NCBI GenBank assembly: GCA_964578345.1 | Contig: CAZOCP010000001.1 | Location: 2,028 to 66,027 of the forward strand | DNA from: Candidatus Woesearchaeota archaeon | GTDB taxonomy: Archaea; Nanobdellota; Nanobdellia; Pacearchaeales; GW2011-AR1 | Reading direction: 5' to 3' | DNA length: 64,000 nucleotides | Part shown: positions 1 to 64,000 of the stretch, piece by piece | How the letters are laid out: the number at the start of each line of letters is the position of its first letter | Numbering within the stretch: the first letter of the stretch is position 1 | Position numbers and translations under genes: made by a program | The notes under the pieces: model-generated | What the model was told of the DNA's origin: nothing | The model's input: only the letters and a program-made list of their open reading frames with translations | Database searches by the model: none

Positions 1-16
1 AAAGGGATGTATTGTT

Positions 17-472
17 ATGTTCTATAGTTCTAAGAAGGCTGTTGCAGTTATTCCAGACATTTATGGCAATACCGATGAAGAAATAGCCTCTGCTGTTTCT
101 GATTTTGCTTCACAGCTTATAGGGGTGATTGAATCTGAATTTGAAGGTCTAAAGATAGATAATTTTAAAGTTGCTAAGTTTAGTTCAATGCACGTAGCCA
201 TTTTAGACTCTGTTATTGCAGAATCTTTTCTTATTGAAAATAAACATTGTTATTCTAATGGACGCTTGGCTATTGATTCTTCTCATGGAAGAAATGAACT
301 TGAAGCAGAATCTTGTGATACTGCTCTTGAAGATATAGAAATTTTAGTCAAGTATGAAAATCTTACAAGAGAAAACCAAAAATTAAGAGAGAGGATTAAA
401 GAAGTAGAATCCGAGCTTGAAAATATTCGCAAAAAAGAAGTCGGGGAGGGTATATCAAAAGAGCAAAAATGA
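17..472 (+). CDS. hypothetical protein, C-terminal coiled coil (within integrase-associated island)
   Basis: ORF of 151 aa; heptad-like E/K-rich C-terminus; no recognisable catalytic motifs. Confidence 0.3.
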   Translation: MFYSSKKAVAVIPDIYGNTDEEIASAVSDFASQLIGVIESEFEGLKIDNFKVAKFSSMHVAILDSVIAESFLIENKHCYSNGRLAIDSSHGRNELEAESCDTALEDIEILVKYENLTRENQKLRERIKEVESELENIRKKEVGEGISKEQK

Positions 473-549
473 TACAAAAACTTGACAAACTTGACAAAAG
501 ATTACTGATTCCCTTACATACTCAGAAGAACATCAAGGAGTGCAGATAA

Positions 550-1047
550 ATGACGAGTGAAGCCCAAATATCAGCTAATAGAGAGAATGCACAGCTTAGC
601 ACAGGAGCAAATGATACTTCTAAAACGAGATTTAATGCTGTGAGGCATGGACTTTGTGCGAAAGCATTTCTTACAGAAAAACAAAAAGCCGAATTTAGTG
701 AGATATTTGAAGAGCTGATAGGAGAATTAGAACCCAAAGGAGTAATTGAATTAAGACTTGTTGAAAATATTGCTTTGGCTCTTTGGGAGAGGCAGAAAGT
801 TATTGTGAAAGAGATTGTATACGAGCATAATGGGGATTTGGATGGTCAAATAACAAAGATAAAAAATTCTCCATTTAACGATTTAAACTTTGGAATAACA
901 GAAAAAGATAACAGGAAAAAGAACGAGTTAGAGGATACTAAAATAAATCTTGTATTGCCTAATGAATTGCTTATGCGTTATAGGAATGAAGCAGATAATC
1001 GTTTTTACAGGGTTTTAAGAGTTTGGAAAGAATTTATTCGTAAGTAA
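550..1047 (+). CDS. hypothetical protein
   Basis: 165-aa ORF, no recognisable motifs; lies in integrase-associated block. Confidence 0.3.
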   Translation: MTSEAQISANRENAQLSTGANDTSKTRFNAVRHGLCAKAFLTEKQKAEFSEIFEELIGELEPKGVIELRLVENIALALWERQKVIVKEIVYEHNGDLDGQITKIKNSPFNDLNFGITEKDNRKKNELEDTKINLVLPNELLMRYRNEADNRFYRVLRVWKEFIRK

Positions 1048-1072
1048 TTGGCTTCGTTTCGGGAAACGGAAA

Positions 1073-1420
1073 TTATTTATTTTCTTTTCTTAATATGCTT
1101 GATGTAGCAGAAAGTATTTTTTCAATATTTCTCATATTCTTTCCGAAATCAAATGCTCCACCAAATAATAAACCTGTTTTTGGTGAAGATGTAATTTTAA
1201 CTTTAGTTTTATTTTTTGAAATTTCAGATAATTGAATTGGAATATTCTCTCCCCACGACATCAAACTTATCCCTGCTTTGACTACAATTCTTCCTTGTAA
1301 TTTATCTGCACTATCTATCTTCATTCCTTCAATTGTAGAAATTGCCTTTACCATTGCAGTAAAAACTTTATCTTTACTAAATGGAAATTCACTTTCACCT
1401 TGATGGTCTAAAAATGCCAT
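1073..1420 (-). CDS. hypothetical protein
   Basis: 115-aa ORF, no recognisable motifs. Confidence 0.3.
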   Translation of the reverse strand: MAFLDHQGESEFPFSKDKVFTAMVKAISTIEGMKIDSADKLQGRIVVKAGISLMSWGENIPIQLSEISKNKTKVKITSSPKTGLLFGGAFDFGKNMRNIEKILSATSSILRKENK

Positions 1421-1481
1421 TTTAATCTTTCTCCTTTTTGAAGTATAAATGTTAAGTTTTCTTTCATTTTAATTTAACTGA

Positions 1482-1985
1482 TTAATACCCTACAGCTTGA
1501 ACACCATATTCAGCTTGTTCTCTTGTAAATCCTTCATATACTAATTGTTCAATTAACCCTTCTCGTGAAAATGGCATAGAATCTAAGTAAGATTGAGCTT
1601 TTAATGCCGCCTGTTCATTCCAGTCAGCCCCACAATTATCTGCACCATATTTAGCCTCTTCGTGAGAATATCCCTCATACTCTAATTGTTTTATCAATCC
1701 ACTATAAGAAAATGCCATTACATCCAAATATGATAAAGCTTTTTTTAATGCGTTCTTTTCACCAATTGTTGCTGTATCTGTTTCTGTATTTTGCTGATTT
1801 ACATTATCGGTAGGTTGAATATTTACATTTTGTGTTGCTTGATTAGGATTTGGTTGATTTGTATTTTGGGAATTGTTATCTGTAGAGTTATTTGAGAAAA
1901 TTCCTATAATAATAAGAAAAACAAAAATGCCAATAACTACGCTCCAAACTGGATGCCTCTTAAACCAGTTTTTCTGCTTTTCCAT
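1482..1985 (-). CDS. membrane-anchored protein with two Ltp-family (phage host-surface lipoprotein-like) repeats
   Basis: N-terminal TM helix, then a Q/N/T-rich linker. Two repeats, ALKKALSYLDVMAFSYSGLIKQLEYEGYSHEEAKYGADNCGADW and ALKAQSYLDSMPFSREGLIEQLVYEGFTREQAEYGVQAVG, match the Ltp repeat pattern. Confidence 0.5.
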   Translation of the reverse strand: MEKQKNWFKRHPVWSVVIGIFVFLIIIGIFSNNSTDNNSQNTNQPNPNQATQNVNIQPTDNVNQQNTETDTATIGEKNALKKALSYLDVMAFSYSGLIKQLEYEGYSHEEAKYGADNCGADWNEQAALKAQSYLDSMPFSREGLIEQLVYEGFTREQAEYGVQAVGY

Positions 1986-2065
1986 ACTTTATGTATGTAA
2001 TTTATCCTTTTAAATATTTGGTAACTCATAAGGTAACCTTGAAATAAAAGACTTGGTAACTTGTT

Positions 2066-2338
2066 TTGGGTATGTCAAATGCTACCCGTATTAGTTTTGT
2101 TGCAAGAAGTAAAAGAAGGAAGGAACTCTTAGAAATTTTGAATAAATCCAAAGAAATTAGCCAGCCAGAAATAATGAAGTTATCAAAACAATACAAATCT
2201 CACAATTCACGAACTCTTAAAGAATTATCTGATAAGGGACTAATAGTTTGTGTTAATCCTGAAGACAGGTCTTTCAAATTCTACAAAATAACAAAGAAAG
2301 GAAAAGAAATATTGAAAGAAGCTATAAGAATTAGTTAA
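2066..2338 (+). CDS. small winged-helix DNA-binding protein
   Basis: 90 aa, basic; helix-turn-helix-like segment; adjacent and convergent to the integrase. Confidence 0.35.
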   Translation: MGMSNATRISFVARSKRRKELLEILNKSKEISQPEIMKLSKQYKSHNSRTLKELSDKGLIVCVNPEDRSFKFYKITKKGKEILKEAIRIS

Positions 2339-3102
2339 GTCTGCTTTGATAACTTTATCTTTTCAATCTCTAATTCTAACTTTTTAATTTCCAGTAGTTT
2401 ATCTGCTTCTGTTTGCGAGCTATAGCTTTGTGGTAAGACATAAGGATTCATTTGATGATTAAAGGCTTGATTTATTGCTCTCTGTCTCTGGACGTCGCTT
2501 ATTCTTGCGTATATCTGGGTGGTTGTGACTTGATTGTGCCCTAAGAGGTCTGAGATTGTATAAATATCAACACCCTTATCACTTAAATAAGTAGCATAGC
2601 TGTGGCGTAGAGTGTGAAAATAATATTTGTGTCTGGTAATTTTCTTAATTGTTTCTTTTCCGTTTACTTTTGTTTTAAACTCTAATTCCATTGCAGGAAT
2701 TAAAAGCCCAGTTTTACTCAGTGCTTCACGATATTGTTCTCCTAAACTCTTTTTACGAATATGTGCGTCAGGGGATTTATCTGATGGGAATAACCACTTA
2801 CCACCATCTATTATTTCAATCCATTTCTTTATTGGGCTTATCATCTGTGGTGGAATAGGAACATATCTATCTTTGCCATAACCGCTTAAACTTCTTTTGC
2901 TATTCTTTCCATCAGTAACTTTCAATCTTTGTTTTTCAAGGTCAACATCTTCTATTTTTAGATTACAGACTTCAGAAATTCTCAAGCCACAGAAAAAAGC
3001 GAGAGCCGAAGCAATTGCAACTTTAGGTCTGTCTACGGCATCAAAAATTTTAATCAACTGCTCAACATTCAAAACGCTTGGTAGTTTATTATTGTTGCTC
3101 AT
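2335..3102 (-). CDS. tyrosine recombinase/integrase, catalytic domain
   Basis: C-terminal HTLRHSYATYLSDKGVDIYTISDLLGH...TQIYARI matches the R-H-R-Y catalytic signature of XerC/D-type integrases; it lacks an N-terminal core-binding domain. Confidence 0.8.
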   Translation of the reverse strand: MSNNNKLPSVLNVEQLIKIFDAVDRPKVAIASALAFFCGLRISEVCNLKIEDVDLEKQRLKVTDGKNSKRSLSGYGKDRYVPIPPQMISPIKKWIEIIDGGKWLFPSDKSPDAHIRKKSLGEQYREALSKTGLLIPAMELEFKTKVNGKETIKKITRHKYYFHTLRHSYATYLSDKGVDIYTISDLLGHNQVTTTQIYARISDVQRQRAINQAFNHQMNPYVLPQSYSSQTEADKLLEIKKLELEIEKIKLSKQT

Positions 3103-3566
3103 TATAAACCTCTCATCATTGTTCTTATTTCTTCCATCATGAGAAGTCCGGTATTGCTATTTTTGACTCTTCTTCTATTAGCAGAGATTTGCATGGCTTT
3201 CTTGACGCTTATTTTGCCTTTGGAGAGCTTATCTTTAACATCTTCAGGAATACGAGTGGCGAGAAACCATCTGTATGTGGTTGAAGGATTAAGGTTTTCC
3301 TTTAATAGATATTCATATAGCACCTTTTCATTGAATGTAAGGTCTCTGTAGCCTTTCCAGCCTCTTCTTCCGAGAGGCACACCTTTTTTCTTATGTGCAA
3401 GATACGTTCTAATTTTGCTCAACATAGAAATGAGCTTATCGCCTTCAACTTCTGGAAGAATAGTTTTTATCCCTTCTTTTATCTCATTAACTTTATCAAA
3501 AATGTTTCTCTTCTTTCCGTTCTCTCGGATTCTATAGTTTCCTATCCTATCATAACTCATTTTCAT
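3102..3566 (-). CDS. possible integrase N-terminal (SAM-like/core-binding) domain protein, translationally coupled to the catalytic-domain gene
   Basis: Stop and start overlap the integrase gene (TAATG). Segment LYEYLLKENLNPSTTYRWFLATR resembles the integrase N-terminal SAM-like helix. Confidence 0.35.
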   Translation of the reverse strand: MKMSYDRIGNYRIRENGKKRNIFDKVNEIKEGIKTILPEVEGDKLISMLSKIRTYLAHKKKGVPLGRRGWKGYRDLTFNEKVLYEYLLKENLNPSTTYRWFLATRIPEDVKDKLSKGKISVKKAMQISANRRRVKNSNTGLLMMEEIRTMMRGL

Positions 3567-3943
3567 ACATCCTTTTATTTATTTTTCTTTATATTATTTG
3601 TAATGCAGTCGTAATGCAATTCAAGAAAGAGAGCTAAAATTCATGAACTTACGTAACTTTTGCCAGTAATTGTGCCTGCAATTATACCGACGACGAGTGC
3701 AATTATTAATTCTAACAACATTGTATTCCCGGACTAATTCTCGAGTGATTTTGTGGTTTTCGGTGGTTTCTCAAGGGCTTTTAGAGACTCGTGCATTTCT
3801 TGTAGCCTATTAAGTTTAATAGAATTATTAACTTTATGCTAAAAAGATGCAACCTGAGAAGGTTGTGAGGATTGCGAGAGCAAGTGAGAGGGTTTTAAGA
3901 AAATTACAGGCATTTGAAAAAATTGAGGAAGGAGATTAAATAA

Positions 3944-4261
3944 TCATTTATTTTTTATTCTTAGAGCCAAAATACTTTTTTTGCCTGCAAAATCATCAAT
4001 AATTCCAAGAACAGATATGTTTTTTCCTTTAAGAGAAAGAAGGCATTCACATTCAAATGAGATATTATTATCTAATAATATTACTTTGCTTTTTTCATAC
4101 GCTTTTTCATTAATAACTTTGCCTGAAAAGATAATTTTTTCATTATCTTTCAATTTGTTTATCTCTGAATAGGCTGTAATTTCTTTTGGATTTAAGAATT
4201 GTAATAATATCAATAAACAAAACAATCCCAGGATTCCTATAGATAAAGATAATCTGCGCAT
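3944..4261 (-). CDS. small secreted/membrane-anchored hypothetical protein
   Basis: N-terminal signal/TM segment LSIGILGLFCLLILL; 105 aa. Confidence 0.3.
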   Translation of the reverse strand: MRRLSLSIGILGLFCLLILLQFLNPKEITAYSEINKLKDNEKIIFSGKVINEKAYEKSKVILLDNNISFECECLLSLKGKNISVLGIIDDFAGKKSILALRIKNK

Positions 4262-4310
4262 CTTTTTATAAGTTAGAAAGGTTTAAATTAATCTTTCTAT
4301 TGTAGAGAAT

Positions 4311-5420
4311 ATGAATAAGAAACAGAGTAATAAGAGTAATGAAGAAGGCATAGAAGAAAGATTGCAATTGATAAAAAGTGTAGCTGATGGAGGCGAGATA
4401 ATAGGTGAAGATGAGTTAAGAGGAATTATTGCTTCTGGAAAAGAGATAGTTGCTTATGATGGTTTTGAACCTTCCGGATTAGCACATATTCCATTTGGAT
4501 TGCTTAGGGCAGAAAATTTAAAAGTCATGTTGAGAGCAGGCGTTAAGTTTAAACTGTTACTTGCCGATTACTTTGCATTTATTAATAACAAATTAGGTGG
4601 AGATTTGGAAAGAATAAAAAAAGCTGGAGAGTATTTTGTTGAAGTATGGAAAGCATGCGGTGTTGATACGAGTAAAGTTGAAATTGTTTGGTCTTCAGAT
4701 AGAATGAATAGGTTGGCTTATTGGGATAGGGTATTGAGAATAGCGAAGGAAACAACTTTGAATAGAATTATGAGGGCTACAACAATTATGGGCAGAAAAG
4801 AGGGTGAGCTACACTCTACTGCCCAATTGTTTTATCCAACTATGCAAGTTTCAGATATTTTTGATTTGAATGTTGACATTTGCCAGCTTGGGTTGGATCA
4901 GAGAAGAGCAAATATTCTTGGAAGAGAAATGGCTGAAAAACTAAAATGGAAAAGACCGGTTGTTGTTTCACATCATATGATTTTAGGGCTGCAGGGAATA
5001 CAATCTGGACAAGACAAAGAAGAAATAATAATCGCAAGTAAAATGAGTAAGAGCAAGCCGGAAAGTGCTATTTTTATGCATGACGATTTTGAAGAGATAA
5101 AAAAGAAGATTGAGAAGGCATATTGTCCTGAAAAGATATTAGAGGGAAATCCTCTATTTGATTATCTGAGATATTTAATTTTTAAAAGATATTCTAAAGT
5201 AAAAATAGAGAGACCTAAAAAATTTGGAGGAAATTTGGAATTAGATTATTCAGAGCTGAAGGAGGTTTATGAAAGGGGAGATTTACATCCTTCTGATTTG
5301 AAGAAGGCAGTTATATTTTATTTAAATGAAATGATAGCTCCTGTTAGAGAATACTTTGAAAAAAATAAGAGAGCTAAGGAATTGTACGAAGAAGTTAAAA
5401 AATATGCTTTAACTAGGTAG
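4311..5420 (+). CDS. tyrS: tyrosyl-tRNA synthetase (archaeal type)
   Basis: GFEPSG...H motif, KMSKS motif, and C-terminal KKAYCP..EGNP...RP.KFGG..HP.DLK block typical of archaeal TyrRS. Confidence 0.85.
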   Translation: MNKKQSNKSNEEGIEERLQLIKSVADGGEIIGEDELRGIIASGKEIVAYDGFEPSGLAHIPFGLLRAENLKVMLRAGVKFKLLLADYFAFINNKLGGDLERIKKAGEYFVEVWKACGVDTSKVEIVWSSDRMNRLAYWDRVLRIAKETTLNRIMRATTIMGRKEGELHSTAQLFYPTMQVSDIFDLNVDICQLGLDQRRANILGREMAEKLKWKRPVVVSHHMILGLQGIQSGQDKEEIIIASKMSKSKPESAIFMHDDFEEIKKKIEKAYCPEKILEGNPLFDYLRYLIFKRYSKVKIERPKKFGGNLELDYSELKEVYERGDLHPSDLKKAVIFYLNEMIAPVREYFEKNKRAKELYEEVKKYALTR

Positions 5421-5547
5421 GATTCAGGGATCGCCAACACCTTCAAATTGGCCAAATCTTAATTGTTCTAAATATCTTCTACGTAGAGAATGTAAAGTTT
5501 CTGTTACATGATAAAATTGGTAATACTTTTTTTATTTCATGCAAAAT

Positions 5548-6306
5548 TCAGAGACGCAGTATTTTTGGCATTGTTGCTTCATAGACTTCAAGATGCCAGT
5601 AACCTCTGGAGCCCTTTCTTTCTACTTCAGCATAGAGGCCTGATCTGAGAGAATCAACAATTGTAAGCAGGTCTTTTGTAAGAGGAATTTTTATAGCATT
5701 AACAAGCTCAAGGTTTTGAAAGCACTCTCTTGCAGATTTAATTATTTTTTCGCTGTCAGAGAAGTTTATCACAACAGGAAAATAAAGCCTGCCATTTTCT
5801 TTTAAGTAATTTGAAGATTGTTTTATGAGGGGGATTATTTTTTCTGTGCCGTCAATTCCGCCAGCAGGGACTGCCTGAGGATACCATCCTAGGGCTCTAG
5901 CAGGCTCTTCAGCCATGCCTGATATGTCAGATACAATAAAATCTGCTTTAAGATCTGGATAATCAGAATTGAGAGGCTCAAATATATTTCCCTGCAATAA
6001 AGTTACTTTCTTTGTTAGATTGTATTTTTCTATATTTTTACAGGCAAGCTCGTACTGTTCAGGAATTATTTCTATGCTATAAAGGTGTTGGATTGGTTGT
6101 GAGGCAAGTATAACTGTAAGAGGGCCGGTACCTGAACCGAGTTCAATGCCAATTTCATTTGGATAGGTTTTTACTGCTTCTGCAATTGCCGCAGTTGTTT
6201 GATTTGGCATAAACAAAGATGAAGAAACTAACAGCTTGAGCGCTTGGCCATTGACAGAAAGGAACTTGAATTCCTGCTCAATAATATCATCTAAGGCAAG
6301 TGTCAT
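5548..6306 (-). CDS. class I SAM-dependent methyltransferase (HemK/PrmC-like fold, NPPY motif replaced by DISG)
   Basis: GSGTGPL SAM-binding loop; the overall pattern resembles N5-glutamine methyltransferases but has VSDISGM where NPPY is expected. Confidence 0.55.
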   Translation of the reverse strand: MTLALDDIIEQEFKFLSVNGQALKLLVSSSLFMPNQTTAAIAEAVKTYPNEIGIELGSGTGPLTVILASQPIQHLYSIEIIPEQYELACKNIEKYNLTKKVTLLQGNIFEPLNSDYPDLKADFIVSDISGMAEEPARALGWYPQAVPAGGIDGTEKIIPLIKQSSNYLKENGRLYFPVVINFSDSEKIIKSARECFQNLELVNAIKIPLTKDLLTIVDSLRSGLYAEVERKGSRGYWHLEVYEATMPKILRL

Positions 6307-6497
6307 GCATTCCTGAAACCTTTCAGGTATAAAAAATCTTCCCAGAAGGTCCTTCTTTTTTCTGTAATACTTACTCTCGCTTTCATCACGTCTTTTGCCA
6401 TAGGCGGAATAAGTTTTTCTTTTCGCACTATTTTTAGCAATTCGTAAAAGTCTCCAGGTCCAAATACTTCATAATGGACACCTAATATTTCATGCAT
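6303..6497 (-). CDS. small hypothetical protein overlapping the start of the methyltransferase gene
   Basis: 64-aa ORF, 4-nt overlap (coupled). Confidence 0.25.
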   Translation of the reverse strand: MHEILGVHYEVFGPGDFYELLKIVRKEKLIPPMAKDVMKARVSITEKRRTFWEDFLYLKGFRNA

Positions 6498-6563
6498 GCT
6501 TTATCTTTCTTTTTTTATTATTTAAATGTTTTTGCTCTGGTGTATCTGGACGGAGTGGTAAAA

Positions 6564-7472
6564 TCATGATGTATGAAATTCAACAATATCTTTATCTTTT
6601 AAAATATGGCCAAGGCCCACTTTTTGATTTGGAAATTTGCTCGAGGGGCCAGTAACGCGAGTTGCTTTTATTCTTTGAGAAAAACCCTTAAGTATACTTT
6701 CTGCAGCATCTTTGACTGTGGAGTTCTGAGACAAAACCAAGGGGATTTGAGAAATAGATTTGCCCGGCTCTTTCATGTAGACGCGGACGACGCCCATGTT
6801 TTGAAATATTTTTTCTTTTAATTGTTCAATTCCCCTGTTTGAAAAACAAGATATTAGTATTGCAGGAAGTTTTTTACTTCTTATTTTTTCCTGGAGTTTG
6901 CGAATTTCCTCTTCTGATAATAGATCTATTTTATTTACAATTATTATTCTCTTTCCTGTTGTTTTTACTAAATATGGAGAGATTTTTTCTATTTCTTCTA
7001 ACTTAGTAATCACTAGGATAATCAAGTCTGCAGTGTTTGCTACCCCCATATCTAACTTTTCTGATCCTATACTTGGAAGATCAACTATTTGCGCCCTTAC
7101 ACCACGATACTCAAGCGTGCCAACTTCTGGAGTTTGTGTAGTAAAAGGATGCTCAGATATGAGCGGGCAAGCGTTTGTAATTTTTGATAGAAGCGAAGAT
7201 TTGCCTGATTTTGTGAATCCGATGAGAACACATTGAAATCCTTCTTTACGAATAGTCTTACGTGTTGTTTTTCCTATTTTTTTGCTTTTTTCTTTTTTTT
7301 CTTTAAGCTTTTTAAGGCGGGTTTTAAGTTCAGCAAGTAGATTCTCACTAGATTTATGTTTAGGGGCAGATCTAATCATCCCTTCCAGTGCAGTAATTTT
7401 TTCTTCTATTGTTGCTGCCCGCAAATATATCTTTTCTGCATTGATAAATTCATAAGATGCATTAACTGGCAT
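6564..7472 (-). CDS. Obg-family GTPase of DRG type with C-terminal TGS domain
   Basis: G1 GFTKSGKSS, G3 DLPS, G4 NKID; N-terminal helical region and C-terminal TGS-like beta-grasp. Confidence 0.7.
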   Translation of the reverse strand: MPVNASYEFINAEKIYLRAATIEEKITALEGMIRSAPKHKSSENLLAELKTRLKKLKEKKEKSKKIGKTTRKTIRKEGFQCVLIGFTKSGKSSLLSKITNACPLISEHPFTTQTPEVGTLEYRGVRAQIVDLPSIGSEKLDMGVANTADLIILVITKLEEIEKISPYLVKTTGKRIIIVNKIDLLSEEEIRKLQEKIRSKKLPAILISCFSNRGIEQLKEKIFQNMGVVRVYMKEPGKSISQIPLVLSQNSTVKDAAESILKGFSQRIKATRVTGPSSKFPNQKVGLGHILKDKDIVEFHTS

Positions 7473-7522
7473 GTTTCTTTATTGGAGGCAATATTTATTA
7501 ATCCTCTCTCTTTGGAGAAAGC

Positions 7523-8719
7523 ATGAGATTTCTTCGTAAAAAGTTGAAGAACGGCATAACGGTACTTATGGAACAGCGGGAGCTACCTGTAATTGCTGCC
7601 AGCATTACTAACCTTCACGGTGCTGGTTTAGAAGATGCTAAAATCAAAGGTATTTCGCATATGGTTGAGCACATGCTCTTTACTGGAACTAAGACAAGAA
7701 CCCATGAAGACATTTCTCGTGAGATCGAGAAGAAAGGAGGAATTTTGAATGCTTTTACTGCGAGCGAAGTTACTTCGTATTGGTTTAAGTTACCGAGTGA
7801 ACACTTGTTTAAAGGTTTTGATATCCTCTGTGATATGCTCAAGAATGCTATTTTTAATTTAGAAAAGTTCGAGAAGGAAAAAAAAGTTATTCTAGAAGAA
7901 ATCAAGATGTATCATGATACGCCTGAGCGTTATATTTATGATATTATCGCGCAGAACCTCTACTCGCCTCCTTTTGGTTTGCCTGTTATAGGCGATGCAA
8001 ATAGTGTATCTAGCTTGTCGCGAGATTTCGTTATTGAATACTTTAAAAAACATTATTCACCTAGTACATACTTGGCGGTTTTAGTCGGCAAGGCTGACTT
8101 TGATACAGTGTGTGATTATTTAGAGCAGCAATTTCCTTCCGGACAACGAACCATTCCCCAGATTAAAGTTTTGCCTATTATTTGCCATACAGTCGAAGAA
8201 CGAGCAGGAATTGATCAAGCACACTATATTTTTGGAGTACATGCTCCATTGTATGGAACACATGAATACTCTGTGCTTGAAGTTCTGGATGCCTATCTTG
8301 CAAACGGCATGAGTTCGCGGCTTTTTCTTAAGATTCGGGAGGAAAAAGGACTTGCATATACTGTACGAGGCTCGCTTAATGCAGAAAGAAGCTATTCTTA
8401 CTATACTATTTATACTGGAACAAATAAAGCGGCGATTTCCGAAATACAAAAAATAATTCTCGATGAATTTGTAGCCATTGAAAAGATGAATGCGAAAGAT
8501 CTGGCAGAGGCAAAGCAACTCTTAATTGGCCAGCGTAAAATTAGCAGTGAAGAAAGCACAAAGGTAATGACTGAGTTGCTCTTTGCAGAGGTTGTGGGAA
8601 AGGCAGAGGATTATTATGAGCACGATAAGAGAATACAATCAGTAAATTTACAACAAGTAAAGACTTTAGCTGGGGAATTGATCAAGAAATACAGCACAGC
8701 GATAATTGTACCAAAGTGA
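7523..8719 (+). CDS. M16-family zinc peptidase (pitrilysin/insulinase-like)
   Basis: Inverted zinc motif HMVEHM (HxxEH) near the N-terminus; length and fold pattern of the M16B subfamily. Confidence 0.75.
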   Translation: MRFLRKKLKNGITVLMEQRELPVIAASITNLHGAGLEDAKIKGISHMVEHMLFTGTKTRTHEDISREIEKKGGILNAFTASEVTSYWFKLPSEHLFKGFDILCDMLKNAIFNLEKFEKEKKVILEEIKMYHDTPERYIYDIIAQNLYSPPFGLPVIGDANSVSSLSRDFVIEYFKKHYSPSTYLAVLVGKADFDTVCDYLEQQFPSGQRTIPQIKVLPIICHTVEERAGIDQAHYIFGVHAPLYGTHEYSVLEVLDAYLANGMSSRLFLKIREEKGLAYTVRGSLNAERSYSYYTIYTGTNKAAISEIQKIILDEFVAIEKMNAKDLAEAKQLLIGQRKISSEESTKVMTELLFAEVVGKAEDYYEHDKRIQSVNLQQVKTLAGELIKKYSTAIIVPK

Positions 8720-8748
8720 GATTAATTATTTATTTTATTCTCAAAAAT

Positions 8749-9516
8749 TTAAACTTTAAAAATAGGTGTAGCGTAGTCTTTCAATGAAAGAGAGATTTCA
8801 GCTGGAAAGTTTTTTCTCTCTCTTAGAAGAGCATTGAAAGTTGAGAAGGCTTTTTTTGGAGTATTATTTATTTCACTAAGGTGAGAGAGAACAACATGTC
8901 TTAATTTTTGGTTTGCGTGCTCTAAAATTCCAAGAGCCGCCTGCTTGTTTGAAAGATGTCCTTCATCACTTTTTATCCACGATTTTAGGTGTTCTGGGTA
9001 AGGACCGTTTTCAAGCATTTTAGTGTCGTGATTTGATTCTAGGAAGATAAAATGGGAGCTCGAAATATGTGCATTTGCTTCCTTGCATAAGTAACCTAGG
9101 TCAGTTATTATAGAGACTTTTTTGTTTGTAGATATCATGTAAGAAACAGGGTCTGCCGCTGAATGGGATTTTGGGAATGCCTTAATTTCCAAATTGTTTA
9201 TTTTTACAGTTTCATTATTTTTTATTGGTTGAATAAGAGAATCTTCTTTACACAAAAAAGAGTTTTTTATTGTTTTTTTAGTTGCATAAATGGGTATGTT
9301 GAATTGACGAGCGAAAACGTCTGTGCCACGAACATGGTCTATATGTTCATGAGTAATAAATATAGCTTTAATGTTTGAAGGGACTCTTTTTATGGAAGCT
9401 AATCTTTCAATGATCTTCTTAGCACTAATGCCTACATCTACTATTATAGCTGATTTTTTGTGCTCTATATAAAAGCAATTTCCTGAAGATCCTGATGCAA
9501 GTGCAGAGACTTTCAT
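8749..9516 (-). CDS. metallo-beta-lactamase-fold hydrolase
   Basis: THEHIDH (HxHxDH) motif with downstream His/Asp ligands. Confidence 0.7.
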   Translation of the reverse strand: MKVSALASGSSGNCFYIEHKKSAIIVDVGISAKKIIERLASIKRVPSNIKAIFITHEHIDHVRGTDVFARQFNIPIYATKKTIKNSFLCKEDSLIQPIKNNETVKINNLEIKAFPKSHSAADPVSYMISTNKKVSIITDLGYLCKEANAHISSSHFIFLESNHDTKMLENGPYPEHLKSWIKSDEGHLSNKQAALGILEHANQKLRHVVLSHLSEINNTPKKAFSTFNALLRERKNFPAEISLSLKDYATPIFKV

Positions 9517-9803
9517 TTACCTTTTTTTATTTGTCTTATTAATTAGAATAAATTGAGGCAGAGTTTATATATTAGTATGGTTTCTTCTAAAGAGAAAAAA
9601 ATAAAATAAATATGAGGATAGTATCTAACTTTATCACAAAGTCCTTTCCTATTAGCAATTTTAATAGAGCACAATGCAATCTGTCAATCGTATAAGGACT
9701 ATTTTGAATATTTGTGGAAAGTGGTTAGACACTGGCTAATGTTATAAGTATCACAACTCAATAAAGAGATAGAATTATTAATCTGTTTTTTTATCTAGGA
9801 TTT

Positions 9804-10373
9804 ATGGGAGACATAGAGTTTAGGAATGAAGAATTAACCAGAGCATTTGTTTGTATTCTTTTTTCCAATGAAGTTGTTAAGGAAATTGCAAGAGTGCAGA
9901 AGCTGCTTGGAAATTGGAAATTTACAGGGAAAATGACTGATCTAGAAAATTTACATCTTACTTTGAAGTTTTTAGGAGAGATTGAATCGAAAAAAATGGC
10001 AGAGACTAAAAAGCGCTTGCGAAAAATCATTTTTTCATCATTTCAAACACATTTAGAGAGAATAGGAATCTTTCATAATTTAGGAAATCCGAGAATTATC
10101 TGGATGAAGGCAACAGGAAAGCAAATTTTTGAGCTGCAGCGCAAAATAGATGATGCATTAGCAGAAGTTTTTCCTCCTGAAAAAAGATTTATGTCTCATT
10201 TAACAATTTCTAGAATTAAGTATGTAAAAGATAAAAAAGTGTTTGAAGAGCATGTAAAAAATATTCACATTAGGAAGATATCCTCGCTGATAGATAAATT
10301 CTTTTTGATGAAGTCTACGCTGCTGGATTCTGGACCGGTTTATGAGATAGTAGAAGAGTATTCTTTAATATAA
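9804..10373 (+). CDS. thpR: RNA 2',3'-cyclic phosphodiesterase (2H family, LigT/ThpR)
   Basis: Two H-x-T/S-x motifs (HLTLKF and HLTISR) at the correct spacing. Confidence 0.75.
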   Translation: MGDIEFRNEELTRAFVCILFSNEVVKEIARVQKLLGNWKFTGKMTDLENLHLTLKFLGEIESKKMAETKKRLRKIIFSSFQTHLERIGIFHNLGNPRIIWMKATGKQIFELQRKIDDALAEVFPPEKRFMSHLTISRIKYVKDKKVFEEHVKNIHIRKISSLIDKFFLMKSTLLDSGPVYEIVEEYSLI

Positions 10374-10389
10374 CAGACTGGCCGAAATT

Positions 10390-11049
10390 TCAGTTGAGAA
10401 GATCATTAAATATTTTAGCTCTTTTTTTTAGAATATCTTCAATTTCTGAAATAGGGGCGTTGGCTATACTCCTTATTGATTTGAATTTTGCAATGAGTTT
10501 TTTTGCAGCTACCGGGCCTATAGAGGGAAATCCTTCAAGAATATACTGAATTTGTTCTTGTTTTGTTTTAGCTGTTTTTTGAGGGCGCATAGACATTTCA
10601 TTTTTCGATTGTTTTTTTGCTAGGAGAGACATATAAGCAACAGTATCTTTTTCATCTTTGGTGAATATTAGCGGAATTGAGTAATTAAGCGATGCAGAGA
10701 GCAAAAATCCTCGAAGAACATTTTCGTGTATTTTGCGGCTCCCGACTTTTTCGTTATTATATCCTTCCACTAATAATAAATATTTTGGATACTTTTTCAG
10801 CGCATCTATCTGAGAGAATATTCTTTTATTAACAATTGATGATTGCAGGTCCGAGATAGTTTTTCTTTCTATTGCTACGTTATTTATAAGATAGTCCGCA
10901 ATTTGAAGTTGCTCAAACTGTATTTCAAAATTCGCATCCATTAATCCGTACACCACTAAAGAATTTCTTTCTCTGTTGTCTACTACTATCTTTATTTTTT
11001 CAGACTTCTTCTCTGCTGTTTTTCTTGAGAATATATCATGAAACATCAT
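10390..11049 (-). CDS. hef: Hef/XPF-type ERCC4 nuclease domain plus HhH2 protein (nuclease half of a split Hef)
   Basis: ERK-x3-D motif (AIERKTISDL), ADY motif, C-terminal helix-hairpin-helix GFPSIGPVAAKKL; its start overlaps the stop of the helicase gene by 14 nt. Confidence 0.75.
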   Translation of the reverse strand: MMFHDIFSRKTAEKKSEKIKIVVDNRERNSLVVYGLMDANFEIQFEQLQIADYLINNVAIERKTISDLQSSIVNKRIFSQIDALKKYPKYLLLVEGYNNEKVGSRKIHENVLRGFLLSASLNYSIPLIFTKDEKDTVAYMSLLAKKQSKNEMSMRPQKTAKTKQEQIQYILEGFPSIGPVAAKKLIAKFKSIRSIANAPISEIEDILKKRAKIFNDLLN

Positions 11050-12577
11050 TTGGCAGGAAATCTTTGAGAATAAGCGGTTTGTCTTTCAACTCTTCTTTTA
11101 TTTTTTCTATGGCGCCCAGCATTTTTTTCTCTCTAAATGAAGAAGCGTAATGATGTGCTATATCTCTGGTGTCTTTCGTCATTAAAATAATTATCTTTCC
11201 GGGCGCAAGTCTGGCAGTTCTTCCCCCGCGCTGTATTTTTCTAATTGCAGATGGAATCGGCTCGTAAAATATAACAGTATTGACTTCTGGTATGTCAAGT
11301 CCTTCTTCTCCTATAGAAGTAGCCACGACTACATTGATCTCCCCAGTTCTAAATTTTTCTATTATAACTTTTTGCTCTTTCTGAGAAAGGCCAGTACCCC
11401 CTTTCTTTACCTGACCAACAAATACCGCCGGTCTTATTTCTTCTATCTGGTTTATTCTTTTCATAATTGTTGTCGCGGTTTCTCTAAACTGTGTAAATGC
11501 GATTATTTTTGATTTATTATTATTTTTGAATTGTTCTTCGATTAAAACCGCTAATTCTTCAATTTTAGGATGTTCTACTTTATCATTTCTTAATTTTTCA
11601 AGAGAAATCATTGCTGCTTTAAATTCTGGAGTGTTGACCAAGGTTTGGACCCCTCTAGACTTTTTTTCCTGCGCTTGTTTTATGAGCTCCTTAAGGTATT
11701 TTTCTAACCCCGACAATGTCTGTGTCTCCAACAGTTCTATTGCATGAGCTATCTTTATTGCCTGTGCTGTTAAGGACATTCCATGTAAAACATTAAAGTT
11801 TTTTTGAGATGCCCGTGCAGCGAGCGAAGACTGTAGTTTCAGGAGAGTTATTTTATTTGCCGGGCCAAACAGAAGATTTCTATGTTTAAGTTGTTCTATA
11901 CGAGAATCTAATATTCTTTTTAACAATATCCTAATTTCAATGAACTCCTGCGGAAATGGAATTTCTCTTTTATCAAATTCTAAGTCCTGCAAATAAGGCT
12001 TAACATCTTCGGAATCTCTTGTACGTAGTTCAATTTCGTGAATATTCAAATGACTGCAAATCTGCTTTACTTTATCTTTATCCGAGCCAGGAGAAGCAGT
12101 GAGCCCTATAATATGTTGATAGCTCGAGTTCTGTTTATATTCCTTTACAACTTTCGTATAATCATAATTTTTGAGGCACCGATGAGCCTCATCAATTATA
12201 AGAAGAGAGACTTCCAATAGAAAATAGAGCTTTCTTTCAATATCATTAGCAATACATTGCGGAGTTGAGAAAATAATTTCTGCTGTTTCCCATATTTTTT
12301 TGCGTTTTTCAGCAGGTATTTCTCCTGTAAAAATCTGCAAATCCGCAAACAATTCAGGAAGATTATTTCTGAAATAATTAAAATGCTGTTCTACTAAAGG
12401 ACGAGTTGGGGCAAGAAAGAGTATTTTAGTTTTAGGATATTTTTTAAGCCGTTCAATTGCAAGCATAAGTGCTATTAGAGTTTTGCCAAGACCTGTGGGA
12501 AGCACTATTAATGTGTTTCTCTGTTTCGCGGTCTCAAATATTTTTTTTTGATATTCTCTTGGTATTATAGGTATCAT
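11036..12577 (-). CDS. hef: Hef-type SF2 helicase (helicase half of a split Hef)
   Basis: Walker A LPTGLGKT, DEAH box IIDEAHR, motif VI QRGGRTAR; an ATGATGTTTCATGA overlap couples it to the nuclease gene. Confidence 0.8.
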   Translation of the reverse strand: MIPIIPREYQKKIFETAKQRNTLIVLPTGLGKTLIALMLAIERLKKYPKTKILFLAPTRPLVEQHFNYFRNNLPELFADLQIFTGEIPAEKRKKIWETAEIIFSTPQCIANDIERKLYFLLEVSLLIIDEAHRCLKNYDYTKVVKEYKQNSSYQHIIGLTASPGSDKDKVKQICSHLNIHEIELRTRDSEDVKPYLQDLEFDKREIPFPQEFIEIRILLKRILDSRIEQLKHRNLLFGPANKITLLKLQSSLAARASQKNFNVLHGMSLTAQAIKIAHAIELLETQTLSGLEKYLKELIKQAQEKKSRGVQTLVNTPEFKAAMISLEKLRNDKVEHPKIEELAVLIEEQFKNNNKSKIIAFTQFRETATTIMKRINQIEEIRPAVFVGQVKKGGTGLSQKEQKVIIEKFRTGEINVVVATSIGEEGLDIPEVNTVIFYEPIPSAIRKIQRGGRTARLAPGKIIILMTKDTRDIAHHYASSFREKKMLGAIEKIKEELKDKPLILKDFLPNDVS

Positions 12578-12613
12578 GCATATTCGGCTGAATCGTAGTT
12601 TAAATTTTTTGCT

Positions 12614-13285
12614 CTAGGGAATAATGAGCGCTAAAAAGATAAAGATTAAAGAAATTGCTGCAAGCACAGACCATAGAATTTTAGATCCAAAGAAAATTTG
12701 AGAGCCGTCGAGTTTCGAAATAGGCAAAAGATTCCAGAATGAATAATATACTCCAATCTTCGCCAGTGTCTCCTGGCCAATTAAGTAAGCGAATGCTGAT
12801 AAAATAAAAACTGCAATTATCCCGCTTGCTCCAATTATGCTATTATGCCATTCAGTCATTTCTGTGTAGCTGTAATATCCAAAACGTTTCGCGGCCCGGG
12901 TTTTTAAGGCCCTAGATTCATAGGTAAGAATAGCTAAGAGCAAAACCGGAGTATTTATTATTATTGAAGCCAGCGCGCCCAATAACGGCAGAATTATGCC
13001 TGCTGGCACTTCTTTTTTAAAACGCCATGGCCATGTTGACTTAAGCCCAACTTGACTTACTTTCCATATTTCATGTTCTATATTAGAATCTAAGAGATAA
13101 GCAGAAATTTTTTTGGCGAGAATATTTACTGCAATTATGATCAAAGAAAAAGAAACTGGTAATATCATTTTTTGCTGAATACTCTGACTATTTATCATTG
13201 CTAAAATTGCTGCAGATAACACAACAATCGCAGCGATAATTTGAATCGGCTCATTTTTATTCATTTTTGTCTGTATTTTACTCAC
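12614..13285 (-). CDS. polytopic membrane protein, unknown function
   Basis: About 6 predicted TM helices; no protease motifs found. Confidence 0.3.
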   Translation of the reverse strand: MSKIQTKMNKNEPIQIIAAIVVLSAAILAMINSQSIQQKMILPVSFSLIIIAVNILAKKISAYLLDSNIEHEIWKVSQVGLKSTWPWRFKKEVPAGIILPLLGALASIIINTPVLLLAILTYESRALKTRAAKRFGYYSYTEMTEWHNSIIGASGIIAVFILSAFAYLIGQETLAKIGVYYSFWNLLPISKLDGSQIFFGSKILWSVLAAISLIFIFLALIIP

Positions 13286-13416
13286 TTTCTTTTTATATAA
13301 ATATTGCGCATTTTTGATTTATCACCAACCCTTTCGGGTTTGTACCTCGCCTCCTCGGTTTTGCTCGGAGTTTGATTAATTTTCCACATAGTCCCTAGCA
13401 ACATAAAGTATAAATA

Positions 13417-13755
13417 GTGCTATTATTTGCATATTATATGCTAAGAATAAAAAAATTCAGTGATGTTATAGGTAAGAAGGCTTATACTTCGGATGGAGAT
13501 TTTTTTGGGCAGGTTGAAGAAGTTAGTCTTGTTGACAACAAAATAGAAGGGTGGCGCATTAGAATCAGTTCAGACTTTATTTCACATTTAGGCGGAGCCA
13601 GAGGAGTAATTATTCCCCATCAGTTCGTGAAATCCATAGGAGATGTATTTATAGTCCAGAGAGGGTCTTTGCCTGTGCATGAAGAAAATATGGAAATTCC
13701 ATCATCAAATACAGAATCAGCAAATTCAATGATTGGTAGTGACGAGATAGCCTAA
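13417..13755 (+). CDS. PRC-barrel domain protein
   Basis: KKAYTSDGDFFGQVEEVSL...GVIIPHQFVKSIGDVFIV pattern typical of the PRC barrel. Confidence 0.5.
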   Translation: MLLFAYYMLRIKKFSDVIGKKAYTSDGDFFGQVEEVSLVDNKIEGWRIRISSDFISHLGGARGVIIPHQFVKSIGDVFIVQRGSLPVHEENMEIPSSNTESANSMIGSDEIA

Positions 13756-14039
13756 TTTTTGAGAAAAAATACTTCTTAGATATTTTATTCTTATAGGATA
13801 GAATGTAACTCCTCATAGCAACCGTTTATCCATAAAAATAATGATGCATTTAAGTGATAAAGTTCATGAATTTTCCTTTCAGTCAATAACAAGCGTTGAT
13901 TCTCTAATTCTATTGCCATTACATGAATATGGGTGTAAGTTTTAGATAAATTATCGAGCAACTTGTTGCGAAACTATACGCCTGAAGAACAAACAAGTAC
14001 TTTCATTTTCTAATTACCAAGGTAAAAACTGTCCAGCCC

Positions 14040-16193
14040 TTATATATTTCCAAGAGCAATTGCAGCCAAAACAGTTAGAGCAAGAATTGAAGCCAAAGCA
14101 GTTGCCGTATATAAAAGAACTCCGATCCTTAAGTTTTTACTCAATTCTGATTTTTCTTTTAATGGGTCTCTTCCCACATCAACAGTTACAAGAGCAGAAG
14201 TAAGAATAAAGATTATTTCAATTACATAAATTCCTATGCTAATTTGCATAAAATAGGGAGGAATCATCTTAGTAATATCAAATATCTGCACAATGTTCTC
14301 TATTGAACCAAGACTGCCTGCCGCTTGCTCAGAGCCTGCCGAAGCACTTATTGTTTGTATTTTATTTAGAATTAAAGTTATCATTGTTGATAAACCGACT
14401 ACTATTCCTGCTAGAAGGGGGGCAAGGAAAGTCATATTGGATTTCATATCTGAAATAACTTCTGCCAGTAGGTCTTTAAGGCGCTGGTTTATTTTTTGGA
14501 TGTTTTTTACATATTCTGAAATAGACATTAATGATCTGGCGGCGACTTGAAGGCCTTTTTTAACGGACTCTACCAAAATGCGCATTGATGTAGCAATTAA
14601 AGCTGAAGGGTAATATGTAATTGCTCCTCGTTTTTTGTCAAAAACTGCTGACTCTAGTGGCATTCCCATCTGTTGGATATTTTGGTTTACAATGGAAAAA
14701 AAGCTGTGAGTTATCTGGCTTTGAGTAGATTCTGCAACTTTTCCGAAAGCAATTTCCGCAGGAATTCCGTCGCCAAGCCTATTGCCAATATGAAAAAGAG
14801 AGTTGGTAAATTCCTCTTCTAGCTGTTTAGTCTGATTCCTGGCTTTAATTAATTCTGATGTTTTTTTTCTGTAGGCATAAAAGAAAAAAAGACCTATTGA
14901 AAACGGCACAAATAAGCTGAGAAGCGTGGATAGGGGGCCAAAGGGCCCGATTTTCTTTCCATCAATAACCTTGAACTCAAAAAGTTTTGTAGCTCTAAAT
15001 GCATCGTTTTCTATTCCTATTTCTTCAAAAGTATAATCACTTTTTATATGAAAATAAGAAGTTAAGGAGTCTATTTGAAATATGAAAGGAAGCAGGCCAA
15101 TTATCAGAAAGGGCAATGAAATGAGCGCCGCAGTAATCCATGGTTTTTTAGAAGTGAATTTTTTATATTCTGGATTTAACTCAAGAACCGAGCTTTCTCC
15201 ATATCCTCCTGGGCGTTTGAGAAGTATTTCTGAGGCAAGATAAAAGACGAATAGAGGGATTAAAAAATTAAATAAAATAAATATATGTTGCCATTGAATC
15301 ACTCCTTGTAGAAGAGTTGAAGCGAGAGGAATAAGTGCAAGTCCTAGAGTTGGAAGAATAATCCCCAACATGTAAATGTTTGTTAGAGGAGAGCGGATTT
15401 CTCTGCTATACTTAAGCATCTTTTCATATATCCCATCTAAAATTACCTGCAGGGATTTTTCTAATATCTGAACTCTGCGGTTTTCGGAAGGTTCGTAGAG
15501 AGAAGATTCTACTAAATGGAATGATTCTATAAATTCAGGAGCATAGTCTCTCCAACTTTCTAAGTATGAGTCTAAAGATTGTTTTATTGTAGGATATTTT
15601 CCTATTTCTACATCATAAAAAATCTTTTTGAAGTCTAAAGCTAGAGGGCCTTCTAAATGCTGAGATGCAAACTCAACGGCCCTTTCGAGATTTGAAGTAT
15701 GTTTCATATATACAACAATATATAGAATTGCAGGCACCATCTGTGACGATGCTTTCATCCTCCAAATATTTGCCAGTCTTTTCGGCATAGTATAAGTATA
15801 ATAGAATATGAACATGCTCGCCATCACTCCTAAAAACAAAAATAAAAGTTGAATAGAGCCGTTTATTAAATATATGGCAACGCCAATAGATACTGTTACA
15901 AAAAAAGCTATTAACATAGAAACAATTGATAATGTTAAAGCTTGGCTCGGCTCAACTTCTAGATGGGCAATTTTTAGAAACTTTTCTACTCTAACTCGGT
16001 CTTTTTCTGCCATCTTTATTTTTATTAGATTTCCCAAAGACTTAACCCATCTTTCATAACGGGAGATCTCAGGAAGCATATCTTTTTTGAACTGTACATA
16101 GTCTGGAGAATATCCGGCTTGTTTTCCTGAAGATTCTATTTGAGACTCTATTTTCTGCTTATACTTATCTAGTATATCGTCGACGCTTCCCAT
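14040..16193 (-). CDS. type IV pilus/archaellum-type polytopic platform protein (TadC/FlaJ/T2SS-F-like)
   Basis: 717 aa with two blocks of TM helices separated by soluble helical domains, as in FlaJ/TadC; transcribed divergently from the prepilin-like gene cluster. Confidence 0.5.
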   Translation of the reverse strand: MGSVDDILDKYKQKIESQIESSGKQAGYSPDYVQFKKDMLPEISRYERWVKSLGNLIKIKMAEKDRVRVEKFLKIAHLEVEPSQALTLSIVSMLIAFFVTVSIGVAIYLINGSIQLLFLFLGVMASMFIFYYTYTMPKRLANIWRMKASSQMVPAILYIVVYMKHTSNLERAVEFASQHLEGPLALDFKKIFYDVEIGKYPTIKQSLDSYLESWRDYAPEFIESFHLVESSLYEPSENRRVQILEKSLQVILDGIYEKMLKYSREIRSPLTNIYMLGIILPTLGLALIPLASTLLQGVIQWQHIFILFNFLIPLFVFYLASEILLKRPGGYGESSVLELNPEYKKFTSKKPWITAALISLPFLIIGLLPFIFQIDSLTSYFHIKSDYTFEEIGIENDAFRATKLFEFKVIDGKKIGPFGPLSTLLSLFVPFSIGLFFFYAYRKKTSELIKARNQTKQLEEEFTNSLFHIGNRLGDGIPAEIAFGKVAESTQSQITHSFFSIVNQNIQQMGMPLESAVFDKKRGAITYYPSALIATSMRILVESVKKGLQVAARSLMSISEYVKNIQKINQRLKDLLAEVISDMKSNMTFLAPLLAGIVVGLSTMITLILNKIQTISASAGSEQAAGSLGSIENIVQIFDITKMIPPYFMQISIGIYVIEIIFILTSALVTVDVGRDPLKEKSELSKNLRIGVLLYTATALASILALTVLAAIALGNI

Positions 16194-16433
16194 CTTTTAT
16201 TTAAAAGAAGAAGGTAAATGAAGTTATAAATGATGCGGTTCTTCCAGCTCTCTAGAAAGTTTCTCTGAAAAATAACATTTTTTGATTATTAGCTAAGAAG
16301 GTGAAAGATAAATTACTCCTGAAATTTCAAAAATTCTAACAAAGTTTGTTTGATTGTTTAGGTTGAACGAGGTTTTATTCAATTATGAAATAGACCTGAA
16401 AAATATATAAGCTAACTAAGAGACTAATAAAAA

Positions 16434-16625
16434 ATGGAACAAACAAAAGAAATAATAGAATTAAGAAATGACGTAAACAGTTTGAGAGAGGTAATTGAGA
16501 ATTTAGCAATTCTTATGAATAAAAAACTGATAAAGGAATTACAAGAAGAATCTAAATATATAGAAGCCGGAGAGTATCTAACTAAGCAAGAATTTGAAAG
16601 AAAACATAAAGTTAAAATAAATTAA
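16434..16625 (+). CDS. small coiled-coil protein
   Basis: 63-aa ORF, charged and helical; first gene of the + strand cluster. Confidence 0.25.
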   Translation: MEQTKEIIELRNDVNSLREVIENLAILMNKKLIKELQEESKYIEAGEYLTKQEFERKHKVKIN

Positions 16626-16773
16626 TATCTTTATAATATCCTCTTTTTATATAATCATCGCATTCATCTTTGTGTTTTATAGATAAAAGCCATATTTCTT
16701 TCGTGTGCTGCAGTAGAAACGCAATAATTTTCTGAAGAGGTAGATTTATTAATATTAATAAAGGATTATAAAC

Positions 16774-16926
16774 ATGGGACACAAAAGAGGAGAACTAACC
16801 TGGGCGGTCATCCCGTGGATTATTGCTCTGATTGTGCTGGCTTTAGTTTTTATACTATATTTGCTGCTCTCTGGAAAATTAGATGCTGTCTCAGATTTTA
16901 TCACAAAAACTCTGAGGTTTGGATGA
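16774..16926 (+). CDS. mini prepilin-like protein (50 aa) with class III signal peptide
   Basis: Hand-translated as MGHKRGELTWAVIPWIIALIVLALVFILYLLLSGKLDAVSDFITKTLRFG. KRGEL followed by a hydrophobic helix is the class III signal pattern. Its stop overlaps the next ATG (ATGA); it is not in the ORF track because it is under 60 aa. Confidence 0.45.
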   Translation: MGHKRGELTWAVIPWIIALIVLALVFILYLLLSGKLDAVSDFITKTLRFG

Positions 16927-17810
16927 AGTGTTCACTTTCTAAAAAAGGAGAAGTGGGCCTTAACGTTCTTTTATTAGGAATATTAGCGTTTGTTATTCTT
17001 GTGTTGGTTGCTTGGTTTCTGTTCTATTTTTTTCAAGGCAGGATAAATCCTTTTTTTGATTCTTTAGGATTTAACTTGACAAAGCCAGTTGCTGTTGAAG
17101 AGGAGATTTTTAGATTTAGATTGGGCAGCGAAGCAATAGAATATTATGACGGAAACAGATGGAATCCCGTGCCTCTGCCTAAAGCAAATGATCCAAGAAG
17201 AAAATCAGACTTACAATTAAACGATAAATTTTTCTTGCATGACGAAATTGGGAGTGTGTTTTTTTATTCTTATTTTACTCAAAATAGAATACAAAAAAAT
17301 ATTATGCGTTTGGATGGAGGAAAGGGAGGCATTGAAATTAAAGGCTTTAGAAAGGGGCCTGATAAATATGATAAAAATACGTTTAGATTTTATATATTTC
17401 TAACCGCATCAATTGGCCAAGAAACAAATGCAGAATACCTGCTTGATCATGAAGGAAAATTGTACAAATGGCCGAATAGAGAAGGATATGACGATGTTGT
17501 CAGAACGTCAAGTTTAGATAGATATGATAAAGCTCTTGTCGGATCTGAAGAATCAAATATTATAATTAATTATGAATCTGAATTTTCTAGAATAGAAAAT
17601 CCAGACGATATTGAAAAGCAAATTGTGCAAAAGGCAGAAGAGTGGAGGGATTCGGTATTGAAGCAGCCAATTAAATTTGTTTATTATTCTGATTCTAGTC
17701 TAAAAGATAAGAAAGAGATAATGGTCTGCATTAATAAAAGAGATCAGGATCTTATTGTTAATCTTGCCAAAAAATGGGAGGGAGGTGAATGTGACTATAA
17801 AGAAAAATAA
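16923..17810 (+). CDS. prepilin-like protein (class III signal peptide)
   Basis: Start re-assigned to the ATG at 16923 (MKCSLSKKGEVGLNVLLLGILAFVILVLVAWFL), preceded by GAGGT; the ORF-track N-terminal extension was discounted. Confidence 0.55.
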   Translation: MKCSLSKKGEVGLNVLLLGILAFVILVLVAWFLFYFFQGRINPFFDSLGFNLTKPVAVEEEIFRFRLGSEAIEYYDGNRWNPVPLPKANDPRRKSDLQLNDKFFLHDEIGSVFFYSYFTQNRIQKNIMRLDGGKGGIEIKGFRKGPDKYDKNTFRFYIFLTASIGQETNAEYLLDHEGKLYKWPNREGYDDVVRTSSLDRYDKALVGSEESNIIINYESEFSRIENPDDIEKQIVQKAEEWRDSVLKQPIKFVYYSDSSLKDKKEIMVCINKRDQDLIVNLAKKWEGGECDYKEK

Positions 17811-17919
17811 AAGAGCTGAATTGAGTGGAACAAGCATAGTAAGCATTATACTCTGGATTGTTTTTTTGATCTTATTAGGAACTTCTATTTGGTTTTTAAT
17901 TAATAAGCAGACGGCGTAA
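17791..17919 (+). CDS. possible mini prepilin-like protein (42 aa, GTG start)
   Basis: A GGAGGTGA SD is followed by GTG; translation (M)TIKKNKRAELSGTSIVSIILWIVFLILLGTSIWFLINKQTA shares the KRAEL motif with its neighbours; it overlaps the end of the upstream gene. Confidence 0.3.
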   Translation: MTIKKNKRAELSGTSIVSIILWIVFLILLGTSIWFLINKQTA

Positions 17920-17950
17920 TTGTTATAAAGTCAGATTTCTTTATGATTAC

Positions 17951-19087
17951 ATGAAAAAAGGGGAGCTTAGTTCGGCAGTGGTTATTCCTTTAATTTTAAT
18001 TATCGCTGCTTTTTTAATCATTCTTGCCTTTCTTGTCCGCAATCTTTATTTTAGTGAGCTAATAACTGATGAGACTTGTAAACTTTCAGTTATAACTAGA
18101 GCGACCGCACCTAAGAGTGTACAGCACACAGTTCCTTTAAAATGCCAGACAAAAAAAATCTGCTTGACTTCTGGAAAAGGAAAGTGTGAAGAAGCTTTTG
18201 CAGGAGAGAAAGCCCAATTTATAAAAATTCCTGATATCAGAAACCCAAAAAATGATAATCCTGAAAAAATAAGGGAAGCAGCTGTAATGATTGAAGAAGC
18301 AAGTGCGCAGGCAATGTATGACTGCTGGAACATAATGGGGCAGGGCAAAGTTGATTTATTCCATAATTTATATACAGTTTCAGGAGCCGCATCGGGGAAA
18401 GTCGCTTGCGTTATATGCTCCAGAGTTGCTATTGACAAAGGCGTCAATAAAAACGTTCTGGATAATATAGACATTAATGAATATATGAGAACGCATCAAG
18501 TTCCAGGAAGCAGTTTGACCTACTTACAAGCCTTTACTGATAAAAGTGTAAACTCTTATTCAAAGGTTGACAGTGGATTCACTTACGAAAAATACAATGA
18601 AGAAATTGACAAGATCCTCGGAGATGACAATAATGTTGAGTCTGAGACCGATAGGCTTTCTAAAGTGAAATTCGAGGAATGGTCTTCTTCATGTGAAGAA
18701 AAAATAGATGGCAAATGTGTGAATAGACAGATGGTGTTTGTGTTCAGCCAAATTAAGACAGAGAGTATAAAAGATTATCTATCAAGGGCATCAGAAGTAG
18801 GATTAACTCTTGGAGTAACTTCTTTTGTGACTCCTGTTGTTAGAAATATAGCCACAAAAATTATCTTTCACCCTACAGGCGCAGTTGTTTCTTTAGTAGC
18901 AGGAAGTGCTGCCGTAGGTTATGGAGTTTATAATGTGAGGCAGGGACAGCTTGCTGCAATCGGCCACTGTGGTCAGTTTACTTCTGGCGATAAAGATGCG
19001 CAATATGGGTGTTCGTTAGTGCAAGGTGTTAATTATAATATCAATGATATTGATGCGTTATGCCCGATTATTCAGGGAGGAAATTGA
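17951..19087 (+). CDS. prepilin-like protein (class III signal peptide), 378 aa
   Basis: N-terminus MKKGELSSAVVIPLILIIAAFLIILAFLV; large extracellular domain with several Cys. Confidence 0.55.
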   Translation: MKKGELSSAVVIPLILIIAAFLIILAFLVRNLYFSELITDETCKLSVITRATAPKSVQHTVPLKCQTKKICLTSGKGKCEEAFAGEKAQFIKIPDIRNPKNDNPEKIREAAVMIEEASAQAMYDCWNIMGQGKVDLFHNLYTVSGAASGKVACVICSRVAIDKGVNKNVLDNIDINEYMRTHQVPGSSLTYLQAFTDKSVNSYSKVDSGFTYEKYNEEIDKILGDDNNVESETDRLSKVKFEEWSSSCEEKIDGKCVNRQMVFVFSQIKTESIKDYLSRASEVGLTLGVTSFVTPVVRNIATKIIFHPTGAVVSLVAGSAAVGYGVYNVRQGQLAAIGHCGQFTSGDKDAQYGCSLVQGVNYNINDIDALCPIIQGGN

Positions 19088-19090
19088 ATT

Positions 19091-19690
19091 ATGAATCAGA
19101 AAGGCATTCTCGCTTCAAATACACTAGGGGTTATTATTGCAGTTATTGCTTTAGCATTACTGTCTGTTGGAGTATATGGGGCTGTGAAATCTTATATTTA
19201 TCAGGATAGAGAGAGCGCAAAAAATGTTTTGGACAGCGTCGAATCAAAGATTAATGCTCTAGATAATGTTGGAAAAACTTCTTTTCCTATTCACGGGCCA
19301 AAAGATTGGTATTTGACTGCCTGGGGGCTTGAAGAAAAAGAATCTAACAAACCTGAAAAATGCTATTTCAAAAGCTGCATCTGCATATGCAAGGCCTCTC
19401 TTAATATAGGAGATTCAAAGGATAAACTTATATCGCTCTGCCAATCTACAGGTATTTGCAGGTTCCCTGAATTTTCTAAAATTGAAGTCCGAGGGGTCAA
19501 TTTTGAGAAATATGCAAGAGCAGAGCAAGCAGGTTTGGGGGCGGGGGATATTTATAGCGGGACTCCCTCTGAGAAAGGAAAGGCAGAATATATTAAATTT
19601 AAAGGAACTCTTATTGAAGTACAAGTTGAAATGAAGGACAAAAAAACTTTAGTTATTAGTGATATTTCCTCTCTTGATGAGCAAAATTAA
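19091..19690 (+). CDS. prepilin-like protein (class III signal peptide)
   Basis: N-terminus MNQKGILASNTLGVIIAVIALALLSVGVYG. Confidence 0.55.
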   Translation: MNQKGILASNTLGVIIAVIALALLSVGVYGAVKSYIYQDRESAKNVLDSVESKINALDNVGKTSFPIHGPKDWYLTAWGLEEKESNKPEKCYFKSCICICKASLNIGDSKDKLISLCQSTGICRFPEFSKIEVRGVNFEKYARAEQAGLGAGDIYSGTPSEKGKAEYIKFKGTLIEVQVEMKDKKTLVISDISSLDEQN

Positions 19691-19691
19691 A

Positions 19692-28904: not shown

Positions 28905-29840
28905 ATGTACAATTACACTCAGCTATTGGAAAGAATATCTTCTGCTTCTAAGATGACTTTAGACGATATTGAGAGAAAAATAGAAGCGAAAAGAGCCAAA
29001 TTGTCAGGGCTTGTTTCTAAAGAAGGGGCAGCTCAGATTGTTGCTGCGGAGCTGGGGATTCATTTTGATAAAGAAAGAATGAAAATCGCAGAGCTTGTGC
29101 AGGGGATGAGAAGAGTCAATGTTCTTGGAAAAATCATTGAAGTTTTTCCTGTCAGAAGTTATAATAAAAATGGGAGAGAAGGAAAAGTCGGCAGTTTCTT
29201 GTTGGCTGATGAAAGCGGAAATACTAGAGCAGTATTGTGGGATACTCATCATATAAGCCTCGTCGAGAATGGAGAGATTGGTTTAGGAAGCGCTGTTGAA
29301 TTATCTAATGCAAGTGTCAGGAACAGTGAGCTGCATTTGTCCGCTTTTAGCGATATTAAGAAAAGCAACGAGTCCATAGGTGAAGTCGTAAAAGAAAAGC
29401 AGTTTACTGCACACTATATTAAAGATGCTAAACCTGGGGTTTCGCTGAAAACCAGAGCATTTATTTTGCAGATGTTTGAACCTAGATATTTTGAAGTGTG
29501 CCCTGATTGCAGCAAAAAAGCTGTCGAAGGAATCTGTGCTGTGCATGGAAAAGTGCTGCCGCAGAGGCGCGCGCTTTTAAACGTTGTTATTGATGATGGG
29601 ACGGGCTCTTTGAGAAGCGTTCTGTTTCTTGAACAGCTCAGAGCTCTTGGGCTAGATGACGAGTCTATTTTTTCAATCGAAAAATTTGCTTTGCAGAAAC
29701 AACAAATACTGGGCGAAGAAAAATTTTTCTCAGGAAATATTAAGAATAACAGTTTATATAATACATTAGAATTCAATATAGGGGCAATAGAAAACTTTTC
29801 AGTTGACGCTCTGCTGAAAGAGTTTGAGGGGCGCGCATAA
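28905..29840 (+). CDS. RPA-like single-stranded DNA-binding protein (OB fold plus zinc ribbon)
   Basis: OB-fold-like region with the aromatic/basic pattern, plus a CPDC...C..H zinc ribbon (CPDCSKKAVEGICAVHG). Confidence 0.6.
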   Translation: MYNYTQLLERISSASKMTLDDIERKIEAKRAKLSGLVSKEGAAQIVAAELGIHFDKERMKIAELVQGMRRVNVLGKIIEVFPVRSYNKNGREGKVGSFLLADESGNTRAVLWDTHHISLVENGEIGLGSAVELSNASVRNSELHLSAFSDIKKSNESIGEVVKEKQFTAHYIKDAKPGVSLKTRAFILQMFEPRYFEVCPDCSKKAVEGICAVHGKVLPQRRALLNVVIDDGTGSLRSVLFLEQLRALGLDDESIFSIEKFALQKQQILGEEKFFSGNIKNNSLYNTLEFNIGAIENFSVDALLKEFEGRA

Positions 29841-29880
29841 TTTAACGCATAATTTAAATTCTTAGTTATTATCTAAAATC

Positions 29881-30339
29881 ATGCTTGCACGGACACATCT
29901 TATGCTTGGAGTTCTTGCGTCTTTGATATTTCTTCCATATATTGAGAATTCTTTTCTTTTTTTATCTGTTACAATACTAAGCAGCTTACTGCCAGATATT
30001 GATAGCATACATTCTTTAATAGGGAGAATCAAGATTTTGAGGCCCGTACAATGGGTTGTGAAACATAGGGGAATGATTCATAGCTTTACAATTTGCACAT
30101 TATTGGCAATTTTCTTTTCTTTATTTTTTCCTTTAATTGTCTTTCCTTTTTTTCTAGGGTACGGGCTTCATTTATTAGCTGATTCTATTACTGTTGAAGG
30201 AATTAGGCCATTTTGGCCTTTACGCTCTTCAATACAGGGAAAAATACGTGTTGGAAGAAATTTTGAAAAAATATTTTTTTATTTTATTTTAATAATTATT
30301 TTATTTTTATCTTTAAGATTATTTTTTTTACCGACGTAA
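29881..30339 (+). CDS. membrane-bound metal-dependent hydrolase (YdjM/DUF457 family)
   Basis: THLMLG...LLPDIDS...HRGMIHS conserved His/Asp pattern within TM helices. Confidence 0.55.
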   Translation: MLARTHLMLGVLASLIFLPYIENSFLFLSVTILSSLLPDIDSIHSLIGRIKILRPVQWVVKHRGMIHSFTICTLLAIFFSLFFPLIVFPFFLGYGLHLLADSITVEGIRPFWPLRSSIQGKIRVGRNFEKIFFYFILIIILFLSLRLFFLPT

Positions 30340-30391
30340 TTTGATATATGCTTTAGAAAGGTATAATGTTTATAAACCTCCATGATATATA

Positions 30392-31396
30392 ATGAAGATG
30401 GCGAAAGCGGAAAGCGATAAAAAAGAAGATAATAAAGATGATTCTACTGAGAATAAGTTGACTGATATTCCTGGAATAGGTCCTGGAATCGCTGCAAAAT
30501 TAGAAGCTGCTGGAATTTATGATTTAATGGGGATGGCAGTCATGTCTCCTTCTGCTCTTTCTGAACTTGCAGGTATTGGCGAGGCAGTTGCTAGAAAAGC
30601 AATTCAGGCTGCGAGAGCGCTGATGAAACTTGGTTTTGTAGATGGGACTGAATTTGCCAGAAAAAGAGAAGACGTAGGCTATATTACCACAGGCTCAGAT
30701 AATTTAAATAAACTTCTGGGAGGAAGAGGAATTGAGACCAAAGCAATGACAGAAGCTTACGGCGCTTTTGGCTCAGGAAAAACACAGCTGGGATTAACCC
30801 TGGCTGTGCATGTTCAATTGCCTAAAGAGCAAGGAGGAGTTCTTGGAAAAGCGGTTTTTATTGATACTGAAGGTACATTCAGACCAGATCGTATTCGGCA
30901 AATTGCCGATGGGCTGGGAGCTAATCCTGAAAAAGTTCTTAAAAACATTTTGGTTGCAAGAGCATTCAATTCTGATCATCAAATATTATTACTAGATAAA
31001 ATAGGCGAGATTATCAAGGAAGGAGAACCGATAAAATTAGTTATTATTGATTCTTTGACTGCTCATTTCCGTGCAGAGTTTGCTGGAAGGGGTCAATTAG
31101 CTGATAGACAGCAGAAATTGAACAGATATCTTCATAACTTGATGAAATTAGCAGAGCAACATAACCTGGCTGTTTATCTAACAAACCAAGTAATGGCAAA
31201 TCCTGGAATGATGTTCGGAGACCCAACAACTCCTGTCGGAGGGCATATATTAGGTCATATGTCTACATATAGATTATATTTTAGAAGAGGAAAAGAAGGA
31301 AGCAGAGTAGCTAAACTTATAGACTCTCCAAATTTGCCTGACAACGAAACTATGTTTTTCTTGACTGAAAAAGGTATTAAAGATGAGAAGGAATGA
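30392..31396 (+). CDS. radA: DNA repair and recombination protein RadA
   Basis: N-terminal HhH ([16 protein letters not shown]), Walker [11 protein letters not shown], Walker B and L1/L2 loops; the TATA-like element TTTATAAA lies about 20 nt upstream. Confidence 0.95.
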
Positions 31397-31753
31397 ATTA
31401 TTGATTGAAATATGAAACATATTTTACAAAAAAGTAGAATATTACGGAAAACTGAGCCAGGAAATTGGTTACATTGCCTGGAACAGCTTGATGGAATGAA
31501 TCTTGCTTATATTATCAAACCATTCTCCAGAAATACTTTTGAATGGGGTTCTTTGCGCTAAATCTTCTAAGTCCTTTTTCTGTTTTAGTTTCTTTTTTAT
31601 CTGTTCGTCAAGTTCCTTATCGGAAATTACTTTCTTCTTTAGGAAGTTTATCAAATTCCTCTTTTTTGATTATTTCACCAACCTCTAAGTTAACAATATC
31701 CACCGAGCAATACATTTATAAATATTAGTATATTATTTAAATTTGTAAATAAG

Positions 31754-32137
31754 ATGTTCAAAAGCATTAAAAAATATGTCCAATTTAATCCAATAAATAC
31801 TGTCACTTATACTATTTGTAGTACAACAACAAGTATAACCTTAGTTGATATTCTATCAGAAGGAAAAATTGACACTGTAAATATTGCTGCTTTAAGTTTA
31901 ACAGGATTAGCGGCTATTGGAGCTACAGCATCTTCAATATATAGAAAAATGGCTTATGATGCTACCTGCCGATTGATTAAGAAATATGGATTCTTTCGTG
32001 AAATTTTGCAAGATAAAAGAAGTAGGAAATTGGTAAAAATTTTCGCAGAGGAACATAATAGAATCGATGAATATCAACATGCATTAGAACAATATCAACA
32101 CGGCATTTACAACAACTTCTGGCAGCAGCGGAATTGA
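31754..32137 (+). CDS. hypothetical protein
   Basis: 127-aa ORF. Confidence 0.3.
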   Translation: MFKSIKKYVQFNPINTVTYTICSTTTSITLVDILSEGKIDTVNIAALSLTGLAAIGATASSIYRKMAYDATCRLIKKYGFFREILQDKRSRKLVKIFAEEHNRIDEYQHALEQYQHGIYNNFWQQRN

Positions 32138-32366
32138 AACTAACATTTGACATTAAACGCAGTTTTTCAGCTATTTAGAGTTATCATTTACTGAAAAATT
32201 GGGGTTGAGGAGATGCAATCTCCGAACAGCTTAATGTCTATTATGTCTCCCGAGTTTACAAGAGTGCAACGTGGCAAAATGCTTTAACATTTTGAGTTAA
32301 AATACCTTCTCTTATTGGGCGGGGAAGGTAATAAACAGGTTCTCAAACTGCGTTGAAAATGTAAAT

Positions 32367-35237
32367 TTAGAACAGACGATATTTGCCTGAATTTCTTATT
32401 ATATATCCTGTCATTCCTTTTGGTTCAATGTCAAGTATTACCATTCCCATATGCCCTCCGCCTCCACTATCAGCAGGCGCAGGTGCTGGCGCAGAGCTTG
32501 GAGCTGGAGCACTATAAGATGTGCTTGGAGCACTATATGTAGAAGTTGTAGAAGTGCTTCCTGTATGGTCTCCGCTTGAGTATGTAGAACTTCCAGAATA
32601 AGTTCCTGTTCCCGAGGTTGTTGTACTGCCTGAATATGGCGTACTATAACTCCCTGTAGTTCCACTGCTGTATGTTGATGTACCTGTACTGCTTGTATAA
32701 GAATCACCACTATAAGCTCCGGGGTTATATCCAGTTGAAGATGTGCTTCCAGAACTTGTTCCTCCTCCTTGATTTGTCCATGTACCATCTGAATTCTGTG
32801 CCCAGTTATTTCCATATGAATCTACAGCAGAGCCGCTGCTGTATGAAGAACTACCTGCTGAACTTCCTGAAGCAGAGGGAGGACTATAATATGCGGAGTA
32901 GTACCCTCCTGCATTATAATGTGTTGTTGAGTCTGTGCTGCTTGTTCCTGAGGTCTGGCCCGAGTATTGATTGTAAACTTCTCCTGTAGACGCATGCCAT
33001 GTACCATCTGTATTTCTTGTCCATTCTTTTCCAGAAGGATCACTGAGACCTGTGCTTGCTCCTTCTTTTGAATCATATATTTTTCCTGATGTATCTGTGT
33101 ACATACCTGATTTAGAATCATATGCATAATAACTAGAAGGAGGAGGAGTATATGCCTCGCCTGTTGACGATTTCCAGCTTCCAGTTGAACTGTCATATTC
33201 CCACTTTTCACCATGATCAGTTGTGTAGCTTTTTTCATTTTCATGACCTACTGGAGCGCCGGTTATTGCTGCGGGCTGGTAAGTTTGCCCATTAGAAGAA
33301 GTCCAAATGCTTTTTTCAGGATCGTATTCCCAATTTTCACCTCCGTATGAATAAGTATAAGCTTTTTCATTGCTATAATAATTTGTATATTGATTATGAG
33401 ATCCTGTTCCATCTGGAGGCACATACGCTTTTCCATCTGCCGCGATATAATGCTCAAATTCCGGATTGTATTCATATTTTACAGCTGTACCATCTTCTCG
33501 TTTGTATTCAAACCCTGTTGGTTTATGCTCAAACTGTCCCCCACCTACTACACTATAAGATCCTGGTTTGTATGAATATGCTTCTTTTGTACCATCTGGA
33601 TTTATAACTTCATAACCGGTGGCAAAGTATTTGTATTCATAAATACCTTCGGGCTTTCCATATTTATATTCATAAACTTCATCACCTCTTGCGAAAGTAT
33701 TTATTGGTTCATACTCTTCTGGATATTGCTGTTTATAGGTTTCTCCTGAAGGAGTTGTGTATTCATATTCTTTTTCGGAAAATTTATATTTATACCCGGA
33801 TGTTGGATCAACATATTCATGTCCTTTGACAAAACCTCCGCCTGGTTGGTATTTTTCAGAGTTATCATCACCAATCGGCGGCCAAACTGGCATTACATCA
33901 ATACCCTTATCTTCGAACTCTATAAAGCCAGGAGGAATATATTCTTCTCCATACGCTTTTCTAAATTCGTCAGCATATCTTTCTGACATAACTGATGCTA
34001 TTTCCTGCTCGGTTTTTCCTTCTGCACGGAATTTATCAAATAAATTATTATATTCTTCACCTAATTTTTGAGCAAGCTCCGAGACTCTTTTTGATTGTTC
34101 ATGTCTTTTCTCAATTAGTTCTGCTTTTTCAGGATATTTCTGCTTAAGTTCTTCTTTATATCTTTCAAGCTCTTCTAAATTAGAATTTTCCCCACCAATA
34201 TTTTTAGTTAGTTCTAATGGATCTAAGTCTGCTTTTTCTGCAAGTCTGGATTTTTCTTCTGCTGAGAGATCATCATATTTTTCAGCGTTTAGAGATATAT
34301 GCTCTGCTGCCGTAAACTGACCAAAAGCTTTTCCATAATCTCCATTTTCATAAGCGCTTTCACATATCTGAAGATGAAGTTTTGCATTTTCAAGCAGTAT
34401 TTCTTCAGTGTGCGTATCTTCTCCTGCTTTTTTAGCATCTACCAACTCAGTTTCCTGTTGAATAATCGCTGCTTTTAATACAGCTATTTCGGTTTCTGTT
34501 ATTTCTTGTTTATATTCATCTGTTATCCCGCTCTCATCTTCTTTTTCAACAACTGCGAGTTCTACTTCTATTTTAGGAACTCCGCTTGCTTCGGCTGTTG
34601 CCTCTATTGCTTCTTCTTTTCCATCAAGTATTTTTGCTTCAGCTTCTACAGTCTCTTCTCTTATTTCATTAATTAGACTGGCTGCGGTTTCTCTGTTTAT
34701 ATCACCAGTTTCAACTTTTTCTACAATAGAAGTTTGGAGTGCTTCGGCATACTTTCCGTTATCGATGATGCTTTTTTGAAGTTCGATTAGCCTGTGCAAA
34801 GGCGTGTCTTCTGATTGCTGGAATGTCGAGTATTCTATATGCGATTCATCAGCTGCTTGTTCTATATGCTGCTGTGTTTTTATAAGCAATTCCTGCGATT
34901 CATCAGCTGCTGATTGAGCGGCTTCGTAATCTCCTGCTTCAATCATTGCTTTCATTTCTGCCAGTCTCTCTGCGGTGTATTGTGCCTCAAGCTCTACCTT
35001 TGCTTCTGCACTTGTTACGAAATTAAGCCGCATATGTTCAAAGAATAATTCTACATTGTACATTGCGCTGTCAGGAGTTGTTCCGGGGTCCGGGAAAGTT
35101 ATTTCTCTGACTTGAGAGGAATCGTCCTCTGCTGCTAAAACATTGAAATTAAAGACACTAATTGACAACATTGATATTAGAAATAAAGATATTGTATTAT
35201 AAATTCGGCTACTTTTTCTTTTTTGGTAAGTGTACAT
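32367..35237 (-). CDS. large secreted cell-surface protein (signal peptide, acidic coiled-coil region, W-x-W-x-Y repeats, Ser/Thr/Tyr/Gly-rich tail)
   Basis: Signal peptide ISLFLISMLSISVFNFNVLA-AEDD. About 380 aa of E/K/A-rich helix. Four repeats of the type GEKWEYDSSTGSWKSSTGEAYTPP. The terminal roughly 250 aa are largely S/T/G/Y. The coding DNA is markedly more GC-rich than its surroundings. Confidence 0.6.
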   Translation of the reverse strand: MYTYQKRKSSRIYNTISLFLISMLSISVFNFNVLAAEDDSSQVREITFPDPGTTPDSAMYNVELFFEHMRLNFVTSAEAKVELEAQYTAERLAEMKAMIEAGDYEAAQSAADESQELLIKTQQHIEQAADESHIEYSTFQQSEDTPLHRLIELQKSIIDNGKYAEALQTSIVEKVETGDINRETAASLINEIREETVEAEAKILDGKEEAIEATAEASGVPKIEVELAVVEKEDESGITDEYKQEITETEIAVLKAAIIQQETELVDAKKAGEDTHTEEILLENAKLHLQICESAYENGDYGKAFGQFTAAEHISLNAEKYDDLSAEEKSRLAEKADLDPLELTKNIGGENSNLEELERYKEELKQKYPEKAELIEKRHEQSKRVSELAQKLGEEYNNLFDKFRAEGKTEQEIASVMSERYADEFRKAYGEEYIPPGFIEFEDKGIDVMPVWPPIGDDNSEKYQPGGGFVKGHEYVDPTSGYKYKFSEKEYEYTTPSGETYKQQYPEEYEPINTFARGDEVYEYKYGKPEGIYEYKYFATGYEVINPDGTKEAYSYKPGSYSVVGGGQFEHKPTGFEYKREDGTAVKYEYNPEFEHYIAADGKAYVPPDGTGSHNQYTNYYSNEKAYTYSYGGENWEYDPEKSIWTSSNGQTYQPAAITGAPVGHENEKSYTTDHGEKWEYDSSTGSWKSSTGEAYTPPPSSYYAYDSKSGMYTDTSGKIYDSKEGASTGLSDPSGKEWTRNTDGTWHASTGEVYNQYSGQTSGTSSTDSTTHYNAGGYYSAYYSPPSASGSSAGSSSYSSGSAVDSYGNNWAQNSDGTWTNQGGGTSSGSTSSTGYNPGAYSGDSYTSSTGTSTYSSGTTGSYSTPYSGSTTTSGTGTYSGSSTYSSGDHTGSTSTTSTYSAPSTSYSAPAPSSAPAPAPADSGGGGHMGMVILDIEPKGMTGYIIRNSGKYRLF

Positions 35238-35446
35238 CTCTTTTTACGCGTTACTTCTAAGAAAAAGATATTTAAATACCTTTCCTTTTATGGGACTCTA
35301 TTGAAAATGTCCCCTCAGTAAAGGTTATCTACTGAAGGGACTTGTTATTCACCTCAATGAATAACATGAAAAAAGAGGAACGTCTGAGTAGAAAATTTAG
35401 AGCATAGTAAAAAGAAATAAGAGATTAAAATCAACTTTTTTACAAA

Positions 35447-35692
35447 TTATCTATTGTAAATATTTTTACGATGTCCAACTTTTAAAATAATAATTGTTTC
35501 TTTCTCGATAGAAAAAATAACCCTGTAATCTCCTACTCTCAATCTAAAATCATTACTTCCTTTCAATCTTTTTATATCTTTAGAAAAAGGATTTTCAGAT
35601 AATTCTTCAACTTTTTTAATAATCCTTTTTGTTATAGAACCTTCAAGTTTTTCTATATTTTGTAATGCGTGTTCTTTCCATTCTACGTACAT
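35447..35692 (-). CDS. relE: RelE/ParE-family type II toxin
   Basis: FRLRVGDYRVIFSIEKETIIILKVGHRKNIY matches the RelE/StbE core. Confidence 0.8.
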   Translation of the reverse strand: MYVEWKEHALQNIEKLEGSITKRIIKKVEELSENPFSKDIKRLKGSNDFRLRVGDYRVIFSIEKETIIILKVGHRKNIYNR

Positions 35693-35898
35693 TATAATCC
35701 CAATCTTTTTTTAACTTCGGCATGAGAAACGCTCTTACCTTTTCTAGCCTCTTCTATTTCTTTCTTTGTTTTTTCATTTAATTCTAAATCGTCTTCAATC
35801 ATTCTCTCAATTACTTCGTTATAGGTTTCTCTTTCCATCATTTTCATTCTATTTAAAACAACCTTTACATTATCTGATATTTGTATTGTTGTTGCCAT
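35692..35898 (-). CDS. cognate antitoxin (small DNA-binding, RelB/Phd-like)
   Basis: 68 aa, overlaps the toxin start (ATGA), charged helical C-terminus. Confidence 0.6.
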   Translation of the reverse strand: MATTIQISDNVKVVLNRMKMMERETYNEVIERMIEDDLELNEKTKKEIEEARKGKSVSHAEVKKRLGL

Positions 35899-36027
35899 CT
35901 ATATTTTCTTATAGTATTCTATAAGAAGTTATAATATTTAAACTTTTCTGATGCAATATTCCGTATATTTGGACTTTAGATGATATGAATCTTTTAGTGT
36001 ACCGCCCCCACAAGGATTTGAACTTTA

Positions 36028-36101
36028 TAGGCGGGCAGGGATTTGAACCCTGATCAGTTCCTCCGCAAGGAACTATTCTATCCTGGTTGAACTACTCGCC
36101 T
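36028..36101 (-). tRNA. tRNA-Arg (anticodon GCG)
   Basis: Hand-folded. Acceptor AGGCGAG/CCCGCCT (one A-C mismatch), D arm with GG, anticodon stem GTTCC/GGAAC with loop TTGCGGA, T arm CAGGG-TTCAAAT-CCCTG, discriminator A. Confidence 0.65.
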
Positions 36102-37197
36102 GTTGTAGTCTAGCAAGGTTTTTCGGATTATTTGAACTTATCTCTTTTAGCCATTTTTCTACCATTAATTTACCATTTAAGTCTATTTTCCATTTTCCAA
36201 CAGATGGGATAAAGCCCAATTTAATTAGCATTTCTTTAACTTCTCTTATCAAATGTTGAGATTTAATCGTGAAAGTTACTGTCGGATAATTTTTCTTCGA
36301 TTTTGAAAAACTTACACAACCATCCGTATCAAACAACCCCCTTATAAATCCTATATATGTCTTTTTATTTCTACTTTCAATTATCTTTTTAGGTACTTTT
36401 ATTCTTTCAATTTTATTTCCATAAGGTATATCCAAAACTTTATTCTTAAAGTCAAATAATGCTTGGGAGTAAATCTCAAAACCAACAACGCTTTCTAGTT
36501 CCATAAGCCTTAAGTCAATATTATATAAATCTTTATATAATGGAAATAAGAAATTTGTCATGTAGTCTTTTTCTTTTTTACTTATTTTAACTGAAAAGTA
36601 TTTTTTATTAAATGATAAACATCCATCTCCTAGATGGACCCCAATTTCTTCTGCTAGTTCAGGAGACATTTGCTTTGGAAACTTTAGGCCTTTTTGTTTA
36701 TCGCCTTTACTAAAGTTTATTTGATTTATGTTTAAAAGTATTTTTTTATTTATAAAATATTGACGATTTTCTATTTCTAATTTATTACTTCTGTCTTTTC
36801 TTTTTTTCATTTTAGTTTCGATTGCCTTTTTTATAAATTCCTTATTATATTTACCAATTAAATTTTTAACAGCTTTCTTACCTGCATTGCTTCTGATTTG
36901 ATGGAATCTTGGATCATGCCATAGATTTTTTAAATGGTTTATCTTCTTCTCAACACCCTGCTTTCCGCCTTTTATGCTCCCCCAATTGTCCGGTTTTTTA
37001 TCGTAGATTTCTGGATTTGTGAACTCTTTTGGAATTAAATTTTCTGGCATGTATAGCGATCCTAATCTATATTTTTGTAGGGTTTTTACAGGAATTCTCA
37101 CTTTGACAGATAAATCATTAAAATTATTAACTTTATATTTATCTTTTAAAAAATTGAAGAATTTTTCTCGTTCTTTTTTTGTTAGTAAGATTCTCAT
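36073..37197 (-). CDS. free-standing LAGLIDADG-family homing endonuclease-like protein
   Basis: Two LAGLIDADG-type motifs, VHLGDGCLSF and LFDTDGCVSF; the ORF 3' end runs 29 nt into the tRNA-Arg gene. Confidence 0.65.
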   Translation of the reverse strand: MRILLTKKEREKFFNFLKDKYKVNNFNDLSVKVRIPVKTLQKYRLGSLYMPENLIPKEFTNPEIYDKKPDNWGSIKGGKQGVEKKINHLKNLWHDPRFHQIRSNAGKKAVKNLIGKYNKEFIKKAIETKMKKRKDRSNKLEIENRQYFINKKILLNINQINFSKGDKQKGLKFPKQMSPELAEEIGVHLGDGCLSFNKKYFSVKISKKEKDYMTNFLFPLYKDLYNIDLRLMELESVVGFEIYSQALFDFKNKVLDIPYGNKIERIKVPKKIIESRNKKTYIGFIRGLFDTDGCVSFSKSKKNYPTVTFTIKSQHLIREVKEMLIKLGFIPSVGKWKIDLNGKLMVEKWLKEISSNNPKNLARLQQASSSTRIE

Positions 37198-37332
37198 CTA
37201 TTCTCTAAATAAATATAGTTTATATATTTTTCTATCCGGGCTGAACTATGGGGGCTTAGAAAAAGAACGTTGCAGATGTTTTAAAAGTTGTTGATCGAGC
37301 CTAGATATTTAGAAATTGTTTGGAATAATAGC

Positions 37333-37527
37333 TTATACTTTTTTATTTTCGGCTTTGAATTTTACATCCCAGCCTTTCATAATTTCTGTAAACTGTGGGA
37401 TCGACATTTCTTTTACCATATCAAGATGCTCATGAATTGCATGGTGCCACGCTTCGGCCTCGGTTTTTCTGCGATCAGGACTCTTTACAGTATGTCCACA
37501 GTTGCATATAATGCTGTATTCTTTCAT
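37333..37527 (-). CDS. DUF1059-like small metal-binding protein
   Basis: 64 aa with a CxCGH....H..H.H pattern (IICNCGHTV...WHHAIHEH). Confidence 0.4.
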   Translation of the reverse strand: MKEYSIICNCGHTVKSPDRRKTEAEAWHHAIHEHLDMVKEMSIPQFTEIMKGWDVKFKAENKKV

Positions 37528-38046
37528 AAACGTTTTGGTAATATAGAGTATATATTCTTTTCGGTAGATTTGTCTTGTTGCGTTAACCGGACCTAATTAA
37601 TATTATCTTTTAGCAATTCAGTAAAATCTCAAACTGTTTTCTATATGAGTTTGCTACTTCTTTACTTCTTATAATAACTAAATGATCAGGATTTCCTCAG
37701 ACTATCATTTGAACATTATCCCATAAATCTGGACCGGATTAATAATATTAGGGTAGACTAGTTAAAAATCTATTTTTAAATCTTATGAAATACACCTCAC
37801 AATTTCGAGTTAAGATTTTTGTTTAATAAATGATTAATAAACGATTTTCCTCATTTTAACAGGAGGCGAAAAAATGAAAACAAAACAAAAAACCCTTGCA
37901 ATTAAGCAGAGACGGGAGGCGAAGCTCTTGAGAATCTATTCTTTCGCGCAGTTTCTCTTCGCGAAAGATATGCCGTATAACCATGGATTTGGAATAAAGA
38001 TCATTAAATAAAAAAAGAAGATTAAGACAAAGACTAAAAACTGTAC

Positions 38047-39096
38047 TTAAGCAAATGCTTCCCTTGCTTTAAAGGGGCTTATATCAGGGGAATTAGGACA
38101 TAACCAAAAATTTTTATTTTCTTCCAAAACTTTAATACTGCTATCCAGCTTTGTCTGCATAATATTATCCATTAAAGGAAAAAGAACATTCAAATTATTG
38201 TGATATCTGCAATGATGTAAGAAATGGTGATTATCCAAGCTTCTAAAAACTTTAGAATTGCGCAAATACCTCTGAATTGTTCTATTAGTCCCATAATATA
38301 TTCTTTCCTTAAAAGTCGCCAAATCTTCTCTATAATTTATCTCTCTTTCAAGTAAAACGTCCCTTGTTGCACTTAACAATTTTTCCACATCTTCTGAATG
38401 TACATCAACGTAAGCAAGAGGAAGTTTCTTTATTGCTTTGCGTTCAGTGTTATATCTTATTTGTTCTGCAAATCGTTGAACAAGCGAATAAGGGTATAAA
38501 AAATTACTTCTAAATTGTCTATTAAAATTGGAGTCTATATCTCTTTCAATTAAATTGCAGATATCATCTAAAAGAGGCTTTGATAAACGCAAATTTCCAT
38601 CGCGATTTTCTGTTCCTCCTTGTATTTTATCTCCAATTACTCTGTTCACGGTCAATCTTCTCTCGCCAATTACGTGCATAAAATGATGAACAAATTCATA
38701 ACCACCGTAATAAGCCATTGTCCCTCCAACAAAACCAGATAAAAACAAAGCATCACCAATACCAAAATAAGCATTCTCATTGAGAGATAAAAAAACTCCA
38801 TCAATGGCACCTCCAACAATAGCTGCGGCGCCGGCAATAAGCCCAACATCGCCCTTGGCAAAATGAATAACTTGATTTTCATTAGTTATATCTCTATAGT
38901 AATGTGCAGGTCCATTATATGCTCTATGATGAATATCATTATGTCCTCTAGACGCATTCTCAATAAATTTAACTTTTTTTCTTAAGCTGGAAGGAGCATG
39001 AAGAATATTCTTATGAACCATCCATTCAAGAGGGGAACAAACTGAAAGGCTCAAAGCACCTCCAGCAAAGAAATAACCAATAAAATCAAAGACCAT
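38047..39096 (-). CDS. fatty-acid-hydroxylase-superfamily (His-box di-iron) membrane protein
   Basis: Histidine boxes HKNILH, HNDIHH and HHFLHH in a membrane context. Confidence 0.4.
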   Translation of the reverse strand: MVFDFIGYFFAGGALSLSVCSPLEWMVHKNILHAPSSLRKKVKFIENASRGHNDIHHRAYNGPAHYYRDITNENQVIHFAKGDVGLIAGAAAIVGGAIDGVFLSLNENAYFGIGDALFLSGFVGGTMAYYGGYEFVHHFMHVIGERRLTVNRVIGDKIQGGTENRDGNLRLSKPLLDDICNLIERDIDSNFNRQFRSNFLYPYSLVQRFAEQIRYNTERKAIKKLPLAYVDVHSEDVEKLLSATRDVLLEREINYREDLATFKERIYYGTNRTIQRYLRNSKVFRSLDNHHFLHHCRYHNNLNVLFPLMDNIMQTKLDSSIKVLEENKNFWLCPNSPDISPFKAREAFA

Positions 39097-39347
39097 ACTA
39101 GTTATTCTGAAGCGAGGTTAAATATCTTAGCTTTAAAGTGGAGTGTTGCATGATTATTTTTTTGTCGTCGATTGTAGAAAAGCTCGTTTAAAGTCTTATC
39201 GTCGAGAATTGTTTGAATCATGCAACACAGCTCTTTAAGGTAACACCCAGACATTAGTTAGTCCTTAGATAAATGCCCTGATCATTCTTTAGCATTATTG
39301 CACTTTATTTATTAAAAGATTAAAAAGACTAATTTGTATATAATCTT

Positions 39348-40562
39348 ATGAAGATAATCGCAGACTTGCAAATACATTCTAGATTCGCGAGAGCGACAAG
39401 CAAGAATATAACTCTTGACAATTTGGAGAAATATGCAAGGATAAAGGGTGTTGATTTACTAGGAACGGGGGATTTTCAGCATCCTTTATGGAATAAAGAA
39501 ATTAAAGAGAATTTAAAAGAGGACGATAAAGGAATTTTATGGAGTAAAACCGGATTTCCTTTTCTTTGGCAAACAGAGATAAGTTTGATGTTTTCTCAGG
39601 GCGAGAAAAAAAGGGCAGTGCACTTGCTGGTTTTCGCTCCTAATAAAACAATTGCAGATAAAATTATTAATTATCTAAGTAGTAAAGGAAGAATTGATTA
39701 TGATGGCCGGCCGATTTTTGGTATCTCTTGCAAGCAATTTGTGCGCGATCTGAAAGAAATTGAAGATAGAATTGAAATTATTCCCGCACACGCTTTCACG
39801 CCGTGGTTTGGCTTATATGGAAGCGACAGCGGATTTGATTCTCTGCAGGAATGTTTTGAAGAAGAAGCAAAGCATATTTATGCTATTGAATCGGGAATGA
39901 GCGCAGACCCGCCCATGATTTGGCGTTTAAAGGAAAAAGTAAATATTGTTAGTTTTAGCGATGCACATAGTTTTTGGCCTTGGAGATTAGGGAGAGAAGC
40001 AACAATTTTTGAAATTTCAGAAATTTCATATGAAAATATTATTAAAGCAATTAGGATTGGAGATGGAATTGTTGGAACTATTGAAACCCCCCCAAAATAT
40101 GGAAAATATCATTGGGATGGGCATAGAAACTGCAATTTTTCTTGTTCCCCTTTAGAAACTAAAAAATTTAATGGAAAATGCCCTACATGTGGAAATACGC
40201 TGACAATCGGAGTGGAAAATAGAATAGATGCAATTGCAAAGGAAAAAGAGGGATATAAGCCATCCAACGCCATACATTTTTATTCTTTACTGCCTCTGCA
40301 TGAGCTTATAGCATCAGCATATAGTACTTCTATAACATCTAAACTATGCTGGAAAATATATAATGAAATTATTTTAAGTCTAGGCAATGAATTTACAGCG
40401 CTTCTTGAAGCGAAAAAAGAAAAACTATTTTCTCTTAAATTAAGCAACTTGCTTATTGAAATTATTCTTCTTAGCCGAAGAGGAAAGTTAGCGGTTAATC
40501 CAGGATTTGATGGAGAATATGGAACCATTAAGCTACCTGAACAACAGGTAAAACTTTTTTGA
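39348..40562 (+). CDS. PHP-domain nuclease, EndoQ-like (TIGR00375-type)
   Basis: N-terminal PHP signature IADLQIHSRFARATS...GTGDF and a C-terminal CxxC zinc finger CPTCGNTLTIG. Confidence 0.45.
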   Translation: MKIIADLQIHSRFARATSKNITLDNLEKYARIKGVDLLGTGDFQHPLWNKEIKENLKEDDKGILWSKTGFPFLWQTEISLMFSQGEKKRAVHLLVFAPNKTIADKIINYLSSKGRIDYDGRPIFGISCKQFVRDLKEIEDRIEIIPAHAFTPWFGLYGSDSGFDSLQECFEEEAKHIYAIESGMSADPPMIWRLKEKVNIVSFSDAHSFWPWRLGREATIFEISEISYENIIKAIRIGDGIVGTIETPPKYGKYHWDGHRNCNFSCSPLETKKFNGKCPTCGNTLTIGVENRIDAIAKEKEGYKPSNAIHFYSLLPLHELIASAYSTSITSKLCWKIYNEIILSLGNEFTALLEAKKEKLFSLKLSNLLIEIILLSRRGKLAVNPGFDGEYGTIKLPEQQVKLF

Positions 40563-40671
40563 TTTTTATAAATTTATAATGCGCGTCTTTTGTTAAACTA
40601 TTGCAGTTAGGGCATTTATCCTCGAGCGTATAAATTGCAGGAAAGTGAAAAAGGCATTTGCGGAGCTTCAT
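40528..40671 (-). CDS. nop10: H/ACA RNP protein Nop10 (47 aa; absent from the ORF track)
   Basis: Hand-translated as MKLRKCLFHFPAIYTLEDKCPNCNSLTKDAHYKFIKIKKVLPVVQVA, matching the Nop10 pattern M.R.C...YTL.E.CP.C...T..AH. Its start overlaps the aIF2-alpha stop (ATGA), as in the conserved archaeal operon. Confidence 0.6.
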   Translation of the reverse strand: MKLRKCLFHFPAIYTLEDKCPNCNSLTKDAHYKFIKIKKVLPVVQVA

Positions 40672-41366
40672 TTTTCTTTAATTTCAAAGAGAATTTTTTT
40701 CTCCTTTGCTCTTTTTTCTATTGTTTGAAGAGCGAGATCTATTTTATTATTGGCTTCTTTAAACTCTTTTGCAGACATGGTTATTGAAAATCGGGACGAT
40801 CCTAAGTAGCGGATATCTTCACTCGATGATGCAAGTATTTCTTTTATTTCCAAGACTCCTTCATTAGACATAGATTTTAAAATGAATATCTTTTTCGCCT
40901 GTTTTTCCTTTTCTTTTTTTTCAGAGAGCATCTGCGCAATTTTTTTTGCTTCATTTTTTTTCATAAATTGCTCGAGAAGCGAGCTATTATCTCTCGCCAT
41001 CTCTATAAAAATTGAGATATCATATTTCTTTTTTATTTCCTCAATTATTATATCTGGGAGTTCTATTTCTGTTTTCAGCAGGCTGGTAAAATTTTTTTCT
41101 TTTCTATATCTTTCTTCAGAATCTTTTTTTTCTTTAGCAGTAACTCTTCTTAGGCTTAGCTGGGGATTTCCTCCAACAATCTTCATAACTTTGCATACTA
41201 TTTTTTTATTTGGGGCCACGTATTCTCTTAGATTTCTTATTCTTCCTGCTGCAACTTCAGACATCTGTATACTGCCTTCGCCATTTCCTTCTATCCCTAC
41301 AAAAACAGCAGTTCCTTCAATTTTTTTGACTGTACACATTACAATGTCTTCTTCTTTTAGCTCCAT
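40668..41366 (-). CDS. eif2a: translation initiation factor 2 alpha subunit (aIF2-alpha)
   Basis: S1 domain VGIEGNGEGSIQMSEVAAGRIRNLREYV...KVMKIVGGNPQLSLRRV; start set at the internal MELKEED so the overlap with rps27e is only 10 nt. Confidence 0.7.
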   Translation of the reverse strand: MELKEEDIVMCTVKKIEGTAVFVGIEGNGEGSIQMSEVAAGRIRNLREYVAPNKKIVCKVMKIVGGNPQLSLRRVTAKEKKDSEERYRKEKNFTSLLKTEIELPDIIIEEIKKKYDISIFIEMARDNSSLLEQFMKKNEAKKIAQMLSEKKEKEKQAKKIFILKSMSNEGVLEIKEILASSSEDIRYLGSSRFSITMSAKEFKEANNKIDLALQTIEKRAKEKKILFEIKEK

Positions 41367-41539
41367 AAAACCTCCTTTACAAGCGCTCTGACTTTTGCTT
41401 TTCCCCCTTGAGTTTTTAACAGTAAATAATTGCACTGCCGGCATTTTACCTTAAGAGATGCGTTGCCAAATGTTATCTGTTTTCTTGAACATCTTGGGCA
41501 AACCAACTTCAAAAATTTGCTAGTTATCTTTTTGTCCAT
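41357..41539 (-). CDS. rps27e: ribosomal protein S27e
   Basis: C4 zinc ribbon VCPRCSRKQITFGNASLKVKCRQCNYLLLKTQGGKAKV, typical S27e. Confidence 0.85.
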   Translation of the reverse strand: MDKKITSKFLKLVCPRCSRKQITFGNASLKVKCRQCNYLLLKTQGGKAKVRALVKEVLWS

Positions 41540-41569
41540 TAAAAATACTGCTTATCTTATCTTTTAAAC

Positions 41570-41830
41570 TTTTACTATCAAAAAAACGATGTGCCACCTC
41601 GCCTTAAAGGGCGAGGTTTGTGATAGGCACTCGTTTCATCAAGGACGAAGTCCTTGAGTGTCATCGAGAATCGGAGATTCTCGAGATTTGGATGCTCAGG
41701 AATGCAGCGCCCTAAGGGGCGCGGTTTTCACCGCATTCCTGACATGAATAACTACATGGTTTAGATAACTTGATTTTGGCAGTTATCCATTAGAGAACTG
41801 CGTGCAAATGTCATGCAACTAAGGCAGTTC
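41570..41830 (-). ncRNA. hairpin-dense structured element (copy A of a repeated motif), ending on the minus strand with a hairpin plus T7 run; possible small structured RNA or long 3' UTR
   Basis: Four or more perfect 7-10-bp stems (TCGAGAATC/GATTCTCGA, CAAGGAC/GTCCTTG, CCTCGCC/GGCGAGG, AGAGAACTGC/GCAGTTCTCT), a conserved box TGAAACGAGTGCCTATCACAAACC and a T7 tract. Confidence 0.3.
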
Positions 41831-41831
41831 T

Positions 41832-43139
41832 CTATAATCCCTGTTCTAGAACTTTCTGTAGCTCTACAATAAACTGTGTTTCGCATTTTTTAGATATCAA
41901 GCATCCCGCAGCATTTTGATGCCCGCCGACTTCCCCGCCCAGCTGCACTACGACTTGATTAAGAATCTCTCGGACATTTCTTCCTTCTTTACCAACAATT
42001 CTAGCAGAAACTTTTATCTTATCTTCATTGTACGCTAAAGCGACTATTATCGTTCCTTCTGCATATTTAGGGGAATGCGACATAATTGATGCAACAGTGC
42101 CGATTATAGTGTCTTTGATATAATCTTTTGCATTAATTATAGCATAGTTTTTTCCTAGAATTTTTTCAGCTTCAGTTACATGCTTGAGTGCGGCAACTAA
42201 ATTTTGTTTGTATTCTATATATATCCTTTCAGCTTCATCTTTGCATTTTTTATTGCCTAAACAGAATCCTAAAGCTACTCTTGGGTGTTCCATTCTACTG
42301 CAAGCGTTTATGAGAGCTGAAAATTCTCTCGCGTCTTCCTGCCTGTTAAAGGCTTTTATTAGGTAAAGATTCCCTATTAAGTCATGATGGTTTTTTTCAC
42401 CCATGCTTCTCAGCATTACTGCCGTGCTTAAGTTTGTCATTTCTTCTTCTGTAAGCTCAGCGAGAGTTTTATACTTTCCATCTGTTTTCTGTATATTTGC
42501 TTCCCTCAAAAGTTCAAGAACTCCGCGATAAGACCCCGTAACTCCTGGAATGAAAGTATTTGTCGAATATTCAAGCGCCTTGTCTAATGAACGTGAGGAG
42601 GGATATATTAACAGGCCTTTTTTAATAATTGTTTCAGCATCTTTAAGTATTTCATCGTAAATTTTGTTTATATTTTTTTCCAGTGAATCCCCGACCATTC
42701 CTATAACTGCCAGATAGGCAAGGTCCTTGTTCTGTTCAGAAAGAGATTTTGCGAATAAGTATGATATAGCCGAGCCTGAAATCTGTTCGTGTTTTTCCAA
42801 ATGAGGGTTAATCATCATTACATTAGCAGGAATATCTTGAATAATTTCATGATGATCAAAAACAAATATTTCTGTTTTTTTGTCTTTTAAATAACTCAGG
42901 CTTCCAGATGCCAAATCCAGGAAAATTAAGCAATGGTTTTCAGGCAGCTCTTTTAATAGTTCTTCGTCCAATCCCTTTACTATACGAAGATGAAATTTCT
43001 TGTTTTGTCTTTGTAATGCTCTTGCAAATATTGCTGCCGCAGTAATCCCATCCGTATCGTGATGGCTGATTATTGTCAACGGCTTCAGCTTGCTTGCTTC
43101 GCTGATTCTCTCTATTGCTTTTTTTATTATTTCGCGCAT
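41832..43139 (-). CDS. DHH/DHHA1 phosphoesterase, archaeal RecJ/Cdc45-like (GAN-type)
   Basis: DHH motifs ISHHDTDGI and VFDHH, DHHA1 GGGH motif (GGEVGGHQNAAG); lies adjacent to rps15 as in many archaea. Confidence 0.65.
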   Translation of the reverse strand: MREIIKKAIERISEASKLKPLTIISHHDTDGITAAAIFARALQRQNKKFHLRIVKGLDEELLKELPENHCLIFLDLASGSLSYLKDKKTEIFVFDHHEIIQDIPANVMMINPHLEKHEQISGSAISYLFAKSLSEQNKDLAYLAVIGMVGDSLEKNINKIYDEILKDAETIIKKGLLIYPSSRSLDKALEYSTNTFIPGVTGSYRGVLELLREANIQKTDGKYKTLAELTEEEMTNLSTAVMLRSMGEKNHHDLIGNLYLIKAFNRQEDAREFSALINACSRMEHPRVALGFCLGNKKCKDEAERIYIEYKQNLVAALKHVTEAEKILGKNYAIINAKDYIKDTIIGTVASIMSHSPKYAEGTIIVALAYNEDKIKVSARIVGKEGRNVREILNQVVVQLGGEVGGHQNAAGCLISKKCETQFIVELQKVLEQGL

Positions 43140-43147
43140 CCTCTTTT

Positions 43148-43474
43148 TTATTGACTAAGACTATGAATTACCCACTGTTTTTTATTCAAAGATCTTTTTG
43201 CAGGATAATCATGTTTATTCAGTTTAATATGCTTTTCCAGCTTTTCTATCTTACCCTGGACGCCTTTTTTCTCCGGAACGATTTCTTCTTTTGCTTCTTT
43301 AATAATTTTACTTATTCTTTTTCCTATTAATTTTTTAGTTTTTGGAATGCCGTATTTGTCTCTTAATATCAACCCTATTTTCTCAGGAGTATTGCTTTTC
43401 TTATGAAGTTCTATTATTAGACTTTCTATTTCTTTCGGTTTTTTATCGCTCCATTCTATCTTGCTTTCTACCAT
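43148..43474 (-). CDS. rps15: ribosomal protein uS15 (S15P/S13e), short form
   Basis: PKEIESLIIELHKKSNTPEKIGLILRDKYGIPKTKKLIGKRISKI...KHDYPAKRSL matches the uS15 core; it lacks the usual basic N-terminus and the last 10 or so residues. Confidence 0.7.
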   Translation of the reverse strand: MVESKIEWSDKKPKEIESLIIELHKKSNTPEKIGLILRDKYGIPKTKKLIGKRISKIIKEAKEEIVPEKKGVQGKIEKLEKHIKLNKHDYPAKRSLNKKQWVIHSLSQ

Positions 43475-43639
43475 ATATTTTTGCAGTATAGATGTCTTAA
43501 AAAGCTTGTGGTTTTTTGAAGCGAGGATTCGGAAGCTTTAAAAAGCTTTTTTGCTGAGCCATATTGCTTGAATCTAAGCACAGACCCATCACTTTACTGG
43601 TCGGATATGGTGGCGAGCTTGAATTTTGACCTCAATATA

Positions 43640-43969
43640 ATGAAGTTACCAAAGGAAACTAGAAGATACTGTCCCTATTGCAGAAAACATACTGAACAGA
43701 CAATTACAACTGCGAAACAGAAATCAAGATCTGCAGCTCATCCATTATCTAGAGGTTCGACTCCTCGTCTACAATCTAGAGGATTAAGAGTTGGTTATGG
43801 AAATCAAGGACGCTATTCAAGAAAGAGTCCTAAAGACTGGAAGCGCAAGACTAAAGTTACTAAAAGAATTGGTATTGTTTACAAATGCAAAACATGCGGA
43901 AAAATCAAAGGAATTAGAAAAGCCATACGCAGTTCAAGAATTGAAATAGGAGAAAAAGTATCAAAGTAA
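43640..43969 (+). CDS. rpl44e: ribosomal protein L44e (eL42)
   Basis: Start set at the internal MKLPKETRRYCPYCRKHTEQ...YKCKTCGK; C4 zinc motif and basic composition typical of L44e. Confidence 0.75.
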   Translation: MKLPKETRRYCPYCRKHTEQTITTAKQKSRSAAHPLSRGSTPRLQSRGLRVGYGNQGRYSRKSPKDWKRKTKVTKRIGIVYKCKTCGKIKGIRKAIRSSRIEIGEKVSK

Positions 43970-43970
43970 A

Positions 43971-44546
43971 ATGGTAGAGTCCAAGAAAATCCAGAAGAAA
44001 GCATTCTACGAAGTTAAAGCTCCATTAACTGCCGCGAAGATTTATTTATACGGTTCATCTCCTGCTTCTTTAAGCGAAAGAGTTGTTAAATTAGACTTAA
44101 CTCGTAGTTTGAGAGGCAAGAGCTTTGTTCTTTGTCTTAAGACAAAACTGGCTGGCGAAAATCTTGAGGCAGAACCTTTAAGTCTTGAAATTGCGGGCTC
44201 TTATATAAGAAGAATGATGCATAAGGGAGCAGATTATGTCGAAGATTCTTTTTCTGCAGATTGCAGGGATTCTTCAGTTATTGTCAAGCCTTTTTTAATT
44301 ACGCGCAAAAAAGTCTCGCGCATTGTACGCAATGCTTTAAGAACTGCTGCACGAAAACATTTAGAAGCATATTTAAAAACAAGAACAACATTGGACGTTT
44401 TTACTGAAATAACCTCAAATAAAACTCAAAGGGAGCTTTCTCTTAAATTAAAGAAAATTTATCCTTTGTCTTTCTGTGAAATAAGAGTGTTTAAGAAAAT
44501 TTTTAATACGGGAGAACAAACTGCGGCCGTCAAAAATCTTTTATGA
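43971..44546 (+). CDS. rps3ae: ribosomal protein S3Ae (eS1)
   Basis: C-terminal LKKIYPLSFCEIRVFKKI and the overall pattern match S3Ae. Confidence 0.8.
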   Translation: MVESKKIQKKAFYEVKAPLTAAKIYLYGSSPASLSERVVKLDLTRSLRGKSFVLCLKTKLAGENLEAEPLSLEIAGSYIRRMMHKGADYVEDSFSADCRDSSVIVKPFLITRKKVSRIVRNALRTAARKHLEAYLKTRTTLDVFTEITSNKTQRELSLKLKKIYPLSFCEIRVFKKIFNTGEQTAAVKNLL

Positions 44547-44821
44547 ACACTATTTTTATTTTGAGCATCTTCGTGAGCATTTTTTCACTGGCACTTGTAC
44601 TTGTCGGCATACCGGCACAAATTGTAAAAAATTATCGGGAGAAGCGCTCAGGTCAACCACTTCTGACCATATTGATTGCCCTCGGATTTTACGCCTCACA
44701 GATTGCCTTTTTCATTTTTACTAATGCATACCTTCCTCTTATTTCTTTCGCAGTCGGAATTATTATATGGGGTGTTGTGTTAGTTCAGTATTTTCTTTAC
44801 CATAAAAATCTTAGGCAATGA
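44543..44821 (+). CDS. small two/three-TM membrane protein (PQ-loop/LAB_N-like)
   Basis: 92 aa; IPAQIVKNYREKRSGQ loop between TM helices resembles the PQ-loop motif. Confidence 0.3.
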   Translation: MNTIFILSIFVSIFSLALVLVGIPAQIVKNYREKRSGQPLLTILIALGFYASQIAFFIFTNAYLPLISFAVGIIIWGVVLVQYFLYHKNLRQ

Positions 44822-44845
44822 GTTTATAAAAGAATTTTGATGCGC

Positions 44846-44873
44846 TCAGGAATCTTCGATTCCTGACGTTTTG
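44846..44873 (+). terminator. intrinsic-type terminator hairpin plus T tract
   Basis: TCAGGAATC-TTC-GATTCCTGA 9-bp stem followed by CGTTTTG, immediately after the stop of 44543..44821. Confidence 0.4.
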
Positions 44874-44904
44874 ATAAAAAATAGATAATTTATTTTTTGC
44901 AAGA

Positions 44905-44977
44905 TAGCCCTGCCCGGATTCGAACCGGGGTCGCGGGCGCCAAAGGCCCGCATCCTTGACCGCTAGACTACAGGGCT
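44905..44977 (-). tRNA. tRNA-Gln (anticodon TTG)
   Basis: Hand-folded. Acceptor AGCCCTG/CAGGGCT (perfect), U8, D arm with GG, anticodon stem CGGGC/GCCCG with loop CTTTGGC, T arm CCCGG-TTCGAAT-CCGGG, discriminator A. Confidence 0.8.
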
Positions 44978-45192
44978 TCTATTTACTTAGGCAAATAAAT
45001 CTTTATAAGGATTTGTTTTTACCATTTTCATATTAGATTAATCCTCTTTTCTATAATCTTATTAATCATATTATCAGGAACTCTATAAACGTTGATGAAA
45101 ATACAATTAAGATAGAAGAGTATTATACTCTATTTAAGTAAAAAGACTTTAAAAATCTTTTTTGCTACTCATAACTCTAAATCAAGAGGTAA

Positions 45193-48100
45193 TCAAAACC
45201 ATTTGCCAAGAACCTCCTGTCTCTCTTTCTCCCTTCCAAATATACTCTGAATATATTTTTGAGTCAGCTCAAGACTCTCAAGCAAGTACGGACTAACTTT
45301 ATATTTTTTAGCCAAGTCAAGAGCTGGAAGCAAATATTTTAAAATACTTCCTTCTGAAACAGTAAAAATAAGCTTTCCTCCGCATCTTGTACATTTCCCC
45401 GTTAAAGGGGGTCTTCTAAATTTTTCATTGCAACCAACACATCTAAAAACTTGCTGTGAAAATTTTCTAAGATTTCCTCGTATATCTCTAATAAAATGCC
45501 TTTCAATTATCAATCTCGAAACATCCCTTACATCTACTGCCCTCAACTTACCGCATAAGTTCATCATAGAATCAACTTTGTCCTGCATGGCGGGCAAAGT
45601 CTTGTAAACTGAACATAATGGCCCAGCATTAATATTTGAAGTATCATAAGAAAACCATAATTCTTCAAACTCTTTATTTGTTCCGAGTCTGCCTCTTACT
45701 TGCTCCATTTTAATTTCAAAAGGAGAAGAATGTCTTTCGGCAGCTTCATAAAGAGCCAAAGGAATTTTTTTTGAAACATCAACATCAAATATCATATCAT
45801 CAACCTCATTCGCTCGAATTCTCATATTTAAAACAAGTGGGGCGTCTTGAGTGCCTCCTCTATGCGAAGGCAAAAACTTGCGTGAAAAATTTAATAATAA
45901 ATCCATTAAAAGCATTACTGCTGCTTCATCTCCATCGCAATCTCTCCTCATTGCGGCATGAATATAAGGAGAAGCTAATAAAGCCTGTGTTTGTGAAAAC
46001 CCTATTAACCTGCCTGCTACCGCGGCAGAAGTATGTGGAGACATACAAGCAAACAAACAGCCTACCAAGTCTTCTCGTTTAGAAGCGTTAAAAAACCTAT
46101 TCAGATTATATAGTTTTTCTAACTCATCATCAATAAACCTGGCGACTGATAAAAAAACAGCGTCTGCTCTTTCATCTGGAGTAACAGGACAAGATGGTAA
46201 GATAATATCGTGAGGGTAAATCTCCAATATCTGATCGTCTCTCTCAAGCTCCTTTCCATAAATATCAGAAGTATAGCCCATGTTCTTCAGCTTTGAAATG
46301 CTCGTCCCAATCTCACAGGGTTTAAAATGAGTCAGGGGCATCTCAGTCATATCGTATCTGATTGTTCCATCTTTGTTTACATTAAGATTGTGTTTTGCTC
46401 TGAGTAACCCTTTAGATAAATGCTCGCAATTATGGTCTTTGTTGCTGGTTCCTCTAACTCCTTTAACAATAAAGCTTATTTCCTCTTCTCTAAGTCCAAT
46501 TTTCTTTCTAGCTGAAGTGTAGTATGAAAAGACATCAATGTGGTTATTGTGATATGATTTCGAAAATCCATGTTCTTTGCACGTTTCAAATGAAAAAGAA
46601 TCGCATGAAGAACAGTAGTATCTCAATATGCATTCTTGTCTGCACTTCTCGCAAAAAGGATAAACTGAATCAATTGAGCAGTTTCTGCAGAAATACAGGG
46701 GAAACTCTGCCTTAACTCCTCCTTCCTCTATAGCAGACAAAAGGCTTCTCATTCTTCCTCCTTCCTCTCCTACAGGAAAAAGAACATGCGGACTTCCTAC
46801 AAGCTTGCGCAATTTAGCTTTCTCTGGTCTGCCCATTCTCGCGCCTATAAATGTGCCTGATTTATCTTTTATTTTAACAGGACAAAGTTCATTAATAATA
46901 TCTAATACCGGCTTATTGGATATTCTAACAGAAATGGTATCTATGTTTTTTTCTAATAAAGAATAATCAAGAATACCTAAATTAAACAGTAGCGCTTTGG
47001 TATTTTTTTCAGAAAGAACAACATTCTCAATGCTCAGGCTATGCTCACACCCTATAATTTCAAGTGCCCTTTTTCCTTTAGAAAATCTCTCTTTATCTTG
47101 GCGCGTAAAGGGTAGCACAAGACTCTTTTCTCTAACTTCTCCATGTGCAATCCAGTCTAATAAAGCAAGAAAATCTTCATAAGAAATTTCCCTCCAATAG
47201 TAAATAAAAGAAGGGTGAAGAGGAACTTTATATTTTTCTGACATAATCAGAGCATCAGAAAAAACAGGAAACATTTCACTATTCCCTCCTGCAGCCATTA
47301 GCTCTTCCAGCCAATACTGCTCAATATAGCCTGCCTCCTCTAACGGATGATTCCTATTTAAAAAATCTCCATAAGGAACTAGCAAATCTCCCAAATAAAT
47401 AATCTCAATAATCTGTGGGTATATCTTCAAAGTCTCGTTATGGTCTTTAAGAATTCTAACGGCCCCGTCTAATAATTTAACTATCGGACCGTCTATGTTA
47501 TCACAGATTGCGATTGTACATCCTTTTGTAGGTTTCTCGATTTTCAACTGTGTCCCGACTGCAATAAACCCTTGGGTAACCGCCATTGTCGCAGGATGAA
47601 GCGCAAGAGTAGAGTATCCTGTATTTCGGCATCTGCCATACCTCAAACGAAAAGCTCCAGACCTAGAAGGGTGCGCAAAAACCGGCCTTCCGGCAACTAA
47701 ATCTTGAATGTATGTGGCTCCAGAACGCTGGCCTCCTGCCTCCCTCTCTTTAATTTTCTTTTGTAGTTTAACAAACTCTTCCAGCCAATCCCACCCGGAT
47801 AAATTAAATCCTTTTTGTTTTAATTTTATTATTCTCCCTAAAACCTTCGGCGCCTTCTGTGCAAGGCCTTCTCCAATAACTAAAGCAAATCCGCTCCTAA
47901 TAAAATTAGTCTCTATTCGCGGAAGATCTTTATAATTATAAACTTCTTTGTCCTCGCTAGGGTCTCCGGTTAATTGAACAGGCAAATTTTGCATAAGAAA
48001 CTCCAGTTCTTTTTCAGAAGGAAGATACTGTAAATTTGTAATGCGCTCGTGGTATTCATAGCACTCGTGAATTCCTCGTTTGATTTCGTCATCTGTGGGG

Positions 48101-48633
48101 TCGTAAAGAGCATATCCAAAAATTTCACGAAGGTAATCAATAATAACTAAAGAAAAAGCAGCCTCGGTCCCCCCTGCCGATCTAATTGGCCCCGAATAAT
48201 ATGGAGCAAAAAAATCTTCTCCTTTAGAAGTCTTCTTTAATTTAAGTTGTATAAATCCCTCAATAGGAGAAGAAACATACCCTAAAGTCAAATATCCTAT
48301 TGCAACTCTGATTCCCGCCTCAATTGCTTCTAAATGACTTTGGAATTTACAAAACTTTTCTTTTGCAATTTCCTCTGCAATCTTCAATGCAACAGCAGGG
48401 TCAAGAGAGCCGTATTGTTTCTCTAATTCAAAAATTCTTCGGATAATTCCTTGGTCAATAATCTGAGGGTATAAAACTGAAACTAATCCGACGACTCTTT
48501 CTGCCAAAGAATTAGCTAGGGGAACTTCAACATCGCTCACAGGGTCGTATCCCTTCTTTTTTGCCTCCTTTGCTATAGTATAACATATTTGAACATTGTC
48601 TTCAATAGAAGAAAAATGATGATTAATATGCAC
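45193..48633 (-). CDS. polC: DNA polymerase II (PolD) large catalytic subunit DP2
   Basis: 1146 aa; multiple Cys clusters (CRNCSIDSVYPFCEKC, CSSCDS) and the conserved DP2 length and organisation; no intein. Confidence 0.9.
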   Translation of the reverse strand: MHINHHFSSIEDNVQICYTIAKEAKKKGYDPVSDVEVPLANSLAERVVGLVSVLYPQIIDQGIIRRIFELEKQYGSLDPAVALKIAEEIAKEKFCKFQSHLEAIEAGIRVAIGYLTLGYVSSPIEGFIQLKLKKTSKGEDFFAPYYSGPIRSAGGTEAAFSLVIIDYLREIFGYALYDPTDDEIKRGIHECYEYHERITNLQYLPSEKELEFLMQNLPVQLTGDPSEDKEVYNYKDLPRIETNFIRSGFALVIGEGLAQKAPKVLGRIIKLKQKGFNLSGWDWLEEFVKLQKKIKEREAGGQRSGATYIQDLVAGRPVFAHPSRSGAFRLRYGRCRNTGYSTLALHPATMAVTQGFIAVGTQLKIEKPTKGCTIAICDNIDGPIVKLLDGAVRILKDHNETLKIYPQIIEIIYLGDLLVPYGDFLNRNHPLEEAGYIEQYWLEELMAAGGNSEMFPVFSDALIMSEKYKVPLHPSFIYYWREISYEDFLALLDWIAHGEVREKSLVLPFTRQDKERFSKGKRALEIIGCEHSLSIENVVLSEKNTKALLFNLGILDYSLLEKNIDTISVRISNKPVLDIINELCPVKIKDKSGTFIGARMGRPEKAKLRKLVGSPHVLFPVGEEGGRMRSLLSAIEEGGVKAEFPLYFCRNCSIDSVYPFCEKCRQECILRYYCSSCDSFSFETCKEHGFSKSYHNNHIDVFSYYTSARKKIGLREEEISFIVKGVRGTSNKDHNCEHLSKGLLRAKHNLNVNKDGTIRYDMTEMPLTHFKPCEIGTSISKLKNMGYTSDIYGKELERDDQILEIYPHDIILPSCPVTPDERADAVFLSVARFIDDELEKLYNLNRFFNASKREDLVGCLFACMSPHTSAAVAGRLIGFSQTQALLASPYIHAAMRRDCDGDEAAVMLLMDLLLNFSRKFLPSHRGGTQDAPLVLNMRIRANEVDDMIFDVDVSKKIPLALYEAAERHSSPFEIKMEQVRGRLGTNKEFEELWFSYDTSNINAGPLCSVYKTLPAMQDKVDSMMNLCGKLRAVDVRDVSRLIIERHFIRDIRGNLRKFSQQVFRCVGCNEKFRRPPLTGKCTRCGGKLIFTVSEGSILKYLLPALDLAKKYKVSPYLLESLELTQKYIQSIFGREKERQEVLGKWF

Positions 48634-50197
48634 GATTGATTTCCTCCTCTACGCCGAAATCATAAACTTTCAGTTCTCTTGTTTTTAGGTTTAACACTGG
48701 AACTTTTGCAGGTTCTGGAATATTTCCAACTTTCTCTTCAAATTCTGTCTGGGCCTGCCAACAGCTTCCAGTTATAATAAGAGTCCCGTTGTAATTCTCA
48801 ATATCTAGTCTATGCACTTCTCCTGTACATAAAACATCTGGAACTTCTTCTATAACCAATGGATCTTTTTCTGCATTTGGGATATAGATAACTGAAGAAT
48901 GTGTTGGTGCAAGGTGCCTTCTCTTTAACATATGTCTAACTGCTTTGGCGGGCGATCTGTGCGCTTTCATTTCCCTTAATTCAGGAATCTCATTAATAAA
49001 AGAATGTATGCTTGCTCCATGGTACATTAAAACTTTAAATTCTTTGTCCTGCTCATAGAGCTTCACAAGCGAGGGATTAGTCACAAGCACTAAATTTTCT
49101 ATTTCGTATAAAGGAGAGCCGTAATATCTATCGATTAATGGCTGTGGTTCGGCAACTCTTGTTGCGTCATGCTGCCCAGGACACATAAAAATAATTATGT
49201 TTTTAGGTATTCTTTTCATATAAGAAGCCAAAAGAGAATATTGCTCTTTCATGCTTTTCAAAGCTAAAACCTGCTCTTGCCCGGGAAAAATTCCAACTCC
49301 ATCGACATTGTCTCCGGAAAAAAACAAATATTTAATTTTCTTAGCTGATTCTTCATCACTGTTAATCCACTCTAAAAAACGTTCGAAGCTTTTGTATAAA
49401 TGTCTGTCGCTCCCACAATGAACGTCGGATAAAAAAGCAATTGATATGTCTTGCTCGAATTTTGATTTCTCAAGAAGAAAAGCATCTGGGAAATAAATAT
49501 CATGAATAAAAATAATATCTCGGTTTCCTGACGCTTTAACAGCAACTACATCATCTAGCTGCAGTTCTCGGGCTTTGTTAAAAACCTCTAGCCGCTCTAA
49601 TTTTACCAAGCCGCTGATTTTTCCTGTCAAATCTTCCAAAGAAATAATTAAGTTCTTATTTTTTGTCTGCCTCTTTTCATTTACGATTCCAATAATGCTT
49701 AATTGTTGCCTCTCACTAGAAATTTTATTTATTGAACACAGATTCGTCAAATCTTGCCTTTGCATTAAAATACGTTGTAGTTGTTGATAGCGCGAACGAA
49801 AGTGATTTATAAAGTCAGAAACCTCGATTTTCTTAGAGGGAAGCGTAGATGAATAAAATAGTCTATAAGAAGAAGTCTGGGGGTTTATATTTTCTATTCC
49901 CGCACTTGATAGATTTATTTTTTCTTTTCTAATTTCAAATTTAATTCCTAATTTAATAAAAACATTCTCTATAGATAATTTATCTTCGCCTGACAGTTGC
50001 CCTAAAATTTGCTGAACATATTCTATATTATTTGATAAAGTAGATTTGGTTATTAATTTCTGCCCGGAAAATCTAACAAGATTTTCCAAAAAAACTTGCG
50101 CAATTTTTTTATCTTGTATGCTCTCTAAAATATCAAAAATCTCTTTTTCTAATAATAGCCCGCTCTCCCGAATTGTGTTTAAAATATCAGAATTCAT
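48623..50197 (-). CDS. polB: DNA polymerase II (PolD) small subunit DP1 (calcineurin-like phosphoesterase/exonuclease)
   Basis: OB-fold region plus metallophosphoesterase motifs (FLSDVHCGSD, FFSGDNVDG, GQHD, GHxH). Confidence 0.9.
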   Translation of the reverse strand: MNSDILNTIRESGLLLEKEIFDILESIQDKKIAQVFLENLVRFSGQKLITKSTLSNNIEYVQQILGQLSGEDKLSIENVFIKLGIKFEIRKEKINLSSAGIENINPQTSSYRLFYSSTLPSKKIEVSDFINHFRSRYQQLQRILMQRQDLTNLCSINKISSERQQLSIIGIVNEKRQTKNKNLIISLEDLTGKISGLVKLERLEVFNKARELQLDDVVAVKASGNRDIIFIHDIYFPDAFLLEKSKFEQDISIAFLSDVHCGSDRHLYKSFERFLEWINSDEESAKKIKYLFFSGDNVDGVGIFPGQEQVLALKSMKEQYSLLASYMKRIPKNIIIFMCPGQHDATRVAEPQPLIDRYYGSPLYEIENLVLVTNPSLVKLYEQDKEFKVLMYHGASIHSFINEIPELREMKAHRSPAKAVRHMLKRRHLAPTHSSVIYIPNAEKDPLVIEEVPDVLCTGEVHRLDIENYNGTLIITGSCWQAQTEFEEKVGNIPEPAKVPVLNLKTRELKVYDFGVEEEINRAY

Positions 50198-51399
50198 TGG
50201 AATAAAGCACGATCTAAAATATCCCGCGCCTTTGGTTTAATGTTTTGGCCTAACATCAGTTTTATCTCGCGCATTCTCCCCCTACGTCCTTTGCTGATTA
50301 CTTGCGCAGTTATAATCCCAAGCATATCAAACTCCGCGAGAATATCTGAAATTCTTCTTTGTGTTAGTATTTCATTTTTCGTCTTCTCGCATAATAATTG
50401 ATAAGCACCATAAACTTCGCCTGTGTAAATGGGGCTAGACTTATTTGTATCGTCTAATTGCATAATTGCAGCCAAAACCAATTGAAATTGTCTTGGCTCG
50501 CTCTCGATAATATCAAGCATTTTGTCTTTCTCTATTTTCTGATTTGCAGAATCTATATGGGATAATGTAATAGACTTGCTCTCTTCTCTTTCTGCCAGCT
50601 CTCCCGCAACTCTCAGCAAATCAAGCGCTCTTCTGGCGTCCCCGTGTTCTCTAGCTGCATAAGCCGCGCATTTTGCTAGAACTCCTTCGCCTAATACCCC
50701 TTGTTTAAATGCGTGCTGCGCTCTCTCTCTCAAAATATCCTGTAATTGCAGTGCATTATAGGGCGAGAAAACCATCTCCTCCTCTCCTAAAGAGCTCTTA
50801 ACTCTAGGATCCAAATTATCCTTAAATGTTAGGCTGTTGCTTATCCCAATAATGCTGATCTGGGCGTGTCTCAGCTCTGAATTCAGTCTGGTCAAAGTAT
50901 AAATAAAACTATCAGAAATCTTTTTGACTGCTTGGTCTATTTCATCTAATACTATAATAATAATTTGTTTTTTATAATCTATTAATTCAATAAATCTTCG
51001 ATAAACTTCATCCGTAGGAAGTCCGGTTGCCGGGACTGTCCCCCCTAAAGTATTTATCAACTCTGCAAGAATCCTGTATTCTGTGTCTGCAATTTTTTTA
51101 AGTTTGCAGTTTATATAAACAAATTGCAGGTTCTCCTCTCCAAGTTCTTTTATTTTATCCATTAGCTTCAAACCAACGTGTTGGACGCATAGCGTCTTTC
51201 CGCTTCCTGTCTTGCCATAAACAAAAAGATTGCTGATTCTCTCTCCTCGCAGCGCGGGCGCCAATATGGAAGCCACCGAAGCAATTTGTTCGTCTCTGTG
51301 CGGAACAAAATCAGGCGTATAGTTCGATTGTAAACAGCTCTTATTTTTAAATAAACTCTGAGATACAAATGCATTAAAAATACCCTCAACTCTGTCCAT
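50194..51399 (-). CDS. cdc6: Orc1/Cdc6 replication initiator
   Basis: AAA+ Walker A VYGKTGSGKT, Walker B, sensor motifs and a C-terminal winged helix. Confidence 0.9.
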   Translation of the reverse strand: MDRVEGIFNAFVSQSLFKNKSCLQSNYTPDFVPHRDEQIASVASILAPALRGERISNLFVYGKTGSGKTLCVQHVGLKLMDKIKELGEENLQFVYINCKLKKIADTEYRILAELINTLGGTVPATGLPTDEVYRRFIELIDYKKQIIIIVLDEIDQAVKKISDSFIYTLTRLNSELRHAQISIIGISNSLTFKDNLDPRVKSSLGEEEMVFSPYNALQLQDILRERAQHAFKQGVLGEGVLAKCAAYAAREHGDARRALDLLRVAGELAEREESKSITLSHIDSANQKIEKDKMLDIIESEPRQFQLVLAAIMQLDDTNKSSPIYTGEVYGAYQLLCEKTKNEILTQRRISDILAEFDMLGIITAQVISKGRRGRMREIKLMLGQNIKPKARDILDRALFQ

Positions 51400-51439
51400 A
51401 TATCACCTCTAAATTCTAGATGTAATAAGAGATTATAAA

Positions 51440-52060
51440 CTTATAGGTATTATTTTTCATATTTCCTGTGGAAAAAAGAATTTAAAGAGAATAAACCCTC
51501 CTTGAAGAAAAAAACAAACAATATCTCACACCTTGCTTTCCTATGGAGAACATAAACAAATGAAACATTCCCAAATTAATAAATGATTTGTATATAACCA
51601 TAAATTTGTATATAACCATAAAATACAGTTTATATTAACTTTATACTAAATACAATTTATATTAACTTTATACTATATAATAATACTCTAGAGTATTATT
51701 AATTACCAATCAGAACATTATATATAACCATAAATACACTTTTTATTACATAGTCCTATTAATCCGAATATTATACATAACTATAAAAAATACTTTCTAA
51801 TATATTATATTTAATTATATACTATTATATAATATCTTTTTCTATATAGTATATTTAATTATATACTATTATAAAACATACTTTCCAATATAATACATTT
51901 ACTTATATACTATTACATAATATATTTTTCTATATATTATATTTATATATGGAAAAATTTAAAAAGGAAGAAAAAATCCACGAGGAACAAACTCACTATA
52001 TAAATCCCCTCCATGAGAAACAATAGGGTCTCCAGGAAACAACCTTAAACCAAGAAACAA
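51440..52060. promoter_or_regulatory. putative replication origin (oriC) with ORB-like dyads, AT-rich direct repeats and a palindrome
   Basis: ORB-like TTTCC-N3-GGAAAA (51462-51475), TTTCC-TAT-GGAGAA (51536-51550), TCCA-CGA-GGAAC (51976-51992), TCCATGAGAAAC (52006-52022), TCCAGGAAAC (52029-52044). Direct repeats TATATAACCATAAAT x3 and TTTATATTAACTTTATACT x2. A 22-nt perfect palindrome lies at 51679-51700; the element is adjacent to cdc6. Confidence 0.6.
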
Positions 52061-52204
52061 CTCCAACCCAAGAAACAACACCCCATATTTCATATTATCA
52101 CCAATCCACACAATCTCCCCACCCCCTTCCCACAACCTATTATCCCCTTTATCCAGTACAAAAAATAGAGAAAAGTTTATATATATCTCACAATTACAAA
52201 CCAC

Positions 52205-52465
52205 ATGCCATTGGACAAACGCCCACTTAAAGACATAATAGGAAAACTAGTAGTGACCAAAGAAGGAAGACGTCTCGGTATTGTGAAAGACATAACTTTC
52301 GAAACAAGAACAGGCGAACTCATACAAATAATTCTTAAAGACACTACCCCATATACCAAAAATCTCAATCTAGAAACATCCCCCCAAAAAGAAACACTTA
52401 TTCCATACAACACCATTATCGCAATAGGAGACTTTGTAGTTATTTCAGAAGAAGATTTAATATAG
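52205..52465 (+). CDS. PRC-barrel domain protein
   Basis: GKLVVTKEGRRLGIVKDITFETRTGELIQIIL...IGDFVVISEEDL pattern typical of the PRC barrel. Confidence 0.5.
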   Translation: MPLDKRPLKDIIGKLVVTKEGRRLGIVKDITFETRTGELIQIILKDTTPYTKNLNLETSPQKETLIPYNTIIAIGDFVVISEEDLI

Positions 52466-52497
52466 ACCACCAATTTTAAATATACAAAATCACAACA

Positions 52498-52932
52498 ATG
52501 ATCCAACTAGTCAGTTTTAATTTTTCCAAGATTTCGGCCGAAAGACACCTCAATTTCACTCTTCAAAACATAAACACAAATATAGAATTCATCTCAATAG
52601 ATAAAGACAAGCTAGATTTAATTAAAGACAACGAAATTTTAAATATAAAGTTTAAGTTAACCATCTCTTATACAAAAAAAGAAGATAAAAAAACAGAAGA
52701 GGAAAAACAAGGAGAAGTGTTTTTTGAAGGGAATCTCATAGTATCAACAGATAAAGAAGAAGCAAAAAACATTCTCAAACAATGGAAGAAAAAAGAGATA
52801 AACCCACAAATAAAACTTCCTCTTTTCAACACAATTCTAGAAAGATGCGCCGCCAAAGCTCTGAAATTAGAAGAAGAGGTCAACCTACCTTTCCACATTC
52901 CCATTCCAAAAATACAGCCCAAACAACAATAA
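52498..52932 (+). CDS. hypothetical protein
   Basis: 144-aa ORF, K/E-rich. Confidence 0.3.
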   Translation: MIQLVSFNFSKISAERHLNFTLQNINTNIEFISIDKDKLDLIKDNEILNIKFKLTISYTKKEDKKTEEEKQGEVFFEGNLIVSTDKEEAKNILKQWKKKEINPQIKLPLFNTILERCAAKALKLEEEVNLPFHIPIPKIQPKQQ

Positions 52933-53652
52933 TTACTTTAAATCTCCAACCTTCCCAAAATCAAGCACTTCTAAATTTTCTCCCATAATTTTGACTCGAA
53001 AGTTCATTAAGTTAAATTTCCATGCCAAATTGCTTTGATTATTTACTACATCTATTCCTTCTCCAATTCCAGAAAAACTAGGTAAAATTATTATTTTTTT
53101 ATCTCTATATTTTCCCTCAAGAAAACATTTATATTTTTCAACTTTAACACCATCTCTCAAACTAACAGCCGGATGTAAATGTCCCATTATCCAGAATTTA
53201 ATTTTCTTTTTATAAATCTCAGAAAAATCTTTGTCGCCATGCAAAAAACAATACTTCTCTAATAATAAATATTCTCTAATAATATATTTTCTCTTATTTA
53301 CGATTTCTAATAGATAATTATCATGATTTCCCTTAATTATCTCAATTTTTTTACATTTTTTATCTAAATAATCAAATAAATTAACCAAACCATATCTCTC
53401 TTCTAATGTTAAACCTGAAAACTCATGCTTCAAATCTCCCAAAATAACTACCTTCTCAACTTTCTCAATCCTTTCAAATATTTCTTCAAAATCAGAAATC
53501 ATCTCATCATACATTCTTTTCGATATATCGACTCCTCCAATCTTTCCAAATGCACCAATATGTATATCACCTATCACCAAAATTTTATCTCTCTTTCCGG
53601 CTTCTTCATTTTCAATTAACAAGCATTTTCCTATATATTTTACTTTCTCCAT
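52933..53652 (-). CDS. calcineurin-like metallophosphoesterase (MPE partner of Lhr)
   Basis: Motifs GDIHIG, GDLKHE, GNHDNY, GHLH; immediately downstream of the Lhr-like helicase. Confidence 0.7.
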   Translation of the reverse strand: MEKVKYIGKCLLIENEEAGKRDKILVIGDIHIGAFGKIGGVDISKRMYDEMISDFEEIFERIEKVEKVVILGDLKHEFSGLTLEERYGLVNLFDYLDKKCKKIEIIKGNHDNYLLEIVNKRKYIIREYLLLEKYCFLHGDKDFSEIYKKKIKFWIMGHLHPAVSLRDGVKVEKYKCFLEGKYRDKKIIILPSFSGIGEGIDVVNNQSNLAWKFNLMNFRVKIMGENLEVLDFGKVGDLK

Positions 53653-53717
53653 AAAATTTCCATAGAAAGATACTAATTAAGGTTTTCTACAATATCAAAT
53701 AAGCGAAGGCCCGATTA

Positions 53718-56324
53718 TTAAATCTTCTGTTTGCTCGTAATCACCTTCAAATGTAATTCATGCATTCTTTTCAAAAAAGAAGAGCGGTCTTCTATTTTTA
53801 TCAAGTCAGACCTGCCCTGAATAAAGATATTTAACCCAAAAGGAGAGACCAACGGAACATTAATTTTTTTTATTTTTATTTTTCCAGATTCTATCGACTC
53901 TAAAATTTTTTTAGCTCTGGGAAGATCCATTAAATCCTCTAATACTTCTCTGCGCGCCTCACGCAAAATTGGGAACTCCATACTGATTTTCCGGACAGCG
54001 CTTAGTAAAAAACCAGAATGCACCTGTTGTTTTCCAACACTTTTTTCTCTACCCTTATATGTACGCAAAATCATCAAGCTGCGAGCAGCACAATGCCTAA
54101 ATCTTCTTTGAAGAACTTCTGTTTTTTCCACAGCTTCTTTTAAGATTTCCTCAAACTTTTTCGCTTCCACAGATTTAATAATTTTATTTTCATCCAATTC
54201 TTCTCCAGCTATATAAAATCCATTATCATGTATCCCCATTTCTACATCTCTAGACCTCAGCCGCGCAGCAGCATACGCATATACACGAGCCAAAGCATCA
54301 TTCACTCTTCTGCCATACATACTATGAAATAGCAGGTATTCTTTTTCTTCTTTAAATTTTTCAATCAATAAATTTTTATCATCAGGAATATCTGAAAAGT
54401 CCGCCTGCTCCTTAAAATACAGGTATATTTCTTCTGCAACATTCTCTTTACAATATAAATAAGAGCATATAAAATACACACACTCCTTTTTATTTTCTAA
54501 CCTTTCTTTTACCAATCTCCTAAACACTCCAATGTCAAGAGCAACATCAAAATGTAAAGGCAGCATTTCCGAGAACCACGAGGGAATAGTAGGATTTTTA
54601 GTTACTCCGGCACGCACAAACGCCTTCATCCCTCGCGCATATAAAAATTGGTATTTCTGCCCTCCGAGTACAAAAATATCTCCTCTTTTCATGCGCTCCA
54701 GAAAAGATTCATCAATCTTTCCAACACTCAAACCAGTATCTCCTCCAGCGCCTATCACCACAGAAATGAATCCTTCTTCAGGGATAGTTCCTAAATTTGT
54801 CAAATAAATAACTCTAGCTAATTTTCCTCTTTTTCCAATTTTACTCTCTTTCTCATCATACCAAATCTTCGCATACACACTCCTATGCTCAAGATCGTAC
54901 TCTCCAGCTAAATAACTAACCACATCAAAAAAATCTTCTTTACTCAAAGAGGCATAACAATAGCTTCTTCTGATAGTGCTGAGCATTTCATCAACATCCC
55001 ACACTCTACTAATAGCCATACCATAAATTTGCTGAGCCAGAACATCTAAACAATTATGAGGAATTTCAGCTCTATCAATTTTTCTCTCCGTCATATGTTT
55101 CATCAACACCCCGCATTCTACTAATTCCTCTCTCTCTAATACAATAAATTTTCCTTTAGGAGATTCATGTAGCTTATGCCCTGCTCTGCCGATACGTTGC
55201 AAAGCTCGCGCCACCCCCTTAGGAGAACGTAAAAGTATAACCAAATCAATACTTCCAATATCAATCCCTAATTCTAAGCTTGTGCTGCTCACTACCACTT
55301 TCAATTCACCCTTTCTCAATCTATCTTCAATTTCAAACCGCTTTTCTTTACTCATGCTGCTGTGATGTGCGCCCATAATCCCTTCATATTTTCCAGGAAA
55401 ATGAATTCCCAAATAATGTATTATCCTCTCTGTCGCAGCACGGGTATTAGTAAAAATCAGCGTAGTCCGATGCTGCACAATTAAATCATCCAGCATTCTA
55501 TATAATTCCTTCTGATTTTCAGAACTTTCTGCTTCTAAAATATTCTTGCCAGGAAACTTTAATTCAATATCAATATTTTTTTCCAATTTTACTTCAGCAA
55601 TTAAGCAGCTCCTCCCCTCACCTACTAAAAACCTCGCAATCTCTTCAAGAGGCGCAATAGTCGCGCTCAATCCAATACGTACAGGCTCAATCAAACTAAA
55701 AACACACAACCTTTCCAAACTCAAAGACAAATACACTCCTCTTTTATTAGTTAAAGCATGGATTTCATCTACTATAATATATTCCAAGGCTCTGAGTTTC
55801 TCAACAAATTTTTCTGTTGTAAGAATAATCGCCAAACTTTCAGGTGTAGTGACAAACAAATGAGGCGTCTTTTTTAATTGTCTTGCTCTTTCCTTAGCTT
55901 CACTATCCCCGGTTCTCAAACCAACTCGAATTTCCTGCAGGCTAATGCCATTTTTTTCAGCAAGGGCCTTAATTTCATTAAGCGGAGTAATAAGATTATA
56001 ATGCACATCGTTACTAAGCGATTTTAACGGGCTAATGTAAACAGCATACATTTTCTCTTCTAATTCATTCTTTAAGGCTAACTCTACTAAATAATTAATT
56101 ATACTCAAGAACGCCGTGAGAGTCTTTGTTCCGCCAGTAGGAGCAGAGATAAGTATGTTTTTTCTGTCTCTTATAGCTTTCACTCCGCATAATTGTGTCA
56201 AGGAAAATTCTTTAAATTTACCAAAAAACCATTCACTAACTAAAGGATTAAGCGTTTCTCTTATCTCTTCCTCCCCGCTTGGTTTTTCAATATATTTTAT
56301 TTCATTCATATTAAGCTGATCCAC
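53718..56324 (-). CDS. lhr: Lhr-core-type SF2 DNA helicase
   Basis: Walker A APTGGTKT, DEIH box, motif VI QRIGRAGH, long C-terminal Lhr-type domain (868 aa). Confidence 0.75.
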   Translation of the reverse strand: MDQLNMNEIKYIEKPSGEEEIRETLNPLVSEWFFGKFKEFSLTQLCGVKAIRDRKNILISAPTGGTKTLTAFLSIINYLVELALKNELEEKMYAVYISPLKSLSNDVHYNLITPLNEIKALAEKNGISLQEIRVGLRTGDSEAKERARQLKKTPHLFVTTPESLAIILTTEKFVEKLRALEYIIVDEIHALTNKRGVYLSLSLERLCVFSLIEPVRIGLSATIAPLEEIARFLVGEGRSCLIAEVKLEKNIDIELKFPGKNILEAESSENQKELYRMLDDLIVQHRTTLIFTNTRAATERIIHYLGIHFPGKYEGIMGAHHSSMSKEKRFEIEDRLRKGELKVVVSSTSLELGIDIGSIDLVILLRSPKGVARALQRIGRAGHKLHESPKGKFIVLEREELVECGVLMKHMTERKIDRAEIPHNCLDVLAQQIYGMAISRVWDVDEMLSTIRRSYCYASLSKEDFFDVVSYLAGEYDLEHRSVYAKIWYDEKESKIGKRGKLARVIYLTNLGTIPEEGFISVVIGAGGDTGLSVGKIDESFLERMKRGDIFVLGGQKYQFLYARGMKAFVRAGVTKNPTIPSWFSEMLPLHFDVALDIGVFRRLVKERLENKKECVYFICSYLYCKENVAEEIYLYFKEQADFSDIPDDKNLLIEKFKEEKEYLLFHSMYGRRVNDALARVYAYAAARLRSRDVEMGIHDNGFYIAGEELDENKIIKSVEAKKFEEILKEAVEKTEVLQRRFRHCAARSLMILRTYKGREKSVGKQQVHSGFLLSAVRKISMEFPILREARREVLEDLMDLPRAKKILESIESGKIKIKKINVPLVSPFGLNIFIQGRSDLIKIEDRSSFLKRMHELHLKVITSKQKI

Positions 56325-56396
56325 GTAGACTAATAAAATTTAATAGAGATTATTTAAGTCTTGCGAAACTTATTTTCCAATCCTCAATGGCCCTCA

Positions 56397-56464
56397 AGGA
56401 CGAAAGTCCCTAATGAAACGAGTGCCTATCAAAACCTCACCTCATCAAGAATTGGAAATTCTTG
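56397..56464 (+). repeat. copy B of the repeated structured motif (GGAC-GAAA-GTCC hairpin, conserved box ATGAAACGAGTGCCTATCAAAACC, 8-bp hairpin CAAGAATT-GGA-AATTCTTG)
   Basis: The 22-24-nt box is near-identical to the reverse complement of 41604-41628, with flanking hairpins in the same relative order. Confidence 0.4.
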
Positions 56465-56575
56465 ACTGCCTTCAAGGACAATTTACTTTTACTCTATCTT
56501 CTTTCTAAACACACATAGAGAAATATATATTATATAAGATAATTCTTTATATACTCTCTATTTTTTCCTTACTAA

Positions 56576-57178
56576 ATGAGCAACTATATTAAAATAACTT
56601 CTAAAAATCTCACAGAAATCAAAAAAGCTTTAGATCTTAAAAAAGGAAAACTTCTGCTTTACGAACCAGATTTAGCGTATCGCCTTTCTTCAAGAAAAAC
56701 AGAAAGAGTCTTTATGGGGAGCGCTCACTTTCATTTATTTGGCAATGCGCGCATTATTTCCTCTCAGTTTATATCAGCTTCTTCATTTAACCATAAAGAG
56801 AGCAGAGAATATACTTTAAGGCAAAGAATACCCTCAGACGATTTATCATGGGAAGTAGCTTACTCTTTTTTCAATTCATTAAATCTTCCTAACAACTATG
56901 TCTTCCAAATTTATGGTCAGGTTATGATAGGATGCCCTCTTTTTTATGAAAGAGGTAGATCTCTCTATATACCCAATGGGAAAAGCTTAGAAAACGCCCT
57001 AGAGGATACTTTAACTGTTTTTGTCAATGAAGTTAACAAAGAAAATCAGACAGGTTTAGGAAAAAAGGAAATAAACTTAATTCTTGAATATGCAATAGAA
57101 GATTTAAAAACAGGCAAAATCCTGGAACACAATCTCAAAGCTGGCAAAGCAGCCGACGCAGTAACCGGGCTTGCTTAA
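56576..57178 (+). CDS. hypothetical protein
   Basis: 200-aa ORF. Confidence 0.3.
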   Translation: MSNYIKITSKNLTEIKKALDLKKGKLLLYEPDLAYRLSSRKTERVFMGSAHFHLFGNARIISSQFISASSFNHKESREYTLRQRIPSDDLSWEVAYSFFNSLNLPNNYVFQIYGQVMIGCPLFYERGRSLYIPNGKSLENALEDTLTVFVNEVNKENQTGLGKKEINLILEYAIEDLKTGKILEHNLKAGKAADAVTGLA

Positions 57179-57229
57179 ACACATACACAAGACCGAATAA
57201 CTTTAATACTCCCCAGCTCTAAAAATAAG

Positions 57230-57541
57230 ATGCCAATCATTTCCCAGCAGAAAAAAGACAAAATATCAGAGCAGATTCTTCACTTCCTGTTCTCTGCAGG
57301 CCCCTCTGCCAAATTCACTTCAGAAATAGCCCGCGAGCTTGCACGAGATGAAGAATTCATAAAAGACCTTTTATCAGATCTAAAAGAAAAGAAGATCGTC
57401 ATAGATATAAGCAAGAACCCCAAAGGGATAAAATACACTCGCCGTCTAAGGTGGAGGCTCACAAACGAAGCATTTGTGGCATATAAAAAACACCAATTCA
57501 AACCGAACAATATTTATAATCTAGAATTGATTAAAGAATAA
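57230..57541 (+). CDS. small winged-helix-like DNA-binding protein
   Basis: 103 aa; helical segment SAKFTSEIARELARDEEFIKDLLSDLKEKKIV. Confidence 0.3.
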   Translation: MPIISQQKKDKISEQILHFLFSAGPSAKFTSEIARELARDEEFIKDLLSDLKEKKIVIDISKNPKGIKYTRRLRWRLTNEAFVAYKKHQFKPNNIYNLELIKE

Positions 57542-57544
57542 AAC

Positions 57545-58213
57545 ATGGATCCTATAAAAGAAGCCTTCATAAAAGTAAAAGAAGAGATAGAATACTTAAA
57601 AAAAGAGCTATCTTCATTAAAACATGTGCTTACAGAACTAACAACCCAAACAATTCCAACAGACAATTCCAACAAACCAACACAAGATACAAACCAACAA
57701 ACCAACACACAGGAAATTCCAACACAAAAGTTAAACGAACACCATTTATTCTATCATAAGCCTCTAAAAACACCAAATTCAAGTATCTCCACAGGAAATA
57801 AAGGGGTTCCAACAAACCAACCAACAAACCAACCAACAAACCAACACACAGGAAATGAAGGGGTCCTCTCAGAATTAGACCAATTAGAAACAGTTTCTAA
57901 GCTTTTGACAACTCTAGACGCAGTTAAAAAAGAAGTTCGTATAAAATTTAAAAGATTAACAGACCAAGAAATGAGTGTTTTTACTATGATATACACACTT
58001 GAAGAAAGGGGATTTATCGTCGATTATCATATCCTATCCATCCAATTAAATCTCACACAGATATCCATCAGAGATTACATAAGAAAACTAATCCAAAAAG
58101 GAATTCCTATTCGAAAATCTAAAGAAAACAACAAAAAAATAACCCTTACCATCGCTCCCGAGCTAAGAAAAATCACTTCTTTAGAAACCATAATTGCCCT
58201 TCGGGAGCTATAA
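57545..58213 (+). CDS. coiled-coil protein with a PTNQ tandem repeat and C-terminal winged-helix domain
   Basis: N-terminal coiled coil, low-complexity (PTNQ)n encoded by the CCAACAAACCAA tandem repeat, and C-terminal MSVFTMIYTLEERGFIVDYHILSIQLNLTQISIRDYIRKLIQKG wHTH. Confidence 0.4.
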   Translation: MDPIKEAFIKVKEEIEYLKKELSSLKHVLTELTTQTIPTDNSNKPTQDTNQQTNTQEIPTQKLNEHHLFYHKPLKTPNSSISTGNKGVPTNQPTNQPTNQHTGNEGVLSELDQLETVSKLLTTLDAVKKEVRIKFKRLTDQEMSVFTMIYTLEERGFIVDYHILSIQLNLTQISIRDYIRKLIQKGIPIRKSKENNKKITLTIAPELRKITSLETIIALREL

Positions 58214-58400
58214 ATATTCGTTATACCGAATAAATAATTAAAAAGTAGTTTATCCAAACAAATCTCTTCAAAAAACTTTAAAGTACGTTTAATGTTCATT
58301 CTCCTCAGAAAAATTGCTTTATTTCTTCAATTTTTCCTCATGTCGGAGACCGACGGAAACCACACTTTTTAAAAATTCTCTCTTTCCAGTTTTTTCATCA

Positions 58401-59048
58401 TTAACTCTCATTTTTCTGCTCCTGTTTTGTTTCTTCTTCATTTTTTCTTTTTTTATTAACTCTCACTTTCGCATATTTTACTAGTTTTTCCCTCGTTTCT
58501 TCAGGGACAAATACTCTTTTTTTCCCATTTTTCTCACTAAACTCACGAATTAAACTCTCACTTTTCTGTTTTATCGCATTTATTTGGCCCCTAATTGTAG
58601 ATCTCTCTTTTCCTAAAAGAAGAGCCAAATCTTCATAGCTCAGTTTTAATTCACTATTCATTAAAGTAAAAACAATCAATCTTTCATTGGCAGTTAAATT
58701 TTTTAAAATATCATAAAAATTACCTGTTTGAACAGCTGTTTGAACAGCATTTTCAACACCATAAACAGGTGTTTGTTTAGAATAAACAGACGAATTCTTC
58801 AACAGCTGTTTGTCTTCTTTAGCTAAATTCATCATTCCAACACCTTCTCTTACACTCTCAATCTCACTTTTTATCGACGATAAATCTCTCTGCATCTCTT
58901 CCAACAAATCAAACAACTGTTTGTCTTTATTATCAAGGTGTTTAATCCACTTTCCAACAGTACCCATGTCCTTCTTCACAGAAAAAAATCCTTTTTCAGT
59001 TTTTTCCTCTAATTTTTTATACTTATTTCCAAACAACCAATCAAACAT
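58401..59048 (-). CDS. coiled-coil protein with C-terminal HTH domain
   Basis: C-terminal LSYEDLALLLGKERSTIRGQINAIKQK helix-turn-helix; an internal AVQTAVQT is encoded by tandem AACAGCTGTTTG repeats. Confidence 0.4.
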   Translation of the reverse strand: MFDWLFGNKYKKLEEKTEKGFFSVKKDMGTVGKWIKHLDNKDKQLFDLLEEMQRDLSSIKSEIESVREGVGMMNLAKEDKQLLKNSSVYSKQTPVYGVENAVQTAVQTGNFYDILKNLTANERLIVFTLMNSELKLSYEDLALLLGKERSTIRGQINAIKQKSESLIREFSEKNGKKRVFVPEETREKLVKYAKVRVNKKRKNEEETKQEQKNES

Positions 59049-59440
59049 AATTTCATACCATATGCCTAACTATTTAAATATTGCGGTTTTAAGGGCTAAA
59101 AGACAAAGAACCAAAAACCCACACAATTTTTATTAATCTCTTCTTAAAACACAAAAAAGATAAACAAACACCTCGATTTCTATCTCAAACAGCTGTTTAA
59201 ACAGCGAAAAACACCCCCAACAGCTTAAATCACGCATTTAAATGAAACAATACTACATAAGGTTTAAATACTTCTTTATCCATCTTAAATTACACCTCTT
59301 TTTCCCAGGGAGGAAGTTTGATCTTTCTTTTTGTCAGATTGAACCTCCTCTCATGGGTTTCAAAGTCCCAAATATCTTGCTTTTTTAATATTTATAAATC
59401 ACCAACATAAATTTATAAACTTCATTTTTTTCTTCTCTTT

Positions 59441-59695
59441 ATGCAGATATTTAAACAAAAACGCTCTTTCAAAAATGAATTTAAACGGCAATTACGCCTC
59501 GCTATTATGGCAGCTATAGGCTTTACTATTGCATTTGCATGGCGCAATGCGATATTCAACACATTCCTAGACTATATTTCTCGTTTCCTAAATCTCCCGA
59601 TAGAACACTTCTTATCAGAGATATACGCTGCTCTTGCCATAACATTCACAGGAGTCATCCTTATCTTTCTTTCTTCCCGGTTGCTAAAAGAATAG
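59441..59695 (+). CDS. small membrane protein
   Basis: 84 aa with two hydrophobic helices. Confidence 0.35.
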   Translation: MQIFKQKRSFKNEFKRQLRLAIMAAIGFTIAFAWRNAIFNTFLDYISRFLNLPIEHFLSEIYAALAITFTGVILIFLSSRLLKE

Positions 59696-59782
59696 CACAA
59701 TACCCAAATAAAAACATATTTAAACTTGCTTTTTCTAGTTCTATCAACGGTTTATGTTCAATAGCCGTGAAAGGAGGTGTAT

Positions 59783-59950
59783 ATGGCGAAAACAACAGCG
59801 TGGTTAGTAACTTTAATAGGAGTTCTTTATCTATTGCCTCTTATAGGCGTCGACATTGGCGTAGATCTTTCCATGTGGCTTATTGCCCTGTCTTTCTTGG
59901 CCATCGGAGTTACTAAGCTTATGCGCAATTATAGCGGCAAGCGCAAATAA
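59783..59950 (+). CDS. small membrane protein (55 aa; not in the ORF track)
   Basis: An AAGGAGGTG SD lies 5 nt upstream; translation MAKTTAWLVTLIGVLYLLPLIGVDIGVDLSMWLIALSFLAIGVTKLMRNYSGKRK. Confidence 0.35.
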   Translation: MAKTTAWLVTLIGVLYLLPLIGVDIGVDLSMWLIALSFLAIGVTKLMRNYSGKRK

Positions 59951-60012
59951 GTAGATAAAGACAAGTTTTTCTTTTTTTATTAATTTTCTTTTTTCTTTAT
60001 CTTTTTTAACAA

Positions 60013-60044
60013 GCTCAATCTTTCTAGCTTAAACAAAAAATTTC
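60013..60044 (+). repeat. 32-nt direct repeat copy 1 (GCTCAATCTTTCTAGCTTAAACAAAAAATTTC)
   Basis: 30/32 identity with 60649-60680; each copy lies 60-80 nt downstream of a tiny membrane-protein gene. Confidence 0.45.
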
Positions 60045-60435
60045 AGCGTCACTCAAAGATTCGGTTTAATAGAAAGATTCATAAGACATTGTCACTTAAG
60101 ATTTATATGTCAAGAATATCGAGACCTCGAGTCAAATATGGAAAAATAAAAATTAGGTTGTCTAATAGAAATTTAAGGATAAAAGAAGTATAAAACTATT
60201 ACACGAATCTCGAAAGAATCCTTCCTCTATAACGCCTAGCCACGATCTCGAAACAATGCTAAAAGAATCAGCAACAAAGATATAAGTCCACGTTATTCTT
60301 TCCCACATAATATTTTCAAAAATAAATAGCCTCAGTTATGAGTGAGGCCGAAGGCCGAACGCGCGCCACACCACACCACACCACAATATCAGACTATATC
60401 AAAAAATATATAAAGTCTTAAAACTTTAATACATA

Positions 60436-60597
60436 AATGGTTTCTATAAGTCTAACAATATCAGGGATTCTGGCAATTATTATAGGGATACTTATCTTAA
60501 TATGGCCCAAAATACTTCGTATAGGTGTTGGTTTTTATCTTATCATCATAGGGATTCTTCAACTTTTTAACTCCTATGTGCAATTTTCTCCTAACTA
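60436..60597 (+). CDS. small membrane protein (53 aa; not in the ORF track)
   Basis: Translation MVSISLTISGILAIIIGILILIWPKILRIGVGFYLIIIGILQLFNSYVQFSPN (DUF308/HdeD-like GIL repeat pattern). Confidence 0.35.
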
Positions 60598-60648
60598 ATT
60601 AGTCAAAGCAAGCTTTTTACAACAATTATTCACAACAAAAATAACTCT

Positions 60649-60680
60649 GCTCAATCTTTCTAGCTTCAACAAAAATTTTC
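60649..60680 (+). repeat. 32-nt direct repeat copy 2
   Basis: See copy 1. Confidence 0.45.
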
Positions 60681-61184
60681 CGCACATCAAAAAGTTCTCT
60701 TTATCCAGGAGATTTTTTCTTTAATATTAAAACAATAGCCTTAGTCGTATAGGCGCCGAAGGCGCCGTCACAACAGCCCAAATCAATAAAAACAGCAGAT
60801 AAAAGAAGGAGAGAAGAATTAGACAACACAGAATTCATAAAATAAATAAATTTAAGTCCGCGTAATATTTCTCCTTTCGCTTAAAACTTTCAACACACTC
60901 TAATCTAAGACCGGCTATTTAGGACTTTTCAACCAAAAGGCATGGCAGAATTACGGTTAATGATGATTAGACGAAATCTCTCACTTGCCTGTCGGTTGCC
61001 CGTCGACAAAAAACATAAAATAGGCAATTCTTATAATCGATTTCTCATTCCGTTTAAACATTTTCAAAAACGGATACGCCATTCGGCGTATAATCTCGTT
61101 TAAACGCAATTGTCAAGAAGTAAATGATATCGGAAGTTGTTCTCCCACCCAATAGTGGCGCGCGCTGGAAAAAGAAAAATAAAT

Positions 61185-61658
61185 TTAATCCTGTTTTTTA
61201 ATCCAATCTTTCCATTTTTTATCATTCACTATTACTGCACGATCATTTGCTTCCCAAAGTATCTTCGGATACTGCTTCATAATATATTCCCTTCCATTAG
61301 CATCTCTTCCTCCTGCAACATAAGGAAAAAAGTCAAAAGTGTAAAAAGAAGGATGTTCTTCATCGTGGAAGTATTCCTGTAGTCTTAGATTTATAGCCAC
61401 GGATAGAAATCCGCCAAATACTATCTCCTTGTCAAAATGGATATAGTGCAGTTTCTGAGTAAGTTCATCACTCCTATGTTTCAGAATGATTTCTATATGC
61501 TTTCTATTGGCGAGATAGAATCCTAATTCTTTGTAATTTTTTTCTACCTTACGAACTACATCCCACTTATCTTCTCCAATATTGTCTGGGAGATCCACGA
61601 TTTCATAATCAAATTTAAGGTCTTCCTCTAGACGTAAGATTAATTGTTTATTTTTCAT
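61185..61658 (-). CDS. hypothetical protein, tandem paralog 1
   Basis: 157 aa; its N-terminal half is similar to the neighbouring ORF (GFYLANRKHIEIILKHRS..LHYIHFDKE versus GYLIARKENIDHLLRKKQ..LEYFYFDEY). Confidence 0.4.
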   Translation of the reverse strand: MKNKQLILRLEEDLKFDYEIVDLPDNIGEDKWDVVRKVEKNYKELGFYLANRKHIEIILKHRSDELTQKLHYIHFDKEIVFGGFLSVAINLRLQEYFHDEEHPSFYTFDFFPYVAGGRDANGREYIMKQYPKILWEANDRAVIVNDKKWKDWIKKQD

Positions 61659-61668
61659 AGTGGTAATT

Positions 61669-62160
61669 TCAAGAATCCTCCATAATCTTAGTTTCTTTAG
61701 GATAATCTGATTTTTGTATCATAACTATTCTTACATTTTCACGCCAAAGATCAGGATCAAAATATTTTTTTGAACCATCTTCAAATTTTATAGTACAACT
61801 ATGATGATGAACAGGAAGAAGGCGAGATTCAAATCTTTGGTTTATGTTACTATATGAGATAGAAGCTAAATGGTGTTCTTTTCTAGGGCTTCCTAACGGC
61901 ATAGCTAATCCGCCTGCATAAAAACAATCATATTCATCAAAATAAAAATATTCTAAAGACTTATCTAGCGCTAGTTGTTTTTTTCTTAATAAATGGTCTA
62001 TATTTTCTTTACGAGCAATAAGGTAGCCTTTTTCATAATATTCTCTTTGCATTGAATAGATAACTTCTCTAATATTCTTGCCTACTTGTTCGGATGACTC
62101 TATAAGTAGATAGTTCTTCCTTTGCGTATTTTCTTCATTGTTTTTCATAATCTTCTTCAT
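61669..62160 (-). CDS. hypothetical protein, tandem paralog 2
   Basis: 163 aa, paralogous to 61185..61658. Confidence 0.4.
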   Translation of the reverse strand: MKKIMKNNEENTQRKNYLLIESSEQVGKNIREVIYSMQREYYEKGYLIARKENIDHLLRKKQLALDKSLEYFYFDEYDCFYAGGLAMPLGSPRKEHHLASISYSNINQRFESRLLPVHHHSCTIKFEDGSKKYFDPDLWRENVRIVMIQKSDYPKETKIMEDS

Positions 62161-62241
62161 TTTATTTATTATTTAACTTTTTATGCCTCTTTAGTTAATT
62201 TATTAGGAAAAGTATATATAGGGCAAGTCATAACTAAATTT

Positions 62242-63156
62242 ATGCTGGATAAGATAGATCAAATAATACTTGAGAGCCTCTTTAATAATTGCAGAATTTC
62301 AAATAAGGAGTTGGCAAGGATGCTTAAAATTACTGAACCCGCTACTCTTAAAAGAGTTAGAAGGCTGGAACAAGAGCATATTCAGAAGTATGATGGAATT
62401 ATTAACTGGGATAAAATGCCGTTTAGAAAGGTTTGGTATTTTGCTAACTTGATTGACGTAAAGAAAATTATTGACCAAAAACCAGTTTTGGGCTTTTTGG
62501 AGACAGCAGGATACTATAAGCACGCGTTTGCTTGCTTTTTTAGAAATCTAAAAGATAAAAGAAAATTTGAGTCTCTTTTGCCCAAAGAAAAAATTATTTT
62601 AGATATCAATTCTTTTCATTCTAAACCTATTTCTTTATTTGACGTTTCTCATAATATAGAAAAAGATAGAATGACTGAGGAAGAGGAAAAGATAACAAAA
62701 AAGGATATAAAGATATTAGAATGCGTCTGTGAAGGTGGCGGAAGATTATCTTTATGGGATATTTCCAAGAAAATTGGTTTAACTTATGAAATTGTAAGGT
62801 ATAGGTTTAAAAAATTAGTAAGTGCAGGATATTTTAGTCGTTTTATTGCCCAGCCAAACTCTACAAAGTTCGGAATAACCACAATTTACGTCCATTTGCA
62901 GTTTAAAAGGAAAGTTCCTATTGAAAAACTAGAGAGAATTAAGCAGACTTTAGGTTATTTAATTTGTGAAGACAATAATGTTTTAGTTCCTATTTTCACA
63001 AATTCTTTCCACAATTACGTTGATGAAATTAGTTCTATATTGGATCAATTTAGAGATGAATTGAAAAAAGTAGATTTTTATCCTATAAAAAATGCTCTTT
63101 TGTTGAATAGATATCCCTTTGAATACCTATTGAGAAAAACGGCGCGCGCCAAATAA
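62242..63156 (+). CDS. transcriptional regulator with two Lrp/AsnC-type HTH domains
   Basis: Start set at MLDKIDQIILESLFNNCRISNKELARMLKITEPATLKRVRRLEQE (Lrp-type HTH); the second copy is KKDIKILECVCEGGGRLSLWDISKKIGLTYEIVRYRFKKLVSAGY. Confidence 0.5.
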   Translation: MLDKIDQIILESLFNNCRISNKELARMLKITEPATLKRVRRLEQEHIQKYDGIINWDKMPFRKVWYFANLIDVKKIIDQKPVLGFLETAGYYKHAFACFFRNLKDKRKFESLLPKEKIILDINSFHSKPISLFDVSHNIEKDRMTEEEEKITKKDIKILECVCEGGGRLSLWDISKKIGLTYEIVRYRFKKLVSAGYFSRFIAQPNSTKFGITTIYVHLQFKRKVPIEKLERIKQTLGYLICEDNNVLVPIFTNSFHNYVDEISSILDQFRDELKKVDFYPIKNALLLNRYPFEYLLRKTARAK

Positions 63157-63655
63157 ATCCTCCCACCCACAACTTCCTCAAATAACTTGACAATTACATT
63201 CGAAATAAATTATAAGAACAAGTTCGAGACTCTCGAGAGCCTTCGTGGCTAGCTCGAGGTTTATTGCATAAACCCGCCTAATCACAAGTAAACGGCAAAT
63301 ATCTCAATTTCTCCGAAATTGTTTTGCTTCGTGCAAAAAATGATATTTGACCTAACTTTCAAAATAGATCTAATAATAAATTGCCTTTGAAAGTTCGTTT
63401 ACAGCGTAGGATTAAGCGAAAATGACTTCTGCCTGAAATTACAAATAAAATAATAGCAGGTAAACATGCACTCTTCTTTCTGTCGCTCCGCTTAAACCTT
63501 TCCTGAAAACTTGCGCTGTTCAGCGCCTAATCCCGTTTAAGCGAAATTACCTCGAAGTTAAAAGAGAAATTTGTTTTTCCCGCCCAATAGGAGAAATTGT
63601 TTCCGCCGCCGAATACAAAAAAGTGAGCCACCGAGTGCTAAAGCACAGATTCTGC

Positions 63656-63934
63656 TTACACAGAGAAATTATTTATAACTGACTCTCTGATTGTTCTAGC
63701 TAGGACGGGGTTCTTGACAACTGTTAATTGAATGTTGGTTTTCATAGAAATTATTTTAAGAAATTCACTTAGATTTGTTTTCTCAATTTTATCATGTTCT
63801 GAAAAGAATTCGTCTAGTTTTTTAGTTATTTCTTTTGGATGTGTAGTGTAGATTACCAAATCTCCATATACTCCAAGATTGTACCCTTCTTTAAAATCCT
63901 TAGGACGAGTCATAGCTTTTGAATGAACCCCCAA
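63656..63934 (-). CDS. hypothetical protein
   Basis: 92-aa ORF. Confidence 0.25.
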   Translation of the reverse strand: MGVHSKAMTRPKDFKEGYNLGVYGDLVIYTTHPKEITKKLDEFFSEHDKIEKTNLSEFLKIISMKTNIQLTVVKNPVLARTIRESVINNFSV

Positions 63935-64000
63935 ATCATTGTAATATTTGATTGTCCATTTATCAATGGCCGTTTTTCCAAAACAGACATAGTATAATGA

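Follow-up and report, generated by a model that had tools for sequence, protein, structure and literature searches.

A probable oriC1-type chromosomal replication origin beside the orc1/cdc6 gene of a Pacearchaeota-type DPANN archaeon

Where does chromosome replication start in an uncultivated DPANN archaeon of the Pacearchaeota type, and is the gap beside its orc1/cdc6 gene built to serve as that start? We addressed this question in a 64-kb stretch of its DNA (hereafter the window), in which 805 nt (positions 51400 to 52204) separate the orc1/cdc6 gene (50194-51399, minus strand) from a PRC-barrel gene (52205-52465, plus strand). An earlier reading of the sequence alone (the sequence-only reading) had proposed a putative oriC here, beside cdc6, in a non-coding stretch of about 550 nt; the gap proved longer than that, and the proposal itself agreed with our in silico tests. 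Judging from its sequence, 51400-52204 is very probably the chromosomal replication origin of this archaeon, built like the conserved archaeal oriC1. In the literature that we searched, DPANN was mentioned in none of the 12 origin papers listed (origin recognition box, oriC, or Orc1), and no paper treated Pacearchaeota together with both GC skew and replication origins. A public Logan assembly contig (run SRR8863434) matches the region without a single difference over 6564 nt, which means that this sequence and its repeats were recovered in that assembly as well; that contig is stored separately and may share reads with the window.

The genes that flank the gap are the following.

45193 to 48633, minus strand: gene for the PolD large subunit DP2 (Pfam PolC_DP2 N-terminal, central, and catalytic domains, E about 1e-109)
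48623 to 50197, minus strand: gene for the PolD small subunit DP1 (Pfam DNA_pol_E_B and Metallophos)
50194 to 51399, minus strand: orc1/cdc6 initiator gene, Orc1-1 type (Pfam Cdc6_lid and Cdc6_C, winged-helix)
52205 to 52465, plus strand: PRC-barrel gene (Pfam PRC, 1.1e-10; PDB matches 8qzo and 8onw, both PRC-barrel proteins)

The cdc6, DP1, and DP2 genes overlap or abut, the DP1 gene sharing 4 nt with cdc6 and 11 nt with the DP2 gene. The DP2 gene closes this string and comes after DP1 in related loci too. With these overlaps, and with the gene order dp2-dp1-cdc6, origin, prc kept in about 45 related loci, the leftward cdc6-DP1-DP2 operon described in the sequence-only reading was borne out. 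The compact replication module that it saw in this arrangement is also present, but it is not novel, having been described for Pyrococcus and Thermococcus (PMC1904270). On the right, the PRC-barrel gene is a conserved neighbor that is transcribed away from the origin, and it was found, divergent from cdc6, in every Pacearchaeota locus examined. Pfam, NCBIfam, and PDB sequence searches were uninformative for a 144-aa origin-adjacent protein and for proteins of 103, 222, and 215 aa.

The 401-aa product of the orc1/cdc6 gene scored 422 bits against NCBIfam TIGR02928 (cut-off, 181). Its closest solved relative was S. solfataricus Cdc6-1 (Orc1-1; 2QBY_A, E = 1.7e-104), and the second-best solved homologue was A. 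pernix ORC1 (2V1U, E = 1.1e-93), whereas the matches to Cdc6-3 (4.8e-44) and ORC2 (1.8e-10) were far weaker. No second orc1 copy was found by tblastn across the 64-kb window. Mutations of Orc1-1 at G120/L121 (initiator-specific motif), R341 (helix-turn-helix), and R365 (wing) weaken origin binding (PMC3089459). In a phmmer alignment, the window protein was identical at the equivalents of these residues (TGL, QRR, and GRxG, respectively), and by this alignment the predicted initiator keeps the DNA-contact residues of Orc1-1.

Three origin recognition boxes (ORBs) lie in the gap, with ORB1 on the plus strand and inverted relative to ORB2 and ORB3 on the minus strand. They are listed here with the weaker sites around them.

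51462 to 51472, minus strand: ORB3, a mini-ORB (core TCCACAGGAAA), exact core match; the orthologous element TTTcCAnnGGAAATAnAG is conserved
51526 to 51549, minus strand: ORB2, a full ORB (TCTCCATAGGAAAGCAAGGTGTGA), 26.4 bits under the relatives-only matrix, the top score in the 64 kb; core at 51537-51547
51976 to 51991, plus strand: degenerate ORB-like site (ATCCACGAGGAACAAA)
52008 to 52031, plus strand: ORB1, a full ORB (CCTCCATGAGAAACAATAGGGTCT), 21.4 bits under the relatives-only matrix; exact core at 52010-52020
52031 to 52079, plus strand: three half-ORBs at 18-nt spacing (TCCAGGAAACAAC, and CCAAGAAACAAC twice), genome-specific

The ORB scoring matrix was trained solely on sites from relatives, and the window was scanned with it over 64 kb. 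Three matches reached at least 20 bits: two were ORB2 and ORB1, and the third was an intragenic site at 57788, with no other strong ORB in the window and no second ORB cluster found there. ORB3 is without the G-rich tail, and its match under the full-ORB matrix was weak (<10 bits). The core TCCANNNGAAA (TCCA-N3-GAAA) occurred 11 times in the window (4.06 expected), a count that none of 100 shuffles reached, and it was found exactly three times within the 805-nt gap. On both sides, TCCA-N3-GAAA is directed toward the AT-rich region and the G-rich tails are directed outward. This core fits experimentally defined Orc1 sites, namely, the S. solfataricus mini-ORB GATTTTCAGATGAAACG and the P. furiosus ORBs (...TTCCAGTGGAAATGAAACTCTGGGGGG). 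A looser pattern, CCA-N0-3-GRAACAA, has five occurrences within 51978-52079 and just two in the rest of the 64 kb. The sequence-only reading had described the sites as five TTCC-N3-GGAA dyads, of which one (51463) is exact and the other four are not; this pattern was not enriched in the window (2 versus 1.4 expected), and we therefore replaced it with the ORB core TCCA-N3-GAAA. Recast in this way, three of the five dyad positions are exact (51462-51472, 51537-51547, and 52010-52020), while the other two (51976 and 52029) fall short of the core as degenerate or half sites.

The inverted-ORB layout was found in about 20 Pacearchaeota species and in 21 of 27 further metagenome loci, a second, independent set in which the reversed core lies upstream of the forward cores. 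Orthologous gaps ranged from 389 to 994 nt in 20 related species, and in these 20 relatives the order ORB1 (reversed), TTTAAAnA box, T-rich tract, TTTATAAATATTTATATTATATATTAT, ORB2, ORB3, and cdc6 promoter was kept. The ORB1 orthologous block, ACCC..TGGTTTC.TATGGA, is conserved in 21 gaps, and TCCANNNGAAA is 33-fold denser in the relatives' gaps than in 223 kb of flanking sequence. In three long related contigs, the gap falls near 481 kb of JAIFVX010000001.1 (575 kb; within 473.8-487.0 kb), near 473 kb of Ga0209042_1000002 (603 kb), and near 185 kb of Ga0080064_1000007 (867 kb), as estimated from the ranges of the loci and from where the matches lie in them. Absence of the dyads from orthologous gaps had been named beforehand as evidence against an origin; the dyads were found to be the best-conserved features of those gaps.

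Two distances in the window were close to those of the relatives (ORB2 to ORB3, 75 nt versus a median of 79 nt; ORB3 to the cdc6 ATG, 73 nt versus 72 to 113 nt, with a median of 77). ORB1 and ORB2, in contrast, are 463 nt apart in the window and 157 to 169 nt apart in most close relatives. A short clade-specific motif also has a copy in the gap.

51758 to 51769, minus strand: copy of a clade-specific 12-mer (ATTCGGATTAAT; consensus GTTCGTnTTAAT)

The 12-mer pattern occurred 13 times in 10.7 kb of the relatives' gaps and twice in 223 kb outside them. Of 15 close relatives, 14 have it 41 to 49 nt from ORB2, whereas in the window it is 222 nt away; with this displacement and the 463-nt distance between ORB1 and ORB2, the geometry of the origin is atypical here. 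We also tried the 12-mer as a general origin element, but the 27 further, more distant loci gave seven regular-expression matches and none at the 41- to 49-nt spacing, and we therefore downgraded it to clade-specific. By analogy with the ucm element of Sulfolobus and its binding protein UBP, the 12-mer near ORB2 might be a site for a non-Orc1 factor.

Between the inverted ORBs, the gap is dominated by an AT-rich block that carries repeats, which Tandem Repeats Finder resolved into four arrays, the last of them outside the block.

51561 to 51975, no strand: AT-rich block, 85% A+T, about 415 nt
51586 to 51701, no strand: window-specific repeat zone with an 18-nt unit x2 (third copy at 51716-51734), a 27-nt unit x2.2, and a 24-nt palindrome
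51586 to 51622: array of 18 nt x2
51621 to 51679: array of 27 nt x2.2
51782 to 51945, no strand: 44-nt tandem repeat x3.7 (88 nt x1.9), in the AT-rich block, genome-specific
52032 to 52079: array of 18 nt x2.7

The block contains the most AT-rich 200-nt segment of the 64 kb (51761-51960, 88.5% A+T) and also the least stable 100-mer (51769-51868; -90.1 versus a mean of -123.7 with a standard deviation of 7.2, i.e., 4.7 standard deviations above the mean). On these properties, 51561-51975 is likely the duplex-unwinding region, and tandem repeats have enlarged it to about 415 nt. The direct-repeat strings pointed out in the sequence-only reading are all present (TATATAACCATAAA three times, at 51591, 51609, and 51721; TTTATATTAACTTTATACT twice, at 51629 and 51656; ATATTTAATTATATACTATTAT twice, at 51807 and 51851), and so is the 22-nt palindrome at 51679, but its true extent is a perfect 24-mer (51678-51701). 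These repeats had been suggested as a duplex-unwinding element. They do fall inside the likely unwinding region; however, neither they nor the palindrome are conserved, and they are not defined origin elements.

A reading in which the 18-, 27-, and 44-nt tandem repeats, the half-ORB array, and the palindrome act as functional iterons or as the sites of a second origin factor draws on the regularity of the repeats, on the improbability of the perfect 24-nt palindrome (one of such length arose in 0.2% of Markov simulations), and on the half-ORBs, which at their 18-nt spacing could give extra cooperative Orc1 binding. There is also a precedent, in that the ucm bound by UBP within the Sulfolobus unwinding region shows that a non-ORB element can be essential (PMC12141716). 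Yet none of the window's repeats and no counterpart of its palindrome was conserved in any of 20 related gaps, in which the longest perfect palindromes were 10 to 20 nt. Other expansions, at other positions, were seen in five relatives (L004, L008, L012, L013, and L014), a pattern that slippage typically leaves where DNA is AT-rich. The exact Sulfolobus ucm was not enriched either: the 11-bp ATTATACAAAC had no exact match in the gap and one match with at most two mismatches (simulated mean, 1.9). We consider functional iterons very unlikely; the most likely account of the 18-, 27-, and 44-nt repeats and of the palindrome is neutral, lineage-specific growth of the unwinding region.

Four other identities for the AT-rich repeat block, namely, a small protein gene, a gene for a non-coding RNA, a mobile element that inserted there, and a CRISPR-like array, are extremely improbable. 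The length of the gap, the presence in it of an 81-aa ORF (51959-52204, minus strand), and the direct repeats on either side of the palindrome would all suit such a reading; against it, an Rfam scan of the whole window returned two tRNAs only and no family match within the gap, the 81-aa ORF is without a homologue in any related locus, and the AT-rich repeats are contiguous, with no spacers, unlike a CRISPR array. The block is also single copy in the window: a mobile element or multi-copy repeat was rejected when blastn, with the gap as query against the remainder of the window, gave only matches of 13 to 24 nt.

The left edge of the gap also carries what is likely the promoter of the initiator gene.

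51432 to 51444, minus strand: likely TATA/BRE box of the cdc6 promoter (ATAAGTTTATAAT, minus strand), its promoter role being predicted from sequence; the block aGATAAGTTTATAAt is conserved in the 21-gap alignment

A ribosome-binding site, GAGGTGAT, stands just ahead of the cdc6 ATG. ORB3 lies 73 nt from this ATG and about 17 nt upstream of the TATA box (edge to edge), and with this proximity Orc1 probably also regulates its own cdc6-DP1-DP2 operon. The same proximity would suit a gap that is a divergent promoter/operator only, at which Orc1 regulates cdc6-DP1-DP2 and the PRC-barrel gene but from which replication does not start, whether for want of an active origin (dormant or vestigial) or because replication is origin independent. 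TATA-like boxes are conserved for both of the genes that flank the gap, as an operator would have it, and a skew inflection was seen neither in the 64 kb nor in the relatives. Further, Thermococcus kodakarensis is reported to need neither Cdc6 nor the cdc6-adjacent oriC for its replication (PMC5663688), so a canonical origin sequence is no guarantee of use. An operator, however, has no need for inverted ORBs around a conserved AT-rich tract that is the melting minimum of the 64 kb. The sole orc1 gene and the sole ORB cluster found in the window are both here, and origins with this same architecture have been shown to fire in Sulfolobus and Pyrococcus. We regard a gap that serves as operator only as unlikely, and we favor an origin at which autoregulation probably occurs as well.

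The sequence-only reading had also suggested a switch in strand composition. The C-rich strings that it noted are present (CCCACCCCCTTCCCACAACC at 52118; CAAGAAACAAC at 52051 and 52069), but the skew switch is not supported, as the plus strand is C-rich on both sides of the gap with the same sign of skew within the 64 kb. GC skew of the plus strand ranged from -0.09 to -0.25 at 45-51 kb and from -0.35 to -0.44 at 52-56 kb. Cumulative GC skew, calculated on the 64 kb only, peaked near 33 kb and had its minimum near 62 kb, neither of them at the gap. In an orientation-corrected regression over the 64 kb, placing the break at 51-52 kb rather than at 33 kb lowered the weighted residual only marginally (212.6 versus 219.8), and the polarity of that break was opposite to the usual G-rich leading strand. 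No skew flip was seen in pooled relatives. A length of 64 kb is too short to settle the skew question. A large, orientation-independent C-richness marks the plus strand at 52-60 kb. A 1.2-kb stretch near the cumulative-skew minimum (about 59.9-61.2 kb), in which all ORFs are small, was rejected as a candidate: membrane-protein ORFs are found there, ORBs are not.

The sequence elements, their arrangement and conservation, and the initiator type were observed directly, and a course of initiation can be proposed from what is known of Sulfolobus, Aeropyrum, and Pyrococcus. The adjacently encoded Orc1/Cdc6, of the Orc1-1 type, would bind the three ORBs as monomers. ATP-bound Orc1 at the flanking ORBs would distort the DNA and bring the MCM helicase to the AT-rich region, and this region, the easiest to melt in the 64 kb, would open, with replication proceeding in both directions. 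The gap shows all of the sequence hallmarks expected of a standard archaeal origin, and about 45 relatives conserve it; the origin is therefore well supported and ordinary in kind, a fresh instance of the already known oriC1 type.

The third strong ORB match is more unusual than the origin itself.

57788 to 57807, plus strand: satellite full ORB (TCCACAGGAAATAAAGGGGT), 22.1 bits, in the coding sequence of a gene for a 222-aa winged-helix protein (57545-58213)

A second copy, matching at 17 of 20 positions, follows at 57845-57864, and two copies are frequent among the homologues. The intragenic ORB lies 5.8 kb from ORB1 in the window and 1.1 to 6.2 kb from it across loci, and wherever the strict ORB pattern detects an intragenic site, its orientation is that of ORB1 (26 of 27 loci). 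It is kept at synonymous codon positions in >60 homologues: serine is encoded by TCC at 60 of 67 sites and glycine by GGG at 66 of 67, whereas in the rest of these genes the two codons account for 14.5% and 19.7%, respectively. What reads as an invariant protein motif, S(T/I)GNxGV, is the translation of TCCAYAGGAAATNNNGGGGTT, and the TDRQTDRQ or PTNQPTNQ stretch that comes after it translates a short nucleotide repeat rich in C and A, which in relatives is (ACAG)n. The coding-sequence ORB is a clear case of constraint at the DNA level producing a conserved protein motif. We tentatively raise the possibility, which we hold somewhat less probable than its opposite, that Pacearchaeota origins extend past the core of ORB, unwinding region, and ORB by way of this DNA-selected ORB in the winged-helix gene. 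If Orc1 binds there, the ORB could be a satellite site that loads or titrates the initiator, or a switch that couples expression of the winged-helix protein to the replication cycle. It is in any case a testable candidate for initiator binding away from the origin.

The locus offers a sequence-defined origin for a DPANN lineage known solely from metagenomes, and its elements can be used to fix the start coordinates of genomes, to check assemblies, and as the reference in coverage-based estimates of growth rate. It indicates that the Orc1-1/oriC1 replicator-initiator pair, with essentially the ORB sequence of Sulfolobus and Aeropyrum, reaches very small, reduced genomes. Among related species, the distance between ORBs varies from about 157 to 463 nt, a range that is relevant to the placement of MCM between them.

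In the textbook archaeal origin, an AT-rich region lies between ORBs beside the initiator gene (PMC4010727, PMC5333045). The closest likeness is to oriC1 of Sulfolobus/Saccharolobus: the origin is immediately upstream of an orc1-1-type gene, has three ORBs with the core T(T/C)CA-N3-GAAA and a G-rich tail, and places an inverted ORB pair around an AT-rich unwinding region. Firing of Sulfolobus oriC1 needs both ORB2 and ORB3, which lie in inverted orientation on either side of its unwinding region (PMC12141716). The ORB3-unwinding region-ORB2 segment of S. islandicus is about 130 bp (PMC12141716), in contrast to an inter-ORB distance of 463 nt here, and the host here is a DPANN archaeon with an origin known from sequence alone. 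The 12-mer resembles the Sulfolobus ucm in being a short conserved non-ORB motif in the inter-ORB region, and the reverse complement of ucm, GTTTGTATAAT, loosely resembles the 12-mer (GTTCGTATTAAT); this match needs one gap and one mismatch in AT-rich sequence and is therefore not significant alone. Unlike ucm, the 12-mer and its fixed spacing are confined to the closest Pacearchaeota clade. The gene for UBP is itself inferred by its authors to be a recent acquisition within the Sulfolobales and Desulfurococcales (PMC12141716).

As in the oriC of Pyrococcus/Thermococcus, inverted long ORBs occur here alongside shorter mini-ORBs, although the spacer between core and G-rich tail is shorter than in the 34-bp Pyrococcus ORB. 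The Aeropyrum ORB, we assume, is closely similar to TCCACAGGAAA..GGGGT, and the full order oriC-cdc6-DP1-DP2 is presumably that of Pyrococcus too. ORC1 of A. pernix recognizes a 22-bp ORB (PMC1904270). The succession of oriC, cdc6/orc1, and then the DP1 gene is shared with Pyrococcus and Thermococcus (PMC1904270), and the ORB matrix scan gave no match in the dp1 gene of the window. Pyrococcus has an extra ORB cluster, bound by Cdc6 in vivo, within a nearby protein-coding gene (PMC1904270); unlike those in Pyrococcus dp1, the intragenic ORBs described here lie on the other side of the origin, in the gene for the winged-helix protein.

The non-coding gap between orc1/cdc6 and a divergent PRC-barrel gene is very probably a replication origin of the oriC1 type. 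This prediction follows from an AT-rich region, the origin recognition boxes (ORBs) that flank it and the adjoining initiator gene, which together match the literature definition of an archaeal origin as an ORB-flanked AT-rich region beside an initiator gene (PMC4010727; PMC5333045). A sequence-only reading had placed oriC beside cdc6, and it was largely right: the ORBs, the AT-rich DNA, a conserved layout and an Orc1-1-like initiator all support an origin here, but the argument from skew and the role given to specific repeats were not supported. The window is AT-rich (∼34% G+C), and the host is a DPANN archaeon; the nearest relatives of its Orc1/Cdc6 (68 to 76% identity) come from metagenome-assembled genomes labelled Pacearchaeota, Nanoarchaeota or Woesearchaeota. 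Across the region, 6,564 nt are identical in a Logan assembly contig (run SRR8863434), which is stored separately and may share the window's source reads; thus, the same sequence, repeats included, was recovered in that assembly.

Genes around the gap (window coordinates)
45193-48633, minus strand, PolD large subunit (DP2)
48623-50197, minus strand, PolD small subunit (DP1)
50194-51399, minus strand, Orc1/Cdc6
51400-52204, no strand, the gap, 805 nt, 24% G+C
52205-52465, plus strand, PRC-barrel protein of 86 aa (PDB matches 8qzo and 8onw)
52498-52932, plus strand, protein of unknown function, 144 aa
52933-53652, minus strand, metallophosphoesterase
53718-56324, minus strand, Lhr-type helicase

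The gap is thus longer than the ∼550 nt proposed earlier. The cdc6-DP1-DP2 string beside the origin was kept in ∼45 loci; dp1 and dp2 were separated by gaps in several loci. On the right-hand side, the PRC-barrel and 144-aa genes were kept in all loci compared. The 144-aa protein had no match in Pfam, NCBIfam or the PDB, and PRC-barrel proteins are involved in archaeal FtsZ-based cell division (bioRxiv 10.1101/2023.03.28.534520).

The initiator passed the NCBIfam orc1/cdc6 model and matched Sulfolobus solfataricus Cdc6-1/Orc1-1 (2QBY_A, 1.7e-104) and Aeropyrum pernix ORC1 (2V1U, 1.1e-93), being much farther from Cdc6-3 (4.8e-44) and ORC2 (1.8e-10). Mutants of Orc1-1 at G120/L121, R341 and R365 have lower affinity and specificity for ORBs (PMC3089459), and our alignment shows that the equivalent residues are identical in the window protein. 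No second orc1 gene was found in the window. In three related loci (L021, at 4717-5001 and 6001-6999; L022; and L023), cdc6 is split in its N-terminal (AAA+) part by an insert of ∼0.8 to 1 kb, which could be an intein; the flanking tblastn segments cover query residues 1-93/111 and 65/66-399 (L021 and L022).

Every string quoted in the sequence-only reading is present where that reading had put it, and its dyads are, as predicted here, origin recognition boxes. The form given for them, TTCC-N3-GGAA, was exact in only one of the five dyads and was not enriched in the window. The enriched motif is TCCA-N3-GAAA, with 11 matches in the window against 4.06 expected, a count reached by no shuffle; exact copies in the gap lie at 51462-51472 (minus), 51537-51547 (minus) and 52010-52020 (plus). 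Orc1 binding sites that were defined by experiment share this core, namely the S. solfataricus mini-ORB, GATTTTCAGATGAAACG (PMC3089459), and the Pyrococcus furiosus ORBs, TTCCAGTGGAAATGAAACTCTGGGGGG when read as the reverse complement (PMC1904270). A scoring matrix was built from 52 sites in related genomes only, and the window itself was then scanned, giving three matches of at least 20 bits.

ORBs in the gap and the strong match outside it (window coordinates)
51462-51472 (core), minus strand, ORB3, a mini-ORB without the G-rich tail
51526-51549, minus strand, ORB2, 26.4 bits
52008-52031, plus strand, ORB1, 21.4 bits
57786-57809, plus strand, third strong matrix match, outside the gap, 22.1 bits

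ORB1 has the opposite orientation to ORB2 and ORB3, such that on both sides the TCCA cores point inward and the G-rich tails outward. Degenerate and half ORBs form an array around ORB1, with CCA-N0-3-GRAACAA occurring five times in 51978-52079 and twice in the rest of the window.

Between the ORBs, 51561-51975 is 85% A+T and contains both the most AT-rich 200 nt of the window (88.5% A+T) and its least stable 100-mer, with a nearest-neighbour free energy of -90.1 (next-lowest region, -101.6; window mean, -123.7; sd, 7.2). This stretch looks as a putative duplex-unwinding element should. The repeats within the gap, some of which had been proposed for such a role, make up four tandem arrays (units of 18, 27, 44 and 18 nt) and a perfect palindrome of 24 nt. 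They were conserved in none of the relatives' gaps compared, blastn of the rest of the window found no comparable copy, and the expansions in other relatives are of other kinds and lie elsewhere in the gap; we therefore read them as probable slippage products tolerated within the unwinding region. The 18-, 27- and 44-nt arrays and the palindrome supply the excess in the ORB1-to-ORB2 distance, which at 463 nt is the largest seen (157 to 169 nt in most close relatives, with a range up to 443 nt).

Absence of the dyads from orthologous gaps would have argued against an origin, and they were present in the relatives. Across 20 relatives at species level, cdc6 and the PRC-barrel gene lie side by side, point away from each other and are 389 to 994 nt apart, and the density of cores in the gaps is 33 times that of 223 kb of flanking DNA. 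The gaps share a common architecture that, with cdc6 at the right, starts with the PRC promoter.

Order of elements after the PRC promoter in the relatives' gaps (cdc6 at the right)
Element 2, ORB1 reversed, ACCC..TGGTTTC.TATGGA
Elements 3 and 4, TTTAAAnA box, then a T-rich tract
Element 5, TTTATAAATATTTATATTATATATTAT
Element 6, ORB2, TTCCAnnGGAAATnAnGGTGT
Element 7, ORB3, TTTcCAnnGGAAATAnAG
Element 8, GATAAGTTTATAAT, likely the cdc6 TATA/BRE
Element 9, ribosome-binding site, then the cdc6 ATG

The spacings from ORB2 to ORB3 (median, 79 nt in relatives; 75 in the window) and from ORB3 to the ATG (median, 77 nt; 73 in the window) are, on this comparison, evidently constrained. The TTTAAAnA box lies on the inner side of ORB1, ∼10 to 12 nt from it, in the alignment of the relatives' gaps (corresponding window stretch, about 51917-52004) and is followed by the T-rich tract and the nearly invariant TTTATAAATATTTATATTATATATTAT; it resembles a TATA box without an assigned gene. 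The conservation of these elements indicates that the unwinding region is conserved in sequence and not in composition alone. A metagenome scan made for a different purpose supplied 27 further loci as an independent set; synteny was the same in 27/27, and a count from the core positions found 21 with a reversed core upstream of those facing forward. Inverted ORBs upstream of cdc6 also occur in more distant Woesearchaeota-like loci.

A clade-specific 12-mer, GTTCGTnTTAAT, was seen in 14 of the 15 close relatives where a site could be scored (from related loci L001-L035); it sits on the ORB2 side of the AT-rich core, 41 to 49 nt upstream of the ORB2 core, and some (such as loci L008 and L014) have 3 to 4 copies, and the pattern is ∼100-fold enriched in close relatives' gaps. 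The window's single copy (51758-51769, minus strand) is displaced, 222 nt from ORB2. The 12-mer bears a loose likeness to the reverse complement of the Sulfolobus ucm, ATTATACAAAC, an essential element to which the nucleoid-associated protein UBP binds (PMC12141716). Because the motif was found in only 7 of the 27 more distant loci, never at the 41- to 49-nt spacing, and exact ucm was not enriched in the window's gap, we treat it as a lead only.

A skew switch had also been proposed at the gap, and the data do not support it. The plus strand is C-rich on both sides, and the cumulative curve peaks at ∼33 kb with its minimum at ∼62 kb. A regression of per-gene skew on orientation of the gene and a break point put the best break at 51 to 52 kb, barely ahead of 33 kb (212.6 versus 219.8). 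To the right of this break the plus strand became more C-rich, the reverse of the usual pattern of a G-rich leading strand. From ∼52 to 60 kb the plus strand is strongly C-rich whatever the gene orientation (third-codon-position GC skew of the coding strand about -0.35, with values of about -0.2 to -0.4, in plus genes and about +0.45 to +0.72 in minus genes), with third-position skew back to normal beyond ∼61 kb. A similar trend appears in relatives to the PRC side of the origin. With so few genes, gene-specific composition and a strand effect cannot be separated as its source. Nearby, 59950-61180 holds only small membrane-protein ORFs across 1.2 kb, along with two copies of a ∼32-nt element, GCTCAATCTTTCTAGCTT[A/C]AACAAAAA..TTTC (60013-60044 and 60649-60680), and a pair of G+C-rich sequences that resemble hairpins (about 60340-60366 and 60741-60768); an Rfam scan of this stretch gave no match, and it contains no ORBs.

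The strong match outside the gap falls in a coding sequence.

Intragenic ORBs (window coordinates)
57788-57807, plus strand, full ORB, TCCACAGGAAATAAAGGGGT / TCCAYAGGAAATNNNGGGGTT, inside the 222-aa gene at 57545-58213
57845-57864, plus strand, second copy, 17/20 match

In the 222-aa protein, a low-complexity linker joins the N-terminal and C-terminal regions; the family has >200 homologues, all from Nanoarchaeota-type genomes. The window protein had no significant Pfam domain match itself; its sequence and precomputed helix-turn-helix Pfam matches in several homologues make the C terminus look like a winged-helix DNA-binding domain. An alignment of 30 homologues showed an invariant S..N.GV inside the otherwise variable linker. 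Homologous sites occur in related loci L006, L011, L019 and L041-L120. The DNA of 80 metagenome loci shows conservation at the nucleotide level: Ser is TCC in 60/67 sites (against 14.5% for Ser codons in the rest of these genes), the first Gly is GGA in 61/67, and the second is GGG in 66/67 (19.7% elsewhere). The tolerated residue changes (T/I, G/R, any at x) are exactly those that leave TCCA-N3-GAAA-N3-GGGGT intact. The "invariant" peptide S(T/I)GNxGV thus appears to be a translated DNA element, and the TDRQTDRQ or PTNQPTNQ stretch after it appears to be translated from a short repeat in the DNA, which in relatives is (ACAG)n; TDRQTDRQ is an in-frame reading of an (ACAG)n microsatellite.

In each of the 27 loci whose flanks were long enough, the 222-aa gene lay to the PRC side of the origin, in the kept order prc, unk144, optional metallophosphoesterase and lhr, then genes for 103, 222 and 215 aa. 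A strict ORB pattern found the intragenic site in 26 of these 27, always in the orientation of ORB1 and ∼1.1 to 6.2 kb from it. The metallophosphoesterase-Lhr helicase pair (52933-56324 in the window) is present in some lineages and absent in others (compare L058, L061 and L086, among other loci); where present, it shifts the intragenic ORB from ∼1.1 to 1.6 kb to ∼5.6 to 6.2 kb from ORB1.

On these predictions, the gap belongs to an already known class, that of oriC1-type origins. In Sulfolobus oriC1, the unwinding region is flanked by inverted ORB2 and ORB3, both needed for firing (PMC12141716), and in Pyrococcus and Thermococcus oriC is followed by cdc6 and dp1 (PMC1904270), the same order as in the window. 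From these likenesses we infer a mechanism by homology: Orc1 monomers would bind ORB1 to ORB3, MCM would be recruited to the AT-rich region, and the DNA would melt, with forks leaving in both directions. Orc1 would probably regulate its own gene through ORB3, ∼17 nt upstream of the cdc6 TATA box. Among the papers on ORBs, oriC and Orc1 listed in a literature search, none mentions DPANN. The ORB within a coding sequence, a candidate Orc1 binding site, is the only feature that goes beyond the textbook picture of an origin; its nearest precedent is the gene-internal ORB cluster of Pyrococcus dp1, which is bound by Cdc6 in vivo (PMC1904270).

Follow-up and report, generated by a model that had tools for sequence, protein, structure and literature searches.

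A repeated box in a DPANN archaeal genome as a probable part of a lineage-specific family of mobile, REP/BIME-like hairpin cassettes

A short box that occurs twice, in opposite orientations, in 64 kb of DNA from an uncultured DPANN archaeon (hereafter the window, i.e., the whole stretch that was analyzed, at its full length) is a genuine repeat, beyond chance. The explanation that we favor, with somewhat better than even confidence, is that the box is the best-preserved stretch of a 66-nt segment common to two loci (copies A and B) rather than an independent motif, and that both loci belong to a lineage-specific, REP/BIME-like family of mobile hairpin and terminator cassettes, in which copy B would be a relic. 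The host DNA is AT-rich (~33–34% GC), and the nearest homologues of the DHH/RecJ-like and Lhr proteins encoded in the window are labelled Pacearchaeota/Nanoarchaeota and are 72–77% identical to them. Copy A is found on the minus strand between the genes for a DHH phosphoesterase (41832–43139) and S27e (41357–41539). Copy B is found on the plus strand between the divergent genes for the Lhr helicase (53718–56309/56324) and a 200-aa ORF (56576–57178) that could not be annotated, where it had been correctly placed by the sequence-only reading that this analysis followed up. The chromosomal replication origin region, with Cdc6/Orc1, PolD DP1/DP2 and an AT-rich repeat tract (51.4–52.2 kb), falls between the two copies.

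Within the box, the 18-mer TGAAACGAGTGCCTATCA is present at 41621–41638 (minus strand) and 56414–56431 (plus strand). With up to three mismatches allowed, it has exactly two matches in the window against an expectation of 0.06, and two matches were reached in none of 100 shuffles. The earlier claim of a non-chance repeat is thereby upheld, and the homology is longer than had been claimed: sensitive BLAST aligns 66/67 nt at 80.6% identity (41675–41610, minus strand, vs. 56376–56441, plus strand; E = 3.8e-10), and only three other repeat pairs in the window reach E < 1e-4. The box of copy B spans 56413–56436 (plus strand), as originally given; that of copy A (ATGAAACGAGTGCCTATCACAAACC) spans 41615–41639 (minus strand), the interval first assigned to it (41604–41628) being ~11 nt off, and it forms the 5' strand of the lower stem of a hairpin, H6, together with an 8-nt bulge. 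The alignment holds 13 differences in 67 columns, and its longest identical run is 19 nt. Given that number of differences, an identical run of this length has a probability of roughly p ~ 0.2 (a rough estimate), or about one in five, and therefore gives no sign of special constraint on the box. Moreover, element C, a third full unit that is described below, does not contain the box.

Copy A is part of element A (41576–41834, minus strand), a 259-nt hairpin-rich insertion between the DHH/RecJ-like and S27e genes that comprises six hairpins (H1–H6) and a run of seven T (T7). Folding of the ~261 nt downstream of the DHH stop codon into these six hairpins yields −114.7 kcal/mol, compared with −61.3 ± 4.4 in shuffles (z = −12.3), which is the strongest fold among the larger (>90 nt) intergenic gaps scanned in the window. 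The insert is absent from the DHH–S27e junction of two relatives, L003 and L004, where the gap is filled by an uncalled S27e ORF (L003) or the spacer is 24 nt long (L004). The present DHH stop codon is the TAG at the start of the element. A C-terminus of the form [VIL]K[VI] is shared by 90 of the 120 closest DHH homologues, and the window protein alone ends in ...KVLEQGL, three residues short. The codons GTA AAA GTT TAA (VKV and a stop) follow in frame immediately past the insert (41575–41564), where the sequence GTAAAAGTTTAA is intact and identical to that of L004. The empty site in relatives and the retention of these codons in frame beyond the insert show that element A is a clean 259-nt insertion, which interrupts the DHH/RecJ-like gene three codons ahead of its ancestral stop. 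The retained GTAAAAGTTTAAAAG overlaps a TATA-like TTTAAAAG located ~25 nt upstream of the S27e start, probably the S27e promoter, and this overlap would explain why the codons have been kept. The dinucleotide TA stands at both junctions (GGATTA/TAGAG...TTGATA/GTAAAAG, slashes marking the junctions) and, with only 2 bases, is compatible both with a target duplication and with microhomology. Comparison of the two ends by eye (TAGAGAACTGCC... vs. ...CGTTTTTTTGATA) revealed no terminal inverted repeats, and the element folds into several local hairpins, with no end-to-end fold-back.

An insert of 259 nt that is highly structured, lies within a coding sequence and leaves the downstream codons intact could also be a small self-splicing group I or bulge–helix–bulge (BHB) intron in the DHH gene, with copy B as a fragment of another copy; small group I introns (~280–320 nt) are indeed known in rRNA genes of Pacearchaeota (PMC6125680). 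We consider an intron very improbable. No match to Intron_gpI (RF00028) or to any other intron or ribozyme was obtained even at E ≤ 10, and the three placements of the TA-ambiguous junctions give 3' ends A, U or A, none of which pairs a U-ending 5' exon with a G-ending intron. The junction regions are not complementary, so that no BHB is possible, the T7 run would terminate transcription ahead of the 3' exon, and the overlap with the likely S27e promoter would account for the conservation of the codons.

The part of element A that recurs elsewhere in the window is its 3' half (all coordinates on the minus strand). Hairpin H4 (TCGAGAATC-TCC-GATTCTCGA, 41664–41684), with 9 bp and a 3-nt loop, is represented in both the perfect-hairpin scans and the family alignment described below; H5 (TCAAGGAC-TTC-GTCCTTGA, 41639–41657) is likewise perfect and corresponds to the stem previously noted as CTCAAGGAC. 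In the minimum free energy (MFE) structure, H6 (41580–41637) is a bipartite hairpin composed of GAAACGAGTGCC, a bulge, ACCTCGCC-CTTTAA-GGCGAGGT and GGCAC-A-TCGTTTT. Its 5' strand is contributed by the box part GAAACGAGUGCC, together with the 8-nt bulge, and is closed by GGCAC-A-UCGUUUU running into U7, i.e., the T7 run (41586–41580) that gives the element a terminator-like 3' end. By eye, H1, H2 and the outer stem of H3 (TAGAGAACT..., TGGATAACT... and TCAGGAATGC...) look like further, diverged family members; if they are, element A resembles a tandem mosaic of such units.

Copy B, on the other hand, is a 5'-truncated and 3'-diverged mosaic of ~1.5 units that has lost its folding. Its first part, B1 (56376–56441, plus strand), is the 66 nt homologous to 41675–41610 of A and contains what remains of the H4 3' arm, then the linker TGGCC, a degenerate H5 (TCAAGGAC-GAAA-GTCCCTAA, 56394–56413) and the box. 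The homology starts in the H4 loop and stops in the upper H6 stem, within its 5' arm; it thus covers an internal piece of A only, and the 5' arm of H4 is missing from B1. A covariance model built without B (model R2, see below) scores B1 at 25.2 bits (E = 1e-4). The hairpin that had been described as preceding the box at both places is homologous in the two and perfect in A, whereas in B1 it has two uncompensated mismatches, the 3' arm having changed from UUG to CUA; the stems are therefore not preserved in copy B, contrary to the conserved flanking architecture first described. No GGCAC-type partner strand for the box occurs anywhere near copy B, and the region folds no more stably than shuffled sequence (z = −0.57), its stability being matched by 51 of 200 shuffles.

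The second part of copy B, B2 (56445–56479, plus strand), is another, partial unit with a perfect H4-type hairpin (TCAAGAATT-GGA-AATTCTTGA, 56445–56465), the linker CTGCC and an orphan 5' arm of H5 (TTCAAGGAC, 56471–56479). It resembles 23883–23919 (E = 0.002) and receives 28.1 bits (E = 2e-5) from model R2. Since this hairpin is not homologous to H6, the element reported to follow the box at both places turns out to be two different modules, namely H6, which includes the box, in A and the hairpin at 56445–56465 in B. Similarly, the T-rich tract reported after both copies is borne out in A by its T7 but contains no run of at least five T in B. In three relatives, the region upstream of Lhr has a spacer of 41–65 nt followed by different co-directional genes, many of them toxin–antitoxin genes. 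Synteny is thus broken upstream of Lhr, which places copy B at the edge of a variable gene island, and we infer that it is a non-functional relic at this border. The sequence across B is identical in a strain variant of the same species (an ENA contig).

The location of B at a synteny breakpoint, the restriction of the box to two copies and the limits of the homology, which begins in the H4 loop and stops in an H6 arm irrespective of module boundaries, would suit a one-off event with no family behind it, such as the partial duplication of a local sequence, a patch left by gene conversion, or the capture of a 66-nt piece of A as filler DNA at a break upstream of Lhr. We find this rather improbable, as the 80.6% identity implies that the event was old or that the source was a different copy, the partial unit B2 resembles C rather than A, and related cassettes (C and D) are present elsewhere. 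Several other interpretations of the A/B pair were rejected: a DGR template/variable repeat pair (only 7 of the 13 A/B differences are at B adenines, and no RT is found among the scanned ORFs), an att-site duplication caused by an integrative element (the two copies are in inverse orientation, with the origin and other essential genes between them, and B corresponds to an internal fragment) and inversion breakpoints (A is inside a conserved synteny block).

The evidence for a wider family comes from two additional loci, both on the plus strand. Element C (23885–24020) is a paralogue of the 3' half of A, with hairpin hp1 (TTAAGAATT-CCT-AATTCTTGA, 23885–23905), the linker TGGCGT, hairpin hp2 (TCAAGAACT-AAA-AGTTCTTGA, 23912–23932) and a long irregular hairpin followed by T7 (24014–24020). 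Element D (44840–44876) is a minimal unit located 25 nt downstream of the L44e–S3Ae–ORF92 operon, in which a single hairpin (TCAGGAATC-TTC-GATTCCTGA, 44846–44866) is preceded by the linker GATGCGC and followed by a tail, CGTTTTGATA, that echoes the right end of A (CGTTTTTTTGATA). In the full unit, as represented by the 3' half of A and by C, an H4-type hairpin (consensus TCRAGAATY-NNN-RATTCTYGA) is joined through a short linker (TGRCN) to an H5-type hairpin (TCAAGRAC-loop-GTYCTTGA), after which come a long irregular hairpin and T7. Elements A and C are about two-thirds identical over the region of the short hairpins; their long hairpins align poorly, T7 follows the terminal hairpin in both, and their 3' ends are alike (GCGAGG.G..A.AT..TTTTTTT). 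Local alignment scores amount to 21 for A–C (9.6 ± 1.7 in shuffles, reached in 0/500) and 18 for C–D (9.3 ± 1.8, reached in 1/500).

Perfect hairpins with a stem of 8 or more and a loop of 3–8 number 22 in a scan of the window, compared with 5–13 in shuffles. Five of the form TCRRGRA...TYCYYGA, with 8–9-bp stems and 3-nt loops, are present, all of them intergenic and distributed over loci A, B, C and D (23912–23932, 41639–41657, 41664–41684, 44846–44866 and 56445–56465), against 0.06 expected under a first-order Markov model (with a maximum of 1 in 200 simulations); this pattern was defined post hoc, which inflates the exact odds, but the contrast with the relatives, where 85.6 kb contain no such hairpin, is still clear. 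Compensatory changes in the flanking stems, which the sequence-only reading had proposed to look for by alignment, were indeed found: four compensatory base-pair changes separate A from C, all in the two short hairpins, and broken pairs are confined to B1. In an alignment of seven hairpins, 96.4% of the cells are paired, a value partly guaranteed by the discovery route, as five of the seven came from the perfect-hairpin scan; both sides have changed in 4 of 8 pairs, the covariation score is 0.42 vs. 0.24 in shuffles (0/500), and the only two unpaired cells are both in H5 of B1.

Cross-validation by covariance models pointed in the same direction. The model built from A and B only (R1) finds C with 16.7 bits (E ~ 0.05), and the one built from A and C only (R2) finds both units of B as well as D at 44832–44875, with 16.3 bits for the latter (E ~ 0.03). 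Judged by these sequence and model comparisons, the four loci are homologous, the cassettes have multiplied within the genome and their stems have been maintained by compensatory changes. The copy count stands at four loci (7–10 hairpins) in 64 kb, and an extra 5.8 kb of the same genome contains no copy. In the Logan short-read contigs from this organism, breaks fall within A (41771 and 41605) and exactly where the A/B homology ends (56441); these breaks are suggestive of more copies, though the contigs are short everywhere.

Arms of 9 bp separated by a 3-bp spacer are also a plausible layout for the site of a dimeric protein, and B lies between divergent promoters, so that the palindromes could be DNA-level binding sites (operator-like or architectural), with the box in a shared regulatory region. 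We regard such binding sites as quite improbable, because the arms vary by paired, complementarity-preserving changes with no fixed half-site, a pattern characteristic of a nucleic-acid hairpin. The locations of A, C and D at the 3' ends of genes also speak against such sites, as do the tandem stacks of two to five hairpins followed by T7, which are not operator-like.

A different kind of objection to the cassette explanation is raised by the orientation of element C, which runs against (antisense to) both of its neighbors. Its T7 cannot terminate either of them, and an independent small RNA gene fits this arrangement better. The orientation of C is therefore the main difficulty for the favored account, and the leading rival, although unlikely in our estimate, is that A, B and C are paralogous, independently transcribed genes for trans-acting small RNAs, with the box as a functional single-stranded or protein-binding segment. 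Consistent with this possibility, A and C end in T7 past a strong hairpin, as archaeal small RNA genes do, their stems co-vary, and AT-rich TATA-like stretches are present ~25–35 nt upstream of the starts of B and C, though such stretches are ubiquitous at 33% GC. Against it, the sole other carrier of the box, B, is unstructured, without an intact H4, with a damaged H5 and with no partner for the box; the box sequence is absent from C; A is a gene-end insertion with no promoter-like sequence ahead of its shared unit; and D is a bare hairpin.

Furthermore, no Rfam match and no homologue in relatives or public collections was obtained for the proposed RNA. Rfam models, which include hammerhead, group I/II intron, C/D and H/ACA sRNA, RNase P, SRP and HEARO/IS605 RNA families, identified only two tRNAs at gathering score in the whole window, and the further matches in the A and B regions (E ≤ 10) and in the C region (E ≤ 1) were at chance level, with none of relevance. 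Public collections were scanned for exact words, the GTDB set consisting of representatives other than the genome of the window itself. The 18/19-mer had one chance match among GTDB representative genomes (a Flavobacteriaceae MAG) and two chance matches in JGI metagenomes with dissimilar flanks, and a 14-mer had 120 chance matches in IMG/VR, again with dissimilar flanks. A BLAST search with element A gave no match in collections of phage and plasmid sequences. In the orthologous DHH–S27e and Lhr-upstream regions of five Pacearchaeota relatives, blastn, nhmmer, two covariance models and the hairpin scan detected no A- or B-like sequence. The relatives thus do lack the motif, but more than two related copies exist in the window. 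The idea of a conserved small-RNA core, however, is not supported, given the absence of the box from C, the loss of the structure around it in B and the failure to find the motif in the relatives and collections searched.

Individual RNA classes were likewise considered and rejected. For a C/D-box or K-turn RNA, GAUGA is present and the D box is absent; an H/ACA RNA would lack both the 3'-side pocket and the ACA; a hammerhead would have no stem II between CUGAUGA and GAAA; the RNase P CR-I sequence (GAAAGUCC) is only in the unstructured copy B; and SRP RNA had no Rfam match.

A side-by-side comparison with known systems places the cassettes closest to bacterial REP/BIME elements and to small gene-end insertions of the Correia type (MITEs), yet they fail tests that define each of these classes: the GT[AG]G foot is absent, no RAYT is known and terminal inverted repeats are missing. 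REP, BIME and REPIN elements are described as bacterial and as mobilized by RAYT (TnpA_REP) (PMC2817692, PMC3116915, PMC6006769). Similarities to them are extensive: short (~20 nt), species-specific palindromes with 7–9-bp stems and small loops, an intergenic location that is usually at the 3' end of a gene, clustering into mosaic arrays (in A, five related hairpins follow one another) and compensatory changes between copies. REPs have also been proposed to act in termination and mRNA stabilization, and a paired basal stem of 7–20 bp with a loop of 2–5 nt, as used to recognize them, is seen in the five perfect (8–9 bp, 3-nt loop) and two imperfect hairpins of the family. There are also differences. 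REP hairpins are described as carrying a conserved GT[AG]G (or CGTC) tetranucleotide at their foot (PMC3733652, PMC6006769), whereas no GTAG, GTGG or CGTC occurs in the 5' flanks of the family (GATGACAC, GATGGCGT, GATGCGC, AATGGCCC and CCTCA). In the survey of PMC6006769, the REP-associated subclasses shown are distributed among bacteria, and subclass 1.1 (IS200/IS605) is the only one for which Archaea are listed. A high, genome-wide copy number is typical of REPs, and the four loci counted here are those within the 64-kb window. No RAYT or Y1 transposase was found among the 38 window ORFs scanned, and the full cassette units have a long hairpin and T7 in addition.

MITEs such as the Correia-type elements of Neisseria and the Stowaway/IS630-type elements are small non-coding insertions, and such elements duplicate TA. 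The resemblance of the family to MITEs (for a survey in prokaryotes, see PMC11602168) lies in non-coding insertions of ~100–260 nt, the TA at both junctions of A, the empty site in relatives L003 and L004, the insertion at a gene end that changes the C-terminus and supplies a stop codon and a terminator-like hairpin, and truncated relics, which are common among MITEs. The suggestion of a mobile MITE-like module is to this extent supported, by the 259-nt insertion and the related cassettes at 23.9 kb and 44.85 kb, but A has no terminal inverted repeats (by eye), its TA may be a 2-nt microhomology, it forms several local hairpins instead of one long fold-back, and no related transposase was seen in the window. 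More generally, Pfam or PHROGs scans of 38 window ORFs revealed neither a transposase nor an integrase associated with the elements. Non-autonomous elements derived from IS200/IS605 (PATEs), a family known in Archaea (PMC6006769), are similar in having no terminal inverted repeats and no clear target duplication, and in the hairpins at or near both ends of A (the first base of A is also that of H1, and H6 ends 10 nt from the right end). They differ in that the left and right hairpins of A are unlike each other and that neither TnpA nor TnpB is encoded in the window; a target tetranucleotide is not derivable from the single insertion of A.

Oligo-T is an established archaeal termination signal, and hairpins are not required for archaeal termination. 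Elements A and C end in a stable hairpin and U7, D has a hairpin and then CGUUUUG, and both A and D are directly downstream of co-oriented genes, all of which is terminator-like. By the MFE fold, H6 of A runs into T7, and the long hairpin of C is followed by T7, although a strict terminator pattern flags neither A nor B. Runs of T7 or longer number ~109 in 128 kb of strand, so that the chance of finding one no more than 10 nt from any particular site is ~1%. In contrast to these elements, ordinary terminators are not mutually homologous, are not 130–260 nt long and do not arrive as insertions. The earlier proposal of a terminator cassette finds partial support in the full units A and C, which end in T7; copy B contains no run of at least five T.

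Overall, according to the favored explanation, full units would serve as 3'-end cassettes once transcribed: their oligo-U run would terminate archaeal RNA polymerase and the stacked hairpins might protect the 3' end, the latter function of the stems being conjectural given that archaeal termination does not need hairpins. The cassettes could have spread by a hairpin-dependent REP/RAYT- or IS200-like route or by template switching, which we offer as pure speculation. On the best reading, the family is a lineage-specific variant within the known class of dispersed palindromic repeat cassettes. If this explanation holds, even a very small DPANN genome has its own proliferating hairpin cassettes that reshape the ends of its genes, and one of them has taken the place of the final three codons of a RecJ-like gene while giving it a new stop codon and terminator. 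REP-like systems being documented in bacteria, an archaeal analogue would draw attention to the enzyme that moves it. Its practical payoff is modest, the family being lineage-restricted and copy B apparently dead; for annotation, it carries the warning that the box should not be called a conserved small RNA or a regulatory motif.

A more far-reaching possibility, to which we assign a low probability, is that DPANN archaea harbor an active mobile hairpin system that has not been described before and of which these cassettes would be the visible part. It could be an archaeal counterpart of REP/RAYT or a family of mobile structured RNAs (~130–260 nt), and in both forms it would insert precisely at gene ends and supply stop codons and terminators, with the box as a recognition or guide segment instead of neutral sequence.

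Independent short-read assembly data for the same organism (Logan contigs from SRR8863434) break at both element A, the hairpin-rich insert in the end of the DHH/RecJ-like gene, and copy B, its partial homologue upstream of the Lhr helicase gene. Inside element A, one contig (L001) ends at 41771 and another (L132) starts at 41605. In copy B, a third (L127) starts at 56441, exactly where the homology to A ends on the right. These breaks hint at repetition or polymorphism of the modules within the sample, an indication falling short of proof because Logan contigs are short everywhere. The coding part of the DHH gene contains a perfect 10-bp palindrome, GTTCTAGAAC (41843-41852), 9 nt upstream of the site where element A was inserted. 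It resembles an inside-out version of the arms of the hairpin family (AGTTCTTGA / TCAAGAACT); the corresponding sequence in relatives is GTCCTCGA. The palindrome could be a clue to target recognition, or it could be a coincidence.

Further repeats are found beyond copy B. An unannotated ORF (57545-58213) in the variable region adjoining this copy carries an internal 51-nt direct repeat (57667-57717 and 57807-57856, 92% identity). The 1.27 kb between 59917 and 61184, devoid of a long ORF, contains a 57-nt direct repeat (60013-60068 vs. 60649-60703, 82% identity) and a microsatellite-like CACAC run. It also has GC-rich hairpins at about 60341-60370 and 60750-60772 and, at about 60438-60597, a small ORF whose product resembles a membrane protein.

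A minus-strand ORF of 374 aa at 36073-37197 encodes a LAGLIDADG_3 homing-endonuclease domain. It adjoins and overlaps the gene for tRNA-Arg(GCG), which lies on the minus strand at 36028-36101 (joint region 36028-37197). The minus strand at 2335-3102 encodes a tyrosine recombinase, possibly XerA, that carries a Phage_integrase domain. Relatives have a hotspot for toxin-antitoxin genes (PemK, PIN, ParE, MazE) upstream of Lhr, and in one relative an AbiEii gene is inserted between Cdc6 and PolD DP1. These last three observations concern 2335-3102 of the window, 7153-7857 of the DNA record L129, and the sequence upstream of Lhr in the records L130 and L131.

The 508-nt intergenic region holding element C, a paralogue of the 3' half of element A, also harbors, within 23597-23723, a perfect 10-bp GC-only hairpin, GCGCGCCGTC-CCCCACCC-GACGGCGCGC (23647-23674). 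An Rfam family of H/ACA snoRNAs gives an overlapping match below threshold (25.9 bits, with the gathering score set at 50; E ~ 0.01), which is probably due to chance, even if an archaeal H/ACA-like sRNA could be encoded there.

The Cdc6/Orc1 gene (50194-51399, minus strand) adjoins a very AT-rich spacer of 800 nt (GC 0.12-0.28) with diverged tandem repeats (51596-51818 vs. 51708-51950, 66% identity, E = 1e-11) and several perfect AT-only hairpins, and PolD DP1 and DP2 lie directly downstream. The segment 50194-52204 is likely a replication origin.

Follow-up and report, generated by a model that had tools for sequence, protein, structure and literature searches.

Conserved structure around or between genes is known from several systems. 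In integrons, an IntI-type tyrosine recombinase heads the array, and the attC sites between the cassettes are contiguous imperfect hairpins of ~57–141 nt that carry R″ (RYYYAAC) and R′ (GTTRRRY) boxes at the hairpin base. In archaeal rRNA operons, processing stems flank the 16S and 23S rRNA, and the archaeal bulge-helix-bulge places two 3-nt bulges, with a 4-bp helix between them, at the points of excision; the host of such introns and stems is a known RNA (tRNA, rRNA). Passenger-carrying IS derivatives, MITEs and foldback elements have inverted-repeat arms around their passengers, are present in multiple copies and are capable of forming long hairpins. Elements with terminal inverted repeats typically have a cognate transposase, a target-site duplication directly outside the repeats, and copies that are dispersed in either orientation and nearly identical within one genome.

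DPANN archaea have very small genomes. In the window, the whole 64,000-nt stretch of DNA from a Candidatus Woesearchaeota archaeon analysed here, ~1.3 kb of non-coding sequence lies in arms that bracket protein genes, and some related contigs carry one such unit per 2–3 kb; the arms are a large investment in conserved, covarying structure that is absent from the databases and papers searched. Like IS derivatives, MITEs and foldback elements, the units consist of inverted-repeat arms around passenger genes, have many copies and can form a long hairpin. Unlike them, they lack target-site duplications outside the arms, have no transposase among the ORFs scanned, and are strictly co-oriented and abutting; their copies within a genome are old and diverged, and strand-asymmetric loops are conserved. 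With the rRNA processing stems they share long-range pairing upstream and downstream of a kb-sized insert, several brackets in series and the use of one strand, but the rRNA stems carry bulge-helix-bulge motifs and enclose rRNA, whereas here the inserts code for protein, in either orientation, and it is the arms that are conserved and multi-copy. The canonical bulge-helix-bulge is absent: the inner stem of the central unit of this study (unit L) is an unbroken 12 bp, and the adjoining internal loop measures ~16 by 18 nt and is G-rich on both sides. The units differ from integrons in that the two halves of a ~480-nt rod flank each cassette, instead of a short contiguous hairpin lying between cassettes and recombined by IntI at R″/R′ boxes, and no R boxes were found at the boundaries and no integrase among the ORFs scanned. 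They resemble integron arrays (Ghaly et al. 2022, PMC9668308) in their tandem, co-oriented, short, variable and mostly uncharacterised cassettes with conserved structured separators, in a strand-specific fold that tolerates wobble pairs, and in a cassette order and content that vary between genomes. The split tRNA genes of Nanoarchaeum equitans (Randau 2012, PMC3491384), from a related AT-rich lineage, have separately transcribed halves with a GC-rich stretch complementary to the matching half only, comparable to the unit-specific inner stem described below. Their pieces, however, are trans-spliced into tRNA, whereas the halves here always flank genes at one locus and pair over ~230 nt, and the arms form no tRNA or other known RNA according to Rfam.

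The original prediction for unit L described three genes enclosed by inward-facing GC palindromes with a direct decamer repeat outside them, and read the whole as a mobile or exchangeable regulatory module. Direct reading bears out both boundaries and this arrangement of inward octamers and outer decamers: the left one consists of CTCCCACCCA (61142–61151), ATAGT and GGCGCGCGC (61157–61165), and the right one of GGCGCGCGCC (63141–63150), AAATAAATC and a second CTCCCACCCA (63160–63169). The features of the window are listed below; the folding strand is the G-rich window minus strand.

~22.65–23.67 kb: unit C, the second bracketed gene in the window
22652..22790, minus strand: shortened left arm of unit C, with the core at 22678–22748 and the tract plus inner stem TCCCCCACCCGACGGCGCG at ~22771–22790
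22811..23569, minus strand: cargo of unit C, a single 252-aa ORF with no Pfam match
23644..23673, minus strand: right boundary of unit C, GACGCGCGCCGTC-CCCCACCC-GACGGCGCGC
60317..60372, minus strand: GC hairpin plus U-tract on the folding strand, GGCCUUCGGCC ... GGCUAUUUAUUUUUG, terminator-like, downstream of the last arm
~60.94–63.39 kb: unit L, one of three such units in the window
60940..61167, minus strand: left arm of unit L (3′ arm on the folding strand), 85–87% identical to arms at two retrieved loci (L021, L025); contains the core domain, the outer stem (61108–61117), the middle stem (61132–61139), the tract (61142–61151) and the inner stem (61156–61167)
61043..61115, minus strand: core domain of the left arm, matched by covariance model R1 at 81.5 bits; a 12-bp stem (GUUUAAAC type) around the hairpin ACGCC-GAAU-GGCGU
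61142..61151, minus strand: left C-tract, the left decamer of the prediction; GGGUGGGAG on the folding strand, 3′ side of the internal loop
61156..61167, minus strand: left strand of the inner GC stem (TGGCGCGCGCTG), the left palindrome of the prediction; pairs with 63140–63151
61185..61658, minus strand: cargo gene 1, 157 aa, without known family, near-orphan
61669..62160, minus strand: cargo gene 2, 163 aa, called as 159 aa in public data; distantly paralogous to gene 1
62242 (ATG)..63156, plus strand: cargo gene 3, a tandem AsnC/Lrp-type HTH regulator, divergent from genes 1 and 2
63139..63385, minus strand: right arm of unit L (5′ arm on the folding strand), with the middle stem (63170–77), the outer stem (63186–95), 63202–18 paired with 61028–44, a local hairpin, and a distal part in which 63275–94 pairs with 60954–73 and which ends in AACTTTCAAA at 63354–63
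63140..63151, minus strand: right strand of the inner GC stem (CGGCGCGCGCCA), the right palindrome of the prediction
63160..63169, minus strand: right C-tract, the right decamer of the prediction; UGGGUGGGAG on the folding strand, 5′ side of the internal loop
63354..63395, minus strand: junction hairpin between units L and R, with a 22-nt AT-rich loop separating AACTTTCAAA from the following TTTGAAAGTT
63386..63650, minus strand: left arm of unit R, with the core at 63481–63552 and the tract TTTTCCCGCCCAATAG at 63575–63590
63656..64000, minus strand: start of the unit R cargo, a 288-aa ORF that runs to 64522 in the extended contig, no Pfam match
~65128–65330 of the extended contig L001, outside the window: right arm of unit R

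The exact decamer CTCCCACCCA occurs in the 64-kb window at the two unit L sites only. Allowing up to one mismatch raises the number to 4, where 0.72 are expected and none of 100 shuffles has as many, and gives 13 matches to GGCGCGCGC against 0.75 expected. The relaxed tract C[CT]CCC[AG]CCC has four plus-strand sites (22774, 23656, 61142 and 63160), all of them at such boundaries. The right GC palindrome does double as the C-terminal codons of the regulator (ACG GCG CGC GCC AAA TAA, stop at 63154–63156), as would be expected if the GC motifs were terminal codons plus a terminator and the decamer had arisen by chance. Coincidence of this kind is negligible in our estimation, with motif counts that far exceed shuffle expectation and an arrangement that recurs, with covariation, in the window and at more than 25 loci of other genomes; since 22771–23673 holds a second bracketed gene within the same window, the GC motifs are not simply the ends of unrelated genes.

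Complementarity reaches far past both motifs, with GGAAGTTG (61132–39) facing CAACTTCC (63170–77), AATTGTCAAG (61108–17) facing CTTGACAATT (63186–95), and additional pairing across the unit between 61028–44 and 63202–18. The two GGCGCGCG palindromes are both strands of one stem, paired across the 2-kb gene block. In the internal loop next to that stem, a conserved motif, present as the two CTCCCACCCA copies (read as GGGUGGGAG on the folding strand), lies opposite its own second copy. The arms, ~230–250 nt on each side, fold into nested stems with conserved side branches, the gene block forming the apical loop; with the genes omitted they fold as a closed rod of ~460–480 nt, and in-silico deletion of 61152–63169 likewise yields a closed fold. 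Complete spliced units reach −156 kcal/mol, compared with −117 ± 6 for shuffles (z −6.4), and −154 compared with −122 (z −5.0). TTGACA-like boxes facing outward at 61117–61089 and 63186–63214, considered as bacterial promoters, turned out to be the outer stem, one box to each strand, and the organism is archaeal.

A survey for more units with a search pattern and a covariance model yielded dozens, in dense arrays, in MAGs of Woesearchaeota, Pacearchaeota and Nanoarchaeota. The 16 genome and 10 metagenome loci retrieved, all of them from MAGs and metagenome contigs, provide 33 distinct core copies. Model R1 finds exactly three copies in the window and two to four per locus elsewhere, and 35 copies at 14 non-redundant loci are co-oriented with none inverted. 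Units abut head to tail without spacers and are joined by the small junction hairpin, for which compensatory variants are present at 11 junctions of other arrays. Our data establish unit L as a member of an undescribed family of gene-bracketing long-range hairpins, almost entirely from DPANN in this survey; further motif pairs of the predicted kind exist in unit C and at many other loci. Rfam 15, run on the whole window at the gathering score, returned two tRNAs only (36028 and 44905), and on regions 59900–64000 and 22500–24200, with E up to 5, chance-level snoRNA/sRNA matches alone. Known RNAs (tRNA, rRNA, SRP, RNase P, group I/II introns, HEARO/omega RNAs) were accordingly set aside as identities for the arms; group I introns have been reported from rRNA genes of DPANN, which is a different context. 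We found no paper that describes these arms.

Covariation supports both levels of the fold. In the local core, 96.2% of 552 cells pair, compared with 89.5% in shuffles (0 of 500), and double-sided changes number 42 compared with 13.6; pairing falls to 31–45% when it is slid, and the covarying core columns are free positions of the search pattern or lie outside it. Right arms were found by similarity to a known right arm, as the large asymmetric loops made reverse-complement alignment too noisy, and in the long-range alignment (A2) of 10 L-type units, made from arms spliced by hand, 9 of the 32 pairs have double-sided changes. The inner stems differ by unit (GGCGCGCGC, GAGAAATTG/CAATTTCTC, TGGCGTGCA/TGCACGCCA, AGAGAAGGC/GCCTTCTCT), and in the last two of these the GC palindromes covary as a base-paired stem. 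Pairing energy is −18.8 kcal/mol between a unit's own arms and −9.3 kcal/mol with foreign arms.

These data bear on a non-autonomous transposon whose terminal inverted repeats would be the GC palindromes or the arms and whose target-site duplications would be the decamers. In its favor, the arms enclose passenger genes as long inverted repeats, unit L carries one and the same decamer at its left and right, and in unit C the tract and GC stem of the left boundary are repeated directly at the right boundary with 19 nt identical. However, the whole left boundary is a conserved internal part of the family element: the decamer is family consensus within the conserved arms, not outside them, and the two tracts differ in most units. 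Because they are similar but non-identical elsewhere (CTCCCGCCCA and CTCCCACCCA at locus L007), the C-tracts are a motif and not a target-site or att duplication. Copies within the window are only 63–67% alike, compared with 79–87% for cross-genome counterparts, the opposite of what recent transposition would leave, and the units are always co-oriented and abut without spacers. No transposase or integrase is present among the scanned ORFs in ~230 kb of loci, and viral contigs gave 0 matches to the family core. A transposon is very improbable, and the mobile module with the motifs as its ends does not survive as predicted. The attL/attR boundaries of an integrated element were also considered, with the flanks joining as a hairpin and the module ends as a GC hairpin; they were rejected because the supposed module end is family sequence and the tracts are non-identical elsewhere. 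A viral or plasmid origin was rejected because the family core has no match in viral contigs.

The strand of the fold is indicated by wobble pairs. G:U counts favor the window minus strand by 69 to 17 in the bridging (long-range) helices, where it is the more stable strand for 11 of 12 units, and by 58 to 4 in the local helices of the core; strand-biased C-to-T mutation could contribute to this asymmetry. The GGGYGGG tract is conserved with its central base alone variable, and its presence on both arms of one strand places the two tracts opposite each other beside the inner stem. On the folding strand, most L-type units have a U-tract after the 5′ strand of the inner stem. Runs of at least five U are not avoided in the arms (27 per strand in 31 left arms), and since T-runs and A-runs are equally common, terminator avoidance says nothing about the strand.

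The same tracts, read as CCCRCCC direct repeats inside inverted-repeat arms, might instead be protein sites in double-stranded DNA, perhaps for tandem-HTH regulators that loop or insulate the cassette, with the arms kept alike as an inverted repeat by gene conversion. Gene conversion can give arm covariation without folding, and three units (window L, L012 and L016) have tandem AsnC-type regulators as cargo next to the right arm. Yet conserved loops that are not complementary, and branches specific to one arm, are interspersed among the short stems, and gene conversion would remove them; local helices within a single arm also covary; duplex DNA would not be expected to favor one strand in G:U by 4:1 to 14:1; and most units have no regulator as cargo. 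That only the middle tract base varies suits structure as well as protein binding. We consider a double-stranded DNA feature to be improbable.

Folding in single-stranded DNA would correspond to an integron-like system, in which the arms would fold in one strand as structure-specific recombination sites and a recombinase encoded elsewhere in the genome would insert, excise and shuffle the cassettes. Such a system would account for co-oriented arrays of short variable cassettes, mostly of unknown function, for the MazEF-like pair alongside one unit, for the variation of array order between genomes and for the 19-nt direct repeat at both boundaries of unit C, and the U-runs in the arms would be irrelevant for DNA. 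Mismatched arms, as expected from inter-unit recombination, are observed at L021, where the left arm fits the second right arm, 2.9 kb away, and at L007 and L027, where the outer stems are of different types. The strand-specific fold with wobble pairs recalls the attC bottom strand, and integrons have been reported in GTDB Nanoarchaeota (PMC9668308). The site, however, is not a contiguous hairpin, since its halves flank the cargo on both sides; the contiguous-hairpin model gives half-matches only, and the segment between two cargos (63139–63650) is not self-complementary because an L-type right arm is unlike an R-type left arm. No R″/R′ boxes are found at the boundaries, where L-type units read ...CCCAATAGTGGCGCGCGC / GGCGCGCGCCAAATAAATCC..., and the arms total several times the length of attC. 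Promoter regions of their own accompany the cargos, which occur in both orientations, and 1–3 kb of single-stranded DNA would be needed for the arms to meet. No hairpin without cargo (an empty site) occurs in 207 kb, and Pfam identifies no IntI-type recombinase among the ORFs of the window, its 7.6-kb extension, L021 and L022. On balance, we regard an integron-like DNA system, though the main rival, as unlikely.

Our preferred reading, to which we assign a probability of about 45%, is that each cassette is closed by a structured RNA made from the G-rich strand, as suggested by the strand-specific wobble pairs together with terminator-like signals. A GC hairpin with a U-tract lies downstream of the arms at 8 of 8 loci, with identical motif, strand and relative position. 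The rod would form either in a transcript of the whole unit or from separately made arm RNAs, and would close off each cassette much as the processing stems do around 16S and 23S rRNA in their precursor. The two facing GGGYGGG tracts might hold one arm to the other, conceivably, judging by their conservation pattern, as an inter-arm G-quadruplex, a structure that needs four stackable G-tracts of at least 3 and depends on K+. Where a cargo gene lies on the folding strand, it finishes with a U-tract of its own just ahead of the 3′ arm (for example, 61168–61184), so that a single transcript across cargo and both arms would have to pass terminators. About half of the units contain a gene that is antisense to the folding-strand transcript. 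The left arm that comes first in an array has a TATA-like box 23–29 nt upstream, on the opposite strand; no promoter was identified for the folding strand. For the cell, the rod might serve to process, stabilize, insulate or silence genes that were recently acquired. As RNA, the rods would amount to a new class of large structured RNA defined by the bracketing of protein genes; as DNA recombination sites, the arms would make up a second archaeal cassette platform, independent of integrons.

Either way, the arms flag the places at which these uncultivated symbionts carry and replace accessory genes, and models R1 and R2 offer a sequence handle for mapping variable regions across metagenomes. 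Same-subtype arms, inner GC stem included, hold five unrelated cargos in different genomes, and a cargo consists of one to three genes of unrelated functions. With arms 79–87% identical between genomes despite this unrelated cargo, and with a homologous regulator/small-protein gene pair at L030, in a genome without arms, the predicted exchangeable module is partly right. Since the arms are shared by many loci and genomes, they would provide ready-made flanking homology for cargo swapping. The window has no flanking protein genes in common with any fetched locus, so that cargo exchange at one fixed chromosomal site is at most a possibility; an apparent synteny of L021 with the window is a 57-nt match to a family-level motif, with 0 flank proteins in common. 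Taken further, it is possible, though we put it forward only tentatively, that Woesearchaeota/Pacearchaeota-type archaea have a gene-cassette system of an unknown kind that holds, insulates and exchanges accessory genes. Each cassette would be closed by a ~480-nt rod that its two flanking arms form in a single-stranded nucleic acid and that facing G-tracts lock, and the arrays would be either expressed as long precursors or recombined through their arms, a dedicated platform in these reduced genomes that parallels integrons in function but is built differently and without a recognizable integrase.

The cargo of unit L is as predicted. The two tandem minus-strand genes are paralogs (22% identity over 74 aa, E 4e-8), and the divergent gene encodes a regulator with PF13404 at E 5.5e-19 and two AsnC-type HTH stretches (residues 2–43 and ~149–188), in which a ligand-binding (RAM) domain was not detected and whose last codons and stop fall within the right arm. 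The label of a regulatory module fits this cargo, a regulator with divergent target genes, but is not a property of the bracket. Structure prediction of gene 1 (ORF157), with no alignment depth, gave a pLDDT of 35 and no usable model. Distant homologs of cargo gene 3 are cargo in L012 and L016, and the sole relative of the window's small proteins, in the armless genome of L030, adjoins a regulator of the same kind.

Comparison across genomes shows a conserved, strand-specific family of predicted long-range hairpins, each enclosing a modular gene cassette and standing with others in arrays of uniform orientation. Each unit comprises a cassette (the cargo) and a left and a right arm, which pair across the cargo into a rod with nested outer, middle and inner stems. 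The window holds units C (~22.65–23.67 kb), L (60.94–63.39 kb) and R (from 63.39 kb on). The boundary sequences of the original prediction, which lie in unit L, are exact: the decamer CTCCCACCCA reads directly at 61142–61151 and 63160–63169, and the GC palindromes of the inner stem occupy 61157–61165 on the left and 63141–63150 on the right. Within the window the decamer is exclusive to these two boundaries (with at most one mismatch, 4 matches vs 0.72 expected), and the GC nonamer is strongly over-represented. The gene content is likewise as described, with two minus-strand ORFs of 157 aa and 163 aa, which are distant paralogs, and a divergent regulator with two AsnC-type HTH stretches, whose last codons are also encoded by the right palindrome.

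Features of the arrays (window coordinates unless a contig or locus is named; the folding strand is the window minus strand):
63154–63156: regulator stop codon, in the loop separating the right palindrome from the decamer
~65128–65330 of contig L001: right arm of unit R, beyond the window end
63354–63363 / 63386–63395: junction hairpin, unit L to unit R
60317–60386: GC hairpin GTGAGGCCGAAGGCCGAACGCGCGCC, then a (CACCA)n run (on the folding strand, hairpin plus U-tract, 60372–60317)
63139–63156; L021 reverse complement ~5180–5200 and ~7140–7160; L023: cargo genes ending inside the arm

Complementarity between the flanks reaches far past both motifs (GGAAGTTG/CAACTTCC, AATTGTCAAG/CTTGACAATT, and 61028–44 with 63202–18), and in silico deletion of 61152–63169 gives a single closed, branched fold. 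With full arms kept and a tetraloop in place of the cargo, the folding energy of unit L (479 nt) is −156 kcal/mol vs −117 ± 6 in shuffles (z −6.4). Unit R (462 nt) was completed from the public contig L001, which matches the window tail at 100% identity, and reaches −154 vs −122 kcal/mol (z −5.0). Paralogs of the L left arm lie at 63441–63590 and 22684–22817; the latter stands before a second bracketed gene (ORF 22811–23569), which has TCCCCCACCCGACGGCGCG on both sides.

The left-arm core consists of a 12-bp stem around a 5-bp hairpin. Among 33 distinct copies, pairing holds in 96.2% of 552 cells, vs 89.5% in shuffles (0/500 reach the observed value) and 31–45% when slid. Double-sided changes number 42 vs 13.6 in shuffles; the retrieval pattern either left the covarying columns unconstrained or did not cover them. 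RNAalifold on ten L-type units recovers the outer, middle and inner stems, with 9 of 32 pairs showing double-sided changes. Inner stems differ by unit (GGCGCGCGC; GAGAAATTG/CAATTTCTC; TGGCGTGCA/TGCACGCCA; AGAGAAGGC/GCCTTCTCT), and the pairing of a left arm with its own right arm is about twice as strong as with foreign ones. Coincidence is contradicted as an explanation of the motifs and has practically no probability. Across 12 units the bridging helices contain 69 G:U pairs on the window minus strand vs 17 on the plus strand, the minus strand being more stable in 11 of the 12, and the core contains 58 vs 4; because wobble pairs concentrate there, we take the minus strand to be the one that folds. 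On it the decamers read GGGUGGGAG, and the two G-tracts are opposed in an internal loop separating the middle and inner stems, variation in the GGGYGGG tract across units being confined to the central base. Duplex-DNA looping or gene conversion would leave both the strand asymmetry and the conserved non-complementary loops unexplained, and we consider it improbable.

The window is archaeal (PolD DP1/DP2, Orc1/Cdc6, 33% GC). A degenerate pattern built from its three left arms matched 16 loci in GTDB genomes, which with a single exception carry the label Woesearchaeota, Pacearchaeota, Nanoarchaeota or archaeon, an L-type boundary pattern matched 10 loci in metagenomes, and viral contigs gave 0 matches for the arm family. 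Every copy with sufficient downstream DNA has a complementary partner 0.4–3.2 kb away. The element reads ...ATATCGGAAGTTGTTCTCCCACCCAATAGTGGCGCGC... in several retrieved genomes, so the whole left boundary is a conserved internal part of a host element. The proposal of an exchangeable module holds for the cargo and fails for the motifs, which are not mobile-element ends; a transposon is contradicted and very improbable. L013 (MGPL01000001.1, labelled Deltaproteobacteria GWA2_55_10) has a single family copy at the start of an otherwise GC-rich, bacterial-looking contig, which is probably chimeric or mis-binned, cross-domain transfer being less likely. It forms one subfamily with L009, L010 (first copy) and L019, marked by a conserved CAGATAGTC motif and a hairpin just within the cargo boundary; here a G-rich run (e.g. 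ACGGGGGGGCGGCTCGGGG) lies on the element strand, so unit architecture differs between subfamilies.

Cargos span 0.37–3.1 kb and hold 1–3 genes in either orientation, diverging from the centre where orientations are mixed. Their functions are unrelated: TenA-like, SAM methyltransferases, PLP decarboxylase, tandem-HTH regulators, secreted or unknown proteins and, judged by sequence, a ketoacyl-synthase-like protein. Five different cargos sit within L-type arms that are alike even in the inner stem. The window L arms share 85% (left) and 79% (right) identity with locus L021, and the left arm 87% with L025; homology ends at 61163 and restarts at 63133, with no cargo similarity between. Such comparisons show that arms and cargo have separate histories. 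No flanking protein is common to the window and any fetched locus, so a common chromosomal site is not claimed. The arms also recombine with one another: in L021 a left arm has its match in the second right arm, 2.9 kb off, and one right and one left arm, both foreign, lie between; L007 and L027 have outer stems that differ in type. Adjacent cargo genes in L021 (reverse complement 4231–7140) look paralogous, with similar C-terminal membrane helices and interleaved arms, which suggests tandem unit duplication followed by recombination between arms. No cargo-less hairpin occurred in 207 kb. The cargo of window unit L is close to orphan: among 1.84 billion representatives, a profile of its two paralogs matched only themselves and one 169-aa relative. 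The relative divergently adjoins a 301-aa AsnC-type regulator on a contig that has neither arms nor tracts nor GC palindromes; regulator and small protein(s) therefore form a self-standing gene pair, which lies inside a bracket in the window lineage. Element-strand cargo genes continue across the right inner stem and terminate at the AAATAA or AAATTAA of the arm itself, so that unrelated proteins receive from the arm a common C-terminal ...R-A-K or ...R-V-K tail.

R1, a covariance model of the left-arm core, has exactly three hits in the window, each of them on the minus strand; in other loci it reaches as many as four copies in 8–13 kb. None of 35 copies is inverted in 14 non-redundant loci with at least two copies. 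Consecutive units abut, the right-arm end and next left-arm start forming a small junction hairpin, for which 11 junctions show compensatory variants. Such co-oriented arrays, together with shuffled, mismatched arms and cassette-like cargo (cf. PMC9668308), fit an integron-like recombination site folding in single-stranded DNA, the main alternative; we nonetheless hold it unlikely, since the cassettes are not separated by a contiguous site, R boxes are absent, no integrase turned up where one was looked for, and the cargos have promoters of their own. Rfam has no family matching the arms, and the literature searched gave nothing equivalent. Lacking the defining features of any tested family, the arms are rated new in kind, on evidence that is comparative throughout and drawn from metagenome assemblies.

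We tentatively favour RNA from the G-rich strand as the folding nucleic acid (probability roughly 0.45–0.5); transcribed off that strand, it would fold into the hairpin bracketing each cassette. This reading is favoured by the excess of G:U pairs on one strand in helices of all three kinds (local, long-range, junction), by a U-tract after the 5′ inner-stem strand, and by a terminator-like module at the downstream end. That module, a GC hairpin then a U-tract downstream of the arms on the folding strand, occurs with constant strand in 8/8 loci and looks like a terminator because of the U-tract that follows; in the window ~570 nt separate this module from the arm, a stretch that contains a 53-aa membrane ORF (60437–60598). 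Against the RNA reading, U-runs in the arms are not avoided, the cargo genes' own terminators lie just ahead of the 3′ arm, the transcript would be antisense to half of the cargos, and some first arms are preceded by a TATA-like box on the other strand. The closest working analogy is the 16S/23S rRNA processing stems; were the arms made separately, it would be the GC-rich stretches by which the halves of split tRNAs match (PMC3491384).

TATA-like YTTTATAKTTTTCGG lies 23–29 nt upstream of first-in-array left arms, opposite the folding strand (L004, L012, L020, L023, L021, L017), and may be the promoter of the arm or of a neighbouring divergent gene. Directly after a unit in L007 (1215–1756) come a PemK/MazF-like toxin ORF, so assigned from its sequence alone, and a small ORF upstream; together they resemble the toxin-antitoxin pairs of chromosomal cassette arrays. 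Elsewhere in the window, Orc1/Cdc6 and the PolD small and large subunits cluster at 45193–52176; the adjoining ~780 nt (51400–52176), with no ORF of at least 90 aa, are a candidate replication origin; the turn in cumulative GC skew falls elsewhere, near 31 kb. Two further isolated GC-rich palindromes stand in this AT-rich genome, GGCGCGCGC at 29566–29575 inside ORF 28905–29840 and GGCGCCGAAGGCGCC at ~60750 (60737–60770), neither with an evident family link.
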